Assembly (NCBI GenBank): GCA_963718525.1
Contig: OY970355.1
Location: 2,112,001-2,176,000, forward strand
DNA length: 64,000 nucleotides
DNA from: Candidatus Dormiibacterota bacterium
Lineage (GTDB): Bacteria; Chloroflexota; Dormibacteria; Aeolococcales; Aeolococcaceae
Direction: 5' to 3'
In this document: positions 1 through 64,000 of the stretch, one piece after another
Position numbering within the stretch: position 1 is the stretch's first letter
How the letters are laid out: each line of letters starts with the position of its first letter
Program-made: the position numbers and the translations under genes
The notes under the pieces: generated by a model
Seen by the model: the letters and a program-made list of their open reading frames with translations, nothing else
The model's database searches: none
Told to the model about the DNA's origin: nothing

Positions 1-405
1 GAATCGAATGCCGAGGTCGTAAGCGTCGAGCAGGTCACGTCCGCTGCTCCGGTGTGCTCGTCCCAGTGCCAGCAATCCTGGGAGCAATGCGGTGGCGGTG
101 TGGCACAGGGAGGGCTCATGCGTATCGTCAAAGTCGAGAGCGTGCATCTGCATGCCGTGCAACCACGCGGCATCCCATGGCGTTGCAGCGGCGCCGAAGA
201 CGCTCGCCGCAATCCGCCCCGCGTGCGCGGCCCGTCCAGCGACCGCCACGCCGACCCCGTCGAGCATGAGATCGAGCAACCGTGGAATCCGGTCGCCGGC
301 GCGCGTGGTGGCGAAGAGACGGATCTGATCCACGAGGGCGGCATGCCGATCGCCGCCGATCATGACGTCGCGTGAGTTGAGTGTCGGCACGTCAACGTCG
401 GTCAT
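1..405 (-). CDS. MmgE/PrpD family protein (5' part; runs off the window edge)
   Basis: Not in the ORF track. Manual translation MTDVDVPTLNSRD...AAWLHGMQMHALDFDDTHEPSLCHTATALLPGLLALG contains the HALDFDDTH...H motif. SD GGAGGAG precedes the ATG at 405. Confidence 0.85.
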   Translation of the reverse strand, partial: MTDVDVPTLNSRDVMIGGDRHAALVDQIRLFATTRAGDRIPRLLDLMLDGVGVAVAGRAAHAGRIAASVFGAAATPWDAAWLHGMQMHALDFDDTHEPSLCHTATALLPGLLALGRAHRSSGRDLLDAYDLGIRF

Positions 406-431
406 GAGCTCCTCCGCGATACCACCGGCAT

Positions 432-1175
432 CTACGCCGGGTTCCCGTCTTCTGCAACGGCGCGCTCGCTCACCGACAAGGCGCGCGCCGACCGCCGGAT
501 GTGCTTGCGCACCGACCTCGCCGCCGCAGGGATGTCACCAGCCATGACGTTGCGCAGGATCTCCGCATGCTCGTCGACGGCGTGGACGCGATTATCAGCA
601 CGGGAGGCGTTGACCTCGCGATACAGCAGCATGCGATCCCAGAGGGTGTTGATCATCTGCAGCAGCAACGGAGAATCGGACGGTGCGTATAGCGTGAAGT
701 GGAACTGGCGATTCACCTCGCTCCACGCCAGCGCTTGCCCTTCAAGCGGCATCATCGCCATCCGCCGATTGAGGTCGGCGGCTTTCTGGAGGTGACTCGC
801 TTCAAAGTGCGGACCGGCGAGGCGAAGCGCGAGCTCCTCCAGGCGCTCTCGGATCCGATTGATCTCCGTGATCTGCGGCAGCGAGAGCTTGGCGACAAAC
901 GCACCACGGCGCGGGAGGATCTCCACGAGGCCCTCGGCTTCGAGCTGACGCAGGCTCTCGCGGACGGGAATGATGCTGACCCCGAGACGTTCGGCGAGAA
1001 CCTGCTGATCGAGCCGCGAACCGAGATCGAACGTGCCATCGAGAATCCACGCGCGGATCTCATTGCTCACGTAGTCGCTGGCCGTCTCGGGTGGACGGCG
1101 TTCGTGCTTGCGGCCGCGCCCATCCACCGACGTGCGTGACGGGCTCGACGCAGCCGCCCTAGCAGGCATGGTCAT
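432..1175 (-). CDS. GntR family (FCD domain) transcriptional regulator
   Basis: wHTH LAERLGVSIIPVRESLRQLEAEGLVEILPRRGAFV; FCD features NRQFH...EHAEIL. Confidence 0.92.
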   Translation of the reverse strand: MTMPARAAASSPSRTSVDGRGRKHERRPPETASDYVSNEIRAWILDGTFDLGSRLDQQVLAERLGVSIIPVRESLRQLEAEGLVEILPRRGAFVAKLSLPQITEINRIRERLEELALRLAGPHFEASHLQKAADLNRRMAMMPLEGQALAWSEVNRQFHFTLYAPSDSPLLLQMINTLWDRMLLYREVNASRADNRVHAVDEHAEILRNVMAGDIPAAARSVRKHIRRSARALSVSERAVAEDGNPA

Positions 1176-1272
1176 GCATGATGCGTTCCTCCGCTCCTGA
1201 CGCCCCTCTCAACCGATATTGGCGCCCAATCATACGGTACGGAGAACGGATGCTCTCGACTCATATTCCGAC

Positions 1273-2478
1273 TCATATGACGCCCTCAGTAGTCAACTGT
1301 GCGAGCTCGCCGTCAGTCACGCCGAGCCAGTCGGCGTAGACCTCGCGCGTATGCTCGCCGAGGCGCGGGCCTGCATGGCGAATGCCACCGGGGGTGCGCG
1401 AGAGTTTCGGCACAACGTTCTGCATCCGGACCGAGCCCAGGTCCTGATCGTCCACGGCGATGATGCTCTCTCGATCGCGAAAATGCTCGTCCTCGAAGAC
1501 GCCGCGCACATCGTAGATCGGCGCGACGGCTGCGCCGGCGTCGTTCAGGGTGGCGAGCACATCGGCGGTGCGATGGGTGCTGATCCAGTCAGCGAACACC
1601 GCATCCAGCGTCGCGGAGTTCTCCGTCCGCGTCTGGTTGTTCCCATAGCGAACGTCGGTGATGAGCTCGGACCGTCCGATCGCATTGCAGGCTCGAACGA
1701 AGACGCTCTGCGTGCTGCAAGACATGGCGACCCAGTCGCCGTCCTGTGTTTTGAACGCGTTGCGAGGCGAGGCAAACGGAAGCCGCGAGCCCAGCCGCCC
1801 GGCGACGATGCCGAGTTGATCGAAGTCAACGAAGTGGTGCCCGAGCATCGTGAGCATCGGCTCGTAGATGCCCAGGTCGATCGCCTGGCCCTTGCCACTC
1901 ACGGTGTCGCGCTCGTGGAGCGCCACCATGACCGCGAAGGCGCCGCAGAGACCGGTCACCGCGTCGGCGAGCCCGAACGACGGCAGGGTTGGTGGCCCAT
2001 CGGGCTGCCCGGTCACATGCGCGTAGCCGCTCATCGCTTCGGCGAGCGTTCCGAATCCAGCTCGCGAACTGTAGCGCCCGGTCTTACCGAACGCCGAGAT
2101 GCTCAGCATCACCAGTCGTGGATTGAGTTCCTGCAGGGTGTCGTAGGCAAGTCCCCATCGCTCGAGGGTTCCGGGTCTGAAGTTCTCCACCAGGACGTCG
2201 GCCTTGGCGACCATCCGGCGCAGGATTTCCTGCCCCTGTGGCTTGTGCAGGTCGAGCGTGACCGATCGCTTGTTGCGAGCGACCATCTTCCAGAAGAGGG
2301 GTACATCGTTCTTCTGGCTGCCCCATCCCCGCATCATGTCGCCGTCGGGGTGCTCGATCTTGATGACGTCGGCACCGAAGTCGCCGAGCCACATTGCCGT
2401 CATCGGCGCAGCCATGAAGGATGCGATGTCGAGGACCTTGATGTTGGCGAGCGGCGGGAGCTCGGGCACTGTTGTCAT
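1273..2478 (-). CDS. Family III (CaiB/BaiF) CoA-transferase
   Basis: LGDFGADVIKIEHP, RNKRSVTLDL, DVLVENFRPG, GLAD. Start placed at MTTVPELP, an ATGA overlap with the upstream stop. Confidence 0.92.
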   Translation of the reverse strand: MTTVPELPPLANIKVLDIASFMAAPMTAMWLGDFGADVIKIEHPDGDMMRGWGSQKNDVPLFWKMVARNKRSVTLDLHKPQGQEILRRMVAKADVLVENFRPGTLERWGLAYDTLQELNPRLVMLSISAFGKTGRYSSRAGFGTLAEAMSGYAHVTGQPDGPPTLPSFGLADAVTGLCGAFAVMVALHERDTVSGKGQAIDLGIYEPMLTMLGHHFVDFDQLGIVAGRLGSRLPFASPRNAFKTQDGDWVAMSCSTQSVFVRACNAIGRSELITDVRYGNNQTRTENSATLDAVFADWISTHRTADVLATLNDAGAAVAPIYDVRGVFEDEHFRDRESIIAVDDQDLGSVRMQNVVPKLSRTPGGIRHAGPRLGEHTREVYADWLGVTDGELAQLTTEGVI

Positions 2479-3743
2479 ATCGTCCCAACCGGTTGACGGA
2501 GCTCGCCTGCCTCGGCCGCTGTGATGAGGCCGAGTTCTTCCGCTCGCTGCGGAGCGATGTATCCCCACGCGGCCGCGCGACGAAGCTGCCTGCGCACCTG
2601 CCGGTCGGTGCCGATGTCGAGCAACTCTCCGCGGCTGCCCGCGACCGCGCCCTTGTCGTCCGCACCGGCGCGACGAAACAACTCGAGCTCGGTCAGGAGC
2701 GCGTCGACGACCGAAGCAGAGAACGCGGCTCGGAACGCCAATTCGGTGGAAAGCAGTTGGAGTGGGTGCCCCGCCCAGCGTCCACTCATGCCGACGTCGA
2801 TGGAATGCTGCGCATCCTCAAAGTTCGCCACCATGCGATCGAGCACGAGGGCGTGGTTTTCATCGGGACTCAGGCCCGCAAGGCCCACCGGGAAGTCGAG
2901 TGTCATCCCGTCGATCGCCGGGACGCCCACCGCACCGGCGACGGACACGATGATCATCCGTGCCCATTCGCAGATGGGATGGCGATACCGGACCTGTGGC
3001 AGCCCAAGGTCAGCGCTGAGATCGACGGTGCCGAGGATGATCCCCGCCAGCCGGTCGCGTCCCGCGAGCGCGAGCTGCGTCAGATTGAGCACGCCCCAGC
3101 CGGTCTCGATCTGGAAGCTCACGCGGATCCGATTCCTGCTCAAGCCGAGCTGCTCCTCGATCGCCGAGAGCACGCTGTCGAGCCACTCCACCTCGTGGAC
3201 GTGCCGGATCTTCGGAATCACGATGCCGTCGAGCGGGTACGACTCCGAAGCGAGCCCCTCGCCCGCGCGCATGAGGATGTCGAACAGGTCATCCGCGCAC
3301 CGCGGGTCTTCGATGCCGGCGGGACGGATGAAACACAGCGTCGACCCACGGTCGACTTCGCGGAGGAGTCTGACGGCGTTCGACCGCGCTTCGTCGATCA
3401 TGTTCGGCGCCACGCCGTCCTCGAGATCCAGCAGGACCACAGGCGCACCGTGGCCGCCGAGTACTTCGGTGACCACCGATGCGTCCATCTCCAGACGCCG
3501 CGCCAGCTCGTCAACCTGGATGCCGTACCGGTCCATCAACCGTGCGGAGACCGCATGCGCGTTGGTCAGCGCCTTCTCGGCGAGTGCGAACCCGGAGGCC
3601 GGCGCAGTGAGATGCGCCTGCTGCCGCAGGTAGGGAAGGGGAAGCTGTGCGCGCGTCGCGTCGCCGCGTCGTACCGCGGCCTGTTGGGTGGTCCGGAAGT
3701 GCTCGAGCAGCTCGCCTCGACCGTCAGCCACGGTACTGGTCAT
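2475..3743 (-). CDS. CitE/malyl-CoA/citramalyl-CoA lyase-like enzyme (HpcH/HpaI aldolase-citrate lyase family) with N- and C-terminal extensions
   Basis: LLDLEDGVA, FIRP, IPKI, QIET, LGTVDLSADLG, GRWAGHPLQ. Start placed at MTSTVADG. Confidence 0.8.
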   Translation of the reverse strand: MTSTVADGRGELLEHFRTTQQAAVRRGDATRAQLPLPYLRQQAHLTAPASGFALAEKALTNAHAVSARLMDRYGIQVDELARRLEMDASVVTEVLGGHGAPVVLLDLEDGVAPNMIDEARSNAVRLLREVDRGSTLCFIRPAGIEDPRCADDLFDILMRAGEGLASESYPLDGIVIPKIRHVHEVEWLDSVLSAIEEQLGLSRNRIRVSFQIETGWGVLNLTQLALAGRDRLAGIILGTVDLSADLGLPQVRYRHPICEWARMIIVSVAGAVGVPAIDGMTLDFPVGLAGLSPDENHALVLDRMVANFEDAQHSIDVGMSGRWAGHPLQLLSTELAFRAAFSASVVDALLTELELFRRAGADDKGAVAGSRGELLDIGTDRQVRRQLRRAAAWGYIAPQRAEELGLITAAEAGELRQPVGTI

Positions 3744-5505
3744 TCGATGTCTCCTCATGGCGGCGCATGCGCGCCCCGCTGCGGCCGGTCTCGCCGGATG
3801 CGTCGACGACGCGACCCAACTCATCGATCAGCACGCCGTAATCGCGCCACGCAGCATCGGCGCTGACGTAGCCGTCTCGAACATCGGCGACCACTCGCGA
3901 CGCGTCTCGGTCGAGGGGGTCGCCCCATCCACCACCGCCTCCGCCGAACAGCTGGACGCGTGCGTTCGAGCTGAGGCGGATGTCATCGCGCTTCAGCACG
4001 AGCTCCCAATCGGCGCCGGGATCTGCCTGGATGTACGCGCGATTCGGTCGTCCCGGCAGACCGCCGTTGAGTCCCCACGGTAGACACTCATGGCGGTCGA
4101 CGTTGATCTGCATCGATGCCGACGCAGAGAGCAGGCGAAATGTCCTGCGGTAGCCCAGCCCGCCGCGATGCAGCCCTGCGCCCGCGCTGTCGGTGTCGAG
4201 CGCCGACTCCTCAACGAGTATCGGGATGGTCAACTCCTGGAGCTCGACCGGAACGTCCGGGGTATCGCCTTCGTGGAAGCAGACCGTGGCGCTCACACCG
4301 TCCTCGTGGGGCCGCCCTCCGTGTCCCCCCGGTACGGGTTCGAAGAACACGAAGCGACGGTTGTTCAGATCGCGACCCTGAATGAGGCACATCGGGATAT
4401 CGCCGAAGTGTCCAGCCGGAATCGCGTCCGGCAGCGCAGGGCTCAGCGCTTTGAGGATCACGTCCAGGGTGGTGCTCGTGGTTCGCGCCCACCACCCGCA
4501 TGCCGCGGGCAGCGTCGCGCTCACGATCTTTCCCGGCGTCACGACGACGTGCAGCGGTCGGAAGTGACCCTCGTTGACGGGTTCGTGCGGCGTCGTCAGG
4601 CACTTGAATGCGTTGCGCGCGATCGAGATGGCGCCGGTCAGCCCGGTGTTGATGGATCCACGCGTTTGATCGGCAAATCCCGAGAAGTCGATGGTCATCT
4701 CGTCGCCGGACACCTCGATGACCACTGGGAGCGCGATGTGCTCGCCGAGCGTGATCCCGTCATCGTCGAGAAAGGCCTCGGCTCGGTAGGTGCCATCCGC
4801 GATCTCGCGCACCGCGGCGCGCGCGAGACGTTCCCCGTGGTCGAAGATCGCGACCGCCGCTTCCTCGAATTGAGCACGACCGTAGCGTTTGACCAGCGCG
4901 TCGAGCCTGCGCTCGCCGGTGCGGCAGGCCGCCACCTGAGCGCGCAGGTCGCCGAGAACTTCCTCGGGCATCCGCGTGTTGTCGGCGATCAATCGATGGA
5001 CCGCCTCCTCCGGCGCGCCCCTGGAGTAGAAGCGCAGCTGGCGGATGCGAAGACCTTCCTGGTAGATCTCGGTCAGCCGAGTGGAACGCGAGCCCGGCAC
5101 CGCGCCGCCCATGTCCACCATGTGTCCACGCGCCACCGCGAAGCCGACCAGTCCATCGGAGAAGATCGGTGAGTAGGTGGCGACATTGTTGATGTGCGTG
5201 CCGATGGTGAACGGGTCGTTGCTGATGTAGACGTCACCGGGTTCGAACGCGTCGATGCCGAGCAGCTCGATCCCGTCTCGAACGACGTCTCCCATGTCCG
5301 CCAGGAACATCGGAAGGCCCGGAGCGCACGCGAGGATGTTGCCTGCGCGGTCGACGAGCCCGACGCACACGTCCTGAATCTGATGGATGCTCGGGCTGTA
5401 CGCGGCGCGCTTGACGTTGCTCATCATCTCGTCCGCGGTGGCGATGAGGCTGTGCCGGATGACCGCGGTGGTCACCGCGTCGATGCGGCCTACCGTCGTG
5501 GTCAT
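3724..5505 (-). CDS. Hydantoinase B/oxoprolinase family subunit
   Basis: SNDPFTIGTHINN, GHMVDMGGAVPGS, EIYQEGL, GGGGGGWGDPLDRD. Confidence 0.92.
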   Translation of the reverse strand: MTTTVGRIDAVTTAVIRHSLIATADEMMSNVKRAAYSPSIHQIQDVCVGLVDRAGNILACAPGLPMFLADMGDVVRDGIELLGIDAFEPGDVYISNDPFTIGTHINNVATYSPIFSDGLVGFAVARGHMVDMGGAVPGSRSTRLTEIYQEGLRIRQLRFYSRGAPEEAVHRLIADNTRMPEEVLGDLRAQVAACRTGERRLDALVKRYGRAQFEEAAVAIFDHGERLARAAVREIADGTYRAEAFLDDDGITLGEHIALPVVIEVSGDEMTIDFSGFADQTRGSINTGLTGAISIARNAFKCLTTPHEPVNEGHFRPLHVVVTPGKIVSATLPAACGWWARTTSTTLDVILKALSPALPDAIPAGHFGDIPMCLIQGRDLNNRRFVFFEPVPGGHGGRPHEDGVSATVCFHEGDTPDVPVELQELTIPILVEESALDTDSAGAGLHRGGLGYRRTFRLLSASASMQINVDRHECLPWGLNGGLPGRPNRAYIQADPGADWELVLKRDDIRLSSNARVQLFGGGGGGWGDPLDRDASRVVADVRDGYVSADAAWRDYGVLIDELGRVVDASGETGRSGARMRRHEETSNDQYRG

Positions 5506-7556
5506 GCGGTCGCCCCCAGCCGGATGCGCAAGTGGCCGCCATGCAGGACCTGCGCGCGATCGCGCGCCGGAATCAGAACCGTTGTCGCAAGATCCTCAAT
5601 GATCGCCGGGCCGTCGACGACTGCCCCAGAGCGGAGTGAGGGGCGGCGATGCACTGCGCAGGTGTGCCAGTCACCGTCGTCCATGAGCACCCGTCGCCGC
5701 CCTTGCGCGACGGCGCGGGTCGTCGGTGTCTTCGTCTCGGAGCCCGGTGCCGGCTTGGACACCTCGGAGATGGCCGTGACGCGGACGGCTCTCACCTCGA
5801 TGGGTTCCTTCGGTGCGTTGTGTCCGTAACGCTCGGCGTGGGCACGATGGAAGAGATCGGGGAGGTGCTCCGAGAGAGCGCTCCCCGCGTTTGCCGGCAC
5901 AGTGAGCGTCAGCGGATGAAACTGACCGACGTACCGAAGGTCGAGCTTGCGGATGTAGGTCATCCGCGGCGCTTCGTCGCCGACGAACTGATCGGAGACG
6001 TACCGAGTTGCTTCAGCCTCGAGCTCCGCGAACTGGGCGTTGAGCTCGGCATCATCGATGCTGTCGAGGCGGCCGAGACGGGTTCGTGCGACGTCGTGAC
6101 GGAGATCGGTGACCAGCATCCCGAAAGCGGCGAACGTCCCGGCGCGCGCAGGCACGATGACCTCCGGGATCTGCAACTCCGCCGCGAGTGACGCGGCGTG
6201 CATCGCTCCGGCGCCGCCGTATGCAACCAGGGTGAAGTCGCGTGGATCGCGACCCCGTTCGAGGGTGATCGACCTGATCGCCGACGCCATGATCGTGTTC
6301 GCGATCCGCACCACGCCGAGCGCACATTCGGAGCTGTCCATGTCGAACTCCCGGCCGAGACGGCTCAGCGCCTTGATCGCGAGCTGAGCGTCAAGACGCA
6401 TCTCGCCACCGAGGAAGTAGTCGGGGTCGATCCTGCCGAGGGCGACATTCGCGTCGGTGATCGTCGGCTCGACGCCACCCAGCGCGTATGAGGCCGGACC
6501 GGGCACGGAGCCGGCGCTCCGCGGACCCACGCACAGCCCCCCGCCGGCATCGACGTAGGCGATGCTCCCGCCTCCCGCGCCGACCTCGACGATGTCGAGG
6601 AACGGCACCTGGACGGGGAGGCCCTCGAGCCGTCCGCCGATGAAATACTCGGTCGACGCCTCGGGTTCGCCGCGATTGATCACACAAGCCTTCGCGCTGG
6701 TGCCGCCCATGTCGAATGCGATCGCGTCACCGGTGCCCAGGGCGTCGGCGAGGCGCGCCACCCCCGTCACGCCCGCTGCAGGCCCGGATTCGAGCGTTCG
6801 AATCGGTTGCACCACGGCGACGGCCGAGGTCATCACTCCTCCATTGGACTGGGTGATGAGCAGCGGAGCAGCACAGCTCTGTTCCTCCAGGTGTTGCTTG
6901 AGCCGCTGCAGATATCCGGCGACCAGCGGTCCGACGTACGCATTCACCACAACGGTGCAGGTCCGCTCGTACTCGCCGATCTCGCGTGAGAGGGCACCGG
7001 ACGTCGACACGAACACGTCCGGGCGCAAGGCGCGGACCCGCTCTGCCGCGGCGACCTCATGCGCCGGGTCGACGTAGGAGTGGAGGAATGAGATGGCAAC
7101 GGACTCGACGTCGTCCGGCAGTTCGCTGACTGCCCCGGCGAGGACTTCGTCGTCGAGCTCCCGGATCTCGTTGCCGTGGGCATCGAGCCGCTCGGGCACC
7201 TCGATTCGCAACGTGCGCGGAACCGGGCACATCCTGGCCTTGAAGAAGAGGTTGTACATGTCCGGCCGGTTCTTGCGTCCCATCTCCAGGACATCACGGA
7301 AGCCCTGCGTGGTCAGCAGTGCCGTCTTGACCCCCGTCTGCTGCAGCACCGCGTTGATGGCGATGGTCGACCCGTGGATGAACGCAACGGTGCCGGGGAG
7401 TGGGACCTCCGCGTGCTCCAGAGCTCGCACGACCCCCTGCACGGGGTCGTCGGGGACGGTGAGGACCTTGCTTGCCGCGATGCTGCCGTCATCCTGGTTC
7501 CACGCCACCAGATCGGTGAACGTCCCGCCGATGTCGACAGCGACGCGCCAGGTCAC
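5502..7556 (-). CDS. Hydantoinase A/oxoprolinase family ATP-binding subunit
   Basis: DIGGTFTD, ESGPAAG, DMGGTS, GAGGGSIA, GPRSAGSVPGP. Confidence 0.93.
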   Translation of the reverse strand: MTWRVAVDIGGTFTDLVAWNQDDGSIAASKVLTVPDDPVQGVVRALEHAEVPLPGTVAFIHGSTIAINAVLQQTGVKTALLTTQGFRDVLEMGRKNRPDMYNLFFKARMCPVPRTLRIEVPERLDAHGNEIRELDDEVLAGAVSELPDDVESVAISFLHSYVDPAHEVAAAERVRALRPDVFVSTSGALSREIGEYERTCTVVVNAYVGPLVAGYLQRLKQHLEEQSCAAPLLITQSNGGVMTSAVAVVQPIRTLESGPAAGVTGVARLADALGTGDAIAFDMGGTSAKACVINRGEPEASTEYFIGGRLEGLPVQVPFLDIVEVGAGGGSIAYVDAGGGLCVGPRSAGSVPGPASYALGGVEPTITDANVALGRIDPDYFLGGEMRLDAQLAIKALSRLGREFDMDSSECALGVVRIANTIMASAIRSITLERGRDPRDFTLVAYGGAGAMHAASLAAELQIPEVIVPARAGTFAAFGMLVTDLRHDVARTRLGRLDSIDDAELNAQFAELEAEATRYVSDQFVGDEAPRMTYIRKLDLRYVGQFHPLTLTVPANAGSALSEHLPDLFHRAHAERYGHNAPKEPIEVRAVRVTAISEVSKPAPGSETKTPTTRAVAQGRRRVLMDDGDWHTCAVHRRPSLRSGAVVDGPAIIEDLATTVLIPARDRAQVLHGGHLRIRLGATA

Positions 7557-8428
7557 TTCAGGGCATCCGCCGCTCTCACGGTGTTCCTGATGGTGCCGAT
7601 CGTCTCCACGGACGTTTCGACGACATCCCCGGGCTTGAGCCAGATCGGGGGCACCCGCGACGCACCGATGCCTGCAGGTGTGCCTGTGAGGATGAGATCG
7701 CCTGGATGGAGTGTCGTCACTGCGGAGACGTAGGCGATCAGATGCGGAATGGAGAAGATCATGTGATCCGGGGTGTCATCCTGCAGCAGCTCTCCGTTGA
7801 CAGTGCATGTCACATGCAGTCGCGTCGGGTCTGGCACCTCATCGGCCGTGACCAGAAATGGTCCGATCGGCAGGAATGTGTCAAAGCTCTTGCCGAGCAG
7901 CCACTGCCCGCCGGGCTTCTTCAGCTGCCAATCTCTTGCGGTCACGTCGTTGGCGACCAGGTACCCGCGAACGAAACCCCAGGCGTCCTCCTCGGCGATG
8001 TCGCGTCCGGTCCGACCGATGACAACGGTCAACTCGGCCTCATAGTCGATGCGGCGCGGCGCGACGGCGGGAAGGACGATGTCGTCGTGCGGACCGATGA
8101 TCGATGAGGTGAGCTTTGCGAAGATGATCGGCTCGGTGGGAATCTCGGACTTCGTCTCGGCTGCGTGCTCCGCATAGTTGCGGCCGACGCACAGCACGGC
8201 GCGCGGGTTGTCGATCGGAGGCCCGAGAGACACGTCATCGAGCGAATACCCGGTTCCGCGACGCGCTGACTCCTCCATGGTGGTGAGCCGGTCGTCACCG
8301 TCCCCGAGCAAACTGGCCAGGTCAGCGCTCGCGCCCTCACCGACGGCTGGGAAGATCGTGCCGTCAACCACGAACCCGGTCCGCACTGAGTCACCGTCGC
8401 GGCGGAATCTCGCTATCCTCATTCGCAT
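7553..8428 (-). CDS. Fumarylacetoacetate hydrolase (FAH) family protein
   Basis: CVGRNYAEH, DYEAEL, NDVTARDWQ, GKSFDTF, GDLILTGTPAG. Confidence 0.93.
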   Translation of the reverse strand: MRMRIARFRRDGDSVRTGFVVDGTIFPAVGEGASADLASLLGDGDDRLTTMEESARRGTGYSLDDVSLGPPIDNPRAVLCVGRNYAEHAAETKSEIPTEPIIFAKLTSSIIGPHDDIVLPAVAPRRIDYEAELTVVIGRTGRDIAEEDAWGFVRGYLVANDVTARDWQLKKPGGQWLLGKSFDTFLPIGPFLVTADEVPDPTRLHVTCTVNGELLQDDTPDHMIFSIPHLIAYVSAVTTLHPGDLILTGTPAGIGASRVPPIWLKPGDVVETSVETIGTIRNTVRAADALK

Positions 8429-8562
8429 ATAATATAGGCGTTCAGGGGCGTTTCGTCAGGTCCGGCGCCCGCCGCAGCGGTGGTGCCGGGGTCTTGGGCC
8501 GCGTCCCGAGTGGTTTGAGCCGCTCTGTCTATGGGCGCTTCGCCTATATCCTATATTTCTGC

Positions 8563-8591
8563 TTGACAGCGGGCTGCCTATTTCCTATTCT
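8563..8591 (+). promoter_or_regulatory. sigma70-type promoter of the Liv-type ABC operon
   Basis: TTGACA-N17-TATTCT in an AT-rich patch upstream of the solute-binding protein gene. Confidence 0.7.
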
Positions 8592-8712
8592 CCACAACCC
8601 TAGGTACCCCTGCGGTCGTTCCCTGGACCGTGCGTGGGGTGGGTTGTGACTTGGAGCACATGTTCAGGGCCACGGTTGGATCTGGCCGCCGCAGCGCACT
8701 GGGCGGACGAGG

Positions 8713-9981
8713 GTGACGAAAATGGCGATTGCAAGGGTGAGGCCGACACTGGCAACGAGCGCAATCACATTGGGCGTGCTGGCGCTGGCCGCATGCGGTG
8801 GTTCGGGCGGCTCGTCTCCGAGCAACACCAGCCCAGTCCTTCTGGGCCTGATCGGCCCACTCACGGGCGCACGCGCCGACGTCGGTCAGGGAATGGTCAC
8901 CGGCGCGAAGCTTGCGCTCGACATCATCAACAAGGACGGCGGCGTGCTCGGTCGAAAGGTGAACCTGGACGTGCAGGACGACGCCGCAGACCCCGGCGAC
9001 GCCGTGCCGGCGGCGCAGAAGGAGATCCAGTCTGACGGTGTCGTCGGGATCGTAGGTCCCACCTCGCTCACTGACTCCGTGGTGCTGCCGCTTGCGGTGA
9101 AGGCGAACATCCCCAACCTGATGTGGGGTGGCGGCGCGGCGTTCGACGCGATCCCCAACCCGCAGTTCTTCCGGATGTCACCGTCCGACACTGAGCAGGC
9201 TGACGCCATGACGGTCTATGCGCACGAGAAGGGCTGGAACAAGGTGGCCCTCGCCATCGGGAACCAGTCCGCCGACCAGTCGCTGGTGCCGGGCATCGTC
9301 GCATCGGCCGCCAAGCTGGGCATGACCATCACCAACCAGGTGACCATCGCGGTCGGGTCGACGTCCTTCCGCAGCGAGATCCAGCAGCTGTTCTCCCAGC
9401 AGCCTCAGGCGATCCTCGCGCAGTTCGACATCCCGTCCGCCGGTGTGCTCTTCGGTGAGCTCAAGCAGGAGGGTCTCACCAGCACCCCCTGGGTGGCGAG
9501 CAACCTCTGGTTCGCCAGCGAGTTCACCTCGTCGCTCGGCGGTGCCCTCGCCTCAGGACCGATCTACATCGCGAACTCCGGCACTGAGAATCAGGGATAC
9601 CCCGGCTTCCTCAGCGCCCTCACGCAGTACACCGGCGCGACCCAGCCGAGCAATGGCGAGACCTACATGTACGACGCCGTCAACGTCTGGGCGCTCGGGG
9701 CGCAGATCGCGGGGACCACCAGCTCACCAGGGATCGAGCAGGGCATCCTGAAGGCCGCCAACGGTCCGGGCACGCAATGCTTCGATTACACGACGTGTCT
9801 CAATCTCCTCAAGTCCGGCAAGTCCATCAACTATGAAGGGGCGGCCAGCAGCGTCGACTTTGACGCACACCACAATGTGTACGGACCGTTCGACATCCTG
9901 CATTACAACGCTGACGGCACCTCGAGCTCGGTCCAGGAGTTGACCCCCCAGGCGATCCAGCAAGCGCTCGCGGCGGGATGA
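8713..9981 (+). CDS. ABC transporter substrate-binding lipoprotein, branched-chain amino acid (LivJ/K-like) family
   Basis: Lipobox LALAAC, S/G-rich linker, INKDGGVLGRKV, YEGAASSVDFD; heads a livHMGF-like operon. Confidence 0.9.
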   Translation: MTKMAIARVRPTLATSAITLGVLALAACGGSGGSSPSNTSPVLLGLIGPLTGARADVGQGMVTGAKLALDIINKDGGVLGRKVNLDVQDDAADPGDAVPAAQKEIQSDGVVGIVGPTSLTDSVVLPLAVKANIPNLMWGGGAAFDAIPNPQFFRMSPSDTEQADAMTVYAHEKGWNKVALAIGNQSADQSLVPGIVASAAKLGMTITNQVTIAVGSTSFRSEIQQLFSQQPQAILAQFDIPSAGVLFGELKQEGLTSTPWVASNLWFASEFTSSLGGALASGPIYIANSGTENQGYPGFLSALTQYTGATQPSNGETYMYDAVNVWALGAQIAGTTSSPGIEQGILKAANGPGTQCFDYTTCLNLLKSGKSINYEGAASSVDFDAHHNVYGPFDILHYNADGTSSSVQELTPQAIQQALAAG

Positions 9982-10003
9982 GAGGCTTCATGCCTCTCAT
10001 CCC
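9975..10003 (+). terminator. Perfect 12-bp stem-loop over the SBP stop codon (partial terminator or mRNA-stabilising hairpin)
   Basis: GGGATGAGAGGC-ttcat-GCCTCTCATCCC; no U-tract. Confidence 0.65.
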
Positions 10004-10047
10004 CGATGTGATCAGGCTCATCGACACTGCTGCGGGAGGGCATACAG

Positions 10048-10923
10048 ATCAGCCAGTTCATTGAGGCCGTCGGATTCGGCCTGGTGACGGCGTCAGTCCT
10101 TGCACTGGCGGCCGTCGCCGTCTCGCTCCAGGTCAGCGTGACCAACTTCATCAATTTCGCCTACGGCGACTTCATGACGTTCGGAGCGTACATCGCATGG
10201 ACGGTGGCTCAGCACGGCGTGAACTTCTTTGCGGCCGTGCTGATCGGCGGGATCGCGACGGGCATCCTCGGTGTGCTCGCCAACTTTGTGATCTTCCGGC
10301 CGTTCATGCGCCGCCGTGTCCGTCCGGTCACCCTCCTCATCGCCGGAGTCGGCCTTTCCTTCATCATCCAGAACGGGATGACCATCATCTGGGGCACGGA
10401 GCCGGTCCGCTTCAATGTCACGCTCGGCAACGCACTCCACTTCGGTCCGCTCGTGTTCACACCCGGTGACCTCGTCACCATCGGCGCGGCAGTCGCCCTG
10501 TTGGTCCTCCTGCACGCCATGCTCACCTACACAAAGTTCGGCAAGTCGCTCCGTGCGACCTCGAACAACGTCGACCTTGCCAAGGCGTGCGGGATCGACA
10601 GTGACCGGGTCATCAGCATCACCTGGTTCATCGCGGGCATTCTGACCGCGGTCGCGGGAGTTGGGCTTGTCCTGCAGGAGAGCACGCTCGATCCGACCAC
10701 GGGCTTCAGCGAGCTCTTCGTTATCTTTGGCGCGGTGATCCTCGGTGGAATCGGCCGTCCGTATGGCGCCATGCTCGGCGCCCTCGTCGTGGGCATCCTC
10801 ACCGAGGTGTCCGGAAGCTACGTCAACTCGGCTTACAAGACGTCGATCGCCTTCGGGTTTGTGATCGTGTTGCTCCTCTTCCGGCCACAGGGTCTGTTCG
10901 CGGCAGCGGGGAAGACGAGCTGA
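10048..10923 (+). CDS. livH: Branched-chain amino acid ABC permease (LivH-like); probable ATC start, first canonical start is GTG at 10084
   Basis: INFAYGDF, TKFGKSLRATSNN, GAVILGGIGRPYGA, LLFRPQGLF. The frame continues upstream as (I)SQFIEAVGFGLV, after GGAGGG. Confidence 0.88.
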   Translation: MSQFIEAVGFGLVTASVLALAAVAVSLQVSVTNFINFAYGDFMTFGAYIAWTVAQHGVNFFAAVLIGGIATGILGVLANFVIFRPFMRRRVRPVTLLIAGVGLSFIIQNGMTIIWGTEPVRFNVTLGNALHFGPLVFTPGDLVTIGAAVALLVLLHAMLTYTKFGKSLRATSNNVDLAKACGIDSDRVISITWFIAGILTAVAGVGLVLQESTLDPTTGFSELFVIFGAVILGGIGRPYGAMLGALVVGILTEVSGSYVNSAYKTSIAFGFVIVLLLFRPQGLFAAAGKTS

Positions 10924-11909
10924 TGCTGTTCTTCCTCACCGATCTGCTCGCCCTCGGCTGCATCGTCAGCATCATGGTAGTGGGCCTCAACCTGCAGTAC
11001 GGCTACACCGGCCTCCTCAACTTCGCGTTCTACATGTACGTCGCCATCGGCGCGTACATCGCCGGTGTGACCACCATGGGTCCACCGACCCTCCCGGGTA
11101 TCACGTACATCTTCGGCTGGACGCTGCCCTGGTACGTCGGCCTGCTCCTCGGTGGCGTTGTCGCCGCCGCCGCCGGTGCCGTCGTGTTCGCCTTCACGGT
11201 CCGGCGTCTCCGCAGCGACTACCTCGCGATCGTGACCGTGTCGGCCGCATTCATCGTGTACAACGTCATCAACAGCTTCATACCGCTGTTTGACGGCGCG
11301 ACTGGCCTGTTCAACGTGCCGCCGATCACCGGCAACCTCAACGTCAGCACCGAGCAGTACTCACTCATCGTGCTGCTCGTCGCGGCCATCCTTCTGGCCC
11401 TGTTTGTCTTCATCTCGATGCGCATCTTCCGATCGCCGTTCGGCCGGCTGCTGCGTGCGATCCGCGAGGATGAGACGGTGACCTCCGCGTTCGGGCATGC
11501 GTCCTGGCGTCCTCAGCTGTGGGTGTTCGTCATCGGCTGCTTCATGGCCGGTATCGCCGGCGGACTCTTCATCTTCTACATCACCGCCTGGAGCCCGAGC
11601 GCGTTCCTTCCGCTGGAATCGTTCTTCCTGCTCGCTGCGCTGATCATCGGTGGCTCCGGCAATTACTGGGGTGCCGTCTTTGGTGCATTCGTTGTCATCG
11701 AAGGACTGGCCGAGCTGTCACGGTATGCACCCACGTTTGGCAGCCAGGCCGATGCCGGTGCGATCAGAGCGATCATCATCGGGCTCGCATTGATTCTCGT
11801 GCTCCGCTACCGGCCCGAGGGCCTGTTCCCGGAGCGGTGGTTGAAGTGGTACCGAACGACAGCCTCGGCCGCACGGAGGCGCGTGCTTCCGGGGCGACAG
11901 TCGCCGTGA
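10923..11909 (+). CDS. livM: Branched-chain amino acid ABC permease (LivM-like)
   Basis: GLNLQYGYTGLLNF, RLRSDYLAIVT, SPFGRLLRAIREDE, RPEGL. Confidence 0.9.
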   Translation: MLFFLTDLLALGCIVSIMVVGLNLQYGYTGLLNFAFYMYVAIGAYIAGVTTMGPPTLPGITYIFGWTLPWYVGLLLGGVVAAAAGAVVFAFTVRRLRSDYLAIVTVSAAFIVYNVINSFIPLFDGATGLFNVPPITGNLNVSTEQYSLIVLLVAAILLALFVFISMRIFRSPFGRLLRAIREDETVTSAFGHASWRPQLWVFVIGCFMAGIAGGLFIFYITAWSPSAFLPLESFFLLAALIIGGSGNYWGAVFGAFVVIEGLAELSRYAPTFGSQADAGAIRAIIIGLALILVLRYRPEGLFPERWLKWYRTTASAARRRVLPGRQSP

Positions 11910-12727
11910 CCGAGGCTCTCGCGACAGCAGGCGATGTCATCCTCGACATCCGTGACGTGCAATTCGCCTATGGCGGGGTCAAGGCGGTTGACGGCGCAAG
12001 CTTCAGCGTCGACCGTGGCACGGTGACCGGGCTCATCGGCCCCAACGGCGCGGGGAAGTCCACCCTCATCGAAATCTTGAGCGGCACCCTATCGCCGGAC
12101 CGCGGCGCCATTCTGTTTCAAGGCGTCAACACCAGGGGATGGGGCCCTCCGCGCGTCGCGCAGATGGGGATTGCCCGCACCTTTCAGACAGCACGAGTGC
12201 TGCCACGTCTGACGGTCCTCGAGAACGTCTTGATGGCTGCGCAGGGTCAGGAGGGGGAGAACCCACTCAAAGCCATGTTCTGGCGTCGATCCTGGTCGCA
12301 GCAGGAAGACGCCAATCGCGAGGAGGCGAAGAACCTGCTCAACTGGCTCGGATTGAGCGACCACCTGGAGAAGCCGGCGGGCACGTTGAGCGGTGGGCAG
12401 CGCCGGCTCATGGAGATTTCGCGTGCGTTGCTGGCACACCCGAAGCTGCTGCTGCTCGATGAGCCGACGGCGGGGGTCTTCCCGGAGACCAGCCGCCTCA
12501 TCGCCACGCGTATCCGGGAGATCGTTGCGCAGGGCGTGACCATCCTGCTCATCGCGCACAACATGGAATTCCTCTCGACCGTCGCTGACGACGTTGTCGT
12601 CATGGCGGAGGGGAAAGTGCTCACCCGCGGACCGCTGGACTCGGTCCGTCAACATGAAGACGTCATCGCGGCGTATCTGGGCGTGGGCGGGCGATCATTG
12701 ACAACACATCCGATTACAGGTGCCTGA
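11906..12727 (+). CDS. livG: ABC ATP-binding protein (LivG-like)
   Basis: GPNGAGKST, GIARTFQ, LSGGQRR, LLLDEPTAG; GTGA overlap start. Confidence 0.9.
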   Translation: MTEALATAGDVILDIRDVQFAYGGVKAVDGASFSVDRGTVTGLIGPNGAGKSTLIEILSGTLSPDRGAILFQGVNTRGWGPPRVAQMGIARTFQTARVLPRLTVLENVLMAAQGQEGENPLKAMFWRRSWSQQEDANREEAKNLLNWLGLSDHLEKPAGTLSGGQRRLMEISRALLAHPKLLLLDEPTAGVFPETSRLIATRIREIVAQGVTILLIAHNMEFLSTVADDVVVMAEGKVLTRGPLDSVRQHEDVIAAYLGVGGRSLTTHPITGA

Positions 12728-13430
12728 AATGCCGGACCTGACTGCGGTCGGCGTCACCGCTGGATACGATGGGCCGCCGGTTCTCGACAAGGTTGGCGTG
12801 CACTGTGAGGCGGGCACCACCACCGTCATCCTCGGACCGAACGGCGCTGGAAAGTCGACGCTCGCGAAGGCCATCGTCGGGTTGCTCACCATCCGCGAGG
12901 GCACGGTCACCCTTCTCGGGGAGGACATCACCGGTATGGGGCCGCACAAGCTGGTGCGTCGCGGTCTCGCGTATCTGCCCCAGCTCATGAATATCTTCGA
13001 TCAGATGACCGTCATCGAGAATCTGGAGATGGGCGGCTATACCATCCAGGGCAGCCTGACTCAGCGCATCGACACCGTGATGGAGCTCTTTCCAGACCTC
13101 GCCAAAGACCGCCACAAGAAGAGCGCCACGCTGTCGGGCGGTCAGCAGCGAATGCTCGCGCTCGCGCGTCTGCTCATGACCGATCCGAAGGTTGCGATCC
13201 TCGATGAGCCGACCGCAGGTCTTTCGCCTCTGTACGCGGAGCGCGTGTGGGAGCAGATCGACCGGATCAGAGGACTCGGCGTCGGCCTGCTCGTTGTCGA
13301 GCAGAACGCGAGCATCGCAATGGATCACGCGGACTCGGTGTTCCTGCTCGCGCAGGGGCGCAATGTGACGTCAGGGACCGTCGAAGAGGTGCGCGGTCGC
13401 GACGAAGTCGCACGGATCCTGGTCGGGTAG
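12720..13430 (+). CDS. livF: ABC ATP-binding protein (LivF-like)
   Basis: GPNGAGKST, LSGGQQRML, ILDEPTAGL, LVVEQN. Confidence 0.9.
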   Translation: MPEMPDLTAVGVTAGYDGPPVLDKVGVHCEAGTTTVILGPNGAGKSTLAKAIVGLLTIREGTVTLLGEDITGMGPHKLVRRGLAYLPQLMNIFDQMTVIENLEMGGYTIQGSLTQRIDTVMELFPDLAKDRHKKSATLSGGQQRMLALARLLMTDPKVAILDEPTAGLSPLYAERVWEQIDRIRGLGVGLLVVEQNASIAMDHADSVFLLAQGRNVTSGTVEEVRGRDEVARILVG

Positions 13431-13472
13431 CTCAGGCACGTCGATGACTCCCGTCTTCCGGAGCGGAGGTCG

Positions 13473-14897
13473 GTGCGCCCGTGCCACGGTCGTGAGCGGC
13501 GGTTGGTGCTGACCCCTTCCGGCGCATCTGTACCGGAGCGGGACCCGGATGTCATCGTCAGCGGGGCGGGCATGGGCGGACTGGTCGCCGGCATCGCAGC
13601 CCAGGAGGACGGCGCACGCGTGCTCATCGTGGAAAAGGCCGCGGCGCCAGGCGGATCTCTCGCGATCTCCGGCGGCTATGTGTGGACATTCCAGTCGCAC
13701 GCGGACTACCGGCAGTTAGTTCCTCACGGTGACTCTGCGCTGGGTCGCGTGCTCGTGGATGATTTCGCAACCGGGATTGAGTGGCTCACCGGCCATCACG
13801 TGCGCCTCGGTGACCCGCACAACGGATTGGGCCCGGATCGAGCCGGGTCGGGGTTTCGCATCGAACCCGACCCCGTCCTCGGTGCCGTCGAGCCACTGGT
13901 CGATGCATTCGTGAAAGGGGGCGGCACCCTCGCGTGCAACTCGAGGGTCGTCGGGCTGGTGCAGAACGACGATGGGGCGGTCGTGGGCGCTCGGGTGCGA
14001 AGTGGCGAAGGGACGCGCGTGGTGCGGTCGCGCAGTGTGGTGCTGGCCACGGGCGGATTCCAGGGAGATGCCGAGCTGATGGCCCGCCACGTGAGTCAGT
14101 GGGCCGACCGGGCCCTCCTGCGCGCGAGCCCATCGAGCACCGGCGACGGGTTTCGCCTCGCACTGGACGCAGGAGCGTCGACGAGTCGGGGACTGAACGC
14201 GGTCTATGCACACGTGATGCCGAAGCTCGACAGGTCACTCGATCCCGGCGGCTTTCGTGCGCTCACGCAGTTCTACGTTGAAGAGTGCATGCTCCTCAAT
14301 CTCGACGGCGCGCGTTTCGTCGATGAGAGCCGCGGTGACGCGCTCTGCGGGCTCGAGCTGCTCCGGCAGCGCGAGGCTGCGGGGTTCATCGTGCTCGACG
14401 AGCAGCGCCACCAGAGCGCGGTGATGGAACCGTTCGTGCCCGACATGATGCGTTCAGATCCGCTCACCGCGGTGCGCGCCGCCGGCGGGACAGTGATTGT
14501 CGCGGACACGCTCGATGACCTCTGTCATCGGCTCGCTGAGTTCGGTGTCCCACCTCTGGTCGCGCTCGCCACCATCCGTGGGTTCGACGCGGCAGCCGAG
14601 CTCGGCGTCCCCGACAGCCTGCCCGTGCCTCGAGCTCGCGGCCTGCACACGTGCAGGCAGGCGCCATTCTTCGCCGTCCCCGTGATTCCCGGCGTCACCT
14701 TCACGGAAGGGGGCATCAGGGTCAATACGGAATCGCAGGCTCTGGACCGGGACGATCGCCCGGTGCCGGGTCTGTTTGTCGCAGGCGTCGACGTCGGAGC
14801 GATCTCGAACGCGGGCTATGCCGGGGCACTGTCAGCCGCGCTGATCACCGGGCTGCGAGCCGGTGTGCACGCAGCACGATCGGGAGTGTCGCGATGA
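13473..14897 (+). CDS. FAD-dependent oxidoreductase (FAD_binding_2; flavocytochrome c/TcuA/KstD-like); exact start uncertain
   Basis: VIVSGAGMGGLVAG, EKAAAPGG, VVLATGGFQGD, GARFVDE, TFTEGGIRVN, PGLFVAG. Confidence 0.85.
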   Translation: MRPCHGRERRLVLTPSGASVPERDPDVIVSGAGMGGLVAGIAAQEDGARVLIVEKAAAPGGSLAISGGYVWTFQSHADYRQLVPHGDSALGRVLVDDFATGIEWLTGHHVRLGDPHNGLGPDRAGSGFRIEPDPVLGAVEPLVDAFVKGGGTLACNSRVVGLVQNDDGAVVGARVRSGEGTRVVRSRSVVLATGGFQGDAELMARHVSQWADRALLRASPSSTGDGFRLALDAGASTSRGLNAVYAHVMPKLDRSLDPGGFRALTQFYVEECMLLNLDGARFVDESRGDALCGLELLRQREAAGFIVLDEQRHQSAVMEPFVPDMMRSDPLTAVRAAGGTVIVADTLDDLCHRLAEFGVPPLVALATIRGFDAAAELGVPDSLPVPRARGLHTCRQAPFFAVPVIPGVTFTEGGIRVNTESQALDRDDRPVPGLFVAGVDVGAISNAGYAGALSAALITGLRAGVHAARSGVSR

Positions 14898-16186
14898 GCG
14901 TGCCCCCACAGACTGGAACCTCACCGGTCGAAGCAGACGAGGAGCCTCCGGTCGAAGGCCCTTCGCCACGGGCTCAGCAGTATCGATGGCGGATTCTCGG
15001 CTCGGCGCTGCTGATCCAGGTGACCATCTCGATCGTGACCCAGGGATTCCCTGCGCTGGCGCCGTTTGCAAAAGGTGACCTCGGGCTCACCCGGCCGGAG
15101 ATCGGCATCTTCGCGACCATCCTGAACCTCGGCACCATGCTCGCCCTGCTGCCGGCGGGGTGGGCGGTCGATGTTCTCGGAGAGCGGCGTGTGCTCGTCG
15201 CAGGTGGTATCGCCGCGGGGTTGGTCACGGCGGTGACCGCATTCGCACCGAGCTTTGCCGTGTTCCTTCCTCTGCTGATCATCATCGGGCTGGCCGGAGC
15301 CACCCCGACGCCCGCCGGGAGCACCGCGATCATCTCCGCGTTTCACCTCCGCGACCGCGCGTTTGTGATGAGCATTCGCCAGGCGGGTGTTCCGCTCGGC
15401 GGTGCGCTGGCAGCGTTGATCCTTCCACCGATCGCGATCGCCGCCGGGTGGCGGCGGGCGTTGCTGGTTGCGGCAGGCCTCGCAATTCTTGGCGCGCTGG
15501 TCGGCTACGCCCTGGTGCGCCGTGCCCCCAGAAAGCCACGAGGGAGAATCCGTCGCGACCACGGCTCGTTCAAGGCAGTGGCAACGCACGACGCCACGTT
15601 CATCGGCCTCGCCGCAATCTTTCTCACCCTCGGCCAGTTCGTGCTCGTCAGTTACATCGCGTTGTATCTCTTCGAAACGTGGCACATGTCGCTGGCCGAA
15701 GCGTCGTGGTTTCTCGTTGCGGCCAATGCGGGCGGCGTCGCGGGCCGGTTGTTCTGGGGAACCATCAGCGATCGCCTGTTCAAGGGACGGCGTCGCGGAC
15801 CGCTCATCCTCGTGAGCCTCCTCGGAGCCGCCGGCTTCGTCATCCTCGCGTGGATTCCGGTATCGACCCCGGTGGTTCTGCTGCTCTTGATCGTGTTCTC
15901 CCTCGGCGCAACCATCATCGGGTGGAATGGCGTGTACATCACGCTCCTCTCCGAGATCGCACCGCCTGACAAACGGGGCCGCTCGGTTGCATACGGGATG
16001 GCCATCGCCCAGGTGGGAATCTTCGGCGGCCCATTTGCCTTTGGGGTGCTGGTCGATCTCACCAGCTCGTACCGGATCGCCTGGACGGCCGTCGCACTCG
16101 CGCTGCTGCTGGCGGCACTGCTGCTGCGTCAGATCGCCGAGGTCGCGACCCAGGGAGTCACCGTGGAAGCGGTGCCGGCGATCTGA
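14894..16186 (+). CDS. MFS transporter
   Basis: About 12 hydrophobic segments; GWAVDVLGERR and GTISDRLFKGRR loop motifs; ATGA-coupled start MSVPPQ. Confidence 0.9.
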   Translation: MSVPPQTGTSPVEADEEPPVEGPSPRAQQYRWRILGSALLIQVTISIVTQGFPALAPFAKGDLGLTRPEIGIFATILNLGTMLALLPAGWAVDVLGERRVLVAGGIAAGLVTAVTAFAPSFAVFLPLLIIIGLAGATPTPAGSTAIISAFHLRDRAFVMSIRQAGVPLGGALAALILPPIAIAAGWRRALLVAAGLAILGALVGYALVRRAPRKPRGRIRRDHGSFKAVATHDATFIGLAAIFLTLGQFVLVSYIALYLFETWHMSLAEASWFLVAANAGGVAGRLFWGTISDRLFKGRRRGPLILVSLLGAAGFVILAWIPVSTPVVLLLLIVFSLGATIIGWNGVYITLLSEIAPPDKRGRSVAYGMAIAQVGIFGGPFAFGVLVDLTSSYRIAWTAVALALLLAALLLRQIAEVATQGVTVEAVPAI

Positions 16187-16234
16187 CATGGGCCGTTCTC
16201 AGCAATCAGCACAACTGCGTTCGCACTGAGGAGC

Positions 16235-17456
16235 ATGCACGTGACCTCCGAACCCTCTGTTCCGTCCGCTCAGCGCGCGGACACGCCCGCGGTGACCATC
16301 CGGCGTGTCGAGATCATGCCGCTCAAGGTGCAGCTGAAATTCCGGCGCACGCTGTCAAAGGGAGTGGTCGCCGGCGACGACGCCCGTCCGTGGGTCGGCG
16401 ATCCCGTGCTGATCAAGGTCGAGAGCACCGACGGTGTCGCCGGCTTCGGTCAGGTGCGTCCCCCCACGCCGTGGCTCGGCGAGACCACGGACAGCATCGT
16501 CGCAGCGCTCCGTCATTACTACGGCCCGGCGTTGATCGGCGCCAATGCTCTCGAACGCGAGTTGATCGCTCCGGCGCTCAACCGCCTGCTCCCGTCAAAC
16601 TCGGTTGCGCTCGCCGGGATCGACATGGCGCTGCACGACCTCGTCGGCAAGACGTTCGGGCTGCCCGTGTACGCGTTGCTGGGTGGCACGCGGCGTTCGA
16701 TACCACTCGACTGGTCGATCTCGCTGAATCCCCCGGACAGCATGGTTGCCGAGGCGGTGCGCGCTGTCTCCGAGTTCCGAGTGCGCACCATCTGCCTCAA
16801 GATGGGACCGAGCGCTCGATGGGAGGAGGACATCGCGACATTCAAGCGGGTTCGATCGGAGGTCGGGCAAGGTGTCGAGATCGGCATCGATCCCAATGAG
16901 GGCTACGACCTGAGCACCACGCTGCGTGTGGTGCGGAGTTCTCGAGGACGAGCGCGTCGCATACGTCGAGCAGCCGATGCATCGCGATGACCACGAGGGC
17001 CTGCAACTCCTGCGTGCCCAGGGCGTTGCACCGCTGCTCATCGACGAGAGCGCCATTCATGCCTCCGATGTTCAGCGTCTCATCGCCCACGGATGCTGCG
17101 ATGGGCTGGTGCTCAAGCTCTGGAAGAGTGGAGGCTTCTCCGGAGTGAGACAGATGGCCACGCTCGCCGAGGCGGCCGGATTGCAGACAACGCTCGGTGG
17201 CGTCGCGCACGGAAGCGTCATCGAAGCCGCCGCCTGCGCGCACGTGTATTCGTCACTCGTCGCCCAGCCGATGGCCGCGGAGTTCGTTCTGGGTCTCAAC
17301 GTCGTTGATGTCGACCCAATCTCGAGCGCATCTGCCGATTTCAGCGTCAAGGACGGCAACGTGTCCGCACCATCGGCACCCGGTCTGGGTGTCGACGTCG
17401 ACCTTGAAGCCGCCAAACATCATGCGCTGGCCAGCTTCACGATCGACAACAGCTGA
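16235..17456 (+). pseudogene. Mandelate racemase/muconate cycloisomerase (enolase superfamily) gene split by a frameshift near 16934-16940
   Basis: The 5' ORF has AGIDMALHDLVGK, CLKMG and IDPNEG. The 3' ORF in the next frame has YVEQP, IDES, LKLWKSGG and PSAPGLGV. Together they form one full-length enzyme. Confidence 0.8.
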
Positions 17457-17464
17457 ACGACGAG

Positions 17465-18274
17465 GTGGAGAGATCCGGAGTGTCGATCCAGTGGGATGCT
17501 GGGCTCTACGGCGCCAACAGCGCCCACCACCGCAGCTTCGATGCCGGGTTCCTGGACACTCTCGAGATCCGGCCGCACAGCTCGATCCTCGACGTCGGGT
17601 GCGGGACCGGTGACCTCGCTGCGAGGCTTGCCGAGCTGGCACTGCACGGGCAGGTCGTCGGCATCGACGCGTCCAGCTCGATGGTCAACGAGGCGCGCCG
17701 CTGTCATCCGCGGCTGCGCTTCGTCGAGTGTGCCGCACAGGACATCACGCCGGACATCGGAACGTTTGACCTGGCTGTCTCCACCGCCGTCCTCCATTGG
17801 ATTCCCGAAACCGATCATCCGGAGGTGCTTCGGCGCGTTCACGGGGTCCTCCGCCCCGGCGGAGTCTTCCGAGCCGAGTTCGGTGGCCAGGGCCAGATCG
17901 CCCGGGCCCGCCAGATCCTTGACGAAACTGCGCGCGACATGGCGCTCGACGTCACCCCGCCGTGGTACTTTCCGGCGCCCGAAGCCTACAAGCAGCGGCT
18001 CGTCGCAGCAGGGTTCTCGGAGGCTCGCAGCTGGACAGCGCTGCGCCATCAGCGTCGTTCGGTCCCCGATGAGGATGCCCTGCGTGGATGGCTGCGCAGC
18101 CAGGTCTTGATCGCGTATGAAGCATCGATGACCGAGCGCGACGCTGCCGAATTCCGGCAGCGCGTGGAGTCGCGAGCCCGTGTCGAACTCCGCCGCGATG
18201 ATGGGACGTATGACCAGGACTACGTGCGCCTCGATCTGCTGGCCGTGGTCGACGCTCCCGATTCCGGCGATTAG
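17465..18274 (+). CDS. Class I SAM-dependent methyltransferase (Tam-like)
   Basis: N-terminal WDAGLY, ILDVGCGTG, GIDASSSM, FDLAVSTAVLHWI, LRPGG, DYVRL. Confidence 0.85.
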   Translation: MERSGVSIQWDAGLYGANSAHHRSFDAGFLDTLEIRPHSSILDVGCGTGDLAARLAELALHGQVVGIDASSSMVNEARRCHPRLRFVECAAQDITPDIGTFDLAVSTAVLHWIPETDHPEVLRRVHGVLRPGGVFRAEFGGQGQIARARQILDETARDMALDVTPPWYFPAPEAYKQRLVAAGFSEARSWTALRHQRRSVPDEDALRGWLRSQVLIAYEASMTERDAAEFRQRVESRARVELRRDDGTYDQDYVRLDLLAVVDAPDSGD

Positions 18275-18292
18275 CCTGAGCTGATCAGCGGC

Positions 18293-18805
18293 CTACGCCG
18301 GGTGCGGGGGAGGGGAGACCTCGCCGTCGACCCCGGTGAAGTGCCGGCCCTCGACGTCAAAGGACCAGTCGGCGACACGCACCCGGCGGCTGAACAACCA
18401 TCGACCCGCAACAATCGTGTAGGTGTCGCTGTAGCGCAGCCCGCGGACGCGGATGCTGGAGCCTCCTGCAAGCTGATCCGACAAAAGATATGCGACGGCG
18501 TACACCTGGGCGTGGCCGAAGCCGTCACCCACGACCACCTCGACGTTGCTGCCGAGGTGTGTCGTCGCGTTCCAGCGGGACATCGCGCTCTTCAGGTACG
18601 CCACGATCAGCTCGCGCCCTGGGCCGTACTCGCGGTCGTACCACCCGGTCGCGTCCGGCGCGAAGCACGATTCGAGCAACTCGTAATCACGCTGGTCGAG
18701 CGCGATGAAGTACCGAGTGATCAGCGCACGAATCTGCGCCTCGTTGTCTCGCCGGTTCGAGATACCACCGTCATCCTGCGCGACAGGCCGCTCGTCGTCC
18801 GGCAA
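18293..18805 (-). CDS. NTF2/SnoaL-like domain protein
   Basis: IRALITRYFIALDQRDYELLESCFAPDA, THLGSN, RYSDTYTIVAGRWLFSRR. TTG start inferred just after the upstream stop. Confidence 0.8.
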   Translation of the reverse strand: MPDDERPVAQDDGGISNRRDNEAQIRALITRYFIALDQRDYELLESCFAPDATGWYDREYGPGRELIVAYLKSAMSRWNATTHLGSNVEVVVGDGFGHAQVYAVAYLLSDQLAGGSSIRVRGLRYSDTYTIVAGRWLFSRRVRVADWSFDVEGRHFTGVDGEVSPPPHPA

Positions 18806-18807
18806 TG

Positions 18808-19359
18808 CTATTTGGTGATCATCAGCATCTTGTACCAGCGGTCCCCGAAGATCGCGATCACATCGAGTTGGTCCGCGTAGTACAGGATCTTGCCCTCCAG
18901 GGACGCCGGAAAACGCGTCGCCGTCGGGCTGTGGGTGAGGATGATCTCGCACACCTCGGCGGGCAGGCCGTGGCTCATCGCGGCGTGCGCCCCGAGGAAG
19001 CCGTGCGGATACCGGCGTCCGGCGTCCGTGTACCCATTCGACTCGCCCTCTGGCTGGTACTCGACGAGCTTGGAGACGTCCTGGAGCAGACCGGCTGCGA
19101 TGAGCACATCGCGATTCACCACGACACCGTGGTGCTTCTCGAAGACGTCCGCGGCCGCAAGGGCAAGCGCGAGGACGGCATGACAGTGGCGCACGTGCGA
19201 TCCGGGGATCTCCGGTGACGTCGGCACATCGTCGATTGATTCGAACGGTGACACCTCCCAGAGCTCAGCCCAGACGGCTGCCACGCCGCTGCGCAGCTGG
19301 GCATCCGAGATGCCCGCAAGCTCCGGAAACAGTGCTAGCACGTCGAGCGGCCGTTTCAT
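18808..19359 (-). CDS. HD-domain (HDIG-like) protein with QD in place of HD
   Basis: HVRHCHAV...AAGLLQDVSKLVEY...HGFLGA...IILTHS...EGKILYYAD. Confidence 0.8.
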   Translation of the reverse strand: MKRPLDVLALFPELAGISDAQLRSGVAAVWAELWEVSPFESIDDVPTSPEIPGSHVRHCHAVLALALAAADVFEKHHGVVVNRDVLIAAGLLQDVSKLVEYQPEGESNGYTDAGRRYPHGFLGAHAAMSHGLPAEVCEIILTHSPTATRFPASLEGKILYYADQLDVIAIFGDRWYKMLMITK

Positions 19360-20600
19360 CTCCGCACTTCCGCAGCCTGGGCAGCCATCACAGCACCGTC
19401 CTCAACCAGCTCGTCGATCGCGGCGGAGTCGTAGCCGATGTCTCGAAGCACGTCGATCGTATGCTCACCCAGGAGCGGTGCACCGGACATGGAGTTGCCG
19501 CCGAGCGCGGGCACCGGACCGGCCACGTGACGGAAACTTCCATAGCGGGGGTGGGCAATCTCGTGGATCAGGCCTCGCTCACGGACGGTCGGAGAGTCGA
19601 GTGCCTGCGCCACGGTGTTGAGAGGAGCGCAGGGCACGCCATGCGCCACGAGGCGATCGACGGATTGCTGAGTTGTCAGCTCGGCGAAGTCCTCGGCGAT
19701 GTGCGCTAGCACCTGCGTGCGGTGGGCAAGACGTCCCGCATTGGTTGCGTAAGCGGGATCCGTGAGCCGTTCGTCTCCGAGCGCGACAGTGAGGTTATGC
19801 CAGTTCCGGTCGTGTCCTGCGAACACGGAGATCCACCCATCGCTGGTCGCAAAATTCTGTGCGGGCACCATGGATTGATGCGCTGAGTGGGCGGTGCGTT
19901 CGAGGCGCGCGTTGCTGTTGAGCGTCCAACCGGCGAGATAGGTGAGCATCGAGATCTGCGTGTCGAACAGCCCCAGGTCGATGTGCCTGCCACGCCCGGA
20001 GCGATCGCGCTCGACGAGCGCGGCACAGATCGCAAGCGCGGCGGTGAGGCCGCCACTGTGGTCCACGTAGGAGATGCCGGCCTTTGCAGGCGGACCGTCA
20101 GGCTCTCCCGTGAGGCTCATCGCTCCTGCGAGCGCCTGGACGGTGTAGTCGTACCCCGGCCTGTCCGACAGGCTGCCCGTCTCACCAAACCCCGTGAGCG
20201 AACACGTGACGAGGCGAGGGTTGACGCCGATCAGGTGCTCGTGGTCGAGACCGAGCTTGGCCATCACCCCGGGCTTGTAATTGTCGAGGATGACATCAGC
20301 AGAGCGGGCGAGGTCGAGCATGACGGCGTGGCCGCGCGCGCTCGACATGCGCACGGCGAGCGACCGCTTTCCCCAGTTCAACGAGAGGAAGTACACCGAT
20401 TCGCCTTCCTGAAAATGCGGGCCGGTGGCCCGGGCGTCGTCCATTCGATCGGGGTCCTCGACCTTGATGACGTCGGCGCCCAGATCCGCAAGGATGGTGG
20501 CGGCATACGGGCCTGCAATGAAATGGCCGAAATCGAGGACTCGGATCCCCGCGAGGACGCCTTCCCCCTGCGGCAGCTCAGACGTTGTGCTTGTCCCCAT
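19356..20600 (-). CDS. Family III (CaiB/BaiF) CoA-transferase
   Basis: IAGPYAATILADLGADVIKVE, NWGKRSL, DNYKPG, PGYD, ISYVD. Confidence 0.92.
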   Translation of the reverse strand: MGTSTTSELPQGEGVLAGIRVLDFGHFIAGPYAATILADLGADVIKVEDPDRMDDARATGPHFQEGESVYFLSLNWGKRSLAVRMSSARGHAVMLDLARSADVILDNYKPGVMAKLGLDHEHLIGVNPRLVTCSLTGFGETGSLSDRPGYDYTVQALAGAMSLTGEPDGPPAKAGISYVDHSGGLTAALAICAALVERDRSGRGRHIDLGLFDTQISMLTYLAGWTLNSNARLERTAHSAHQSMVPAQNFATSDGWISVFAGHDRNWHNLTVALGDERLTDPAYATNAGRLAHRTQVLAHIAEDFAELTTQQSVDRLVAHGVPCAPLNTVAQALDSPTVRERGLIHEIAHPRYGSFRHVAGPVPALGGNSMSGAPLLGEHTIDVLRDIGYDSAAIDELVEDGAVMAAQAAEVRR

Positions 20601-21030
20601 GTGTCAGTGGTTCACTCCCGGCGTTGCCTCCGGACAGGTGGTCGGAGGTTTCTCCTGTAGCACAGATGGTCCGGGTCACGTGGAGTCCTGCGTACACCCA
20701 GTAGATCGTGAGCGGTTCGGCGCCGGCGTTGATGAAGCAATGCGGCACCGTTGCTGGAACCCAGGTTGCATCACCGGCAACAGCCGTCATATCGGCATCG
20801 CCAACCGTGACGGTGGCCGTGCCTGCGAGCACGAGCACCGTTTCCTCGACGTTGTGGGTGTGGAGCGGAATGCCCTGTCCCGGTGGTATCCGAGTGATGC
20901 CCGTCGTGACGCTCGAGACCCGAGAGTTCCACTTGCCGACGTATGGGATGCTGCTCACGCCGTTGCCACGCGAGAGGCTGGTCAGCGAGGCGCCGCGGAG
21001 GAACAGCGACGGCTCAGGCAGGGATGTCAT
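20578..21030 (-). CDS. Cupin domain protein
   Basis: PLHTHNVEETVLVLAG ... WVPATVPHCFIN. Start MTSLPEP; alternative start at 21045. Confidence 0.85.
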   Translation of the reverse strand: MTSLPEPSLFLRGASLTSLSRGNGVSSIPYVGKWNSRVSSVTTGITRIPPGQGIPLHTHNVEETVLVLAGTATVTVGDADMTAVAGDATWVPATVPHCFINAGAEPLTIYWVYAGLHVTRTICATGETSDHLSGGNAGSEPLTHGDKHNV

Positions 21031-21718
21031 CGGTACGTCGTGCATCGTCCTCTGCCGGTGGGGCTCCGCGGCGCGTGTCAGTGGATGCGTGCTCCTCCCA
21101 GCGCCACACCGACTGACTCCGGACGTAGCGCGCGTACCGCCATACGCCCATGAGCGATGCGGCATCAGCCGCGAGAGTCTCAGCCAGCTCTCCGGCCGAC
21201 CACGTGGGAATGAGCGCTGCGGCGGGAGCGTCGATGATGATCGCGCTCTCATCCCGCGAGCGACGCGAAGTCTCGAAGACCCGCGCCTGGCACACCGACG
21301 GCAGCGCGAGGCGGCTGAGGATTCTCTCGAGGGATGCCCCGCGATGGCCGCGGAAACGGAGCATCACCAGGCCCCAGGCGGTTTCCGGAGTGTGTGTGCG
21401 ACCGCTGGTCACCTCACGGAGCACGAGGCGCTGGCGCCCGAACACCCGCGAAAGCATCCACTGGCTCCACGGCGAGAAATTCTGGCCGGTGATCGACCGA
21501 TATGAGTCTTCCTCCAGCGTGTCGAAGGGGTCGACGTCATAGCACGACATGTAGCGAGGCCAACCATCGGTGCAGACCCAGCGGGTTGCTGCCTTGAACC
21601 CGGCCACGCGGGTGTGATCAGGCACGAGCTCGAGGTCGAACCAATCATGAAAGGCCGCCTCCTCGCCAGTGGCGGGCTCCATCAAGACCATCAGCATGCC
21701 GGGCGAATTCATGGCCAT
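21014..21718 (-). CDS. Dimeric alpha/beta-barrel (EthD/DUF4286-like) protein
   Basis: EEAAFHDWFDLELVPDHTRVAGFKAATRW...PRYMSCYD; SD GGGGA before the ATG. Confidence 0.65.
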   Translation of the reverse strand: MAMNSPGMLMVLMEPATGEEAAFHDWFDLELVPDHTRVAGFKAATRWVCTDGWPRYMSCYDVDPFDTLEEDSYRSITGQNFSPWSQWMLSRVFGRQRLVLREVTSGRTHTPETAWGLVMLRFRGHRGASLERILSRLALPSVCQARVFETSRRSRDESAIIIDAPAAALIPTWSAGELAETLAADAASLMGVWRYARYVRSQSVWRWEEHASTDTRRGAPPAEDDARRTDDIPA

Positions 21719-21797
21719 AGTTCCCCGTTGCGGACGACACTCCTGCAGGTGCACTGCGGTCGTCCAGCGAGGATAACCACACCTATAGTATATAAGA

Positions 21798-23036
21798 TCA
21801 CCCGGCAATCCCCTGGGTGCGGAGCTGCTCGATCGCGTCTTTCGACATGCCGAGCACCTCGCTGAGCACCGCCTCGGTGTGCTCGCCGAGCAACGGCGGC
21901 GTCGACGCGGGGACACGACCGAAATCGCTGAAGTCAAACGGCGTGGAAGCCGCTGGGTATTCGCCGGCGCCTGGCTGCGACACCATCGAAAACATGGGAT
22001 TCGCCGGCGACGCCTCGGGGTCGCGGGCCAGGTCGGTGAACGTCTGGTACGCGCTCCACAGCACGCCATGGGCATCGAATCGTTCGCGGATGTTCGTGAG
22101 GTCGTGCGCCGAAGTCCACTCCCCGATCAGCGCGGCGATCGCGTACCGCGCATTCCAGCGCTCGCCCTCGTCATCCAGGTCGACCTCGAGCTTGGCACCG
22201 AGCGCATCGAACTCATCCTGGAGGGAGGTCGCTCGCTTCAGACGATGCCACTGGCCGGGCGTGAGCGCGACCACCATGACATACCGTCCGTCCCGGGTTT
22301 GGAAGTCCTTGCCGAAGGTGCCGTAGATGTAGTTGCCGTCGCGCCGGCGCGGCTCGGGATCCAGGACGGCTTCGGCGATGACGCCGAGGCGCGACGCGTA
22401 GGCCAGTGCGATGTCTGCGAGGCTGACGCTGACGAGCTGGCCCTTGCCGGTACGTGACCTGTGGCGCTCCGCCGCCAGGAGACCGCTGGTCAGCACGTGG
22501 CCGGCCATCCCATCCCACGCAGGCATCACGTGGTTGACCGGCGGCCCGTCGGGATCCGATCCAGTGACCATTGGAAAGCCGACCCTCGCGTTGACCGTGT
22601 AGTCCACCGCCGGAGACCCGTCGCGGTTTCCTGTCAACCGCACCATGATCACATCGGGGCGGGACTCGCGCAGACGCCGAAACGACAGGCCTCCCTGGGC
22701 ATCGAGATTCGTGAGCACCAGCCCGCCGTCTCTGCCACCCGAGGCCACGAGCTGGCGCACGATCTCCTGGCCCCGCGCGTCACGAAGATCGAGCGTGACC
22801 GATCGTTTCCCCTGATTGAGGCCCGCCCAATACAGGCTTTTGCCGCGCCACAGCGGCCACCGGCCGCTGTCGACGCCTCCGCCGACGGGATCGATGCGAA
22901 TGACGTCCGCTCCCAGCGATGCGAGAGTCGCGCCCGCCAGCGGGACCGCGACGAACGCGGACATCTCCACCACACGCATCCCGGCGAGGATGCCGGCGTG
23001 ACTACCGTTCGCTGCCGTCACGGTTCCCGTCGACAT
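21798..23036 (-). CDS. mct: Mesaconyl-CoA C1:C4 CoA transferase (2-methylfumaryl-CoA isomerase) homologue
   Basis: Mct-like segments: SAFVAVPLAGATLASLGADVIRIDPVGGG.D..RWP, SLYWAGLNQGKRS, RDGSPAVDYTVN, VNHVMPAWD, GNYIYGTFGKDF, DEGERWNAR, NPMFSMVSQPG. These closely match Chloroflexus Mct as I recall it. Confidence 0.82.
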   Translation of the reverse strand: MSTGTVTAANGSHAGILAGMRVVEMSAFVAVPLAGATLASLGADVIRIDPVGGGVDSGRWPLWRGKSLYWAGLNQGKRSVTLDLRDARGQEIVRQLVASGGRDGGLVLTNLDAQGGLSFRRLRESRPDVIMVRLTGNRDGSPAVDYTVNARVGFPMVTGSDPDGPPVNHVMPAWDGMAGHVLTSGLLAAERHRSRTGKGQLVSVSLADIALAYASRLGVIAEAVLDPEPRRRDGNYIYGTFGKDFQTRDGRYVMVVALTPGQWHRLKRATSLQDEFDALGAKLEVDLDDEGERWNARYAIAALIGEWTSAHDLTNIRERFDAHGVLWSAYQTFTDLARDPEASPANPMFSMVSQPGAGEYPAASTPFDFSDFGRVPASTPPLLGEHTEAVLSEVLGMSKDAIEQLRTQGIAG

Positions 23037-23529
23037 CGAGACGGGGGAGAACCGGCCCGTGGCCACGGCGATACACCATGACCGTCCGCCGGTAGGTGAT
23101 CACGACCGTGCCCTCCTGGTTGAACCCCGTCGTCCGCACGGTCACGATGCCGACGTTGGGCCGAGACCTGGAGGTGCGAGCCTCGAGGACCTCGCTCTGT
23201 GAGTAGATCGTGTCTCCCTCGAACACCGGGTGGGGAAGGCGAACCTCGTCCCACGCGAGATTTGCCATGACGTTCTGCGAGACATCGCTGACGCTCTGTC
23301 CGGTCACCAACGCCAAGGTGAACGTCGAGTTCACGATGGGTCGCCCGAATTCGGTCTGTGCGGCGTAGTGATGGTCGAAATGCGCGGAGGCCGTGTTCTG
23401 CGTGAGCAGCGTGAACCAGATGTTGTCGGTGCCCGTGACGGTGCGCCCAAGGGGGTGGCGATAGACATCCCCGACCGTGAAGTCCTCGAAATAGCGTCCG
23501 GACCAGCTGACGGTGGCGGGAGCAGGCAC
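23002..23529 (-). CDS. MaoC-family (R)-specific enoyl-CoA hydratase, RipB/Ich-like
   Basis: GRYFEDFTVGD, GRTVTGTDNIWFTLLTQN, HFDHHYA, ANLAWDEVRLPHPVFEGDT, SRSRPNVGIV. Confidence 0.85.
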   Translation of the reverse strand: MPAPATVSWSGRYFEDFTVGDVYRHPLGRTVTGTDNIWFTLLTQNTASAHFDHHYAAQTEFGRPIVNSTFTLALVTGQSVSDVSQNVMANLAWDEVRLPHPVFEGDTIYSQSEVLEARTSRSRPNVGIVTVRTTGFNQEGTVVITYRRTVMVYRRGHGPVLPRLDVDGNRDGSER

Positions 23530-23531
23530 CG

Positions 23532-24332
23532 TCAGCCGCTCGCGAGCACCGGCCGCAGGTCCGCGAGGAGCTGCTCGGCGACGATCTGAAAGATGAAGTT
23601 GACTCCCTGCAGCATGATCATCCGGACGCCGCGCTCGTGCAGCATGATCACGCGCTTGCGCATCTCGTCCAGCGTGTATGCGTAGCTGGTGTTTGCGCCA
23701 ATGGTGACGCCATGTCGGCGCCCAAGCTCGACAGCACGATCCACGTATTCCCAGAGCCGTTCGTTGTAGAAGTCGGGCTGTTCCGAGTCCGAGATGATGC
23801 GTGATGCATCGCTCATCGCGATGAACACGATGTGGATCTCGGGATCCGCGATGATCTCTTCGAGCGAGTCGAGACCGCCCTGAGTCTCCGGCTGCGGAAT
23901 CACGTAGGAGCGACCTTGATGTGCCGGCTCCGACCGTCCCTCAGCGCTCTCGCGACCGCGATGTATGACCAGGCCCTTGCGATGCCAGTCGCGTGCCGCC
24001 ACCACGCACTCGTCGATCTCACGCTTCTCTGAGTGCGACACCAGCATGAACTGCGCCCCAACGCCGATCGCACGCGCGACGTCGGGCGCGATCCGGTGGT
24101 CGTAGCCGAGCCATGGGTTGCTCTGAATTCGCACGACGGGTGTGATCTCAGCGGCTTCAGCGGCGGTGATCAGCGCAGACGTCTGATGCCAGTCATGCGA
24201 GCTGAACATCTGGTCGATCATCACCCATCGAAAGCCGACGTATCCGCAGAGGTCGACCATGTCTGCGCTGTTGACCCAGAGACCGAGGCTCGTTCGTCCC
24301 GCCTCGAGATCCTCGAGCAGTGGATTGCGCAC
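23532..24332 (-). CDS. Divergent HpcH/HpaI aldolase family protein
   Basis: GFRWVMIDQMF, PVVRI, GAQFMLV, PQPET, VFIAMSD. Confidence 0.75.
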   Translation of the reverse strand: MRNPLLEDLEAGRTSLGLWVNSADMVDLCGYVGFRWVMIDQMFSSHDWHQTSALITAAEAAEITPVVRIQSNPWLGYDHRIAPDVARAIGVGAQFMLVSHSEKREIDECVVAARDWHRKGLVIHRGRESAEGRSEPAHQGRSYVIPQPETQGGLDSLEEIIADPEIHIVFIAMSDASRIISDSEQPDFYNERLWEYVDRAVELGRRHGVTIGANTSYAYTLDEMRKRVIMLHERGVRMIMLQGVNFIFQIVAEQLLADLRPVLASG

Positions 24333-24405
24333 GTGATGCCTCCTGGGGCACCGCCCTTAAAGCAGGTGGCCGGGCGTGGTACCGAGCCGGTGACCCCGGC
24401 TCTTG

Positions 24406-24420
24406 TGGAATACTATTCCA
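24406..24420. promoter_or_regulatory. Palindromic operator candidate (IclR-like)
   Basis: TGGAATA-C-TATTCCA perfect inverted repeat between divergent genes; near-copy at 30289-30303. Confidence 0.65.
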
Positions 24421-24500
24421 ACAATGGCGGCTTTTGCACCGTGCCACGTTCGCGCACGGAGACCGGCCGGCAGCACCATCTCGGTGCCGGTGACCACGCG

Positions 24501-25856
24501 GTGAAGCTGCTGGCGGCGACCGGGATGCTCGGCTCGGGCTTCCTCGAAAGCTCGATCGCTCGAGGCGTCGATGAGGGCGCGGCGATGATCGGCTGCGACT
24601 CCGGGACGACCGACTTCGGACCCCATCTTCTCGCCACCGGGCGCTCGCATTTCTCTCGGTCCTCGGTCAGGAGGGACCTGGGGATCATGATCGAACACGC
24701 GCGTCGCACAAGGATTCCGGTGGTGATCGGCTCGGCCGGCGGGTCGGGAAGTGACTCCGGGGTTGCATGGATGAGCGACATCGTTCGCGAGATCGCGGAC
24801 CAACTCGGCCTGCACTTCAGTCTCGCGCAGATCCATGCCGAGCAGCCGGCGCACGTGATCCGCGAGCTGCTGGCGCAGGGCCGGGTGCGCGCGCTGCCGC
24901 GTATGGGGGAACTCACTGGCGAGGACGTCGATTCCTCGTTGCACATGGTCGCCATGATGGGTGCGGAGCCGATCCAGGAGGCACTGTCGCGGGGGGCTGA
25001 CGTTGTTGTCGCAGGGCGGGCGAGCGACGCCTCCATCTTTGCGGCGCTCCCGCTGCTTGCAGGCCACGATCCGGGGCTGTGCTGGCATGCGGGGAAGATT
25101 CTCGAATGTGGCGCCGCCGCCGTCGTGCAGCGCACCGCGCCGGACAGCATGCAGGCAGAGATGCACGCGAGCGGTGTCGACATCGAGCCGCTGCGCCCTG
25201 ACTACCGCTGCACGCCCCAGAGCGTCGCGTCACATACGCTGTACGAGAACGCGGACCCGTTCAACCTCATCGAACCGTCAGGTGTCCTCGATACGCTCCA
25301 GACACGATATGACGCCATCTCGGATCGCGCGGTTCGCATCTCAGGGTCCAGGTTTCACGAGGCAGCCGAGTACACGGTCAAGCTGGAGGGCGCGCGAAAG
25401 GTTGGCTACTCGACCGTCATTCCCGGCGCCATTCGCGATCCGCTGATCATCAACCAGCTCGACGCCTGGTTGGCGACGCTCGACGCGGCGATCACCGCGC
25501 GTCTTCGACAGACGCTCACACCCACGGACACGTACACGATCGCGACTCGCGTCTACGGGCGAAACGGAGTGATGGGGGAGCTCGAGCCTGTCCCACGGGT
25601 CGAGGGCCACGAGGTCATGCTGCTCTGGGATGTCATCTCCGGATCACAGGAGCTCTCGCATTCGATCGCGGCCGCCCTGACGCACATGGCGGCGCACAAT
25701 CCGATCCCGGAATGGCATGGACTGATCAGCGGGGTGGCGTTTCCCTTTGCTCCGTCTGAGATTGACCGCGGGCCGGTGTACGAGTTCCACCTCAATCACG
25801 TGATCGTTCCCGAATCCCCGACCGCGCTGTTTCCGATCGACATGACGGTGGTCTGA
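24501..25856 (+). CDS. AtuA-like (DUF1446) family protein; alternative start at 24441
   Basis: TGMLGSGF, IGCDSGTTDFGP, IGSAGGSG, VAMMGAEP, VVAGRASD, HAGKILECGA, SVASHTLYENADP, YTVKLEGA. Confidence 0.85.
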   Translation: MKLLAATGMLGSGFLESSIARGVDEGAAMIGCDSGTTDFGPHLLATGRSHFSRSSVRRDLGIMIEHARRTRIPVVIGSAGGSGSDSGVAWMSDIVREIADQLGLHFSLAQIHAEQPAHVIRELLAQGRVRALPRMGELTGEDVDSSLHMVAMMGAEPIQEALSRGADVVVAGRASDASIFAALPLLAGHDPGLCWHAGKILECGAAAVVQRTAPDSMQAEMHASGVDIEPLRPDYRCTPQSVASHTLYENADPFNLIEPSGVLDTLQTRYDAISDRAVRISGSRFHEAAEYTVKLEGARKVGYSTVIPGAIRDPLIINQLDAWLATLDAAITARLRQTLTPTDTYTIATRVYGRNGVMGELEPVPRVEGHEVMLLWDVISGSQELSHSIAAALTHMAAHNPIPEWHGLISGVAFPFAPSEIDRGPVYEFHLNHVIVPESPTALFPIDMTVV

Positions 25857-25857
25857 C

Positions 25858-26196
25858 GTGCGCAGGCCTCTCGGCGAGCTGGCGAAGCTCATCAGATCGA
25901 AGAATGCAGGCCCGTTCTGGCTCACCTTTGATGTGATGTTCGACGACCCGGAGATCTACCGCCAGGTGCGTGACCAGCAGGTGCTCAGCGTGGAGCGCGT
26001 CGCAGCCTGCTATCGGCAGGATCCGTCGTCGGTCCTCGTGTTTGCCCATGACACCGCGCTTGCGATCAAGGTCAGCTTTCCGCGACCTGTGAGCTCCGGA
26101 TCGGCGCGGGACACCGACGTGTTCGGCGGCCAGCAATACGCCCCGCTGATGGACTTCACAGTCGAGCTCAGCGGCGGTAGTGCGACGACGTCGTAG
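25858..26196 (+). CDS. DUF4387 family protein
   Basis: LAKLIRSKNAGPFWLTFDVMF...AIKVSFPRP...DTDVFGGQQYAPL; directly follows the AtuA-like gene. Confidence 0.85.
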   Translation: MRRPLGELAKLIRSKNAGPFWLTFDVMFDDPEIYRQVRDQQVLSVERVAACYRQDPSSVLVFAHDTALAIKVSFPRPVSSGSARDTDVFGGQQYAPLMDFTVELSGGSATTS

Positions 26197-27016
26197 GTCG
26201 GATCGCCGAAGCTGACCGATCCAGGACCTGGGAGACCTCACCCGCCGCTGCCAGCAGATCCGGAAGCCACGCCTCAAGCCGCTCGAGGGTGCAACGCTCC
26301 GCAGGCCCGGCAATGGTGAGGGCGGCCGCGATGCTCCGATCCGGACCGAGTATCGGCGCCGAAACCGCGTCGATACCCTGGACGTGGGAGGACTGCGCGA
26401 GTGCGTATCCCTCGGAGGCAATCGTCTCGACACGGCGTACGAGGACGGCGCGCGATGGTATCGCCGGGTCCAGCTTGCGGAGCTGTGCCAGGTGGCTCCA
26501 GTACGCGCGACGGTCGGGCTCCGCGGCGTACGCCAGAAGGAGCTCGCCGGTCACGCCGCTGTGGAGCGGCGCGAGTTGCCCGATCTGCGCAACCCATCGA
26601 ATCTCATGAGTCCCTTCGACTGCTTCGATGCAGACGCGCTCGAAACCCGTCTGGACGTTGAGCGTGATCGTCTCGGCGGTCAGATCACGCAGACGGAGCA
26701 TGTACGGATACACCACGCCGCGGAGGTCCGCGCGTGAGTTCATCTGACGGAACAGCGTGAGCATCCGCCAGCTCAGCGCATATCGCTGAGTCTCCGGGTG
26801 CTGGTCGACGAGCTGCTTGCGGCGCAACGCGGTGAGGATGCGATGGATGGCGCTTCCGCTCGCCTTGGTTTCGCGCGCAAGCTCGGTGACGCTCAGCGAT
26901 CCCGTGTCCGTCTGGGCGAGCAGCAACAGGATCTCTGCAGCGCGCTCCACCGCGAGCGCGGACGCACTTCGTTCAAGCGCCGGCTCGGCGTCGGCAATCG
27001 CGACCGCCGCCTTCAT
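26168..27016 (-). CDS. IclR family transcriptional regulator
   Basis: AVERAAEILLLLA, SVTELA...HRILTAL, LRDLTAETI, PLHSG, AVSAPI, ALTIAGP; ATGA-coupled to the E2 gene. Confidence 0.9.
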   Translation of the reverse strand: MKAAVAIADAEPALERSASALAVERAAEILLLLAQTDTGSLSVTELARETKASGSAIHRILTALRRKQLVDQHPETQRYALSWRMLTLFRQMNSRADLRGVVYPYMLRLRDLTAETITLNVQTGFERVCIEAVEGTHEIRWVAQIGQLAPLHSGVTGELLLAYAAEPDRRAYWSHLAQLRKLDPAIPSRAVLVRRVETIASEGYALAQSSHVQGIDAVSAPILGPDRSIAAALTIAGPAERCTLERLEAWLPDLLAAAGEVSQVLDRSASAIRPTTSSHYRR

Positions 27017-28164
27017 ACGCCAGGCTCGGTGGGTGTGACGCTTTCCAGCCACTGACGGCACGCCCCGAGGAATGACGATGCCTGCAGGCCGTCCATCACC
27101 CGGTGATCAAGGCTGAGGCTTAGATACATCATCGGCCGCACCTCGGCTTTGCCGTTGACTGCGACGGGGCGATCCACAACCGAGCCCATGGTGATCACCG
27201 CGGATTGTCCCGGGGCGATCACCGAGTAGCTCAGCAATGTGCCAAGGGAACCGGAGTTGTTGACGGTGAAGGTTCCGCCGGAGAGATCCGCCGTCACCAG
27301 CTGTCGTGCGCGGGCACGAGCCGTGAGATCCCCGAGCGCTACCGCGAGCTCCGGAATCGAGAGGCGATCGGCGTTCTTGATGACCGGTACGATCACGCCC
27401 TCCGGCAGCCCCATGGCGACGCCGATGTTGATCGCGCGATGAACGATGATGCCGTCCTCGGAGAACGTCGAGTTGACCTCGGGGAATTTGCGCAGCGACG
27501 CCGCGGCTGCGGCCACCATGTACGTCAGGTATGAGAGCGACACGCCGTACTGGCGGCGCACCGTGCCGCGATTCACCTTCAGACCTCCGCCGACTGCGCT
27601 CATATCGACTTCCTGCATCTGCCACGCATGCGGGATGGTCGCTTTCGACAGCGCCATGCGCTCCGCGATGCGGCGACGCGTCGGAGTCAAGGGAATGACT
27701 TCGTCGCCTTCGAGTGACTGCGGGGGCGCGACAACGGTCGCCGGACCCGACGCTGCCCGCCGATGGGGAGGAGTTGGCACGTCTGGCTGCTGCGCGACCA
27801 CCTCTGGCACCGAGGAGTCATCGGCCGCATCGGATTGAGCAACCGCCTGCTGCCGTGCCGGAGGAGCCGCCGGGGTCGCCGGGACTTCGATGGTCGCCAC
27901 GTCGATGTCACCACCTGCGGCGCCGTTGACCTCCAGGACAGCGATGTCCGCTCCGACAGGGACCACCGCCCCCTCCGCTGCGAGGATTTCCGTGAGCACG
28001 CCGGTGACCGGAGCCGGCACTTCTGCGTCGACCTTGTCAGTGTTGATCTCGACCATGGCGTCGAACTCCGCAACCCGGTCTCCAGGATTAACCAGCCAGC
28101 GTGAGATGGTGCCCTCGGTTACGGATTCGCCGAGTTGCGGCATGGTGACCAGGTAGCGGCTCAT
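27013..28164 (-). CDS. 2-oxoacid dehydrogenase E2 (dihydrolipoamide acyltransferase), single lipoyl domain
   Basis: MPQLGESVTEG...EINTDKVDAEVPAP (lipoyl Lys), GGTFTVNN, SLDHRVMDG. Confidence 0.92.
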   Translation of the reverse strand: MSRYLVTMPQLGESVTEGTISRWLVNPGDRVAEFDAMVEINTDKVDAEVPAPVTGVLTEILAAEGAVVPVGADIAVLEVNGAAGGDIDVATIEVPATPAAPPARQQAVAQSDAADDSSVPEVVAQQPDVPTPPHRRAASGPATVVAPPQSLEGDEVIPLTPTRRRIAERMALSKATIPHAWQMQEVDMSAVGGGLKVNRGTVRRQYGVSLSYLTYMVAAAAASLRKFPEVNSTFSEDGIIVHRAINIGVAMGLPEGVIVPVIKNADRLSIPELAVALGDLTARARARQLVTADLSGGTFTVNNSGSLGTLLSYSVIAPGQSAVITMGSVVDRPVAVNGKAEVRPMMYLSLSLDHRVMDGLQASSFLGACRQWLESVTPTEPGV

Positions 28165-29246
28165 CGTCCTTCCTCCTTGGCTGTTTCTGCGCGTTGCTGC
28201 TCGATGCGAGTGGGCAGAACGTCGTACACGTGCTGAAAGATGTAATCGGAATCCGGCCGCGGGAGCGCCGATGCCGCTTTCTGTGCGGCATCGAGCTCGA
28301 GCCGGATCTCTGCTTTGAGAGCTTCGACATCGACTTCCGTCAACAGGCCGTGCGCGATCACATACCGTTCCACGCGGGCCAGCGGATCATTCGCGACCGC
28401 CGCCGCCACCTCGGCCTGGTGACGGTAGTCATTCGGGTTGTCCGAGGTGTTGTGAAAGCCAACTCGGTATGTCCGGCATTCGATGAGGGTCGGCCCCCCG
28501 CCTGCAAGGGCGCGGGTCACGGCTTCGTGGGATGCGGCGTACACCGCGAAGAGGTCGTCCCCGTCCACCACGACGCCGGGCATCCCGTATCCGAGCGCTC
28601 GGGAGGCGAGACTCGCCGCCGCGGTCTGTTTGTGAAATGGGGTCGAGATGGCGTACTGGTTGTTGATGACAACGATGACGAGCGGGACGCGCATCACCCC
28701 GGCAAGGTTCAGCAACTCGTGGAAATCGCCCTCCGAGGAAGCCCCGTCGCCGCAATAGACCATGACCGCTGCGTGCTCGTGGCGTAGCTTCATCGCCCAG
28801 GCCAACCCCGCGGCGTGCGGTAGCTGCGCGCCGATGGCCTGCTGCCGAGGCAGCAATTTGACGCCTTGCGGGATTCCCGCATGGTTCAGGCGCCCCATGT
28901 ATCCGGCGAAGAAATTGATCAGGGGAAGCCCGTGCCGGATCATGGCCGGCTGTTCGCGCGATGCGGGCACCATCCAGTCCCGGTCTGGGTCGAGCGCCAT
29001 CGCGGATCCGACAACGGCTGCCTCCTGCCCGTGCACCGGGGCGTAGAGACCGACACGTTTCAGGCGTTGGAGCTTGGTGGCCAGGTCGTCGATGGCTCGG
29101 GACTGGATCATGAGCCGGTATGCCTCGAGGATCTGATCCCTGCGCATCGGCACGGCGCCATCCACCTGGCCGTCGGGATTGAGGGGCTGCAGGGGAACCA
29201 CCGCGTGGTTGCCGGGTCCGGCCGTCACGGCGGGTTGGCGCGCCAT
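28161..29246 (-). CDS. 2-oxoacid (pyruvate/branched-chain) dehydrogenase E1 alpha
   Basis: GQEAA, TPP motif GDGASSEGDFHE...NNQYAIS, TYRVGFHNTSD. Confidence 0.92.
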   Translation of the reverse strand: MARQPAVTAGPGNHAVVPLQPLNPDGQVDGAVPMRRDQILEAYRLMIQSRAIDDLATKLQRLKRVGLYAPVHGQEAAVVGSAMALDPDRDWMVPASREQPAMIRHGLPLINFFAGYMGRLNHAGIPQGVKLLPRQQAIGAQLPHAAGLAWAMKLRHEHAAVMVYCGDGASSEGDFHELLNLAGVMRVPLVIVVINNQYAISTPFHKQTAAASLASRALGYGMPGVVVDGDDLFAVYAASHEAVTRALAGGGPTLIECRTYRVGFHNTSDNPNDYRHQAEVAAAVANDPLARVERYVIAHGLLTEVDVEALKAEIRLELDAAQKAASALPRPDSDYIFQHVYDVLPTRIEQQRAETAKEEGR

Positions 29247-30271
29247 CAGCCTTCCACAGCCTTTCGTACGGCGCTGATGATGCGTGGGACGGTCGGAAGC
29301 CACGCGTCTTCGAGCGCACCCGGGGGATAGGGCACATCGCGTCCGCCAACGCGGAGCACTGGGGAATCGAGTGACATGAACGCCTCCTCGTGGAGGGTGG
29401 CCGAGATCTCGGCACCGAATCCGCCGGTGAGCGGCGCCTCGTGCACGACCACCGCTCGTCCCGTGCTCGTCACTGCATGAACCAGCCCGTCGACATCAAG
29501 GGGGACCAATGTTCGAATGTCGAGCACCGCTGCCGAGATGCCGCTCGAATCGAGCTCGGCGGCCGCGGCGAGGCAGAGATGCACGGCTGCTCCCCACGCG
29601 ATCAGGGTGACGTCGGAACCCTGGCGCACGAGACGAGAGCGTCCGAACGGCAGCGGATCGTCGCGCACGGTGACTGGTCCTCTGACGGTGCGATACAAGC
29701 GCTGGGGCTCGACGAAGAGCACCGGATCGGGGTCTCGGATCGCCATGCTCAGCATGTTCCGCGCGTCGTCGGGGAACGCCGGACACACGATCTTGATGCC
29801 CGGGGTTTGCGCGAACTGCAACTCGACCGCGTCGGCATGGAACTCCGGGGTCCGAACGCCACCCCCGTCAGGCGCGCGAATGGTCACGGGCATCGGATAG
29901 CGGCCGCGCGATCGAGAGCGGAATCGCGCGAGCTGTGGGCCGACCTGATGAAAGGCCTGATACGTGAAGCCGAGAAACTGAATCTCCGGCACCGGAATCA
30001 TGCCCCCGATTGCGAGGCCCACCGATGCGCCGACAATGCTCGCCTCGGCCAGCGGGGTGTCGAAGACGCGATCGACGCCGAAGCGCTGTTGCAGTCCCTG
30101 GGTGACGCGAAACACGCCACCAAGTGTCCCCACGTCCATGCCGAAGACCACGACACGCTCGTCGCGCGCCATCTCCTCAAAGAGAGCGGCACGGATCGCC
30201 TCGAGGATCGACATCTCCTCGGTGGCCGGCGCCGCCTTTGCCTGGTGCACCACGGTCTGGACATCCGTCAT
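29246..30271 (-). CDS. 2-oxoacid (pyruvate/branched-chain) dehydrogenase E1 beta
   Basis: GGVFRVTQGL, DTPLAEASIVG, PVPEIQF, EFHAD, TGRAVVVHEA. Confidence 0.92.
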   Translation of the reverse strand: MTDVQTVVHQAKAAPATEEMSILEAIRAALFEEMARDERVVVFGMDVGTLGGVFRVTQGLQQRFGVDRVFDTPLAEASIVGASVGLAIGGMIPVPEIQFLGFTYQAFHQVGPQLARFRSRSRGRYPMPVTIRAPDGGGVRTPEFHADAVELQFAQTPGIKIVCPAFPDDARNMLSMAIRDPDPVLFVEPQRLYRTVRGPVTVRDDPLPFGRSRLVRQGSDVTLIAWGAAVHLCLAAAAELDSSGISAAVLDIRTLVPLDVDGLVHAVTSTGRAVVVHEAPLTGGFGAEISATLHEEAFMSLDSPVLRVGGRDVPYPPGALEDAWLPTVPRIISAVRKAVEG

Positions 30272-30288
30272 GGGGTTGCTCCCAATAT

Positions 30289-30303
30289 TGGAATGCCATT
30301 CTA
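30289..30303. promoter_or_regulatory. Second copy of the IclR-like operator
   Basis: TGGAATG-C-CATTCTA (one mismatch) just upstream of the E1 beta start. Confidence 0.6.
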
Positions 30304-30316
30304 CTCTTGGGCTCAG

Positions 30317-30426
30317 GGCGTGAACGAGATCTTCGTTGATGCCTCCGGCAACATCTACCCAACGACTACGGCGATGAGAGGATCGAGGTGTTCATCCACC
30401 GCATTGAGGATGACCCAGGCGTTTGA
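30317..30426 (+). pseudogene. Remnant of an NHL-repeat (beta-propeller) gene: one frameshifted repeat plus a stop
   Basis: GVNEIFVDASGNIY, then 2 nt, then NDYGDERIEVFIHRIEDDPGV*; fits the NHL consensus (GIAVDxxGNIYVxDxxNxRIQVF). Confidence 0.5.
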
Positions 30427-30452
30427 CGCTTTCAAAGCATTTGCGCTATGGT
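30423..30452 (+). promoter_or_regulatory. Candidate promoter for the oxidase operon
   Basis: TTGACG-N18-TATGGT. Confidence 0.4.
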
Positions 30453-30823
30453 GTTTGCACCGGGGGTAAGGGCTGAATTCGCCAGGGGGAGGCGACGACC
30501 TGGGCGCAAGGGGCTTCTCACCGACCGGTTAGCGAGACCTCGCCGCCCGACCACCCGAGTCGCGGGCGGCAGGTCCCGCGCCATTCGTGGCGCGGAACCA
30601 CTTGACGGAACCCCTCTAACACCGCGATCATGTCGCGGTCCCCGGTAGCCCGTTGAGTGGAGAAAGGGTGCCCGGATTCAGTGTTCTTGTGACGTCGCAG
30701 GTGTGGGCGAGCGCGCACGCTCGGCACAGTGGGCTGCTCCACGCGACCTTCGCCGCGCCGCTCCGTGCTGACGTCGTCATCGCCATTGCCGCTGTCGCGC
30801 ATACATAGAGGTAAGGCACACCC

Positions 30824-31453
30824 ATGCGATCGAGATTCTGGTATCTGGTAGGCGGCCTGGTCGTGGCAGGGGTGGCGGTCGGGTTCTTCGTGACCCGGTT
30901 CCTCAACCCGACGCCGCCGCAGATCACGGCTACCACGACGTCGGAGACCCTCCTGGGCCGCCCAGTCGTGAACTTCACTCTGACTACGGTCGCCGCCGTC
31001 GGCACCGCCGGTCAGGGAAATGGCGCGCATCCGAACTGGGTCGGCTATCTGCCCACCACCTATCTCAAGGTCCCTGCCGGGGCCGTCGTGCACATGACCA
31101 TCGATCAGCAGGACGGTCAGACCGGGCTCCGGAATGAATACCTCGGCCTTGTCAGAGGCACGATCAACAACCAGATGACTGTGGACGGCAAGGTCATGGG
31201 CGCGATCGATCCGTCTCTCGCTGCCCACACGTTCACCGTCCCGGACCTCGGACTGAGCGTTCCATTGGAGGGTGTCCCGGCGAACGCCGCAGCCAACGCG
31301 CAGATCGTGATCGAGTTCAGCTTCGTGGTGCCCGACAAGCCCGGCCTCTTCCGGTGGCAGTGCTTCGTCCCCTGTGCCGCGGGGACGCTCTACGGCAACG
31401 GCGGCCCAATGCAAACGCTCGGCTACATGGCCGGCGAGCTCCAGGTGGGCTGA
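30824..31453 (+). CDS. Membrane-anchored cupredoxin-like protein
   Basis: N-terminal TM helix; LKVPAGAVVHMTI, AHTFTVP, FSFVVPDKPGLFRWQCFVPC...PMQTLGYMAGELQV; first gene of the cox operon. Confidence 0.75.
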   Translation: MRSRFWYLVGGLVVAGVAVGFFVTRFLNPTPPQITATTTSETLLGRPVVNFTLTTVAAVGTAGQGNGAHPNWVGYLPTTYLKVPAGAVVHMTIDQQDGQTGLRNEYLGLVRGTINNQMTVDGKVMGAIDPSLAAHTFTVPDLGLSVPLEGVPANAAANAQIVIEFSFVVPDKPGLFRWQCFVPCAAGTLYGNGGPMQTLGYMAGELQVG

Positions 31454-31455
31454 CG

Positions 31456-32295
31456 ATGAGAAATCGAGCAGCGACCGGCCGGTTGGGGGTTGCCATCTGG
31501 ATCGTGGTTGCCGTCCTCGGCGACATCGCTCTAGCTCTCGCCCCCATCCCGCCCGGGCAGGCAGCGACCCTCGCGTCCGATGAGAGCGAGGTCATCAGGA
31601 TCCTCGCGATGGCCGGCTGGCCGATCTTCTTCGGCGTGTTGATGGGTCTCTACTTCATGCTCTTCTTGAATCGCGTCGCCCCTTCCGAGCGCGAGGTACC
31701 GCCCGGCGAACTCAGGGGCAACTCGCGTCTCCAGACGACGTGGATCGTCACGAGCGTAGTTCTGGTGCTCATCCTCGCCACCTATGGGACCGTCGAGCTC
31801 GCGAATGAGGAACCCGGAGCCGGGGTCCCGACTTCTGCGACGGCGCTTTCGCTTCCCACGTCCCCGAGCCAGCCGCTCGAGGTCCAGGTCATTGCACAGC
31901 AATGGTGGTTCACGTACAGGTATCCAGCGTATGGCGGCATCGAGACAGCGCAACTTGTGCTGCCGGTCGGGCAGAAGATTGAGTTCAATGTCACTTCCCT
32001 CGACGTCGTTCACTCCTTCAACTTCTTTGCGCTGGGCGTGAAAGCTGACGCTGTGCCCCTCAACGACAACGTCGTGTCGTCGACTCCAACCGAGATCGGA
32101 ACCTACAGGGTCCAGTGCACGGAGCTCTGCGGTCTCTGGCACGGAAACATGTCGGACAACACGGCGATGGTCGTGAGCCAGTCGGATTTTGCGTCCTGGA
32201 TACAACAGCAGACCGCGCTTGACGCACCGATCATGAAATATCTGCTGCCGTACAGCCACACGTACGAACCATCGCCAGTCGTCTACGGCCACTGA
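31456..32295 (+). CDS. coxB: Cytochrome c oxidase subunit II (CuA)
   Basis: Two TM helices, VQVIAQQWWFTYRY, SLDVVHSF, CTELCGLWHGNM; no fused cytochrome c. Confidence 0.93.
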   Translation: MRNRAATGRLGVAIWIVVAVLGDIALALAPIPPGQAATLASDESEVIRILAMAGWPIFFGVLMGLYFMLFLNRVAPSEREVPPGELRGNSRLQTTWIVTSVVLVLILATYGTVELANEEPGAGVPTSATALSLPTSPSQPLEVQVIAQQWWFTYRYPAYGGIETAQLVLPVGQKIEFNVTSLDVVHSFNFFALGVKADAVPLNDNVVSSTPTEIGTYRVQCTELCGLWHGNMSDNTAMVVSQSDFASWIQQQTALDAPIMKYLLPYSHTYEPSPVVYGH

Positions 32296-32330
32296 CGTGA
32301 TCGACCTCATGCACACAAGGGAAAGCTGAT

Positions 32331-34253
32331 GTGGATGCTGTAACCCCGACGCGCCCGCCGATATCTACTCGGCCGACGCTGGCACGCCGGCTCAACGAGT
32401 GGGGGCTGCTGCTTGGGGTCATTGGTGCGGTGATCGGTTTCCTCCTCGGGTTCTGGATTGGCAACCTGGCGATTGCCAACTCGTTCAGCACGGACAACTC
32501 GCTTGGTTCCGACCCGGGGATCCTGCTCGGCTATACCCTGAGCGTCGTTGGCTTCCTCGCCGGGATGGGCTTTCTCAACTACCCGATCGGCCGCCTGCTG
32601 GGCGCGAGGCGGCCTTCCGAGGAGGACAACGCCTACATGCACGGCGAGGGTGGCGGCTTGAGCCGCTACTTCCGCATGACGACCGATCACAAGGTGATCG
32701 GTTTGCAATACCTCATGATGATCCTCGCCTTCCTGTTCATCGGTGGATTGGGTGCGATGTTCATCAGGAGTGAGCTCCTGACGCCGGTGCCATCGGTCGC
32801 CAACGCGCAGTCGTACCTGACACTGGTGGGATTGCACAGCACGCTGATGATCTTCATGGCCTCAGCGGCGATCATCGGGCCGTTCGGCAACTACTTCGTC
32901 CCGATCATGATCGGGTCGCGCAACATGGCGTTTCCCCAACTCGAAGCGCTGACGTTCTGGCTGCTGCCGCCTGCGGGTCTGATTCTGTTGTCCACCGTGT
33001 TCCTCGGCGGATTCACGACCGGTTGGACGGGCTATGCCCCGCTCTCCGATCAGAACGTTCTCGGCATGGACGCGTACCTGATGGCATTTGCCTTGATCGG
33101 TCTCTCAATCGGCCTATCAGGTCTGAATATGATCGCGACCATTGTCACCAAGCGCCATCCCGGCATGCCATATAGCCGGATGCCGGTGTTCGTCTGGGGG
33201 GTGTTGGTCACTTCATTCCTTGGCCTTCTCGCCTCTCCGGCACTCATCGTCGCGGTGCTGATGGAGATGTTCAGCCGGACATATCAGACGACATTCTTCG
33301 TGCCCGCGGGCGGTGGCTCGCCGTATCTGTGGGAGAACCTGTTCTGGTTCTTCGGCCATCCAGAGGTCTACATCTTCGTCATTCCCGCGTTCGGACTGAT
33401 CATGGAGATGCTGCCCGCGTTCACCCGCAAGCCGCTGTGGGGGTACCGCGTGTCGATCGGCGGCATGGTGGAAGTCGGTCTCCTGAGCTTCACCGTCTGG
33501 CAGCACCACCTGTTCGTGAGCGGCCTGGCACCGTCGTTGCGCCCGTTCTACATGTTCTCAACAGAGCTGATCTCAGTTCCGACGGGCATCATCTATCTCA
33601 TCGCGCTGGGTTCGATGTGGCGAGCGCGCACCCGCTTCAGCACTCCGATGCTCTTCATCTGCGCATTCTTTTTCAACTTCCTGATCGGAGGATTCACTGG
33701 TGTTTTCCTCTCAGACGTCCCGAGTGATTTCACGCTGCACGCCAGCTACTTCGTTCAGGCTCACTTCCACTACACCATCATGGGTGGCGAGGTGTTCGCG
33801 CTCATGGCTGGGATCGTGTACTACCTTCCAAAGATGACGGGCGTGTCCATGGACACCAAGCTACTGAAGTTCCAATTCTGGGCGGTCTTTCTCACTTTCA
33901 ACGGAACGTTTCTCTCGCTGATCGCGGTCGGCATCATGGGTATGACGCGCCGCGTGATCAGTTATGCGCCCTATCTGCAACCGCTCAACGTCTCGGCCTC
34001 CATTTTCGCATTCGGCCTCGGAGCATCAATGGCGCTGTTCCTTGGAATCTTGATCTGGCAGGCCGCGATCAAGAAAGTGCCGGCTACGACCAACCCGTGG
34101 GAATCGCTGGGTGTCGAATGGCAGCTGCCGACGCCGGTTCCGATATTCAACTTCGACAAGGTGCCGACAGCCTGGTCGCTGCCGTACAACTACGACACCG
34201 GTAAGCCGGCGGCGGAGTTCGGCCCGGTTGTACCGGCCTTCGGTGGAGCGTGA
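32331..34253 (+). CDS. coxA: Heme-copper oxidase subunit I with N-terminal TM extension
   Basis: TTDHKVIG, GLHSTLM, GWTGYAPL, WFFGHPEVY, WQHH, AHFHY, MTRR. Confidence 0.95.
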   Translation: MDAVTPTRPPISTRPTLARRLNEWGLLLGVIGAVIGFLLGFWIGNLAIANSFSTDNSLGSDPGILLGYTLSVVGFLAGMGFLNYPIGRLLGARRPSEEDNAYMHGEGGGLSRYFRMTTDHKVIGLQYLMMILAFLFIGGLGAMFIRSELLTPVPSVANAQSYLTLVGLHSTLMIFMASAAIIGPFGNYFVPIMIGSRNMAFPQLEALTFWLLPPAGLILLSTVFLGGFTTGWTGYAPLSDQNVLGMDAYLMAFALIGLSIGLSGLNMIATIVTKRHPGMPYSRMPVFVWGVLVTSFLGLLASPALIVAVLMEMFSRTYQTTFFVPAGGGSPYLWENLFWFFGHPEVYIFVIPAFGLIMEMLPAFTRKPLWGYRVSIGGMVEVGLLSFTVWQHHLFVSGLAPSLRPFYMFSTELISVPTGIIYLIALGSMWRARTRFSTPMLFICAFFFNFLIGGFTGVFLSDVPSDFTLHASYFVQAHFHYTIMGGEVFALMAGIVYYLPKMTGVSMDTKLLKFQFWAVFLTFNGTFLSLIAVGIMGMTRRVISYAPYLQPLNVSASIFAFGLGASMALFLGILIWQAAIKKVPATTNPWESLGVEWQLPTPVPIFNFDKVPTAWSLPYNYDTGKPAAEFGPVVPAFGGA

Positions 34254-34858
34254 GCATGGGGGACGTCAGCCCGACCGGACTCACCGTCATCGACGAGGTC
34301 GCTGGAGGCGAACGCACGCTGGCCTTCGGCTCGCGGTTGGTCATGGCTGCGAACACAACCCTTCAGCTGAGCCTCCTCTTCGCATTTCTCTACCTGCGCG
34401 CGAACAACTTCGGCGGGATGTGGCACCCGAGCGGGGTCGGCACGCCACCTCAAGTGCTCGCGCTCGTCGCCTTGGCGTTTCCGTTGCTGACGCTCCTCGC
34501 CCTCTGGGGAGTCTGGAGCGGCCTGAGCAGGGCACGCGAATCCAGCGCGGTGTCGGGGTTGCTGTGGCTAGCTCTCCTGGGCGCGATCCTCACCGGGGCG
34601 GTGCGCATTCTCCTGATGTACCAGTTCAATTGGGAGCTCTTCAGCGCAGGCACGTATGCTGACCTGGCGACCTTGTGGTACGCGGTGCTATGCGCAGAGT
34701 TCATCGGGGTCGGTCTGTGGTTGTTGAGCCTTGTGATGGGGCACGTGCGCCGTACCGACCCACTGAGCACCGCACACGCCCGAGCCGTTCTGGAGCAGTG
34801 GACGTACATCACCGGCGTCTCGATCGCGGTGTACCTGCTGGTCCAGTACGTCACGTAG
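34250..34858 (+). CDS. coxC: Heme-copper oxidase subunit III-like (short, about 5 TM)
   Basis: Position after subunit I with GTGA overlap; LLFAFLYLRA.N; about 5 hydrophobic segments; divergent. Confidence 0.65.
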   Translation: MSMGDVSPTGLTVIDEVAGGERTLAFGSRLVMAANTTLQLSLLFAFLYLRANNFGGMWHPSGVGTPPQVLALVALAFPLLTLLALWGVWSGLSRARESSAVSGLLWLALLGAILTGAVRILLMYQFNWELFSAGTYADLATLWYAVLCAEFIGVGLWLLSLVMGHVRRTDPLSTAHARAVLEQWTYITGVSIAVYLLVQYVT

Positions 34859-34864
34859 GCCGGC

Positions 34865-35704
34865 ATGCTCTGGCGATCGCTGCTCGACTGGAGCTTCGAA
34901 CCAGTACCCATCGTAGGGTGCGCGACGGCCGCCTACCTCTACTGGCGCGGGCGGCGGACCGCGTCGCCGGCGTTGGGACGCTCGGCATCGTGGGACAACG
35001 GGGACACGGCGTTCGCACTCGGCATCGCAGCGCTCATGCTCGCCCTGGTGTCGCCGATCTCGTACTTCGATACCACGTTCCAGTGGGACCACATGGTGCA
35101 GCACGTGCTGCTGCTGCTGGTCGCTCCTCCGCTCATCCTGCTCGCAGACCCGTTTCGAACGGCGTGGGCTGGTTATCTCGCCGCGCAGGGAAGGCCCGCC
35201 TCGGTCGAAAACACCTGGCCCGCGCGCATGATGCGAATCCTCCACACGGGGCCGAAGGCGGCGATCGTCGTGGTCCTCGTGTTCAGTGTCGACCTCCTGG
35301 TCTGGCACCTCCCGGCTATCTACAACGCGACGCTCCGGCTTGCGTCGGTGCACGATCTTGAGCATCTGAGCTTTCTCGTCGTCGGTCTCCTGTTCTGGGA
35401 CCAGGTGATCAGCTCGGTCAAGGCGACCGAGCGGCTCTCGATGCTGGGTCGCGCGGTCGTGGTCCTGGCGGGGATGTTTGTGAGCTGGGGTCTCGCAATC
35501 GTCATCGCTTATGCGACGCAACCGCTGTACGCGTACCCCGTGACCCAGGGCGGGCTCAGCCTCCTGGGAGATCAGGAGATCGCCGCGGGTGTGATGTGGG
35601 TCCCGGGAGGCACGCCCTTCGTGGTCGCACTGCTCTACCTTGGCATCCGGTGGTTCGAGATCGACGACCGCTCCGCGGGCAGCACCGTGGTGACTCAGCC
35701 ATGA
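34865..35704 (+). CDS. ctaG: CtaG-like cytochrome c oxidase assembly factor (caa3_CtaG family)
   Basis: SPI, HMVQHVLLLLVAPPL, WHLPAIY, HDLEH, DQEIAAGVMW. Confidence 0.88.
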   Translation: MLWRSLLDWSFEPVPIVGCATAAYLYWRGRRTASPALGRSASWDNGDTAFALGIAALMLALVSPISYFDTTFQWDHMVQHVLLLLVAPPLILLADPFRTAWAGYLAAQGRPASVENTWPARMMRILHTGPKAAIVVVLVFSVDLLVWHLPAIYNATLRLASVHDLEHLSFLVVGLLFWDQVISSVKATERLSMLGRAVVVLAGMFVSWGLAIVIAYATQPLYAYPVTQGGLSLLGDQEIAAGVMWVPGGTPFVVALLYLGIRWFEIDDRSAGSTVVTQP

Positions 35705-36229
35705 GCAGGAAACCTCGTCTCGTGTTCGGCTGTGCCTTGGCATTGCTAGTCGCCGGGTGCGGCGGCCCGCACCTTCCTGCGAGTGCGTCGCAGCCTGTTA
35801 CGGCGTCGGGGGGCCCAACCCTGACCGGCAAGGACGTGAGCATCACGTCGTTCCGCGGGCATCCCGTGGTCTTGATTTTCTGGGCGTCGTGGTGCGGACC
35901 CTGCCATGATGAGCAGCCGGCGTTGAACACGTCGTATACAGCGTGGCTGTCTCGCGGCGTCGTGTTCCTGGGGATCGACCTGCGTGACACGACGGCACCC
36001 GCGCTCGCATTTCAGACGGCGTTCAAGGTGCCGTATCCCAGCATTGCGGACACGAACGCCACACTCGCGGTCGACTACCGTATTCCGTCGGCGCCCGCGT
36101 TGGTCTTTCTCAACACTCAGGGCAAGGTGGCCGATGTTGTCCTAGGAGGAACTCGGAACCATGAGCGTCGCCGCCTTCAATGCGGAGATCACCGCCCTCC
36201 TGGGCACGTCGACGACAGGAAGCGCATAG
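35701..36229 (+). CDS. TlpA/ResA-like thioredoxin lipoprotein; as sequenced it reads in-frame into ctaB, probably through a 1-nt insertion near 36151
   Basis: Lipobox LVAGC and FWASWCGPC. Removing one A gives VLGGLGTMSVAAFNAEITALLGTSTTGSA* with TAG at 36227-36229. Confidence 0.8.
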
Positions 36230-36237
36230 GAGCGGGA

Positions 36238-37191
36238 ATGCAAACCAGCGCAGAGATCGCGATGAGCCCGACGGACACCATTGGCGGGGCGGCAGCTGCT
36301 GATGCGGTCCAACTCGGTGCTTGGATGCAGCTCCGCTCACGCGCGCGCGACTACGTCAGTCTCGCCAAACCGCGAATCATCGTCCTTCTTCTGATCACGG
36401 AGCTCGCCACGATGATCATCGCCGCGCGTGGTATTCCATCGCTCGGCTTGCTCGTCTGGTCGGGGGTCGGCGGCGCGCTCGCTTCCGGGGGCTCCGGAGC
36501 GATCAACTGCTGGTATGACCGTGATATCGATCGGGTCATGGCACGGACCTGCAGCCGGCCGCTTCCATCGGGACGCATCCTGCCATGGCGGGCACTCACC
36601 TTCGGCGTCACGCTGATCGCCGCTTCGGTGATGGTGTTCGTGCTCGCGGCGAACATCCTGGCGGCCGCGCTCGCCCTGGGCGGCGCGCTCTTCTACGTCT
36701 TCATCTACACGATGTTGTTGAAGCGCAGAACCCCGCTCAACATCGTCATCGGCGGAGCTGCCGGCGCGTTTCCTCCGCTGGTCGGCTGGGCCGCGGTGCG
36801 CGGCGATGTCGGATGGCTCGCGTTCGTGTTGTTCGCGTTGGTCTTTCTCTGGACACCGCCGCACTTCTGGTCGCTCGCCTTGCTCCTGCGTCGTGACTAC
36901 CGGAATGCCAGCGTGCCGATGCTTCCCGGCATCATCGGCACCGCCCGGACCCACCGGCGGATCCTCTTCTACCTGCTGGCTCTGATCCTCGCGAGCCTGC
37001 TACCAGGACTGGTGCTGGGCATCGGGTACACGGTCGGAGCTGGCCTGCTCGGCGGTGGATATCTGGCGCTCGCGCTCTGGGCCCGCGCCAAAGCAACATC
37101 AGGCGCGGCCGCGTTGCTCTTCCATTACTCGCTGGCCTATCTCGCGCTCATCTTCGTCGTGGGCGCGGTGAGCGCGGTGGCGCTGGGCTAG
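36238..37191 (+). CDS. ctaB: Heme O synthase (protoheme IX farnesyltransferase)
   Basis: LAKPRI, NCWYDRDIDRVMART..RPLPSG, YTMLLKRRTPLNIVIGG, LWTPPHFWSL, DY..ASVPMLP; own SD (AGGAG) before the ATG at 36238. Confidence 0.92.
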   Translation: MQTSAEIAMSPTDTIGGAAAADAVQLGAWMQLRSRARDYVSLAKPRIIVLLLITELATMIIAARGIPSLGLLVWSGVGGALASGGSGAINCWYDRDIDRVMARTCSRPLPSGRILPWRALTFGVTLIAASVMVFVLAANILAAALALGGALFYVFIYTMLLKRRTPLNIVIGGAAGAFPPLVGWAAVRGDVGWLAFVLFALVFLWTPPHFWSLALLLRRDYRNASVPMLPGIIGTARTHRRILFYLLALILASLLPGLVLGIGYTVGAGLLGGGYLALALWARAKATSGAAALLFHYSLAYLALIFVVGAVSAVALG

Positions 37192-37224
37192 CCAGCCCGG
37201 CTCCTGGTGCGGAGCCGGACTGGC
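37191..37224. terminator. Hairpin between the convergent ctaB and sugar SBP genes
   Basis: GCCAG-c-CCGGCTCC tggtgc GGAGCCGG-a-CTGGC. Confidence 0.6.
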
Positions 37225-37244
37225 CGCGTTGCGCGATGTGACTC

Positions 37245-38630
37245 TCAGTGGCCCAGGGCGGCCGCCGCCTGTGTATCCATCGTCGATTCGATGGCCGACA
37301 CATTGGAGCTGCTTGGGTTCTGGAGGAACTGCAGCAGGTCGGCCCACATCTTCGGCTCCCAGGTTCCCTGAAGATCGTCGAGGCTGAACACAAAGCTGGT
37401 CGCGCTGACAAGGGCCTTCGCGTCGGCCTGTGTGACCGTATCGGGGTACGCACTCGGCTGGACCTGGTTGTTCGGGGACGCGAATCCACCGAGATGCGCC
37501 CAGATGGTTGCCCCCTCAGGTCCGGCGAGGTACTTGATCAGCGCGGTTGCCTGAGGCGTCGAGTTGAGCATCATCGCGACGTCACCCGCACCCTGGATGG
37601 CGCCGTTGTTGGCGCTGTCCGCTGCCGGCGCCGGGAACGGGAAGAAGTCGAAGCAGGGGTGGCTGGCGGCGCTGACGGTGCACGCCGCACCGCCGGCACC
37701 TGTGGTACCCGGGTTGTAGTTGGCCGAGTTGCCCGTGATCTCGCTGACCACGAAGTCACCCTCGAAGACCATCGCAGCCTGAGGCAGTGCGGGGGGCTTG
37801 GGGAAGACCTTGTCAACGCACGCGGGGTAAGCGTTGGAGAGCGACCCCTGCAGTCCGCCGAGCAGATACGCACGGTTGCTGACAAGCTGCGCCATGGTGG
37901 TGAACGCTGTCGTGACCGTCGCGTCCGTCCACTTCAGAGTGTGCGCAGCCAGCTTGTTGTACGCATCCGCGCCAGCGGTCTTGAGATAGATGTTCTGCCA
38001 CATGTCGGCGACCGGCCAGCCAACGTCGGTGCAGAGCGAGAACGGTGTGATGCCGGCCGCCTTCAGCTGCGCGGCGTCGGCGATCAACTGCTCCCAGGTC
38101 GAGGGTGGCGACGTGATACCGGCCTGCGCGAACAGTCCCGGGTTGTACCAGATGGTGTTCTTGTTCGCGCCCTTGAACCAGACGCCGTACTGCTTGCCGT
38201 TGTACGTGGCCAGCGTGTTCCACGCGGTGCCGAAGTTGGAGGTCAGACCGCTAAGGATGCTCGTCAGGTCCTTGATCGAACCGGCCTTGGCCAGGCTGTC
38301 CAGCGTACCCGGATCGGGCACCAGGGCGACGTCCGGCGGCGAACCGCCCGACACGGCTGCCGTCAGGGCGGTATCCATGTTGTTGCCCTTGCCCTGGTAG
38401 TTCACCGTGATCCCGGTCGATGCCTCAAACGGCGCCAGCGCGGCCAGGAAGTCCTGCTGCTCCTGCGCGGTCCACTCGGCCCACACACTCAGCGTTCCGC
38501 CGATCTTGCCGCTGGTCGACCCGCTGCTGGAGGCCGTGGGTGGGGTCGAGGTCGAACCGCATGCGGTCGCGATTCCCAGGACTCCAGCGGCCACCACCGC
38601 CAGTTTGCCCAGCCTGCTGCCCTGTGTCAT
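37245..38630 (-). CDS. Sugar ABC substrate-binding lipoprotein (AglE/GgtB alpha-glucoside-like)
   Basis: Lipobox IATAC, FEASTGITVNY, PPDVA, GVWFKGANKNTIWYN, GWPVADMWQNIYL, FDFFPFP, GAGD. Confidence 0.88.
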   Translation of the reverse strand: MTQGSRLGKLAVVAAGVLGIATACGSTSTPPTASSSGSTSGKIGGTLSVWAEWTAQEQQDFLAALAPFEASTGITVNYQGKGNNMDTALTAAVSGGSPPDVALVPDPGTLDSLAKAGSIKDLTSILSGLTSNFGTAWNTLATYNGKQYGVWFKGANKNTIWYNPGLFAQAGITSPPSTWEQLIADAAQLKAAGITPFSLCTDVGWPVADMWQNIYLKTAGADAYNKLAAHTLKWTDATVTTAFTTMAQLVSNRAYLLGGLQGSLSNAYPACVDKVFPKPPALPQAAMVFEGDFVVSEITGNSANYNPGTTGAGGAACTVSAASHPCFDFFPFPAPAADSANNGAIQGAGDVAMMLNSTPQATALIKYLAGPEGATIWAHLGGFASPNNQVQPSAYPDTVTQADAKALVSATSFVFSLDDLQGTWEPKMWADLLQFLQNPSSSNVSAIESTMDTQAAAALGH

Positions 38631-38631
38631 A

Positions 38632-38651
38632 TAGGTACTCCTAGGTACTCC
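38632..38651 (-). repeat. 10-bp tandem duplication containing the SD sequence
   Basis: Minus strand reads GGAGTACCTA GGAGTACCTA T ATG. Confidence 0.8.
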
Positions 38652-38770
38652 TGAGTAAGGCGAACCCTCAGCACGCCCCAGCGCTCCACGGCGCAAGCCC
38701 CCTGTGTACTCCACATGGACTCGAAACGCAACTGATTTCGGTGCGTCTCATACCAATGGGTGATGCCCGC

Positions 38771-38799
38771 TTGCGCAACCCCGTCCGCAGACGTAGGAT
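38771..38799 (+). promoter_or_regulatory. Candidate promoter for the sugar permease operon
   Basis: TTGCGC-N17-TAGGAT; the -35 lies within the palindrome TTGCGCAA. Confidence 0.45.
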
Positions 38800-38825
38800 C
38801 ACCCGCACTGTGGTGAGGGCCTGAG

Positions 38826-40262
38826 TTGGCGGTTGCCGTACCGACTTCTGAATCCGTACCGACTGCTCCTGCAGAGATCCTCCCCACCACGAGCAAACCG
38901 GCGGGCGGTGGCGGGTTCCGAAGCCACCTGGGGTCGTTGCTGTTTCTGCTGCCGGGGGCGATCTGGCTGCTGCTGATCGTGGTGTATCCGCTGATCGCGA
39001 CGATCGTCCGAAGCCTCTTTGACGGCAGCGGTCAGAACTTCATCGGCCTCGGCAACTACAAGTCCGTCTTCTCGACGACCGACATCATCGTCTCGCTGAA
39101 GAACAACGTGGTGTGGGTGATTCTGTTCCCGTTCCTGGTCACCTTCTTCGGGCTCGTCTTCGCGGTGCTCACCGAGCGTATCCGGTGGTCGACGGCGTTC
39201 AAGACCATCGTGTTCATGCCGCTGGTGTTCAGCGCGACCGCCGCCGGCCTGACATGGGCGTCGATCTTCTTCATCGATCCACACACCGGCATGGTCAACG
39301 CCTCGATCCAGGGTGTGAGCAACGCGATCAATCCACCCGGGCTCTACCCGATCGACCCGGCGAGCGGCCAGACCGTGTCGAGCCTCGCCGCCACGGGAAC
39401 GAAGCCGGGGCCTGGGGGCACGCTGGAAAGTTCGACCACCGTCAGTCCCGGGAACACCGTGCAACTCGGGATGATCGGCATCAGTCCGGTGACGCTGCAG
39501 CAGAATGGTGCAACCCCAGCCGTGGCGCCGACCGCCTCGTCGGGTATCTCGGGACTCGTGTGGCGCGATTTCTCGCCGACGCATCCGACCGTCCGCGGAC
39601 AGGTATTCCCCGACGAGGATGGGATCCCTGGGCTGCATCTCTCGCTGCTCAACGCGAGCAGCGCCTCCGTTGCCACGACAACGACGGCGAAGAACGGAAC
39701 ATTCACCTTCGCCAATCCCGGGCCAGGCAACTACCGCGTGGAGGTGACAGCCAACAACTTCCAGGCGGGGTTCAACGGCATCTTCTTCCTCGGCACGCAG
39801 TCGCTGACACCGACGAGCTCCCTGAGCCCAACGATGCAGGCGATCCTGAGCATTCCGATCGTCGACATCGCGATGATCATCGCGTATCTCTGGATCTGGG
39901 CCGGCTTCGCAATGGTGGTCATCGGCGCGGGTCTTGCCGCGTTGAATCGCGAGGTGCTCGAGGCCGCGCAGATTGACGGCGCCAGTGAATGGCAGACGTT
40001 GCGCCGGGTCACGGTGCCGATGCTGCGACCGGTGCTCGTGGTTGTCTTCGTCACCATGCTCATCAACGTCCTGAAGATCTTCGACATCATTCTCAACATG
40101 GCAGCGCCGTCATCGCAGGCCGGCGCGAGCACGCTCGCCGTCGACATCTACAACAACTTTTCGAGCCCGAACGGGCAGGGCCTCGCAGCAGCGCTCGCCG
40201 TGGTGCTGTTCATCCTGGTGATTCCCGCCATGCTGTTCAACCTCAAGAGGATCCGCGGATGA
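38826..40262 (+). CDS. Sugar ABC permease with a large extracytoplasmic SdrD-B/Cna-B-like insertion
   Basis: FIGLGNY, KTIVFMP, IWIWAGFAMV, EAAQIDGASEWQ, LKIFD; insertion ISGLVWRD...TTTAKNGTFTFANPGPGNYRVEV. Confidence 0.9.
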   Translation: MAVAVPTSESVPTAPAEILPTTSKPAGGGGFRSHLGSLLFLLPGAIWLLLIVVYPLIATIVRSLFDGSGQNFIGLGNYKSVFSTTDIIVSLKNNVVWVILFPFLVTFFGLVFAVLTERIRWSTAFKTIVFMPLVFSATAAGLTWASIFFIDPHTGMVNASIQGVSNAINPPGLYPIDPASGQTVSSLAATGTKPGPGGTLESSTTVSPGNTVQLGMIGISPVTLQQNGATPAVAPTASSGISGLVWRDFSPTHPTVRGQVFPDEDGIPGLHLSLLNASSASVATTTTAKNGTFTFANPGPGNYRVEVTANNFQAGFNGIFFLGTQSLTPTSSLSPTMQAILSIPIVDIAMIIAYLWIWAGFAMVVIGAGLAALNREVLEAAQIDGASEWQTLRRVTVPMLRPVLVVVFVTMLINVLKIFDIILNMAAPSSQAGASTLAVDIYNNFSSPNGQGLAAALAVVLFILVIPAMLFNLKRIRG

Positions 40263-41176
40263 GCGTTCAGTCTGCGTCGTTGCCGGTCACCACGTCGCCG
40301 CGGAAGCGGCGTTTCCGGCTGCGCCCCTCGCGCATCGTGCTGAACATCGTGCTCGCGGCAATCGCGGTCTTCTGGCTCGTTCCCGCCATCGGCATCGCGA
40401 TCATCTCGCTCCGCCCCAACGCCTCCTTTGAACAGTCCGGTTGGTGGACAGTGCTGACGGCACCCGCGCAGCTGACGTTCAACAACTATCAGCAGCTGTT
40501 CTCGAAGGGATTCGCGGCGGGGGGCGTCCTCAACTCGCTGACCACGTCGATCGCGATCACCGTGCCGGTGACGATCCTGGTCACGGTGATCTCGAGCCTC
40601 ACCGCGTACTCACTCGTTTTCGGCCGGTGGCGCGGGAGAACCCTGGTCTTTCTGCTCATCGTTGCGATGCTTGTGCTGCCGCTGCAGATGGCGCTGATAC
40701 CCATAGCGAGCCTGTACAAAATTATTGACAACGCCACCGGGCTGCACCTGTTCGGGTCCCTGATCGGCGCGATCATCTTTCACGTTGCGTTCGGCCTGCC
40801 GTTCGGCATCTTCCTGATGCGCAACTTCTACTCCGGCATCCCGCACGACCTGCTCGAGGCGGGCCGGATCGACGGAGCGGGGGAGTGGACGCTCTTCCGG
40901 AAAGTCGTCATGCCGATCGGAATCCCGGCGCTCGCGTCGCTCGCCATCTTCCAGTTCATCTGGGTCTGGAACGACCTGCTGGTCGCGCTCATCTTCCTGG
41001 GGAACAGCTCCCACATCACGCTGACCATGTATCTGTACAGCTGGACCAGAGCCCTGTCGTCCAACTACTGGATCATCTCCACGGGGGCGATGATCTCGAT
41101 CATCATCCCCTTGATTGTGTTCTTTGCATTCCAGCGATACTTCGTCCGAGGCGTGCTCGCCGGGGCGGTGAAATGA
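40259..41176 (+). CDS. Sugar ABC permease
   Basis: PLQMALIP, FGLPFGIFLMRN, EAGRIDGA, FQFIWVWNDLL, FQRYFVRG; ATGA-coupled start. Confidence 0.92.
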   Translation: MSVQSASLPVTTSPRKRRFRLRPSRIVLNIVLAAIAVFWLVPAIGIAIISLRPNASFEQSGWWTVLTAPAQLTFNNYQQLFSKGFAAGGVLNSLTTSIAITVPVTILVTVISSLTAYSLVFGRWRGRTLVFLLIVAMLVLPLQMALIPIASLYKIIDNATGLHLFGSLIGAIIFHVAFGLPFGIFLMRNFYSGIPHDLLEAGRIDGAGEWTLFRKVVMPIGIPALASLAIFQFIWVWNDLLVALIFLGNSSHITLTMYLYSWTRALSSNYWIISTGAMISIIIPLIVFFAFQRYFVRGVLAGAVK

Positions 41177-41186
41177 GGAGCGTGTG

Positions 41187-42320
<1,134 letters not shown>

Positions 42321-42347
42321 ACACGCGCTGAGGCTTCAGCTGCGTAG

Positions 42348-42362
42348 GATTGTGCTACAATC
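42348..42362. promoter_or_regulatory. GntR(FadR)-type operator candidate
   Basis: GATTGT-GCT-ACAATC palindrome (TNGT-N3-ACNA type) that contains a perfect-looking -10, TACAAT. Confidence 0.6.
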
Positions 42363-42395
42363 TGCTACAGGATCAATCGCCCTGGAGCATTTGAG

Positions 42396-42554
42396 ATGAC
42401 CTCGATATTCTGGCTCACGCTGAGAGCCCTATACGGTATGGAAACTGGGCGGTCGTGTCGTTCGTGCGGCGAGCCGATCGCCCACCGGGATGCCTTCGGC
42501 ACCAGCGAAGGCGTCTGCCGCCGTTGCCGGGATCGCGCTCACGCGAACGTCTGA
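42396..42554 (+). CDS. 52-aa putative zinc-ribbon microprotein
   Basis: MTSIFWLTLRALYGMETGRSCRSCGEPIAHRDAFGTSEGVCRRCRDRAHANV*; SD GGAG upstream; the stop abuts the GTG of GntR; below the ORF-track cutoff. Confidence 0.7.
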   Translation: MTSIFWLTLRALYGMETGRSCRSCGEPIAHRDAFGTSEGVCRRCRDRAHANV

Positions 42555-43310
42555 GTGCACCGCCGCTCATCGGAACGCGGCGACGGGACCCCACCACCAA
42601 CGGCGGTGATCCGCCGGCACACGACGTCGCGAGTGGAGACGCTCGAGGACGAGCTCGAGCGCCAGGTGCTCGATGGGCGATTCAAGCCCGGCGAGCACCT
42701 TGGCGAGATCGCGCTTGCCGAGGAGTTCGAGGTTGGTCGCAACACCCTTCGCGCGGCGTTCGACGGCCTCGTCCGCAGGGGCCTGCTCGTCAAGTCGCGC
42801 AACCGGGGTGTCTTCGTGCGGGCCCTCACCGGGCACGACCTGGCTGAAATCTATGAGCTGCGGACGGCGCTCGAGGTGCAGGCATCGCGGATGCTGGCTT
42901 CACGGCGGAGGGTTCCCGAGGCAGGTCGAAGCGCCCTCGCCCAGCATCACCGCCTGGGTCCGCGTTCGTCACAGCGCGTTGTCGTCGAGGCCGATCTCGC
43001 CTTTCACCGTGCGCTGGTCGTCGGGACCGGGAATGCCCGCCTCATGCGCGCTCACAAGAACCTCGAGATCGAGATCCTCCTCTGCCTCGCGCAACTCGTC
43101 CAGGGCTACGCGTCGGTCTCCCAGCTTGCCGGCGAGCATGGCGAGCTCCTCGAGGCCATCGAGTCCGGCGACCCGGCAACGGCGGAGGCGGTGATCAGGC
43201 ACCACCTCGAGGGCGCGACCACGTGGCTCATCGAGCACGCGTCGGCTGATGAGGAGCCGGTCTACGCCGATGCCGTGGTGGCTTCGAGCGCGTCGAGCGA
43301 CCTCGGGTAG
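42555..43310 (+). CDS. GntR family (FCD) transcriptional regulator
   Basis: FKPGEHLGEIALAEEFEVGRNTLRAAF...NRGVFV, IYELRTALE, DLAFH, EHGELL. Confidence 0.9.
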   Translation: MHRRSSERGDGTPPPTAVIRRHTTSRVETLEDELERQVLDGRFKPGEHLGEIALAEEFEVGRNTLRAAFDGLVRRGLLVKSRNRGVFVRALTGHDLAEIYELRTALEVQASRMLASRRRVPEAGRSALAQHHRLGPRSSQRVVVEADLAFHRALVVGTGNARLMRAHKNLEIEILLCLAQLVQGYASVSQLAGEHGELLEAIESGDPATAEAVIRHHLEGATTWLIEHASADEEPVYADAVVASSASSDLG

Positions 43311-43705
43311 TCCTCGTCGATCAGCGGGCTCGACAGGATGAAATCGGCGGTCGCGCGGTTGCACGCCATCGGAATGTTGTGGACGACCGCGATGCGCAGC
43401 AGCGCCTTGACGTCGACGTCGTGCGGATGGGGTTCGAGCGGATCCCAGAAGAAGATGATGACGTCGATGCGCCCCTCCGCAATCGCCGCGCCCACCTGCT
43501 GGTCGCCACCCAGTGGCCCGGTGAGGAACCGGTGCACCGGCAGCGCCAGCTCGTTGGCGACCATCGACCCGGTTGTGCCGGTGCCAAGCAGATCGTGGCG
43601 CGCGAGCGTATCGCGGTTGAAGCGCGCCCACTCGAGCATGTCCGCCTTCTTGTTGTCGTGGGCGATCAGCACGATCTGCTTTCGCCTGGGCTCTGACCGT
43701 GGCAC
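43262..43705 (-). CDS. mgsA: Methylglyoxal synthase
   Basis: LIAHDNKK, GTGTTG, GPLGGDQQVG, FFWDPL.PHPHDVDVKALLR, ACNRATAD. Confidence 0.96.
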   Translation of the reverse strand: MPRSEPRRKQIVLIAHDNKKADMLEWARFNRDTLARHDLLGTGTTGSMVANELALPVHRFLTGPLGGDQQVGAAIAEGRIDVIIFFWDPLEPHPHDVDVKALLRIAVVHNIPMACNRATADFILSSPLIDEDYPRSLDALEATTASA

Positions 43706-43745
43706 GATTCGCCTCCCGTTGAGCTGCTGCGACTAGCCATAGATT

Positions 43746-45023
43746 GTGGGCCGTGTGATGTCCGATCCACCTGCGAGATCTAAGGGTCGAGCACCCGCGG
43801 CGTTGCACCACCGAGACTTCGCGCTGCTCTGGTCGGGGCAGAGCATCTCGCTCGTTGGGGACGGCGTATTCATTGTCGCGCTCGCGCTGGAGACGCTGCG
43901 CATCGATGACCATCCGTTCGCGCTGTCGCTGGTGCTGGCCGCGCGATTGCTACCGACCGTCCTGTTGCTCGTGGCCGGCGGGGTGATCGTCGATCGGATT
44001 CCACGCCGCCTTGCGATGCTCGCATCGGATACAACTCGCGGCCTCGCGGTGGCGGTGATCGCGGGTCTGGTCGCGATCGGGGCACTGCAGATCTGGGAGC
44101 TTGTCGTCATGTCGGTGATCTTCGGTGCCGCGGATGCACTCTTCTACCCCGCCGCGACGGCGGTGACCCCGGAGATTCTTCCAGCCGATCTGCTCACGCA
44201 GGGCAGCGCGCTCAACCACGCAAGCCAGACGATCGCCCAGGCGCTCATCGGCCCGGCGCTCGGCGGCCTGGTGGTCGCTTCGCTCGGATACCAGTGGGCA
44301 TTCGCCATCGACGCGCTGAGCTTCGCCGTGAGCGCCGGCTGCATTCTTGCCATGGCGAGCCGGCCGCGTCCAGAGCCGACCGGCCGTTCCGCGCTCGCCG
44401 ATGCGCGCGATGGAGTGCGCTACGTCCGCTCACAACGCTGGCTCTGGGTGTCGCTCGCAGGTGCTGGGTTGGCCAATTTCGCCGCGTTCTCGCCGCTCGG
44501 CGTCCTGATCCCGCTGCTCGTTCGCAATGTGCTCCACCAGGGTCCGCTCGCCCTGGGCCTTGTGCTCGCCGGCGGCGGGGTCGGTGGCGGCCTGACCGCT
44601 CTGATCCTTGCGAAGACTGGTCCGCCACGATTGCGCATCACCTCGACCTGGGTGGGGTGGGCGGTTTCGGCTGCCGGGATCGTCGCCCTTGGTCTCGCTC
44701 CGAACGTCTGGGTGGCCGGTGCCTGCGCGTTCGTCATCACCGCCACGCTCATGTACGGCAATATCCTGTGGAGCCCGATCATGCAGGAACTCGTGCCGCC
44801 CGAGCTCCTTGGACGCGCGTCGTCGGTTGACTGGCTGGTCTCGCTGAGTCTCAGTCCGCTCGGCGTCCTGGCGAGTGGCGCGCTGGCCGGTGTCATCGGC
44901 ACGCGCATGACCCTGGTGGTCGGCGGCTCTGTGGCGCTCGCACTGTGCGCCATCCTCTTCGTCCCCGGGGTTCGCGATCCCGAACGGCGACTGAGTTCGC
45001 ACGCGGCTCCCGCGACGCGTTAG
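43746..45023 (+). CDS. MFS transporter (MFS_3/macrolide efflux-like)
   Basis: RDFALLWSGQSISLVGD, GVIVDRIPRR, FAIDALSF, VPPELLGRA. Confidence 0.9.
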   Translation: MGRVMSDPPARSKGRAPAALHHRDFALLWSGQSISLVGDGVFIVALALETLRIDDHPFALSLVLAARLLPTVLLLVAGGVIVDRIPRRLAMLASDTTRGLAVAVIAGLVAIGALQIWELVVMSVIFGAADALFYPAATAVTPEILPADLLTQGSALNHASQTIAQALIGPALGGLVVASLGYQWAFAIDALSFAVSAGCILAMASRPRPEPTGRSALADARDGVRYVRSQRWLWVSLAGAGLANFAAFSPLGVLIPLLVRNVLHQGPLALGLVLAGGGVGGGLTALILAKTGPPRLRITSTWVGWAVSAAGIVALGLAPNVWVAGACAFVITATLMYGNILWSPIMQELVPPELLGRASSVDWLVSLSLSPLGVLASGALAGVIGTRMTLVVGGSVALALCAILFVPGVRDPERRLSSHAAPATR

Positions 45024-45065
45024 CAGGCACCCCTGCCAGACTCTCCGGGTGATCGGGGCGGCCTC

Positions 45066-46808
45066 ATAGCGACTACCAGCGGCACGACGCGCACCGTCAC
45101 CGCGGCACCCGGCAAGCGCGGCGACGGCTACAAGTGGGTCGCGCTCTCCAATACGACCGTTGGGGTGCTGCTCGCGACCATTGATGCGTCGATCATGTTG
45201 ATCGCGATGCCCGATATCTTTCGGGGCATCGGGCTGAACCCGCTCGACCCGGCGAACAGCTTCTACCTGCTCTGGATGATCCTCGGGTTCCTGATCGTCA
45301 GCAGCGTCCTGGTCGTGGGCCTGGGTCGCCTTGGCGACATCGTTGGGCGCGTCCGGATCTACAACCTCGGCTTCGTCATCTACACGGCAGCGTCGCTCCT
45401 GCTGACCATCGACTGGATGACCGGGCCCCCGGGTGCGATCTGGCTGATGGTGTTTCGAGTTGTGCAGGGCATCGGCGCCGCGTGCCTCATCGGCAACTCG
45501 GCTGCGATTCTCACCGACGCTTTCCCCCCCAACCAGCGCGGGCTCGCGCTGGGTATCAACAACATCGCGGGCATCAGCGGCGTGTTCATCGGTCTCGTGC
45601 TCGGCGGCCTGCTCGCGCCCATCAACTGGCGCCTCGTGTTTCTCGTGTCGGTGCCCTTCGGCATCTTCGGCACCGTCTGGGCGTACATGAAGCTGGAGGA
45701 ACGCGGCGTCCGACGGCGGGTGCCGATCGACTGGCTCGGCAACCTCACGTTCGCCATCGGCCTGATCCTCGTGATGATCGGGATCACCTATGGGATCGAG
45801 CCGTACAAGTCCGATCCGATGGGCTGGACGAGCCCGTTCGTGCTCTCGGCACTCGGCCTCGGAGCGCTGTTCCTCGGTGGATTTGCGGTGATCGAGAGTC
45901 GCGTCGAGAATCCCATGTTCCGTCTCGGGTTGTTTCGCATCCGCGCGTTCACCTTCGGCACGCTGTCGAGCTTCCTGGCTGCGGTGGGCCGCGGCGGACT
46001 CATGTTCATGCTCATCATCTGGCTGCAGGGAATCTGGTTGCCTGAACATGGATACAGCTTCACGTCGACGCCGCTGTGGGCCGGCATTTACATGATTCCC
46101 CTGACGGTGGGGTTCCTGCTCGCCGGTCCGGTCTCGGGCTATCTCTCCGACCGCTTCGGGTCGCGGCCGTTTGCGACGGGCGGGATGATCGGAGCGGCCG
46201 CGAGCTTCGCGTTCCTGCAACTGCTGCCGATCGACTTCCCGTATCAACTGTTCGCCCTGATCCTGCTCCTCAACGGTCTGTCGATGGGCGCATTCGCGTC
46301 TCCAAACCGTGCGGGCGTGATGAACAGCCTGCCGCCCGGCGACCGTGGCGCCGGCGGCGGCATGAATGCGACGTTCCAGAGTTCAGCTCAGGTGCTGTCC
46401 ATCGGCATCTTCTTCACGCTGATGATCACCGGGCTGGCGGCCACGCTCTCGACGACGATGACCGCCGGTCTTGAAGCGCACGGAGTCCCGGCGGCGGTTG
46501 CCGAGCATGTGGGCCACCTGCCGCCCGTGTCGATTCTGTTTGCGGCGTTCCTCGGCTACAACCCGATCCAGTCGCTGATCGGCGTGCATGTCCTGTCACA
46601 GCTGCCCGCGGCGAGCGCCGCCGCGCTCACCGGCCGCCAGTTCTTCCCGGAACTGATCTCGAAGCCGTTCGCGGCAGGCCTGCACCAGGCCTTCACCTTC
46701 TCACTGGTGGTGTGCCTCATCGCGGCGGTTGCGTCGTGGTCACGCGGAGGGCGGCGCGCCCCGTCCGGTGAGCCCGCGATCGCCACAACCGAGACGCCGG
46801 AGCTGTAA
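45066..46808 (+). CDS. MFS transporter (DHA2-like); probable ATA start, first canonical start is GTG at 45165
   Basis: YKWVALSNTTVGV lies upstream of the GTG at 45165; GRLGDIVGRVRIYNLGF, FRVVQGIG, DAFPPNQRG. Confidence 0.88.
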   Translation: MATTSGTTRTVTAAPGKRGDGYKWVALSNTTVGVLLATIDASIMLIAMPDIFRGIGLNPLDPANSFYLLWMILGFLIVSSVLVVGLGRLGDIVGRVRIYNLGFVIYTAASLLLTIDWMTGPPGAIWLMVFRVVQGIGAACLIGNSAAILTDAFPPNQRGLALGINNIAGISGVFIGLVLGGLLAPINWRLVFLVSVPFGIFGTVWAYMKLEERGVRRRVPIDWLGNLTFAIGLILVMIGITYGIEPYKSDPMGWTSPFVLSALGLGALFLGGFAVIESRVENPMFRLGLFRIRAFTFGTLSSFLAAVGRGGLMFMLIIWLQGIWLPEHGYSFTSTPLWAGIYMIPLTVGFLLAGPVSGYLSDRFGSRPFATGGMIGAAASFAFLQLLPIDFPYQLFALILLLNGLSMGAFASPNRAGVMNSLPPGDRGAGGGMNATFQSSAQVLSIGIFFTLMITGLAATLSTTMTAGLEAHGVPAAVAEHVGHLPPVSILFAAFLGYNPIQSLIGVHVLSQLPAASAAALTGRQFFPELISKPFAAGLHQAFTFSLVVCLIAAVASWSRGGRRAPSGEPAIATTETPEL

Positions 46809-46816
46809 CCGCCGGG

Positions 46817-47242
46817 CTACCGGAGGCTGAGTGCGGGACCGGTCAAGGCCAGGGGAACATGGCCCGAGAACGCGAAGAACGCGAAGAGCGCCAGCGCCGC
46901 GCCGAGCAATGAGACATCGCGGTAGAAGCCGCCCTCGTGCGTTCTCCTCGCGGCCGGGTCGGTCTCGCTCCAGAACGGGTGAAAGAGGACCGCGGCGGGG
47001 ATGAGAAATGCGGCGATCATCAGGGAGCCCAGGTCTGCCCAGATGCCGACGACGATGGAGATCGACGCGACCAGCAACCACACACCCGTCGGCCACCCCG
47101 CGAGCACGGGGAACGGAAGTTTCTTGCCCGAGCCCGCGACGTAGCGAGGGTGGTTCTTGATGTGGCCGCGAGCTGCAGATACGAAGAGCGCGACGAACAG
47201 GATCCGGCCGATAAGCAGGATCACGCCTGCGAGCGTGCTCAC
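46817..47242 (-). CDS. DoxX family membrane protein
   Basis: LIGRILFVALF..A..H, FHPFW, FYRDVSLLGAAL; start uncertain. Confidence 0.8.
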   Translation of the reverse strand: MSTLAGVILLIGRILFVALFVSAARGHIKNHPRYVAGSGKKLPFPVLAGWPTGVWLLVASISIVVGIWADLGSLMIAAFLIPAAVLFHPFWSETDPAARRTHEGGFYRDVSLLGAALALFAFFAFSGHVPLALTGPALSLR

Positions 47243-47276
47243 CGCTCCGGCCGTGACCGCATTGCGTGCCTGGGCG

Positions 47277-48218
47277 TCACTCCGCAACCTTGAGAAGGAT
47301 GCGCCCGCGGCCGTGGCCCGTTTCCGAAACCGCCTGCGCCTGTGCCGCTTCCTCGAGCGGGAAGACTTGCTGGATCTCGGGTTTCAGGTCGCCCGATGCC
47401 ACGAGCTTGGCGAGCTCCTCGAGGATCGGGCGGGTCTCGGTGGGATGAGCCACGGCCTCCGCGCGCACTCCTCGCGCAGCTGCCGCGTCCGGGTCGGCCA
47501 TGCCGGCCACGGTCACGAGGATGCCGCCCGGCTTGAGCAGGCTCAGGGAGCGCGCGGCAATCTCGCCACCGACCGTATCGACCACGACATCGAGGTCGTG
47601 CACGGCGTCCTCGACATTGGTGGTCGTGTAGTCGATGATCTCGTCGGCGCCGATCGAGCGCACGAAGTCGACATTGGCCGTCGAGGCGGTAGCGATGACG
47701 AAGGCGCCCTTCCAGTGTCCGAGCTGGACTGCGATGGATCCGACGCCACCGGCGCCGCCCTGCACGAGGAGACGCTGGCCGGCCTCGAGGTGCGCGTTGT
47801 CGAAGAGCGCGAGCCACGCGGTGACACCGCCGACGTGGAGGGTCGCCGCGTGCTCGAAGGAGACGCCGTCGGGGATCCTCGCGATGGTCGCAATCGGTGC
47901 GACCGCGAACTCGGCATACGTGCTCGCGCCGCGGCCGAAGACTTTGTCGCCGACGGCGAAGTCCATGACCCCATCGCCGAGCGCGTCAACGGTGCCGGAA
48001 AAGTCGAGCCCGGGCGTGGCCGGAAGCGCGATCGGCATGTACCGCTGCAAAATCCCGGTCCGGAGCTTCCAATCGATCGGGTTCACACCGGCGAAGTGGA
48101 TGCGGACGAGGACCTCGCCGGCTTTGGGCTGAGGGCGGTCCACAGTCTCGACGATGAGCACCGACGGCGGTCCGTAGTCATGAAAATGCCCTGCCCGCAT
48201 CGAGGTCTCGCTCGCCAT
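47277..48218 (-). CDS. NADP-dependent MDR oxidoreductase (quinone oxidoreductase-like)
   Basis: GVNPIDWK, PGLDFSG, VQGGAGGVG, GRGRILL; SD GGGAGG before MASETS. Confidence 0.9.
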   Translation of the reverse strand: MASETSMRAGHFHDYGPPSVLIVETVDRPQPKAGEVLVRIHFAGVNPIDWKLRTGILQRYMPIALPATPGLDFSGTVDALGDGVMDFAVGDKVFGRGASTYAEFAVAPIATIARIPDGVSFEHAATLHVGGVTAWLALFDNAHLEAGQRLLVQGGAGGVGSIAVQLGHWKGAFVIATASTANVDFVRSIGADEIIDYTTTNVEDAVHDLDVVVDTVGGEIAARSLSLLKPGGILVTVAGMADPDAAAARGVRAEAVAHPTETRPILEELAKLVASGDLKPEIQQVFPLEEAAQAQAVSETGHGRGRILLKVAE

Positions 48219-48316
48219 GTGCCGTGCCTCCCTGGCTGCGCTGTGTCGCACAGGCTAGTAATTCAATAGGAACATCAGATTTTAGCACGAAGACCGCCGG
48301 AAACCGGGAGCGCTGC

Positions 48317-49081
48317 CTAGAGCACCTTGGAGAGAAATGACTTGGTGCGTGCGTGCTGCGGATTGGCGAGCACATCGCGCGGATTCCCGGCCTCGACGAT
48401 CACGCCACCATCCATGAACACGAGCGCGTCGCCGACCTCGCGCGCGAAGCCCATCTCGTGGGTGACGACGATCATCGTCATGCCGTCCTGCGCGAGACCG
48501 CGCATGACGTCGAGCACATCGCCGACGAGCTCCGGGTCGAGTGCCGACGTCGGCTCGTCGAAGAGCATCAGCTTCGGCTGCATCGCCAGCGCTCGGGCGA
48601 TCGCGACTCGCTGCTGCTGGCCACCGGAGAGCTGATTCGGATAGACGTCCAGCTTATCGGCGAGTCCGACGCGGTCCAGCAACGCCTTTCCTCGCTCCAT
48701 CGCAACGCGCTCGGGCTCGCCCTTCACGCGAATCGGCGCCTCGATGATGTTCTCGATGGCCGTCATGTGCGGGAAGAGATTGAAGCGCTGGAACACCATG
48801 CCGATCTCGGCGCGCTTGCGACATACCTCACTATCAGGAAGCTCGTAGATCTTGCCGGCATGTTCGCGGTATCCCACCAGCTCACCATCGACTGACAGCC
48901 TGCCGGCGTCGATCTTCTCGAGATGATTGATGCAGCGAAGAAAGGTGCTCTTGCCGGATCCCGACGGACCCACGATGCACATGACCTCACTCGGCGCCAC
49001 CTCGAGATCGATCCCGCGCAGCACTTCGAGACGTCCAAAGCTCTTGTGCACGCTCTCGGCAAGGACCATCGGGGCGGGCAT
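48317..49081 (-). CDS. Polar amino acid ABC ATP-binding protein
   Basis: [47 protein letters not shown]. Confidence 0.95.
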
Positions 49082-49091
49082 CAGCGCACCT

Positions 49092-50069
49092 CTAGAACGG
49101 GTGGCGCGGGACGATGGGCGCCGGCTCGGCAGCAACCATCTGCGGGGTGACGTGCGAGCCGAAGAACGTCCTTCGGAACCGCTGGAGCGGGGTCAGCGGC
49201 AGCTGCCGGGCCGAGCCTCGCGCAAAGTATCGCTCGAGGTAGTACTGGCCGAACGTCAGGATCGAAGTCATGAAGAGATACCAGATGCTGGCGACAACCA
49301 GCAGCTCAACGATGTCGAAGTTGGCGTTGGAGATCTGCCCCTGCGCGTAGAACAGTTCGCCAACGGTCGCGATGGACGCGAGCGATGACGTCTTCAGCAT
49401 CGAGATCGTCTCGTTGCCCGTCGGCGGGAGGATGACGCGCATCGCCTGCGGCAGCACGATCCTTCGCATGACCCGGGTGCGGGTCATGCCCAGCGCCTGC
49501 GCCGCCTCCGTCTGCCCGTGATCCACGGAGATGATGCCGGCGCGAACGATCTCCGACATGTAGGCCGCCTCGTTGAGGCCGAGGCCGAGGATGGCGGCGA
49601 GAATCGGAGTGTCGATTTGATTGGTAACGCCCACCCATTGGAGGTGGGTGAACGGAATACCGATGTGCAGGAGGGGCAGGATCAGCGCGAGGTTGTACCA
49701 GAAGAAGATCTGCACCAGGACGGGGGTCCCGCGGAAGAACCAGATGTAGAACCAGCTCACCGTCGACACGACCGGGTTCACCGAAAGGCGCATCACGGCG
49801 AGCAGCACGCCCAGGGACACGCCGATCACCATCGCGACCACCGTGAGGACGAGCGTGATGAGGATGCCGCGGAGGATCGCGGGGAAGAAGAAGAACTGGG
49901 CGACGGCGCGCCAGCTCAGATTTGGCGCGGTGGCGAAGGTGTACAGCACACTCGCGGCGGCCGCGAGCACGACCGCCGCACCGACCCATCTCCACGGGTG
50001 GCGGAGTGGAATCGCCTTGATCGCCTCGGGTTTGCGCGTCGCGGTCGCGGAGGGGTCGGTGATCGTCAC
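49092..50069 (-). CDS. Polar amino acid ABC permease
   Basis: [38 protein letters not shown]. Confidence 0.95.
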
Positions 50070-50123
50070 GCCGGCCGGATGGTCACGACGGCGCGCATCC
50101 CTGATCGGAGCTGTTGCGCGTGG

Positions 50124-51116
50124 TCAAGGGCCTAAGTACGACGGCACGCAGCTCGCGCCCACCGGGTTGTTGTTGTTCAACCCGACGGCAGAACTGGGGA
50201 TCGCCCCGTCCTTGACCCCCCACTTCTCGAGGAGCTGTCCGTACCAGTTGTTGTCGATCAGATATTTGAGCGCGTCCTGGACGGCCTGTTCGAGCCCGGT
50301 CGACTTCACCATGGCGACTCCATAGGGCGAAACGCTGCACGCGGTACCGCCGATCTTGAGCTTGCCGCTCTCGAGCTTGACCTGGTAGTCGGCGACGGGC
50401 TGATCCGCCCATCCGAAATCCGCGCGGCCCGACAGCAGCGCGGCGTTGGCCTGGGTCTGCGTTTGGAAGCTGAGCACTGTGATGTCCTGCTTGCCGGCCG
50501 CGGTGCAGTGGTCGGTGTCGCCGCTGATCTTGGTGCCCCCGGGCTGCATCCCCATGTATCCCCAGGCGTCCGCTTCCTCAGTCGTCGACGACTCAACCGC
50601 CACGGTATGACCGCACATGTCGGCGGCTGACGAAATCGTCGGCCCCCCGGTCTTGACCAGCCAGGCCTCGCCGGCCTGGTAATAGGTGACGAAATCGATG
50701 CCCTTGGCCTCGCGAGCCGAGGTTGGGGTGAAGCTCGAGAAGCTCATCTGATACTTGGACGGGTTCTCGAGCAGCGCCGGGATGATGTCGTTGAATGTGA
50801 CGTTGCTGATCGTGCAGGGGACACCGAGGACGGCGCACACCTCCTTGGCGAGATCGATGTCCCAGCCCACGAGGCTTCCAGTGCTCGGGTCGACGAATTC
50901 GTTCGGCGCGTAGGACGCATCCGAGGCAATCTGCAGTGGGGCCGCGGTCTTGATCGCCGACGGGACCTCGGCTGCGATGCTCGCCTGGACGGTCGGGCCT
51001 GTGGGCCCTGAACTCGCGGGCGAGGAGCCACCGGAACCCCCGCAGGCAGCAAGCACCGCCGCCGGGACGATGAGAGCGAGTCCGGCGCGGCGCGAGACTT
51101 GGACCGTGCGACCCAT
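50124..51116 (-). CDS. Polar amino acid ABC substrate-binding lipoprotein
   Basis: Lipobox VLAAC, DASYAPNEF, GWDIDL, FNDIIPAL, YGQLLEKWG. Confidence 0.9.
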   Translation of the reverse strand: MGRTVQVSRRAGLALIVPAAVLAACGGSGGSSPASSGPTGPTVQASIAAEVPSAIKTAAPLQIASDASYAPNEFVDPSTGSLVGWDIDLAKEVCAVLGVPCTISNVTFNDIIPALLENPSKYQMSFSSFTPTSAREAKGIDFVTYYQAGEAWLVKTGGPTISSAADMCGHTVAVESSTTEEADAWGYMGMQPGGTKISGDTDHCTAAGKQDITVLSFQTQTQANAALLSGRADFGWADQPVADYQVKLESGKLKIGGTACSVSPYGVAMVKSTGLEQAVQDALKYLIDNNWYGQLLEKWGVKDGAIPSSAVGLNNNNPVGASCVPSYLGP

Positions 51117-51401
51117 ATGTGACCCCCAAAGCCAAACGACTGAATAGGTGGCCGACATTGTGGACTTTCACCCCTGCCGTGTCCACAGACACACCGTCTG
51201 TACGGCAGTTTTGCGGCGCCCCGGCTGACTGTTCACCGCACCTGACGCCTTTCCGCCTGAAATGCCTGGCAGGCACTGCGCGATCTGGTCGGACACCTGG
51301 CACTTGCGTGCCAGCAAGGCTGGGGAGATTCGCTTGACCCTTCCCCCGAGCGAATGCCAGCATGAGGCCGCCGTCATTTCCTTTCGTCCGGGAGGTTTTC
51401 C

Positions 51402-51926
51402 ATGCCGCAGCAGGTTGCCCTGACCATCAATGGAAGGCGAAGGGAGGATTACGTCGAGCCGCGTCTGCTCCTTGTGCACTACCTCCGCGAGGTGGCCGGA
51501 CTCACCGGGACCCACATCGCGTGCGACACCAGCCAGTGCGGCGCCTGCACGGTCCTCGTCGATGGCGAGGCCGTGAAGTCGTGCAGCGTCTTCACCGTCC
51601 AGGCGGATGGAAAGCAGGTGACCACGATCGAAGGGCTGGCCGAGGACGGGACCCTCCACCCCGTGCAGCAGGCGTTCTGGAACGAGCACGGCCTGCAGTG
51701 CGGGTTCTGCACACCCGGTTTCATCATGGCCGCCGCGTACCTGCTGAAGCAGAACGCGTCGCCGACCGACGATGAGATCGACCGAGGCCTGGAAGGAAAT
51801 CTCTGCCGCTGTACCGGCTACGAGAACATCAAGAAGGCCGTGCGATCCGCGTCTCGGGCGATGACCGGTGGCGATGCGGAGTCACGTGACCTGGTCGGAT
51901 CGGTCGCCGCTCCGGTGGAGGACTAG
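51402..51926 (+). CDS. coxS: Molybdenum hydroxylase small (2x[2Fe-2S]) subunit, CoxS/CutS-like
   Basis: CDTSQCGACTV, QCGFCTPG, GNLCRCTGY. Confidence 0.93.
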   Translation: MPQQVALTINGRRREDYVEPRLLLVHYLREVAGLTGTHIACDTSQCGACTVLVDGEAVKSCSVFTVQADGKQVTTIEGLAEDGTLHPVQQAFWNEHGLQCGFCTPGFIMAAAYLLKQNASPTDDEIDRGLEGNLCRCTGYENIKKAVRSASRAMTGGDAESRDLVGSVAAPVED

Positions 51927-51928
51927 CG

Positions 51929-54268
51929 ATGGCCGTCACCTCGATGATCGGCGCCCGCATCCAGCGACGCGAAGATCCCAAGCTCATCACCGGGCACGGC
52001 AACTTCATCGACGACATCAACCTTGTGAACATGGCGCACATGTCGGTGGTGCGCAGCCCGCACGCGCATGCGCGCATCCGCTCGATCGACACCTCGGCCG
52101 CACGAGCGGCCAAAGGCGTGGTTGCGGTGCTCACGGCCGCCGACTTCAAGTCGGTCATCCTCGGGCCGCTCCCGGTGACCAATTCGTTTGTCGCGGACAA
52201 GAAGCAGGTCCCGGAACAGTTCCCGATCGCGGCGACGGAGGCAGCCTATGCGGGCGAGCCGGTGGCCGTGGTCATCGCGGATGACCGCTACCTCGCCGAC
52301 GATGCCGCCCAGCTCGTCGTCGTCGACTACGAGCCGCTCCCAGCCGTCATGGACCTGGAGAAGGCGATGGCGCCGGGCAGCCCGCTGGTGAAGAGCGACA
52401 GGCCCGACAACATCGGGTGGGACGCGGCGTTTCCCGCCGGCGACATCGACGCAGCGTTTGCCGAGGCAGACGTGGTGCTCAAGCAGCGCATCGGCCAGCA
52501 GCGCGTGTTTCCGACGGCGATGGAGACCCGCGGTTGCGTCGCCGACTACGTCCCCTACGACAACCGCTGCACGTTGTGGACCTCGACCCAGGTGCCGCAC
52601 TTCATCCGTCTCTTCGTGGGGGGCGCGCTTGGCGTCCCGGAATCGCAATTCCGCGTCGTCAGCCACGACGTCGGCGGTGGATTCGGAGCCAAGCTACGCC
52701 CATATCCCGAGGAATACCTGGCGACCGCGGCGTCAAAGATCACCGAGCGACCGGTGAAGTGGATCGAGGACCGCACCGAGAGCCTGCAGGCGACGACTCA
52801 GGGACGTGGGCAGATCTTCGATGTCGAGGTGGCAGCCAAGCGGGACGGCACGCTTCTGGGGTTGAAGTTCACGCAACTGCTCGACATCGGCGCTTATCAC
52901 GGCGTGTTCAGCGCCTTCCAGGTGGTGGCATGCCTCCTCGGTGGCGGCTGCTATGACTTCAAGGCGATCCACGCGCGAAGCATCGGCGTCTTCACCAACC
53001 GCATGTCCACCGACCCGTATCGCGGTGCCGGCCGGCCGGAGGCGACCCACCTGGTCGAGCGCGTCGTCGATCTGGTGGCGCGAGAGTTCGGCATGGACCC
53101 GGCCGAGGTTCGGCGCAAGAACTTCATCAAGACGTTCCCCCACACCAACAATTTCGGGCTCGTCTACAACTCCGGTGAGTACGAGAAGTCGATGGATCGC
53201 GCCATGGCGAACATCGACTACCCTGCGCTGCGCAAGCGCCAGGAGGAGTTGCGCGCCCAGGGCCGCTACACCGGGATCGGCTTCAGCACCTACGTTGAGA
53301 TCTGCGGACTCGGCCCGAGTTCGGCCACTGCGCCGGCGGCGGGCATCGCGCTCGTCGAGTCATCGATGGTCCGCGTCCATCCCACAGGATCGGTGACGGT
53401 GTCAGTCGGGACGCACGCGCACGGTCAGGGTCACGAGACCACATTCGCGCAGATCGTGGCCGACACACTCGGTGTCCCGTACGACTCGGTGGAGATCCGC
53501 CACGGCGACACCGGCGACACCCCGTTCGGTTACGGAACTTACGGGTCTCGTAGCCTCGCCGTCGGCGGCATGGCGATCATGGCGTCGTGTCACAAGGTGG
53601 TCGAGAAGGCCAAGAAGCTTGCGGCACACGCATTTGAAGCATCTGATGAAGACATCGTCGTAGACCAGGGACGCTACTTCGTGCGCGGCAACCCGAGCGA
53701 CGCAAAAGTCCTTGCGGAGCTGGCGTTTGCCTCATACGGAGCGGGGCTCCCCGAGGGTATGGAGCAGGAACTCGAGGCCGTGTCGTACTTCGACCCGCCG
53801 AACTTCGTGTGGCCGTTCGGCTGCCACATCTGCGCCGTCGAGGTCGATCCCGAAACGGGCGTGGTGACCTTCGATCGTTACGTTGCGGTGGACGACTGCG
53901 GCAACGTGATCAACCCGTTGGTGGTCGACGGACAATTGCACGGGGGCATTGCCCAGGGGATCTCCCAAGCGCTCTTTGAAGAGGTGCAGTACGACGACGA
54001 GACCGGGCAGATGCTGAACGGCACCATGCTCGACTACCTGATTCCTACCATGGCGGAGATGCCGCACTTCGAGCTCGACCGAACGGTGACGCCGAGCCCG
54101 ACCAACGAGCTGGGGGTCAAGGGCATTGGTGAGGCGGGAACCATCGCATCGAGCATCGCGGTGATCAATGCGATCACCGACGCGCTCTCGCCCTTCGGGA
54201 TCAAACACGTGGAGATGCCTGCGCGTCCGGATCGCCTCTGGTCGATGATCAAGGAGGCACGCGCATGA
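51929..54268 (+). CDS. coxL: Molybdopterin large subunit, form II CoxL-like (not a bona fide form I CO dehydrogenase)
   Basis: VGGGFGAK, active-site loop PYRGAGRPEA (53015-53035), HGQGHET, GTYGSRS, KGIGEAG. Confidence 0.9.
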   Translation: MAVTSMIGARIQRREDPKLITGHGNFIDDINLVNMAHMSVVRSPHAHARIRSIDTSAARAAKGVVAVLTAADFKSVILGPLPVTNSFVADKKQVPEQFPIAATEAAYAGEPVAVVIADDRYLADDAAQLVVVDYEPLPAVMDLEKAMAPGSPLVKSDRPDNIGWDAAFPAGDIDAAFAEADVVLKQRIGQQRVFPTAMETRGCVADYVPYDNRCTLWTSTQVPHFIRLFVGGALGVPESQFRVVSHDVGGGFGAKLRPYPEEYLATAASKITERPVKWIEDRTESLQATTQGRGQIFDVEVAAKRDGTLLGLKFTQLLDIGAYHGVFSAFQVVACLLGGGCYDFKAIHARSIGVFTNRMSTDPYRGAGRPEATHLVERVVDLVAREFGMDPAEVRRKNFIKTFPHTNNFGLVYNSGEYEKSMDRAMANIDYPALRKRQEELRAQGRYTGIGFSTYVEICGLGPSSATAPAAGIALVESSMVRVHPTGSVTVSVGTHAHGQGHETTFAQIVADTLGVPYDSVEIRHGDTGDTPFGYGTYGSRSLAVGGMAIMASCHKVVEKAKKLAAHAFEASDEDIVVDQGRYFVRGNPSDAKVLAELAFASYGAGLPEGMEQELEAVSYFDPPNFVWPFGCHICAVEVDPETGVVTFDRYVAVDDCGNVINPLVVDGQLHGGIAQGISQALFEEVQYDDETGQMLNGTMLDYLIPTMAEMPHFELDRTVTPSPTNELGVKGIGEAGTIASSIAVINAITDALSPFGIKHVEMPARPDRLWSMIKEARA

Positions 54269-55080
54269 TCACCTCGGCATTCGAGTACGCACGGCCGGGC
54301 TCAGTGGATGAGGCGCAATCGCTCTTGACGAAATTCGGCGCCGACGCCAAGGTCATCGCCGGTGGCCAGAGCCTCATTCCCCTGATGCGGCTTCGCCTCA
54401 GTCAGCCGACCGCGCTCATCGACATTCAGAGCGTCCCCGGGCTCAAGGAGGTTCGCCGTGACAATGGCGCCGTGGAGATCGGCGCGCTGCTGCGTCACGT
54501 CGACATCCAGCGCAACGCCACCCTGCGCGAGACACTGCCGCTCCTGGTGGAGATGGCCAATGACATTGGCGACAATCAGGTGCGCAATCTCGGGACCATC
54601 GGCGGAGTGATCGCCCATGGCGATGCGGCGGGTGACTACAACACGCTCGCGCTGATGCTCGACGCGGAGATCGTGACCAACAAGCGCCGTCACCAGGCGC
54701 GCGATTTCTACCGCGACATGTTCACCACCGCGCTCGAGCATGACGAGGTGGTGACCGCGGTCCGTTTCCCGGTTTCGACGGGGCGCTTCGCCTACACGAA
54801 GTTTCGGCGCCGCTTGTACGATTGGGCGATCGCCGGGGTTGCCGTGCAGGAGACCGGGTCATCGTGGCGGGTGGGCTATGTGAACCTGGCGCGGACACCG
54901 CGGAGGGGCGCCACGGTGGAGCAGGCGCTGGCCGGGGGCGCATCGGCGGCGGACGCTGCGACCCAGAGTGGGTCCGACATCGACCCGACCGGAGACGTCC
55001 GCGCAACCGCCGAGTACAAGCGCCACCTCGCGGAGGTGCTCACGGTTCGTACCCTTCGCAACGCGACAATGGCTGCTTGA
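54265..55080 (+). CDS. coxM: FAD-binding medium subunit, CoxM/CutM-like
   Basis: IAGGQSLIPLMRLR, QVRNLGTIGG, DVRATAEYKRHL. Confidence 0.9.
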   Translation: MITSAFEYARPGSVDEAQSLLTKFGADAKVIAGGQSLIPLMRLRLSQPTALIDIQSVPGLKEVRRDNGAVEIGALLRHVDIQRNATLRETLPLLVEMANDIGDNQVRNLGTIGGVIAHGDAAGDYNTLALMLDAEIVTNKRRHQARDFYRDMFTTALEHDEVVTAVRFPVSTGRFAYTKFRRRLYDWAIAGVAVQETGSSWRVGYVNLARTPRRGATVEQALAGGASAADAATQSGSDIDPTGDVRATAEYKRHLAEVLTVRTLRNATMAA

Positions 55081-56567
55081 AGCGGATCAGCCACTGGATC
55101 GGCGGCCAGGTCGTAGCGGGAACCTCCGGCAAACAGGGCCCCGTCTACAACCCGGCCACCGGCGAACAGACCGGTGCCGTCGACCTCGCCTCCGCGGCCG
55201 AGGTCGACGCTGCGGTCGAAACCGCCACAGGCGCGTTTCGCGAGTGGCGCGCAGCATCGCTTTCGCAGCGGACGACGATCCTGTTTTCGTTCCGGGATCT
55301 GCTCGACAAGCATCGCGACGATCTCGCAGCCTTGATCACGTCGGAGCACGGCAAGGTGCTCTCGGATGCCAAGGGTGAGGTGGCTCGCGGCATCGAGAAC
55401 GTCGAGTTCGCGTGCGGTGTGCCGCACCTGCTCAAGGGCGGGTTTTCGGAGCAGCCGTCCCGCGGCGTCGACGTGTACTCGATCCGGCAGCCGCTCGGTG
55501 TGGTTGCCGGCGTCACGCCGTTCAACTTTCCGGCGATGGTGCCGATGTGGATGTTCGCCAACGCGATCGCGTGCGGCAACACGTTCATCCTCAAGCCGAG
55601 TGAGAAGGATCCGTCACCGTCGCTGTTCTTTGCGGAGCTGTGGCACCGGGCGGGACTGCCCGACGGCGTGTTCTCCGTTGTGCAGGGAGCGCGCGAGGCG
55701 GTGGACCGGTTGCTCGACCACCCGGAGGTCGTCGCGCTGTCCTTCGTCGGATCCACGCCCGTCGCACGCCACATCTATGAGACAGGCACACGCAACGGCA
55801 AGCGCGTGCAGGCCTTGGGGGGCGCGAAGAACCACATGGTGGTCCTGCCCGACGCGGACCTCGACGCGGCGGCGGACGCCGCGGTGTCGGCCGGCTACGG
55901 CTCGGCGGGAGAGCGCTGCATGGCGATCTCGACAGTGGTGGCGGTCGGTGACATCGGCGAGCGGCTCGTCGCGGCGATCGCCGCGCGCATTCCCGCTGTC
56001 AAGGTCGGCGCAGGTGACGACCCGGCATCGGAGATGGGACCGCTCGTCACCCGCGAACATCGCGACAGGGTGGCCGGCTACCTCGACGACCAGGCATTGG
56101 GCGGCGCTCGTCTGGTGGTCGATGGACGCGGCAACACGCCTGCGGGCAACGGGTTCTTTCTCGGACCATCGCTGGTGGATCGGGTCACCCCCGGCTCCAA
56201 GGTGTACGACGACGAGATCTTCGGACCGGTGCTCTCGGTCGTCCGAGTCGACACGTACGACGAGGCGATCCGTCTCGTTAATGACAACCAGTACGGAAAC
56301 GGCGTGGCCATCTTCACGCGTGACGGCGGCGCTGCGCGCAAGTTTCAGTTCGAGGTGCAGGTCGGCATGGTCGGCGTCAACGTGCCGATCCCGGTTCCGG
56401 TCGCCTATTACAGCTTTGGTGGGTGGAAGGCCTCGCTGTTCGGCGATACCCATATGTACGGCCCGGACGGAATTCACTTCTACACTCGCACCAAGGTGGT
56501 CACGTCACGCTGGCCCGAACCCGGCCCGGGCAGGGTCGATCTCGCCTTTCCCAGCAACAGTGGTTGA
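55077..56567 (+). CDS. mmsA: CoA-acylating (methyl)malonate-semialdehyde dehydrogenase
   Basis: TPFNFPAMVPMWM, KPSEKDP, KRVQALGGAKNH, GSAGERCMA, EIFGPVL, GVNVPIPVP; TTG start overlaps the coxM stop. Confidence 0.93.
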   Translation: MKRISHWIGGQVVAGTSGKQGPVYNPATGEQTGAVDLASAAEVDAAVETATGAFREWRAASLSQRTTILFSFRDLLDKHRDDLAALITSEHGKVLSDAKGEVARGIENVEFACGVPHLLKGGFSEQPSRGVDVYSIRQPLGVVAGVTPFNFPAMVPMWMFANAIACGNTFILKPSEKDPSPSLFFAELWHRAGLPDGVFSVVQGAREAVDRLLDHPEVVALSFVGSTPVARHIYETGTRNGKRVQALGGAKNHMVVLPDADLDAAADAAVSAGYGSAGERCMAISTVVAVGDIGERLVAAIAARIPAVKVGAGDDPASEMGPLVTREHRDRVAGYLDDQALGGARLVVDGRGNTPAGNGFFLGPSLVDRVTPGSKVYDDEIFGPVLSVVRVDTYDEAIRLVNDNQYGNGVAIFTRDGGAARKFQFEVQVGMVGVNVPIPVPVAYYSFGGWKASLFGDTHMYGPDGIHFYTRTKVVTSRWPEPGPGRVDLAFPSNSG

Positions 56568-56598
56568 CCCTCAGGCGCCCTGCTAGGCTTCTGCAGCG

Positions 56599-57483
56599 GT
56601 GACCGAATGGACCGGCGTGAGGGACAAGCGCGTCCTGATCACGGGCGCGACACGCGGCATCGGGCTTGCCGCGGCGCAGGCGCTCGCACGCCGGGGGGCC
56701 CAGCTTGCGATCGTTGCCCGCGATGACGCACGCGGTGTGGAGGCCGCCACGAGCATCAAAGGGGAGGGGGGATCAACGGTCGACGTGCTCCTCGCCGACC
56801 TGTCCTCGCAGGCATCGGTACGCAATCTGGCGAGCGAGGTGCTCGACCGCTACCCGCGCATCGACGTCCTGATCAACAACGCAGGCGCGACGTTCACATC
56901 GCGTCAGCTCACCGAGGACGGCATCGAGCGCACCTGGGCGCTGAACCATCTCGCGCCGTTCCTGCTGACCACACTGCTGCTCGACCGCCTCAAGGCTTCG
57001 GCGCCGGCTCGGATCATCACCACCGCCTCGGACGCCCACAAAGGAAAGCTCATCCCGTTCGACGATCTCAATGCCGAGCGCTCATGGAAGGGTCGCGGGT
57101 TCACCAGATACGGTGAGACGAAGCTCGCCAACATCATGTTCACTCGCGAGCTGGCGCGGCGGCTCGAGGGAACCGGCGTGACCACGTACTCCTTTCACCC
57201 AGGTCTGGTGGCGACTGGCTTCAACCGCAACAACGGTGCTCTCATGACCATCGCGATGACGATCATCGCGCCGTTCTCGCGCAGTCCCCGGAAGGCGGCG
57301 CAGACCCTGGTCTGGCTTGCGGACTCCCCCGACGTGACCAAGCAGACCGGCGGCTACTACGAGGACCGAGCGCTCGCGGTCTCGAGCCGGCAGGCGCAGG
57401 ACCCGGCCCTGGCAAAGAAGCTCTGGGAGATCAGCGAAGAGCAGGTGCGTCCGAAAGCGCCGGCGGGGATGGGCGTTCCCTGA
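56599..57483 (+). CDS. SDR oxidoreductase (retinol dehydrogenase-like)
   Basis: ITGATRGIG, INNAG, NHLAPFLLT, YGETK, HPGLVAT. Confidence 0.92.
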   Translation: MTEWTGVRDKRVLITGATRGIGLAAAQALARRGAQLAIVARDDARGVEAATSIKGEGGSTVDVLLADLSSQASVRNLASEVLDRYPRIDVLINNAGATFTSRQLTEDGIERTWALNHLAPFLLTTLLLDRLKASAPARIITTASDAHKGKLIPFDDLNAERSWKGRGFTRYGETKLANIMFTRELARRLEGTGVTTYSFHPGLVATGFNRNNGALMTIAMTIIAPFSRSPRKAAQTLVWLADSPDVTKQTGGYYEDRALAVSSRQAQDPALAKKLWEISEEQVRPKAPAGMGVP

Positions 57484-57963
57484 TCAGCGCCGGCCGACGC
57501 GCCGGAACCAGGGCAGACGGCGCCAGGCCAGCTCGCCGGAGAGGACCTCATTGCGGACCAATTCGCTGTGCAGGATGGTGACCAGCTCGCGTTCGCGGCG
57601 GACGCTCTCGCGCTGCTCCACGCCTCGGTGGGCGTGCTCTTCGAGCGCCCGGGCCCGCCACATGTCGACCTCGCCGGTGAGCGCCACGATCTGGGCGTCG
57701 CGCTCCTGGACGCCTTCCCGCAACTGGATGATGTCGACAAGGTTGTCCATCGCGAGGAGCCGCAATGCGCGGACCGTCTCCGGGCTGTACGGCTCGTCAA
57801 CAGCCTCGGTCTCGAAGAGCGCCTGGGCCAGGCGCTGCTCGCTGCGTCCCACGAGATGGAGCGTCGGAACATCGTCCTCGAGCTCGAGCGGCGGGGGCTC
57901 GGGCGCGGGTGTGGGATCGAGGGGAATCCCGATGGTCCCTGCGGGCAGGACTCGAACGGCCAT
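57484..57963 (-). CDS. Hypothetical coiled-coil protein with a basic-aromatic C-terminus
   Basis: Strong SD AGGAGG before the ATG; fills the gap between genes; ends WRRLPWFRRVGRR. Confidence 0.7.
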   Translation of the reverse strand: MAVRVLPAGTIGIPLDPTPAPEPPPLELEDDVPTLHLVGRSEQRLAQALFETEAVDEPYSPETVRALRLLAMDNLVDIIQLREGVQERDAQIVALTGEVDMWRARALEEHAHRGVEQRESVRRERELVTILHSELVRNEVLSGELAWRRLPWFRRVGRR

Positions 57964-58066
57964 GACGGGCGACCTCCTGGAAAGACGTGGAGTGGAACGA
58001 CGAGAGTTCGCTCCCGGAAGGCTACAACGGATGCAGGCTCAGTGGCCGCCACACTAGGCTTCCAGA

Positions 58067-60750
<2,684 letters not shown>

Positions 60751-60752
60751 AC

Positions 60753-61982
60753 GTGAGCAGGCGCGTCGATCCCTCGACCTCGACGGCGCGAGCCGGCCTC
60801 GGCCGCGGGGACACCGGCGACGGCGCCGACCTGGTCGCGCCGCTGAGCCTTGCGTCAGTGCGCGCGTATGCCGATCTGCCCTCGGTGGACGAGGCGATGG
60901 AGGGCCGCAACGCATATCGCCGTTACGGCGGGGGCAACCCGCAGCGCCTCGAGGAGGCGATGATCGAGCTCGAGACGGTGCCGGGCCGCCCGGCGCCGGT
61001 TGCCCGTGTGACCTCGAGTGGCCAGGCGGCACTGCTGCTCGCCACCACCCTCGTGGTGACGCCGTCGCGCCGACAAGTCGTCGTGGTGCGACCGTGCTAC
61101 GGAGGCACCGATTCGCTCCTCGCCGGCCCCCTCGGCAATCTCGGCGTGCGGATCACAACCGTCGACGTGCCGCCGGATTGCGACGGAGACCACGGCGCCC
61201 TGCTTGCGCGCGTGCTCGGCGACGACGTCGCCGCCGTGGTGACCGAGGTCATCACCAACCCGCTCATCGGCCTCGTCGACGTCCCGGCGATCGCCGCCGT
61301 GGCGCATGCGTCCGGGGCAGCATGCATCGTCAACTCCACGTTCACGCCGCCATTCCTGTTCCAGCCGTTCGCGCACGGTGCTGACCTGGTGCTCCACAGC
61401 CTCACCAAGCACCTCGCCGGACACAGCGACGTCAGCGGCGGCGTGGTCCTCGTCGACACCGGGCACGAAGCCGCCGACTGGCTCGACTCCAACGCCCGGC
61501 TGCTCGGCTGCACGCTCTCGCCGTTCGATGCGTGGCTCGCGCTGCGCGGTCTTCGAACGGCAGGGCTGCGGATCGAGCGCTGCACCGAGAACGCCGCCGA
61601 GCTCGCGGCGTTCTTCGCCGGCAGGGCCGAGCTTCAGGCGGTGTATTACCCCGGGAGCCACGGGGGGCGGGACGCAGCACTCGCCGCGAAGCTGCTGCCG
61701 CGCGGGCGGGGCCCGATGCTGAGCATCGACCTGCGTGGCGGCGTCACCGCCGCCGATGCGTTCATCCGAGGGCTCGACGGGGTCCGCCTTGCGCCGAGCC
61801 TCGGCGACGTCGCGACCACGGTCAGCTATCCAGCGAGTACGTCACACCGGGCGCTCAGCCCGCAGCTGCGTGCGGCGTTCGGTATCGGCGACGGGCTGGT
61901 GCGCATCAGCGTCGGCATCGAGCACATCGACGACCTCAGGGCGGAGTTCGCCGCCGCTCTCGTCGCCGCGTCTGCCGGTTGA
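60753..61982 (+). CDS. PLP-dependent transsulfuration enzyme (cystathionine gamma-synthase/lyase family)
   Basis: SSGQAA, CYGGT, EVITNP, HSLTKHLAGHSD, SLGDV, LVRISVGIE. Confidence 0.9.
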   Translation: MSRRVDPSTSTARAGLGRGDTGDGADLVAPLSLASVRAYADLPSVDEAMEGRNAYRRYGGGNPQRLEEAMIELETVPGRPAPVARVTSSGQAALLLATTLVVTPSRRQVVVVRPCYGGTDSLLAGPLGNLGVRITTVDVPPDCDGDHGALLARVLGDDVAAVVTEVITNPLIGLVDVPAIAAVAHASGAACIVNSTFTPPFLFQPFAHGADLVLHSLTKHLAGHSDVSGGVVLVDTGHEAADWLDSNARLLGCTLSPFDAWLALRGLRTAGLRIERCTENAAELAAFFAGRAELQAVYYPGSHGGRDAALAAKLLPRGRGPMLSIDLRGGVTAADAFIRGLDGVRLAPSLGDVATTVSYPASTSHRALSPQLRAAFGIGDGLVRISVGIEHIDDLRAEFAAALVAASAG

Positions 61983-62030
61983 GGCGCAAAACCGACCCTC
62001 CGCGCACCGACCCGGTACTCTAGAGGACAT

Positions 62031-62255
62031 ATGGCACACGTTCGGCTCGCCAACGGCGGCGATCTCTCGGTGAAGCTCACCGTTGACGAGATCACTGCCA
62101 AGCTCGCTGCTTCCGGTGGGGCCTCGGGTTTCGTCGAGCTTCCGGGTGAGGACGGGCCGTTCCTGGTGCGTCCCGAGGCCGTCATCGCGGTGATCGCCGA
62201 TCAACGGCGCGGAGCTGCAGGATTCCGGGTGGCGCAGGGAGCCGAGGCCAGCTGA
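62031..62255 (+). CDS. Small hypothetical protein (74 aa)
   Basis: SD AGAGGA, high-GC3 codon pattern, sits cleanly between the metB-like gene and cysM. Confidence 0.75.
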   Translation: MAHVRLANGGDLSVKLTVDEITAKLAASGGASGFVELPGEDGPFLVRPEAVIAVIADQRRGAAGFRVAQGAEAS

Positions 62256-62260
62256 TCGGC

Positions 62261-63223
62261 GTGACCACGCCACAGCAACCGGCGCAGCCGGCGTTGACGC
62301 TCGTACCGAGGGCGATGGGGGAGACGATCACCGAACGCATCGGCAACACGCCCCTGCTGCGCATCCGCCTGTTCGAGGACGAGTGCCCGGACGTCTCGGT
62401 GTTCGCCAAAGCGGAGTTTCTCAATCCCGGAGGCTCGGTGAAGGATCGCCCGGCGCTCCGGATGATCGAGGACGGGGAGCGGTCGGGCCGGCTCACACGC
62501 GACCGCATCATCCTGGACAGCACCAGTGGGAACACGGGGATCGCGTACGCGATGATCGGCGCCGCCAAGGGCTATCGCGTCCGGCTGGTCATGCCCGGCA
62601 ATGTGAGCGACGAGCGACGCCAGCTGGTGACCGCGTACGGCGCAGAGGTCGAGTACAGCGATCCGCTCGAGGGCAGTGACGGTGCGATCCGTCTGGTTCG
62701 TGCCATGTATGACGAAGACCCCGACGCCTTCTTCATGCCGGACCAGTACAACAACGACTCGAACTGGCTTGCGCACTTCGACGGGACCGGGGCCGAGATC
62801 TGGGATCAGACCCGCGGTACGGTGACCCACTTCGTGGCCGCACTCGGGACCAGCGGCACGTTCGTCGGGGTGAGCCGGCGCCTCAAAAAGATGAATCCAG
62901 AGGTGCGCTGCATCAGCGTCCAGCCCGCCGAGCCGTGGCACGGTCTCGAGGGGCTGAAGCACATGGAGACGTCGATCGTGCCCGGGATCTACGATCCGTC
63001 GCTGGCCGATGAGGACATGGGTGTCGAGACCGAGCCCGCCTATGACCTCGCACGGGAGCTGGCGCGAGCGGAGGGCATTCTCGCCGGCCACTCCAGCGGA
63101 GCGGCACTCTGGGCCTGCGGTCAGGTCGCCCGCCGGATCGGTCATGGAGTGATCGTCACCGTGCTGCCCGACGGCGGTGATCGATATCTCTCCACGGGAC
63201 TGTACCGCCGGGCTGCCCGGTGA
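62261..63223 (+). CDS. cysM: Cysteine synthase (CysM-like)
   Basis: IGNTPL, NPGGSVKDR, STSGNTG, DQYNN, GTSGT, EGLKH. Confidence 0.9.
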   Translation: MTTPQQPAQPALTLVPRAMGETITERIGNTPLLRIRLFEDECPDVSVFAKAEFLNPGGSVKDRPALRMIEDGERSGRLTRDRIILDSTSGNTGIAYAMIGAAKGYRVRLVMPGNVSDERRQLVTAYGAEVEYSDPLEGSDGAIRLVRAMYDEDPDAFFMPDQYNNDSNWLAHFDGTGAEIWDQTRGTVTHFVAALGTSGTFVGVSRRLKKMNPEVRCISVQPAEPWHGLEGLKHMETSIVPGIYDPSLADEDMGVETEPAYDLARELARAEGILAGHSSGAALWACGQVARRIGHGVIVTVLPDGGDRYLSTGLYRRAAR

Positions 63224-63672
63224 ACCTGCGTTTTGCGACCGTCGCCCCGGCCGCTGAGCAGCGCATTCGCGACCTGGCCATGGCCGCCTACCCGAACGAG
63301 GGGTGCGGCGTGCTCCTCGGTAGGCGTGACGGCACGCGCATGGTCATCGTCGACGTGACGTCGGCTCGGAATATGTGGACGGAGCGCAGCGCGGATCGCT
63401 ACGACCTCGACCCCGTCGATTTCATGAAGGCCGATCGGGACGCGCGCTCGCGTGGGCTCGACGTCGCCGGGATCTGGCACAGCCACCCCGACCACCCCGC
63501 GCGGCCCTCGCAGTTCGACACCGACCGAGCGTGGCTCGACTACGTCTACATCATCTGCCGGACGACCCAGGCAGGTGCGGAGGACGTCAACGCCTTCGCG
63601 CTGGAGGAGGAGGGGGCGCCGTTCGCGCACATCTCGCTGGACATCTCGCCGGCCCCGGGCGGCGGGAAATGA
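63220..63672 (+). CDS. mec: JAMM/M67 metallopeptidase (Mec-like)
   Basis: [26 protein letters not shown]; coupled to cysM. Confidence 0.88.
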
Positions 63673-64000
63673 GCCCCGCCGGCGCGACTCGCCGGCGCCG
63701 TCGCGAAGAGGGAGATCCAATCGCGCCGGCGGTCGGTGTCATAGCGATCGTCGGCCGTCCCAACGTCGGCAAGTCGACGCTCTTCAACCGGCTCACCGGC
63801 ACGCGCCGAGCGATCGTCGATGCCTTCGCGGGGCTGACGCGGGACCGGCTGTACGGTGTCGTCGAGTGGGGTGGGAAGCGGTTCACCGTCGTGGACACCG
63901 CGGGGCTCGATGTGCCGTTGCCGCGGGACGCCGCCCCCGACATCGCAGCGCTCACGCGGGCCACCCGCGAGCAGGCGCAGATGGCGATCACCGAGGCCGA
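63669..64000 (+). CDS. der: Ribosome biogenesis GTPase Der/EngA (5' part)
   Basis: [20 protein letters not shown]...[15 protein letters not shown]; runs off the window edge. Confidence 0.93.

Follow-up and report, generated by a model that had tools for sequence, protein, structure and literature searches.

The window, that is, the whole 64,000-nucleotide stretch of DNA analysed here, contains a heme-copper oxidase operon in which all genes lie on the (+) strand, in the order cupredoxin-coxB-coxA-coxC-ctaG-tlpA-ctaB:

30824..31453, + strand: cup, 209-aa membrane-anchored cupredoxin-fold protein with an N-terminal helix (5-23)
31456..32295, + strand: coxB, subunit II, 279 aa, with three hydrophobic segments and a CuA domain
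32331..34253, + strand: coxA, subunit I of family A, N-terminally extended by two helices
34250..34858, + strand: coxC, subunit III, short (202 aa) and divergent
34865..35704, + strand: ctaG, Caa3-type CtaG copper-insertion factor (PF09678, E 1e-42)
35701..36229, + strand: tlpA, TlpA-like thioredoxin lipoprotein, with an extra base near 36150 in the assembly
36238..37191, + strand: ctaB, CtaB heme O synthase, 317 aa

There is no c-type cytochrome gene in the operon, where the sole CxxCH is the active site of the TlpA thioredoxin, and CoxB, whose CuA motif is intact (H186, C221, E223, C225, H229, and M232), carries no fused cytochrome c in its 279 residues. The gene order, the leading cupredoxin, and the missing c-type cytochrome had all been read from the DNA in the original prediction, and the coordinates, the CxxCH scan, and fold evidence bear them out; its description of an unfused CoxB, a CoxA with two additional helices, and a short CoxC is equally accurate. 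The window's own CoxC has no Pfam match; among its homologues, L026 passes the cut-off for COX3 (E 2e-5) and L033 matches it weakly. The accessory genes are found in part of 20 Dormibacteria loci, with ctaB in 14, ctaG in 13, and tlpA in 11. In this assembly, one extra base near 36150 joins tlpA and ctaB into a single 531-aa ORF. We rejected a genuine fusion and attribute this ORF to an assembly error, because the extra base is missing in 4/4 contig sets of runs with this DNA (from one study), and tlpA ends normally in 11/11 loci from the same genus.

CoxA is a family A heme-copper O2 reductase, with the six His that bind heme and CuB (169, 343, 392, 393, 478, and 480) and the cross-linked helix VI Tyr (Tyr347) all in place. 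Ahead of its COX1 domain, whose start lies near residue 123, come two hydrophobic segments (25-43 and 64-82). The K channel has lost its defining residues: the Lys position is occupied by I421 and the Ser positions by M358 and I424, and in CoxB the entry Glu is replaced by Q93. CoxA and CoxB consequently do not display the Lys, Ser, and subunit II Glu of canonical A1/A2 enzymes, of which the Lys is kept in all six canonical controls. As for the D channel, E345 (the Glu of XGHPEVY), N187, and N266 are kept, and the entry carboxylate is shifted, with N198 at the Asp position and E205 at the Asn position. New here are this swap from position 132 to 139, seen in 107 of 116 K-less CoxA, and a helix VIII Glu (E412) present in all 116, as is D462; together with S415, these two residues are specific to the clade. 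Protons would enter via the D channel with the carboxylate one turn inward (N198/E205), by analogy with a laboratory D132N/N139D double mutant that regains proton pumping (PMC7196763), and Glu412, with Ser415, Thr418, and Tyr347, may replace the lost lysine.

In a tree with an outgroup of six long-branched rows, from which Acidithiobacillus, Sulfobacillus, and B- and C-family sequences were left out, 50 K-less CoxA rows stand apart from six K-bearing rows (100/100), and the window's CoxA groups with K-less enzymes of Acidimicrobiia and Chloroflexota (100/100). The expectation that CoxA would not group with ordinary oxidases is thus supported. Among the top matches listed in plasmid searches there was no recognisable K-less enzyme, and cup had no match there.

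The leading protein, cup, has no Pfam or NCBIfam match of its own, and only 13 of 60 family members match Cupredoxin_1, with E values up to 0.1. These 60 members, picked for a full C-terminal motif and aligned at 26-60% identity, share invariant D97, H135, C180, C184, M196, M202, and G204, which define a His...Cys-x3-Cys...Met-x5-Met motif. The structure model of cup has a pLDDT of 92.8 (the ligand loop had stayed unresolved in a model from 39 close sequences) and displays, as predicted, the Greek-key beta-sandwich of the cupredoxin superfamily. All 50 matches listed in a fold search with this model are cupredoxin-type (best Z 10.2), and with the family profile, auracyanin is matched at E 1e-4 and the CuA domain of ba3 at E 0.007. 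Cup likely binds copper. The ligand set is that of neither known class. There is no His after C180, hence no C-terminal His ligand, which departs from the His...Cys-xn-His-xm-Met of type 1 blue/green sites such as those of AcoP, rusticyanin, and sulfocyanin; the first His and both Cys of the CuA set (His...Cys-x3-Cys-x3-His-x2-Met) are present but its second His is missing. The His/Cys/Cys/Met/Met residues would make up a site resembling CuA, with a Met standing for the second His. None of the 60 members matches SoxE, a name given to five genes in Sulfobacillus (PMC6315122). In the literature searched we found no published description of the cup family; Degli Esposti 2020 (BBA), which is cited for "Cup," may describe it.

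The association of cup with coxB is tight, as the original prediction had anticipated for relatives: of 109 loci whose coxB is complete (full CuA motif), 107 have cup directly 5' of coxB. Among these are 74 of the 76 actinobacterial loci among the matches listed, which were fetched by CoxA and not by cup, the exceptions being one locus cut upstream and one with a broken cup. In six loci with coxA displaced to a position ahead of coxB, cup stays with coxB. The module is present in 33/36 genomes of the genus, 83/201 of the class, and 39/301 of the phylum, and it is common, among the matches listed, in actinobacteria from soil, bog, and palsa, Streptosporangiaceae among them; the genome-collection scan behind these actinobacterial matches covers the best 80 of 599 matches ranked by likeness to locus L041 and is a sample of Actinomycetota. 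Stand-alone and secreted-looking paralogues exist as well, and CopC/CopD genes adjoin 2 of 20 stand-alone paralogue loci. Also new here, two Acidimicrobiia genomes have four tandem cup-family members followed by a 4Fe-4S protein and an NrfD-type subunit (families assigned for L161), which places tandem cup copies beside NrfC/D-type quinol modules. The Sco chaperone and cup occur together in relatives' loci (8/8 candidates confirmed), and COX2 members make up 14% of one Atlas cluster with cup.

The window's genome (G000, 88.9% complete), which resembles Ca. Dormibacterota, encodes a Rieske/cytochrome b complex at 295904-298902 with its own triheme cytochrome c, a canonical CuA oxidase with no cup alongside, and cytochrome bd, which makes the K-less enzyme a second oxidase here, as well as Form I CO dehydrogenase and RuBisCO. 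At this completeness, neither Sco nor PCuAC scores over the cut-off in it, and no match to SoxE (sulfocyanin) was found in it. All four runs that cover most of this DNA are metagenomes of soil from one study, and there are no RNA datasets among the listed runs. A sister family, f2, shows a composition that is likewise new here. The cytochrome c maturation gene PF01578 is detected in none of its 26 genomes (81-94% complete) but in 22/22 genomes of the other families tested, and 12 f2 genomes have no PF13442 match, yet f2 keeps CuA oxidases, Rieske and cytochrome b (12/12 genomes), and mostly a cup-family gene (22/26). Three of the four f2 genomes without a cup match have a COX2 gene. Since f2 is one lineage, its loss counts as one event, and since its canonical oxidase is also without cytochrome c, another route could serve both oxidases.

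We propose, with a probability of about 0.6, that cup is a putative electron carrier to the CuA of subunit II that replaces cytochrome c, so that the copper-protein-fed oxidase of the original prediction is the best reading here too. This is supported by the cup-coxB linkage, the invariant ligands, the cytochrome-c-free f2, the NrfC/D context, the presence of Sco beside cup, and an archaeal precedent. Electrons would flow from quinol through the Rieske/cytochrome b complex (295904-298902 in G000) to cup, CuA, the hemes, CuB, and finally O2, and the oxidase would most likely serve ordinary organic or trace-gas respiration beside the canonical oxidase and cytochrome bd.

Alternatively, cup could be a dedicated copper chaperone or protector of the CuA in CoxB, acting with TlpA and holding Cu(I) via two Cys and two Met without passing respiratory electrons, which we consider rather unlikely. 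Such Cys/Met-rich ligand sets suit Cu(I), a protective role is known for AcoP, and cup travels specifically with coxB. The top fold match of cup, the Cu(I) chaperone CupA, the two paralogues adjoining CopC/CopD, and the lack in G000 of any Sco or PCuAC hit that passes the cut-off point the same way and were counted against a carrier, as were the four f2 genomes without cup and the cytochrome c in the window's own genome. However, relatives already have Sco beside cup, and the NrfC/D module that accompanies the tandem copies offers no CuA for them to load. The canonical CuA oxidase in G000 does without cup alongside, and the cytochrome-c-free f2 requires some carrier. It is improbable that cup is instead a fixed additional component of a supercomplex of Rieske/cytochrome b and the oxidase, serving there as a second CuA-like relay or as a structural partner. 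Its membrane anchor, its likeness to the CuA domain, and the Atlas cluster would agree with this, and the extra helices of CoxA and those of CoxB could dock it, but the operon has no Rieske or cytochrome b gene, and there are paralogues that stand alone and look secreted. In electron flow, a fixed subunit and a mobile carrier overlap.

The original prediction also named Fe(II) as an example of a high-potential donor. A surface-located cup that, like sulfocyanin in Ferroplasma, accepts electrons from Fe(II) and hands them to the oxidase is highly improbable here. Members of the genus Acidiferrimicrobium oxidize iron, and Acidiferrimicrobium sp. IK has cup-coxB-coxA (L151); Met ligation could, in addition, raise the potential of cup. 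K-less COX1 with two extra helices occurs in iron oxidizers including Acidimicrobium ferrooxidans and Acidithrix (listed in PMC8239418), a-type cytochromes are described in actinobacterial iron oxidizers on Fe(II) (PMC5143472), and the Ferroplasma sulfocyanin (PMC13741234) provides a precedent. Against this, nearly every genome of the genus has the module, which is also widespread in soil, bog, and palsa actinobacteria, the four runs that cover most of the DNA are from soil, no SoxE match is found in G000, the operon contains none of the rus partners cyc2, cyc1, and rus, and CO dehydrogenase with RuBisCO offers an alternative energy source. Fe(II) oxidation is thus unlikely in this soil organism; for Acidimicrobiia the idea may still hold.

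With cup as a carrier, a broader and more tentative proposal is possible. The family may represent an undescribed natural CuA-like site, with Met for the second His, and may generally substitute for cytochrome c in Chloroflexota of soil and in Actinobacteria that tolerate acid. There it would connect quinol oxidases of the Rieske/cytochrome b or NrfC/D kind with a family A oxidase that pumps protons without a K channel, by way of the shifted D-channel carboxylate and the helix VIII Glu it has gained; in iron-oxidizing Acidimicrobiia cup might even supply the Fe(II) entry point that is missing there. A natural K-less family A oxidase offers a direct test of K-channel bypass, and the literature searched yielded no biochemical study of this catalogued type, one branch of which mirrors the D132N/N139D suppressor pair while every member gains the helix VIII Glu. 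The widespread cup, with its His/2Cys/2Met set, falls outside both type 1 and CuA rules. A bacterial family with CuA oxidases but no detectable cytochrome c would mean that complexes III and IV of abundant soil bacteria can be joined, in archaeal style, through copper alone.

How do these proteins compare with known systems? Like the CuA domain of subunit II, cup has a His followed by a similar strand, a Cys-x3-Cys, and a final Met before the last strand (for ba3 subunit II, profile E 0.007 and fold Z 8.2). It differs in that the stretch from the second Cys to the last Met contains no His, a Pro stands at the Glu position, and the loop is about 11 residues longer and has a second Met. Its top fold match is CupA from Streptococcus pneumoniae (Z 10.2, rmsd 2.0, 96 residues aligned), at 16% identity and tied with several other cupredoxins. 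Both are membrane-anchored single cupredoxins, and CupA has a two-Cys/two-Met site and an efflux ATPase as partner.

In Acidithiobacillus ferrooxidans, the rus operon (cyc2-cyc1-cup/AcoP-coxBACD-rus; PMC10654088) likewise has a cupredoxin directly before coxB and a K-less COX1 with two extra helices, but cyc2, cyc1, rus, and coxD are all absent from the window's operon. The CuA Glu missing in proteobacterial COX2 is kept in CoxB (E223). The suggested equivalence with AcoP does not hold, since AcoP ligands are Cys...His...Met while those of cup are Cys-x3-Cys...Met...Met, and AcoP ranks 42/50 in the fold search. The extra helices and K-channel loss are nevertheless common to CoxA and acidophile enzymes (Degli Esposti et al.), as had been proposed. 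Adaptation to low pH, which the original prediction also put forward, would be conjectural; a preprint reports K-less COX1 in non-acidophilic Thioclava. Judged by its sequence features rather than by grouping with the named accessions, CoxA appears to fit the K-less "2TM Chloroflexi & Actinobacteria" subclade tabulated by Degli Esposti et al. 2021 (PMC8239418). Shared are the two extra N-terminal helices, HPEVY, the caa3-CtaG partner, a hydrophobic residue at K354, the loss of S291, S357, and COX2 E78, and the tabulated K-channel pattern (Y M I T I E). Because that subclade already lists Ca. Dormibacter (PZR78255), the oxidase type is known, and the suggestion that it may be undescribed in such a host is not supported. 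The supplement of that paper has no mention of a cupredoxin (0 matches) and states no significant D-channel change, as against 107/116 swapped here. In archaea, halocyanin and sulfocyanin take the place of cytochrome c (PMC3062577); in the sulfocyanin-containing SoxM supercomplex of Sulfolobus and with the halocyanin of Natronomonas, a copper protein bridges Rieske/cytochrome b and the oxidase. Both are type 1 blue copper proteins, unlike cup, and the gene set of family f2 matches this bridging arrangement.

All seven genes of the operon lie on the plus strand in the predicted order, headed by cup, the gene for a 209-residue cupredoxin-fold protein. Much else that the original prediction read from the sequence also stands: the operon encodes no c-type cytochrome, its sole CxxCH motif being the active site of TlpA; CoxB, whose CuA motif is intact, has no cytochrome fusion; CoxA carries two additional hydrophobic N-terminal segments; and the short CoxC is assigned to subunit III by homology. 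Short forms of this subunit are common in bacteria. The fusion of TlpA with CtaB is only apparent, because it is caused by one extra base near 36150 that is missing from 4/4 contig sets and is seen in none of 11 same-genus loci. Flanking the operon, and unrelated to the oxidase, are a 2-oxoacid dehydrogenase E1/E2 cluster (window 27013-30271, minus strand) and, on the other side, a sugar ABC transporter (window 37245-42320).

With its complete set of metal ligands, together with Y347 and E345, the window CoxA is by sequence a family A O2 reductase. Other residues stand at the K-channel Lys and at both Ser positions, as they do at the Glu position of subunit II. We compared 116 related CoxA (the window's, 18 from Dormibacteria, 83 mostly actinobacterial and 14 from other Chloroflexota). 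The K-channel Lys is lost in all 116, and E412, S415 and D462 are each present in all 116, with E412 and D462 found in 0/6 canonical controls. At the mouth of the D channel, position 132 is not Asp and 139 is Glu in 107 sequences, the other nine having Asp132 with Asn139 retained (R. sphaeroides numbering, assigned by homology). N139D alone uncouples, and full pumping is regained in D132N/N139D (PMC7196763; also PMC3840923); by analogy with this double mutant, the natural 132/139 pairing suggests that the K-less enzyme may be coupled. That CoxA is atypical is upheld by a 56-row tree with a small, long-branched outgroup, in which a 100/100 branch sets the 50 K-less rows apart. These fall into two groups, one of 10 rows (Asp132) and one of 40 that contains the Glu139 sequences.

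COX1 lacking the K channel and bearing two extra N-terminal helices has been reported in acidophilic iron oxidizers, in environmental Actinobacteria and Chloroflexi, and also in the non-acidophilic Thioclava (Degli Esposti et al., bioRxiv 10.1101/2020.03.01.968255). The window oxidase fits a known subclade, and the expectation that such a module may be undescribed in this kind of host is not supported, since the journal version names Ca. Dormibacter in its COX1 subclade list (PMC8239418). Its supplement 2 gives the D channel as without significant change and has no hit for cupredoxin. An AMD Dormibacterota genome is described, in the consulted part of PMC8357290, just as carrying a caa3-type oxidase. 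Neither a name for the cupredoxin partner nor the channel changes were found in the literature searched.

Cup is conserved in front of coxB, as the original prediction required. In 18 of 20 main-subfamily Dormibacteria loci, cup is directly 5' of a full coxB, the remaining two being one cut locus and one without an oxidase. Among loci fetched with CoxA (best 80 of 599 matches), 75 include cup, and the remaining five are truncated on its side. Loci from other Chloroflexota contain coxA and coxB in 16/20 cases, and six rearranged operons still have cup in front of coxB; an oxidase is present in only 1/20 cup paralogue loci. Cup was found in 54/61 relatives, 83/201 genomes of the class, 39/301 of the phylum and 8/151 of the class of another genome, G221. 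Its closest named homologues come from Ca. Dormiibacterota.

Searches of Pfam and NCBIfam gave no family name for Cup, which has about 2,000 homologues (2041; 616 representatives). A model built from 60 diverse sequences (pLDDT 92.8) matches solely cupredoxin folds among the matches listed, with Z scores of 10.2 for CupA, the Cu(I) chaperone of Streptococcus pneumoniae, 9.7 for nitrosocyanin, 8.8 for rusticyanin, 8.2 for the ba3 CuA domain and 6.8 for AcoP, the cupredoxin preceding coxB in the Acidithiobacillus ferrooxidans rus operon. In diverse members aligned (59 of 150 listed representatives, picked for a complete C terminus, many of the others appearing frameshifted or partial), the residues D97, H135, C180, C184, M196, M202 and G204 are invariant. 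This set fits neither a type 1 copper site nor CuA, yet the Cys spacing and the flanking strands are similar to those of CuA, and we therefore read the site as a putative CuA-like one with Met replacing His. The CuA His at this position is the acid-labile ligand. A short-loop variant, Cys-x3-Cys-x4-Met-x5-Met, retains the same five candidate ligands (L161:10289-10927; L162:10660-11220; L163:3104-4465).

In the host genome (G000; 3.34 Mb, 88.9% complete), COX1 is encoded by exactly two genes. The product of the second is a canonical enzyme with the motif YSHPAVY and the residues of both the K and the D channel; its gene lies in a cluster outside the window in which no subunit III gene was seen:

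G000:C1:289261-298902, minus strand, canonical cluster: Rieske, cytochrome b6, subunit IV, triheme cytochrome c, A2 oxidase, ctaA, ctaB, ctaG

G000 also encodes cytochrome bd, a RuBisCO large subunit and a CO dehydrogenase that passes the form I cut-off; at this completeness, no match was obtained for SoxE or PCuAC, and none over cut-off for Sco. Within the window, G000:C1:2163971-2166244 (window about 51971-54244, plus strand) encodes a CoxL-like molybdenum hydroxylase that falls short of the form I cut-off. Most of the window DNA is contained in four runs, all soil metagenomes of one study, possibly its source. The proposal that Fe(II) is the donor is disfavored in this organism by the spread of the cup module through soil, peat and palsa genomes, by the lack of rus-operon partners in the operon and by the trace-gas genes. 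Fe(II) oxidation may still apply to Acidimicrobiia, given that the module occurs in Acidiferrimicrobium sp. IK and that actinobacterial iron oxidizers show a-type spectra (PMC5143472). Judged by record titles, acid adaptation is plausible.

Three gene contexts favor Cup as an electron carrier rather than a copper chaperone. A cytochrome c maturation gene is found in 0/26 genomes of a sister family (f2) versus 22/22 from other families; one f2 genome with no such match despite CuA-type oxidases, G049, is a single contig, 92% complete. No class I cytochrome c was matched in any of the 12 f2 genomes tested, all of which encode CuA oxidases and Rieske paired with cytochrome b. In L210-L222 (f2) and L223, the cytochrome b of this pair is full-length, the stretch read has no cytochrome c, and a membrane protein of >400 aa comes next; this arrangement, present in 12/12 f2 genomes tested, is absent from G000. 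Also pointing to a carrier, four tandem cup-family genes stand, in two Acidimicrobiia genomes, ahead of genes for a 4Fe-4S protein and an NrfD-type membrane subunit:

L161:6016-10927, minus strand, tandem cup module of G222
L162:6367-11220, minus strand, tandem cup module of G354

The module looks quinol-oxidizing, its copper proteins taking the place that multiheme cytochromes usually occupy. Its 4Fe-4S protein is Tat-type and DsrO/QrcC-like, and a two-component system lies upstream, with sulfide:quinone reductase-like and TusE genes further upstream in L162.

Sco adjoining cup in relatives also counts for a carrier; sco is immediately upstream in L023, L024 and L030, which is not so in the window. 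Against it count the predicted fold match to CupA and the CopC/D genes adjoining two paralogues, each a stand-alone cup directly 5' of a CopC-CopD fusion gene (L049:5833-7494 and L052:5766-7421, both minus strand). Four f2 genomes have no cup match, and the canonical oxidase of f2, judging from its gene content, would likewise operate without cytochrome c. For an electron carrier of the kind we favor for Cup, archaeal halocyanin and sulfocyanin offer a copper-protein precedent (PMC3062577).

What the first reader, a model, noticed from the sequence alone, without database searches (positions are those of the whole stretch)
32900..33780. Subunit I lacks both the D-channel Asp and the K-channel Lys yet keeps GHPEVY
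Seen: GSRNMAFPQLE where canonical A1 enzymes have GAxDMAFPRxN (D->N at 32922-32924, plus N->E); TELISVPTGII where they have IAVPTGVK (K->I at 33591-33593, with a Glu upstream in the same helix); LHASYF where they have LHDTY. All six His ligands, the cross-linked Tyr and the gating Glu are intact. Knowledge: in Rhodobacter/Paracoccus oxidases the D->N change abolishes pumping and K substitutions cripple turnover. Inference: the enzyme uses rewired proton uptake routes (the new Glu residues are candidates) or is a non-pumping or low-stoichiometry oxidase.
Basis: partly seen in the sequence, partly recalled or inferred. Interest (0 to 1): 0.72.

Follow-up and report, generated by a model that had tools for sequence, protein, structure and literature searches.

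The report
Oxidase with relocated proton-entry carboxylate
This soil-bacterium gene encodes an intact oxygen-reducing respiratory enzyme from an already catalogued lysine-less lineage, in which the acid that normally collects protons at the mouth of the main proton channel has moved seven residues inward, a natural counterpart of laboratory rescue mutants that I could not find described in print.

Summary
CoxI (32331-34253, 640 aa) has Asn at the D-channel Asp, Glu at the Asn seven residues later, Ile at the K-channel Lys, Glu nine residues before it and Ala at the Mg-site Asp. All six His, the Tyr and the gating Glu are intact.

These are not errors. In 120 of 120 closest proteins and 77 of 77 readable genome loci the Asp position is N/G/R/Q/S and the inner position is Glu. 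The Lys position is always I/V/L and the helix-VIII Glu is invariant. These proteins form one clade (SH-aLRT 100) in Dormibacterota, Chloroflexota and Actinomycetota.

Loss of the K-channel in this '2TM' COX1 lineage is published (Degli Esposti et al. 2021), and that paper reports the D-channel as unchanged. The moved D-channel acid therefore looks undescribed in print. Earlier notes of this scan saw the same change on other DNA.

It mirrors the rescue mutants D135N/N142D (E. coli bo3) and D132N/N139D (R. sphaeroides), which restore proton uptake or pumping. I read it as a working oxidase fed by a rewired D-channel and probably still pumping. No biochemistry exists.

Novelty: new variant of a known kind.

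The parts
30824..31453 (+). Membrane-anchored cupredoxin-like protein (209 aa) directly upstream of coxB. It is the positional and weak structural counterpart of AcoP ('cup') of the rus operon.
   Evidence: No Pfam or NCBIfam hit. Found upstream of coxB in 73 of 80 related loci. H135, C180, C184, M196 and M202 are invariant and H69 is at least 90% conserved in 25 sequences. The profile hits AcoP 7z3g at E 0.11, below significance. The AF2 model (pLDDT 79.4) has AcoP 7z3i_A as best Foldseek hit, E 2.4e-4, with low TM scores of 0.27/0.39.
31456..32295 (+). Subunit II (CoxB) with an intact CuA site and no cytochrome c domain. Gln93 (31732-31734) stands where the K-channel entry Glu lies (E78 in P. 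denitrificans).
   Evidence: PF00116 E 1.2e-16. TIGR02866 scores 123.2 bits, below its 147.7 cut-off. The motif H..C.E.C...H..M is conserved. The entry-Glu column reads Q 64, A 6, S 4, R 1, with 3 gaps, in 78 rows and is never Glu, while the genome's A2 paralogue has Glu there.
32331..34253 (+). Subunit I (CoxA/CtaD), 640 aa, A-family heme-copper O2 reductase of the '2TM' lysine-less lineage.
   Evidence: PF00115 E 4.3e-122. TIGR02891 scores 516.9 bits, below its 670.75 cut-off.
32403..32567 (+). Two extra N-terminal transmembrane helices (residues 25-48 and 62-79) before canonical helix I.
   Evidence: DSSP of the AF2 model. Matches to solved chains begin at about query residue 104-116.
32922..32924 (+). 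Asn198 at the D-channel entry Asp position (D135 E. coli, D132 R. sphaeroides).
   Evidence: The column reads N 58, G 30, R 30, S 2 of 120 and R 39, N 32, G 5, Q 1 of 77. It is never Asp or Glu.
32943..32945 (+). Glu205 at the 'Asn gate' position (N142 E. coli, N139 R. sphaeroides). This is the proposed relocated entry carboxylate.
   Evidence: Glu in 120 of 120 and 77 of 77. The column is Asn in 61 of 61 canonical A1 representatives. One origin on the tree.
33363..33365 (+). Glu345, the gating Glu of GHPEVY (E286), retained.
   Evidence: Glu in 119 of 120 and 78 of 78.
33564..33566 (+). Glu412 in helix VIII at the M353 position, followed by Ser415 at the A356 position. A candidate internal proton relay replacing the Lys.
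   Evidence: Glu in 120 of 120 and Ser in 120 of 120, and 78 of 78 each. Glu here never co-occurs with Lys362 in 137 representatives.
33591..33593 (+). Ile421 at the K-channel Lys position (K362).
   Evidence: I 105, V 15 of 120. I 61, V 15, L 2 of 78.
33741..33743 (+). Ala471 at the position of the Asp of the LHD motif. I recall that Asp as a ligand of the Mg/Mn site (D412 in R. sphaeroides).
   Evidence: A 80, G 40 of 120. The column is Asp in 55 of 61 canonical A1. The adjacent His is kept in 120 of 120.
34250..34858 (+). Small membrane protein (202 aa) in the coxC position, with no detectable similarity to COX3.
   Evidence: No Pfam or NCBIfam hit. A profile of 18 sequences finds no oxidase subunit in the PDB. 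Found by BLASTP in 42 of 80 loci.
34865..35704 (+). Caa3-type CtaG assembly factor.
   Evidence: PF09678 E 1e-42. Present in 67 of 80 loci.
35596..37191 (+). TlpA/ResA-like thiol-disulfide oxidoreductase region followed by heme O synthase CtaB. The window reads them as one open frame.
   Evidence: AhpC-TSA/Redoxin at residues 74-187 and UbiA at 265-513. NF003349 heme o synthase E 9.5e-100. The two parts are separate frames in all 45 relatives printed.

Best explanation
This is a functional, vertically maintained A-family heme-copper oxygen reductase (CuA subunit II plus a subunit I with heme a, heme a3-CuB and the cross-linked Tyr). It is the second oxidase of a Dormibacterota genome.

Shown: it belongs to the published lysine-less '2TM' COX1 lineage. 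The lower half of its K-channel is dismantled: subunit II entry Glu -> Gln, S299 -> Met/Leu, K362 -> Ile/Val, S365 -> Val/Ile.

Shown: within that lineage one clade has lost the entry Asp of the D-channel (now N/G/R/Q/S). The same clade has fixed a Glu seven residues later, at the first turn of helix III in the Asn-gate constriction. The neighbouring S142-equivalent became Thr and the N207-equivalent became Thr/Ser.

Inferred: Glu205 now serves as the proton-collecting carboxylate of a still continuous D-channel. The tyrosine and asparagine that I recall as D-channel members (E. coli Y61 and N124) and the conserved T211 are kept, up to Glu345. This single channel supplies the pumped protons and most or all of the chemical protons.

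Inferred from published rescue mutants: because D135N/N142D and D132N/N139D recover uptake and pumping, the enzyme most likely still pumps.

Inferred more weakly: the invariant Glu412-x-x-Ser415-x-x-Thr418 stripe on helix VIII, leading towards Tyr347, replaces Lys as the proton relay next to the binuclear centre during its reduction.
For: - Residues and equivalences.
- Conservation: 120 of 120 proteins and 77 of 77 or 78 of 78 readable genome loci.
- One clade with SH-aLRT 100 and one origin of Glu139. Its sisters keep Asp and Asn but already lack Lys.
- Subunit II entry Glu absent in all 75 rows with a residue in that column.
- Other D-channel residues kept.
- All metal ligands, Tyr and Glu286 kept.
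- Confident model that superposes on 1m56_A.
- Conserved operon with CtaG, CtaB and the cupredoxin.
- A match of at least 80% identity in 22 of 24 same-genus genomes.
- Literature passages read: D135N of E. coli bo3 is rescued by moving Asp to 139 or 142, and D132N of R. sphaeroides by N139D (PMC3840923). D132N/N139D restores full pumping (PMC7196763). Asn121/Asn139 form the constriction next to Asp132 (PMC4321873).
- Glu353 and Lys362 never co-occur (0 of 137). Glu353 with Ser356 also appears in a second K-less clade that lies apart on the tree.
Against: - No activity, H+/e- ratio or structure exists for any member.
- The single change N139D (N131D in P. denitrificans, N99D in yeast) uncouples pumping (PMC7196763). 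A carboxylate at this site can therefore abolish pumping in the wrong electrostatic context.
- About half of the clade has Arg, not a neutral residue, at the old Asp position. This differs from the laboratory double mutants.
- The natural residue is Glu, not Asp.
- I could not read model coordinates, so the orientations of Glu205 and Glu412 relative to the water chain, Tyr347 and CuB were not measured.
- On a helical wheel Glu412 is about 180 degrees from the Lys position and about 9 residues nearer the P side. It may therefore not lie in the K-path at all.
- The Glu353/no-Lys association rests on only 3 independent contrasts (sign test p about 0.25).
Confidence: 0.6

Rival explanations
1. The enzyme reduces O2 but is uncoupled or has low stoichiometry. 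A carboxylate in the Asn gate, as in N139D, raises the pKa of the gating Glu, so only chemical protons are taken up and energy is conserved by charge separation alone. It would serve as a fast or low-backpressure oxidase beside the coupled A2 enzyme.
For: N139D, N131D and N99D are fully uncoupled at normal or raised turnover (PMC7196763). The genome keeps a canonical A2 oxidase next to cytochrome b and c genes, so a second enzyme could specialise. The Asp that I recall as a Mg-site ligand and several P-side positions are also changed.
Against: Uncoupling in N139D comes with an extra negative charge beside Asp132. Here the Asp is gone, and the matching double mutant is reported to pump again. 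The gating Glu is under strict selection: 119 of 120 and 78 of 78.
Confidence: 0.25
2. Glu412 has nothing to do with proton delivery. It tunes or stabilises the CuB/heme a3 site, for example by hydrogen-bonding near Thr411 and a His ligand. The protons for the reductive phase come from the D-channel through Glu345, as all protons do through the one channel of B-type oxidases.
For: Glu412 is nine residues towards the P side of the Lys position and on a different helix face (helical geometry). It sits beside the conserved Thr at the T352 position. The lower K-path is wholly hydrophobic, so no route from the N side to Glu412 is evident.
Against: Glu353 is strictly exclusive with Lys362: 0 of 79 Lys-bearing representatives have it, against 29 of 58 Lys-less ones. 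It recurs together with Ser356 in a second Lys-less clade. Both facts point to a functional link with the loss of Lys.
Confidence: 0.3
3. The gene is a decaying or mis-assembled copy and the odd residues are errors.
For: The reading frames of the downstream TlpA-like gene and CtaB differ from those of all relatives printed, so the assembly may carry local errors. Q203 differs from the contigs of four runs.
Against: The frame is intact at 640 aa. The key residues are identical in 120 protein clusters and about 77 species genomes. All ligands are intact. No listed contig difference falls on the key codons.
Confidence: 0.01
4. It is not an O2 reductase in vivo but, for example, an NO reductase derived from an oxidase.
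For: New NOR families did arise from oxygen reductases with altered channels (PMC11214002, passages read).
Against: Those NORs have altered active sites and lack the Tyr cofactor. Here the three CuB His, the cross-link Tyr and CuA are all kept.
Confidence: 0.03

Closest known systems
COX1 subclade '2TM Chloroflexi & Actinobacteria' (includes Ca. Dormibacter) of Degli Esposti et al. 2021, Front Microbiol (PMC8239418; main text sections 11-12, passages of supplementary file 2 and all of Table_3 read)
   Same: Two extra N-terminal TM helices. An HPEVY motif although the group is classed as A2. K354 replaced by V/I/L ('modified', 'KC' or 'hybrid' K-channel). COX2 E78 replaced. caa3_CtaG in the cluster. 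A Ca. Dormibacter protein is listed with K354->V and COX2 E78->A. Locus L025, from a MAG with the same isolate name, falls in my clade.
   Different: The legend of a supplementary tree figure (found in supplementary file 2) states that no significant change in D-channel composition was seen. The 2020 preprint says the D-channel residues are essentially conserved. Here the entry Asp is lost and a Glu is fixed at the N131/N139 position in every member examined. The helix-VIII Glu is not among the columns tabulated in that paper.
Laboratory second-site rescue mutants: E. coli bo3 D135N with Asp moved to 139 or 142, and R. sphaeroides aa3 D132N/N139D
   Same: No acid at the loop position and a carboxylate at the N142/N139 position. 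This is exactly the column where the natural clade has Glu.
   Different: The mutants carry Asp in an otherwise canonical enzyme with an intact K-channel and subunit III. The natural enzyme has Glu, often Arg at the old Asp site, Thr at the S142 and N207 equivalents, no K-channel Lys and no recognisable subunit III.
rus-operon aa3 oxidase (cup-coxB-coxA-coxC-coxD) of Acidithiobacillus and other acidophilic iron oxidisers
   Same: A lysine-less COX1 with the COX2 entry Glu replaced (preprint 10.1101/2020.03.01.968255, passages read). A cupredoxin gene lies directly upstream of coxB (gene order from PMC10654088). The cupredoxin here has AcoP as its best fold and profile match.
   Different: Those enzymes are reported to keep the D-channel residues. 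No cyc2, cyc1 or rus genes lie beside this operon (ORF list). The cupredoxin here has a C-x3-C motif and lacks the His that I recall as a ligand in AcoP. I did not align a rus-operon CoxA myself.
Actinobacterial CtaD of the bcc-aa3 supercomplex (C. glutamicum 7q21_D, M. smegmatis 6adq_F), the closest solved structures
   Same: Same fold and cofactor ligands: E about 1e-112, and 39-41% identity with rmsd 2.0 A to 7q21_D in the Foldseek alignments.
   Different: Those chains have the canonical Asp, Asn and Lys, and no extra N-terminal helices.
B-family oxidases (T. thermophilus ba3), which work with a single proton channel
   Same: A precedent that a heme-copper oxidase can deliver all protons through one channel (PMC11214002, passage read).
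   Different: B-type enzymes keep a K-analogue and lack the D-channel and the gating Glu. Here it is the reverse.

Membership tests
A-family heme-copper oxygen reductase, subunit I | COX1 fold with six His ligands, the helix-VI cross-link Tyr and a CuA subunit II partner | tested here: met
   PF00115 E 4.3e-122. H169, H343, H392, H393, H478, H480 and Y347 invariant. CuA motif in CoxB. Fold match to 1m56_A with TM 0.90.
A1 subtype (Pereira/Sousa definition, PMC3084760 Table 2) | Gating Glu in helix VI (E278 Pd / E286) | tested here: met
   GHPEVY with Glu345.
A1 subtype (Pereira/Sousa definition, PMC3084760 Table 2) | D-channel residues Asp124, Asn131 and Asn199 (Pd numbering) | tested here: not met
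   The three columns read Asn198, Glu205 and Thr273. The Asn113 and Tyr35 equivalents are kept. Matching Pd Asn199, Asn113 and Tyr35 to E. coli columns is from my recall of the numbering.
A-type K-channel (PMC3084760 Table 2) | Lys354, Thr351, Ser291 and Tyr280 (Pd), plus the COX2 entry Glu78 | tested here: not met
   Lys -> Ile421, Ser -> Met358 and COX2 Glu -> Gln93. Thr418 and Tyr347 are kept.
A2 subtype | A Tyr-Ser motif (YSHPxV) in place of the gating Glu | tested here: not met
   The protein has FGHPEVY. The genome's other oxidase (L001) has YSHPAVY. Degli Esposti et al. nevertheless file this lineage under A2 on phylogeny.
'2TM Chloroflexi & Actinobacteria' COX1 subclade (PMC8239418) | Two extra N-terminal TM helices | tested here: met
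   AF2 helices 25-48 and 62-79 ahead of the canonical core.
'2TM Chloroflexi & Actinobacteria' COX1 subclade (PMC8239418) | HPEVY in TM6, no canonical K-channel, and the taxa Chloroflexi, Acidimicrobiia and other Actinobacteria, and Ca. Dormibacter | tested here: met
   L025 carries the isolate name used in that paper's table.
NCBIfam TIGR02891 CtaD_CoxA (equivalog) | Score at or above the curated cut-off of 670.75 bits | tested here: not met
   516.9 bits.
B-family oxygen reductase | No D-channel and no gating Glu, with an alternative K-channel (Thr, Ser, Tyr) | tested here: not met
   The gating Glu and most D-channel residues are present. The tree places the protein inside the A family.
AcoP-type cupredoxin (for the upstream gene) | A single-domain cupredoxin with an N-terminal anchor, encoded upstream of coxB, with a His/Cys/His/Met copper site (ligand set recalled) | tested here: inconclusive
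   Position and fold agree. The sequence match is below significance, E 0.11. The second His is not conserved and an extra Cys is invariant.

The most novel reading that the evidence does not exclude
A widespread soil-bacterial branch of A-type oxidases is a true single-input proton pump of a new design. All eight protons per O2 would enter through a D-channel whose antenna carboxylate sits inside the Asn gate (Glu205). A helix-VIII Glu (Glu412, with Ser415 and Thr418) would take over the role of the K-channel Lys as the proton relay and charge compensator next to the binuclear centre. If so, neither the loop Asp nor the Lys is needed for full coupling.
Probability: 0.3. Interest if true: 0.75.

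Novelty: new variant of a known kind. Interest (0 to 1): 0.55.

Why it matters
Asp132 and Lys362 are the two residues that name the proton channels of A-type oxidases. Work on model enzymes treats both as essential. This clade is common in Dormibacterota, Chloroflexota and Actinomycetota assembled mostly from soil, mire and bog samples. Evolution has removed both residues there while keeping the gating Glu and the whole active site under strict selection.

The D-channel change reproduces in nature the second-site rescue found in the laboratory. That gives a ready-made system to ask three questions. Which electrostatic arrangement at the channel mouth permits pumping? Can an A-type enzyme run on one input channel? 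What does the recurrent helix-VIII Glu do?

It also corrects the published statement that the D-channel is unchanged in this lineage. And it warns annotators that channel-residue classifiers would mis-sort these enzymes.

Tried and rejected
- **Model coordinates.** I could not read them, so no distances or channel analysis were possible for Glu205 or Glu412. Only DSSP, pLDDT and whole-chain superpositions were available.
- **Expression.** No RNA holder was listed for the operon.
- **Association test.** The independent-contrast test of Glu353 against Lys loss gave only 3 contrasts, all in the same direction, p about 0.25. It cannot be decided.
- **Family searches.** Pfam and NCBIfam, even at E up to 10 for Pfam, gave nothing for the upstream cupredoxin or for the 202-aa membrane protein. 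A profile of the 202-aa protein found no oxidase subunit III in the PDB, so calling it 'CoxIII' is rejected.
- **Literature.** Searches for a natural or engineered Asn->Glu change at this site found no oxidase paper (N139E, N131E, N142E, N98E, N99E, N80E). Searches on D- and K-channel variants found only the Degli Esposti papers for this lineage. Degli Esposti 2020 (BBA), cited there, is not in the library and was not seen. Supplements of the bioRxiv preprint were not seen.
- **NOR comparison.** The NOR motif HH-x-Ar-Ar-x17-E (PMC3084760) puts its helix-VIII Glu at +21 from the second His, whereas Glu412 is at +19. I do not claim equivalence.
- **Errors and pseudogene.** Both are rejected by conservation.
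Full report
**What is there.** The finding lies in a 640-aa ORF (32331-34253, +) that is a heme-copper oxidase subunit I (PF00115, E 4.3e-122).
- Asn198, AAC, 32922-32924
- Glu205, GAA, 32943-32945
- Glu345 in GHPEVY, 33363-33365
- Glu412, 33564-33566
- Ile421, ATC, 33591-33593
- Ala471 in LHASYF, 33741-33743

**Equivalences.** HMMER alignments to the closest solved chains have no gaps around the motifs (C. glutamicum 7q21_D, M. smegmatis 6adq_F, E about 1e-112). They pair Asn198 with the entry Asp, Glu205 with the Asn seven residues later, and Ile421 with the K-channel Lys.

I fetched E. coli cyoB from NC_000913.3. I checked that its D135, N142, E286, Y288, T352, M353, T359 and K362 are where the literature numbers them, and aligned it with the query. 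The result is N198=D135, E205=N142, E345=E286, Y347=Y288, M358=S299, E412=M353, S415=A356, T418=T359 and I421=K362. Papers link E. coli D135 to R. sphaeroides D132 and P. denitrificans D124, and R. sphaeroides N139 to P. denitrificans N131 and yeast N99 (PMC7196763). Garcia-Horsman's position 142 in E. coli is cited beside N139D of R. sphaeroides (PMC3840923). Bovine numbers (D91, K319) are recalled, not tested.

An AlphaFold2 model built on 47 sequences (pLDDT 84.8, pTM 0.88) superposes on R. sphaeroides subunit I (1m56_A) at 1.8 A over 546 columns. It puts Asn198 in the II-III loop and Glu205 in the first turn of helix III. It also shows two extra N-terminal helices (25-48 and 62-79).

**Not chance, not error.** The 120 closest protein clusters are 54-100% identical (P0001 plus P0003-P0121, with the identical P0002 dropped). 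In them:
- the Asp column is N 58, G 30, R 30, S 2
- the inner column is Glu 120 of 120
- the Lys column is I 105, V 15
- the M353 column is Glu 120 of 120
- the gating Glu is kept in 119 of 120
- the Mg-site Asp column is A 80, G 40

A scan of one genome per species returned 80 loci. Of these, 77 have a readable AFP anchor; L038, L039 and L055 were unreadable because of frame breaks in my ORF picks. The Asp column is R 39, N 32, G 5, Q 1 and the inner column is Glu 77 of 77. Of the 78 loci with a readable helix VIII (L034 and L048 unreadable), Glu353 and Ser356 are 78 of 78 and the Lys column is I 61, V 15, L 2.

Contigs of four soil runs from one study cover the gene. None of the listed differences falls on the key codons. 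That list was cut (83 further differences not shown), and one run may be the source sample.

**Where it sits in the family.** I built a 64-row tree (IQ-TREE quick search, LG+C20, SH-aLRT only). It used 26 of the 80 loci plus the window, 35 of the 150 representatives, the paralogue and E. coli CyoB.

The 27 Glu139 rows form one clade with support 100. Parsimony needs one origin of Glu139 and two losses of the acid at position 132. The nearest branches (P0122, P0123, P0161; P0133, P0139) already lack Lys and have the helix-VIII Glu. P0122, P0123 and P0161 keep Asp and Asn. So the K-channel loss is older and the D-channel change is a later, single event.

Record titles place the clade in Ca. Dormibacterota, Chloroflexota and Actinomycetota. 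The Actinomycetota include Solirubrobacterales, Gaiellales, Acidimicrobiales, Streptosporangiaceae, Acidothermaceae and Nocardiopsaceae. A few MAGs are labelled otherwise.

**The rest of the two channels** (120 family members against 61 canonical A1 representatives).

In the D-channel:
- the Tyr (E. coli Y61) and the first Asn (N124) are kept (114 and 117 of 120)
- T211 is kept in 120 of 120
- S145 becomes Thr in 117 of 120
- the column that is Asn in 37 of 61 canonical rows (I take it as N207 of R. sphaeroides, from recall) becomes Thr 106 or Ser 10
- one Ser/Thr column (E. coli T201) becomes Ile or Leu

In the K-channel:
- S299 becomes Leu or Met
- K362 becomes Ile or Val
- the next polar column becomes Val 82, Asn 19 or Ile 14 of 120
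- the conserved Trp366 becomes Ala, Gly or Ser
- T352, T359 and Tyr288 are kept

In subunit II the CuA ligands are intact. The entry-Glu column is Q 64, A 6, S 4, R 1 with 3 gaps in 78 rows, and never Glu. The genome's other CoxB has Glu there.

**What was already known.** Degli Esposti et al. 2021 (PMC8239418; I read sections 11-12, passages of supplementary file 2 and all of Table_3) define a COX1 subclade '2TM Chloroflexi & Actinobacteria'. It includes Ca. Dormibacter and has two extra TM helices, HPEVY and a 'modified/KC/hybrid' K-channel. They list a Ca. Dormibacter protein with K354->V and COX2 E78->A.

My locus L025 carries the same isolate name. It agrees at four of the five positions I could compare (K354, T351, S357 and COX2 E78; at S291 I read Leu and the table says Met). 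It has Gly at 132 and Glu at 139.

[quoted passage not shown] So the K-channel loss is published. The moved D-channel acid and the helix-VIII Glu are not described there. My searches found no other paper on them. Degli Esposti 2020 (BBA) is outside the library and was not seen.

Earlier notes of this scan describe the same two changes in actinobacterial genomes (e1-2838970, e1-5205550). They also pointed me to the 2021 paper (e1-3861326). I treated them as leads and re-derived everything here.

[quoted passage not shown] D132N leaves about 4% activity. N139D alone uncouples the pump at normal or raised turnover. The double mutant D132N/N139D is reported to restore full pumping (PMC7196763). 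In E. coli bo3, D135N is rescued by moving the Asp to 139 or 142 (PMC3840923).

The natural clade has exactly this arrangement: no acid in the loop and a carboxylate at 142/139. I therefore infer that Glu205 is the proton-collecting group of a working D-channel and that the enzyme probably pumps.

The lower K-path is hydrophobic in both subunits. The D-channel is therefore the only evident input.

The helix-VIII Glu is a candidate replacement for Lys on the following grounds:
- Among 137 representatives with a readable helix VIII, Glu353 never co-occurs with Lys362. The counts are 0 with both, 29 with Glu only, 79 with Lys only and 29 with neither.
- Glu353 with Ser356 recurs in a second Lys-less clade that branches inside A1 (P0236, P0241, P0260, P0263, P0264, P0267).

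Only three independent contrasts exist, so this is not statistically decidable. By helix geometry Glu412 lies about two and a half turns nearer the binuclear centre and on another face than the Lys. A role in tuning CuB is a live rival.

**Context.** The operon is cupredoxin - coxB - coxA - 202-aa membrane protein - ctaG - tlpA-like - ctaB. In the 80 loci I found the cupredoxin in 73, coxB in 77, ctaG in 67, ctaB in 61 and the 202-aa protein in 42. Several misses are contig ends.

The genome (one contig, 3.34 Mb) has one other subunit I, an A2-type enzyme (YSHPAVY) with canonical Asp, Asn and Lys. It lies within about 2-4 kb of a cytochrome c gene and a cytochrome b gene.

Of 24 same-genus genomes, 22 have a match of at least 80% identity to this protein. 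The two without are 79% and 63% complete. Overall 40 of 41 genomes searched have some match. Three of those 41 (G027, G032, G036) are unpublished, and without them the tally is 37 of 38. No other claim rests on them.

**Verdict.** The lysine-less state is known. The relocation of the D-channel carboxylate is a conserved, single-origin, apparently unpublished variant that copies a laboratory rescue. Function is inferred, not shown.

Noticed in passing
window 30824-31453 (+): An unannotated membrane-anchored cupredoxin sits directly upstream of coxB and is present in 73 of 80 related loci. H135, C180, C184, M196 and M202 are invariant (a C-x3-C motif like CuA, but without the following His). Its best profile and fold matches are AcoP of A. 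ferrooxidans, both weak. The position matches 'cup' in the rus operon (cup-coxB-coxA). It may be the electron donor or a partner of this oxidase.
   Followed up: partly
window 35596-37191 (+): The TlpA/ResA-like thioredoxin region and the heme O synthase CtaB read as one 531-aa frame here. In all 45 relatives printed they are two separate frames, including the 98%-identical L004. This is either a local indel in this assembly or a strain-specific fusion. The TlpA-like part has a lipoprotein-like start near 35701, overlapping the ctaG stop.
   Followed up: partly
window 32937-32939: Gln203 (FPQLE) replaces the Arg that almost all relatives and canonical oxidases have (FPRxN/E). Contigs of all four soil runs read G at 32938, which gives Arg. 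L004 and L079 also have Gln.
   Followed up: partly
window 34250-34858 (+): A 202-aa membrane protein sits in the coxC position with no similarity to COX3 by Pfam, NCBIfam or a PDB profile search. R29, N35, R50, N53, W58, E150 and E182 are invariant. BLASTP found it in 42 of 80 loci, mostly Dormibacterota. Subunit III influences D-channel uptake in model enzymes, so this protein may matter for the rewired entrance.
   Followed up: partly
G000:C1:291149-298037 (L001 and beyond): The genome's other oxidase is an A2-type coxB-coxA with a CtaA-like gene. A cytochrome c domain gene (296039-296236) and a cytochrome b gene (297486-298037) lie a few kb away. This looks like the main bc-oxidase chain.
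   Followed up: partly
proteins P0236, P0241, P0260, P0263, P0264, P0267 (and P0235 with Gln): A second Lys-less clade branches inside A1-type oxidases. It has also acquired Glu at the M353 position and Ser or Thr at A356, while keeping the canonical Asp and Asn of the D-channel. This suggests convergence on a helix-VIII Glu.
   Followed up: partly
window 33738-33743 and P-side positions: The Asp that I recall as a ligand of the Mg/Mn site is Ala or Gly throughout the clade, while the adjacent His is kept. Several other clade-specific changes cluster around helices VII-VIII: Gln before the HH pair, Tyr at F348 and Trp at F311.
   Followed up: no
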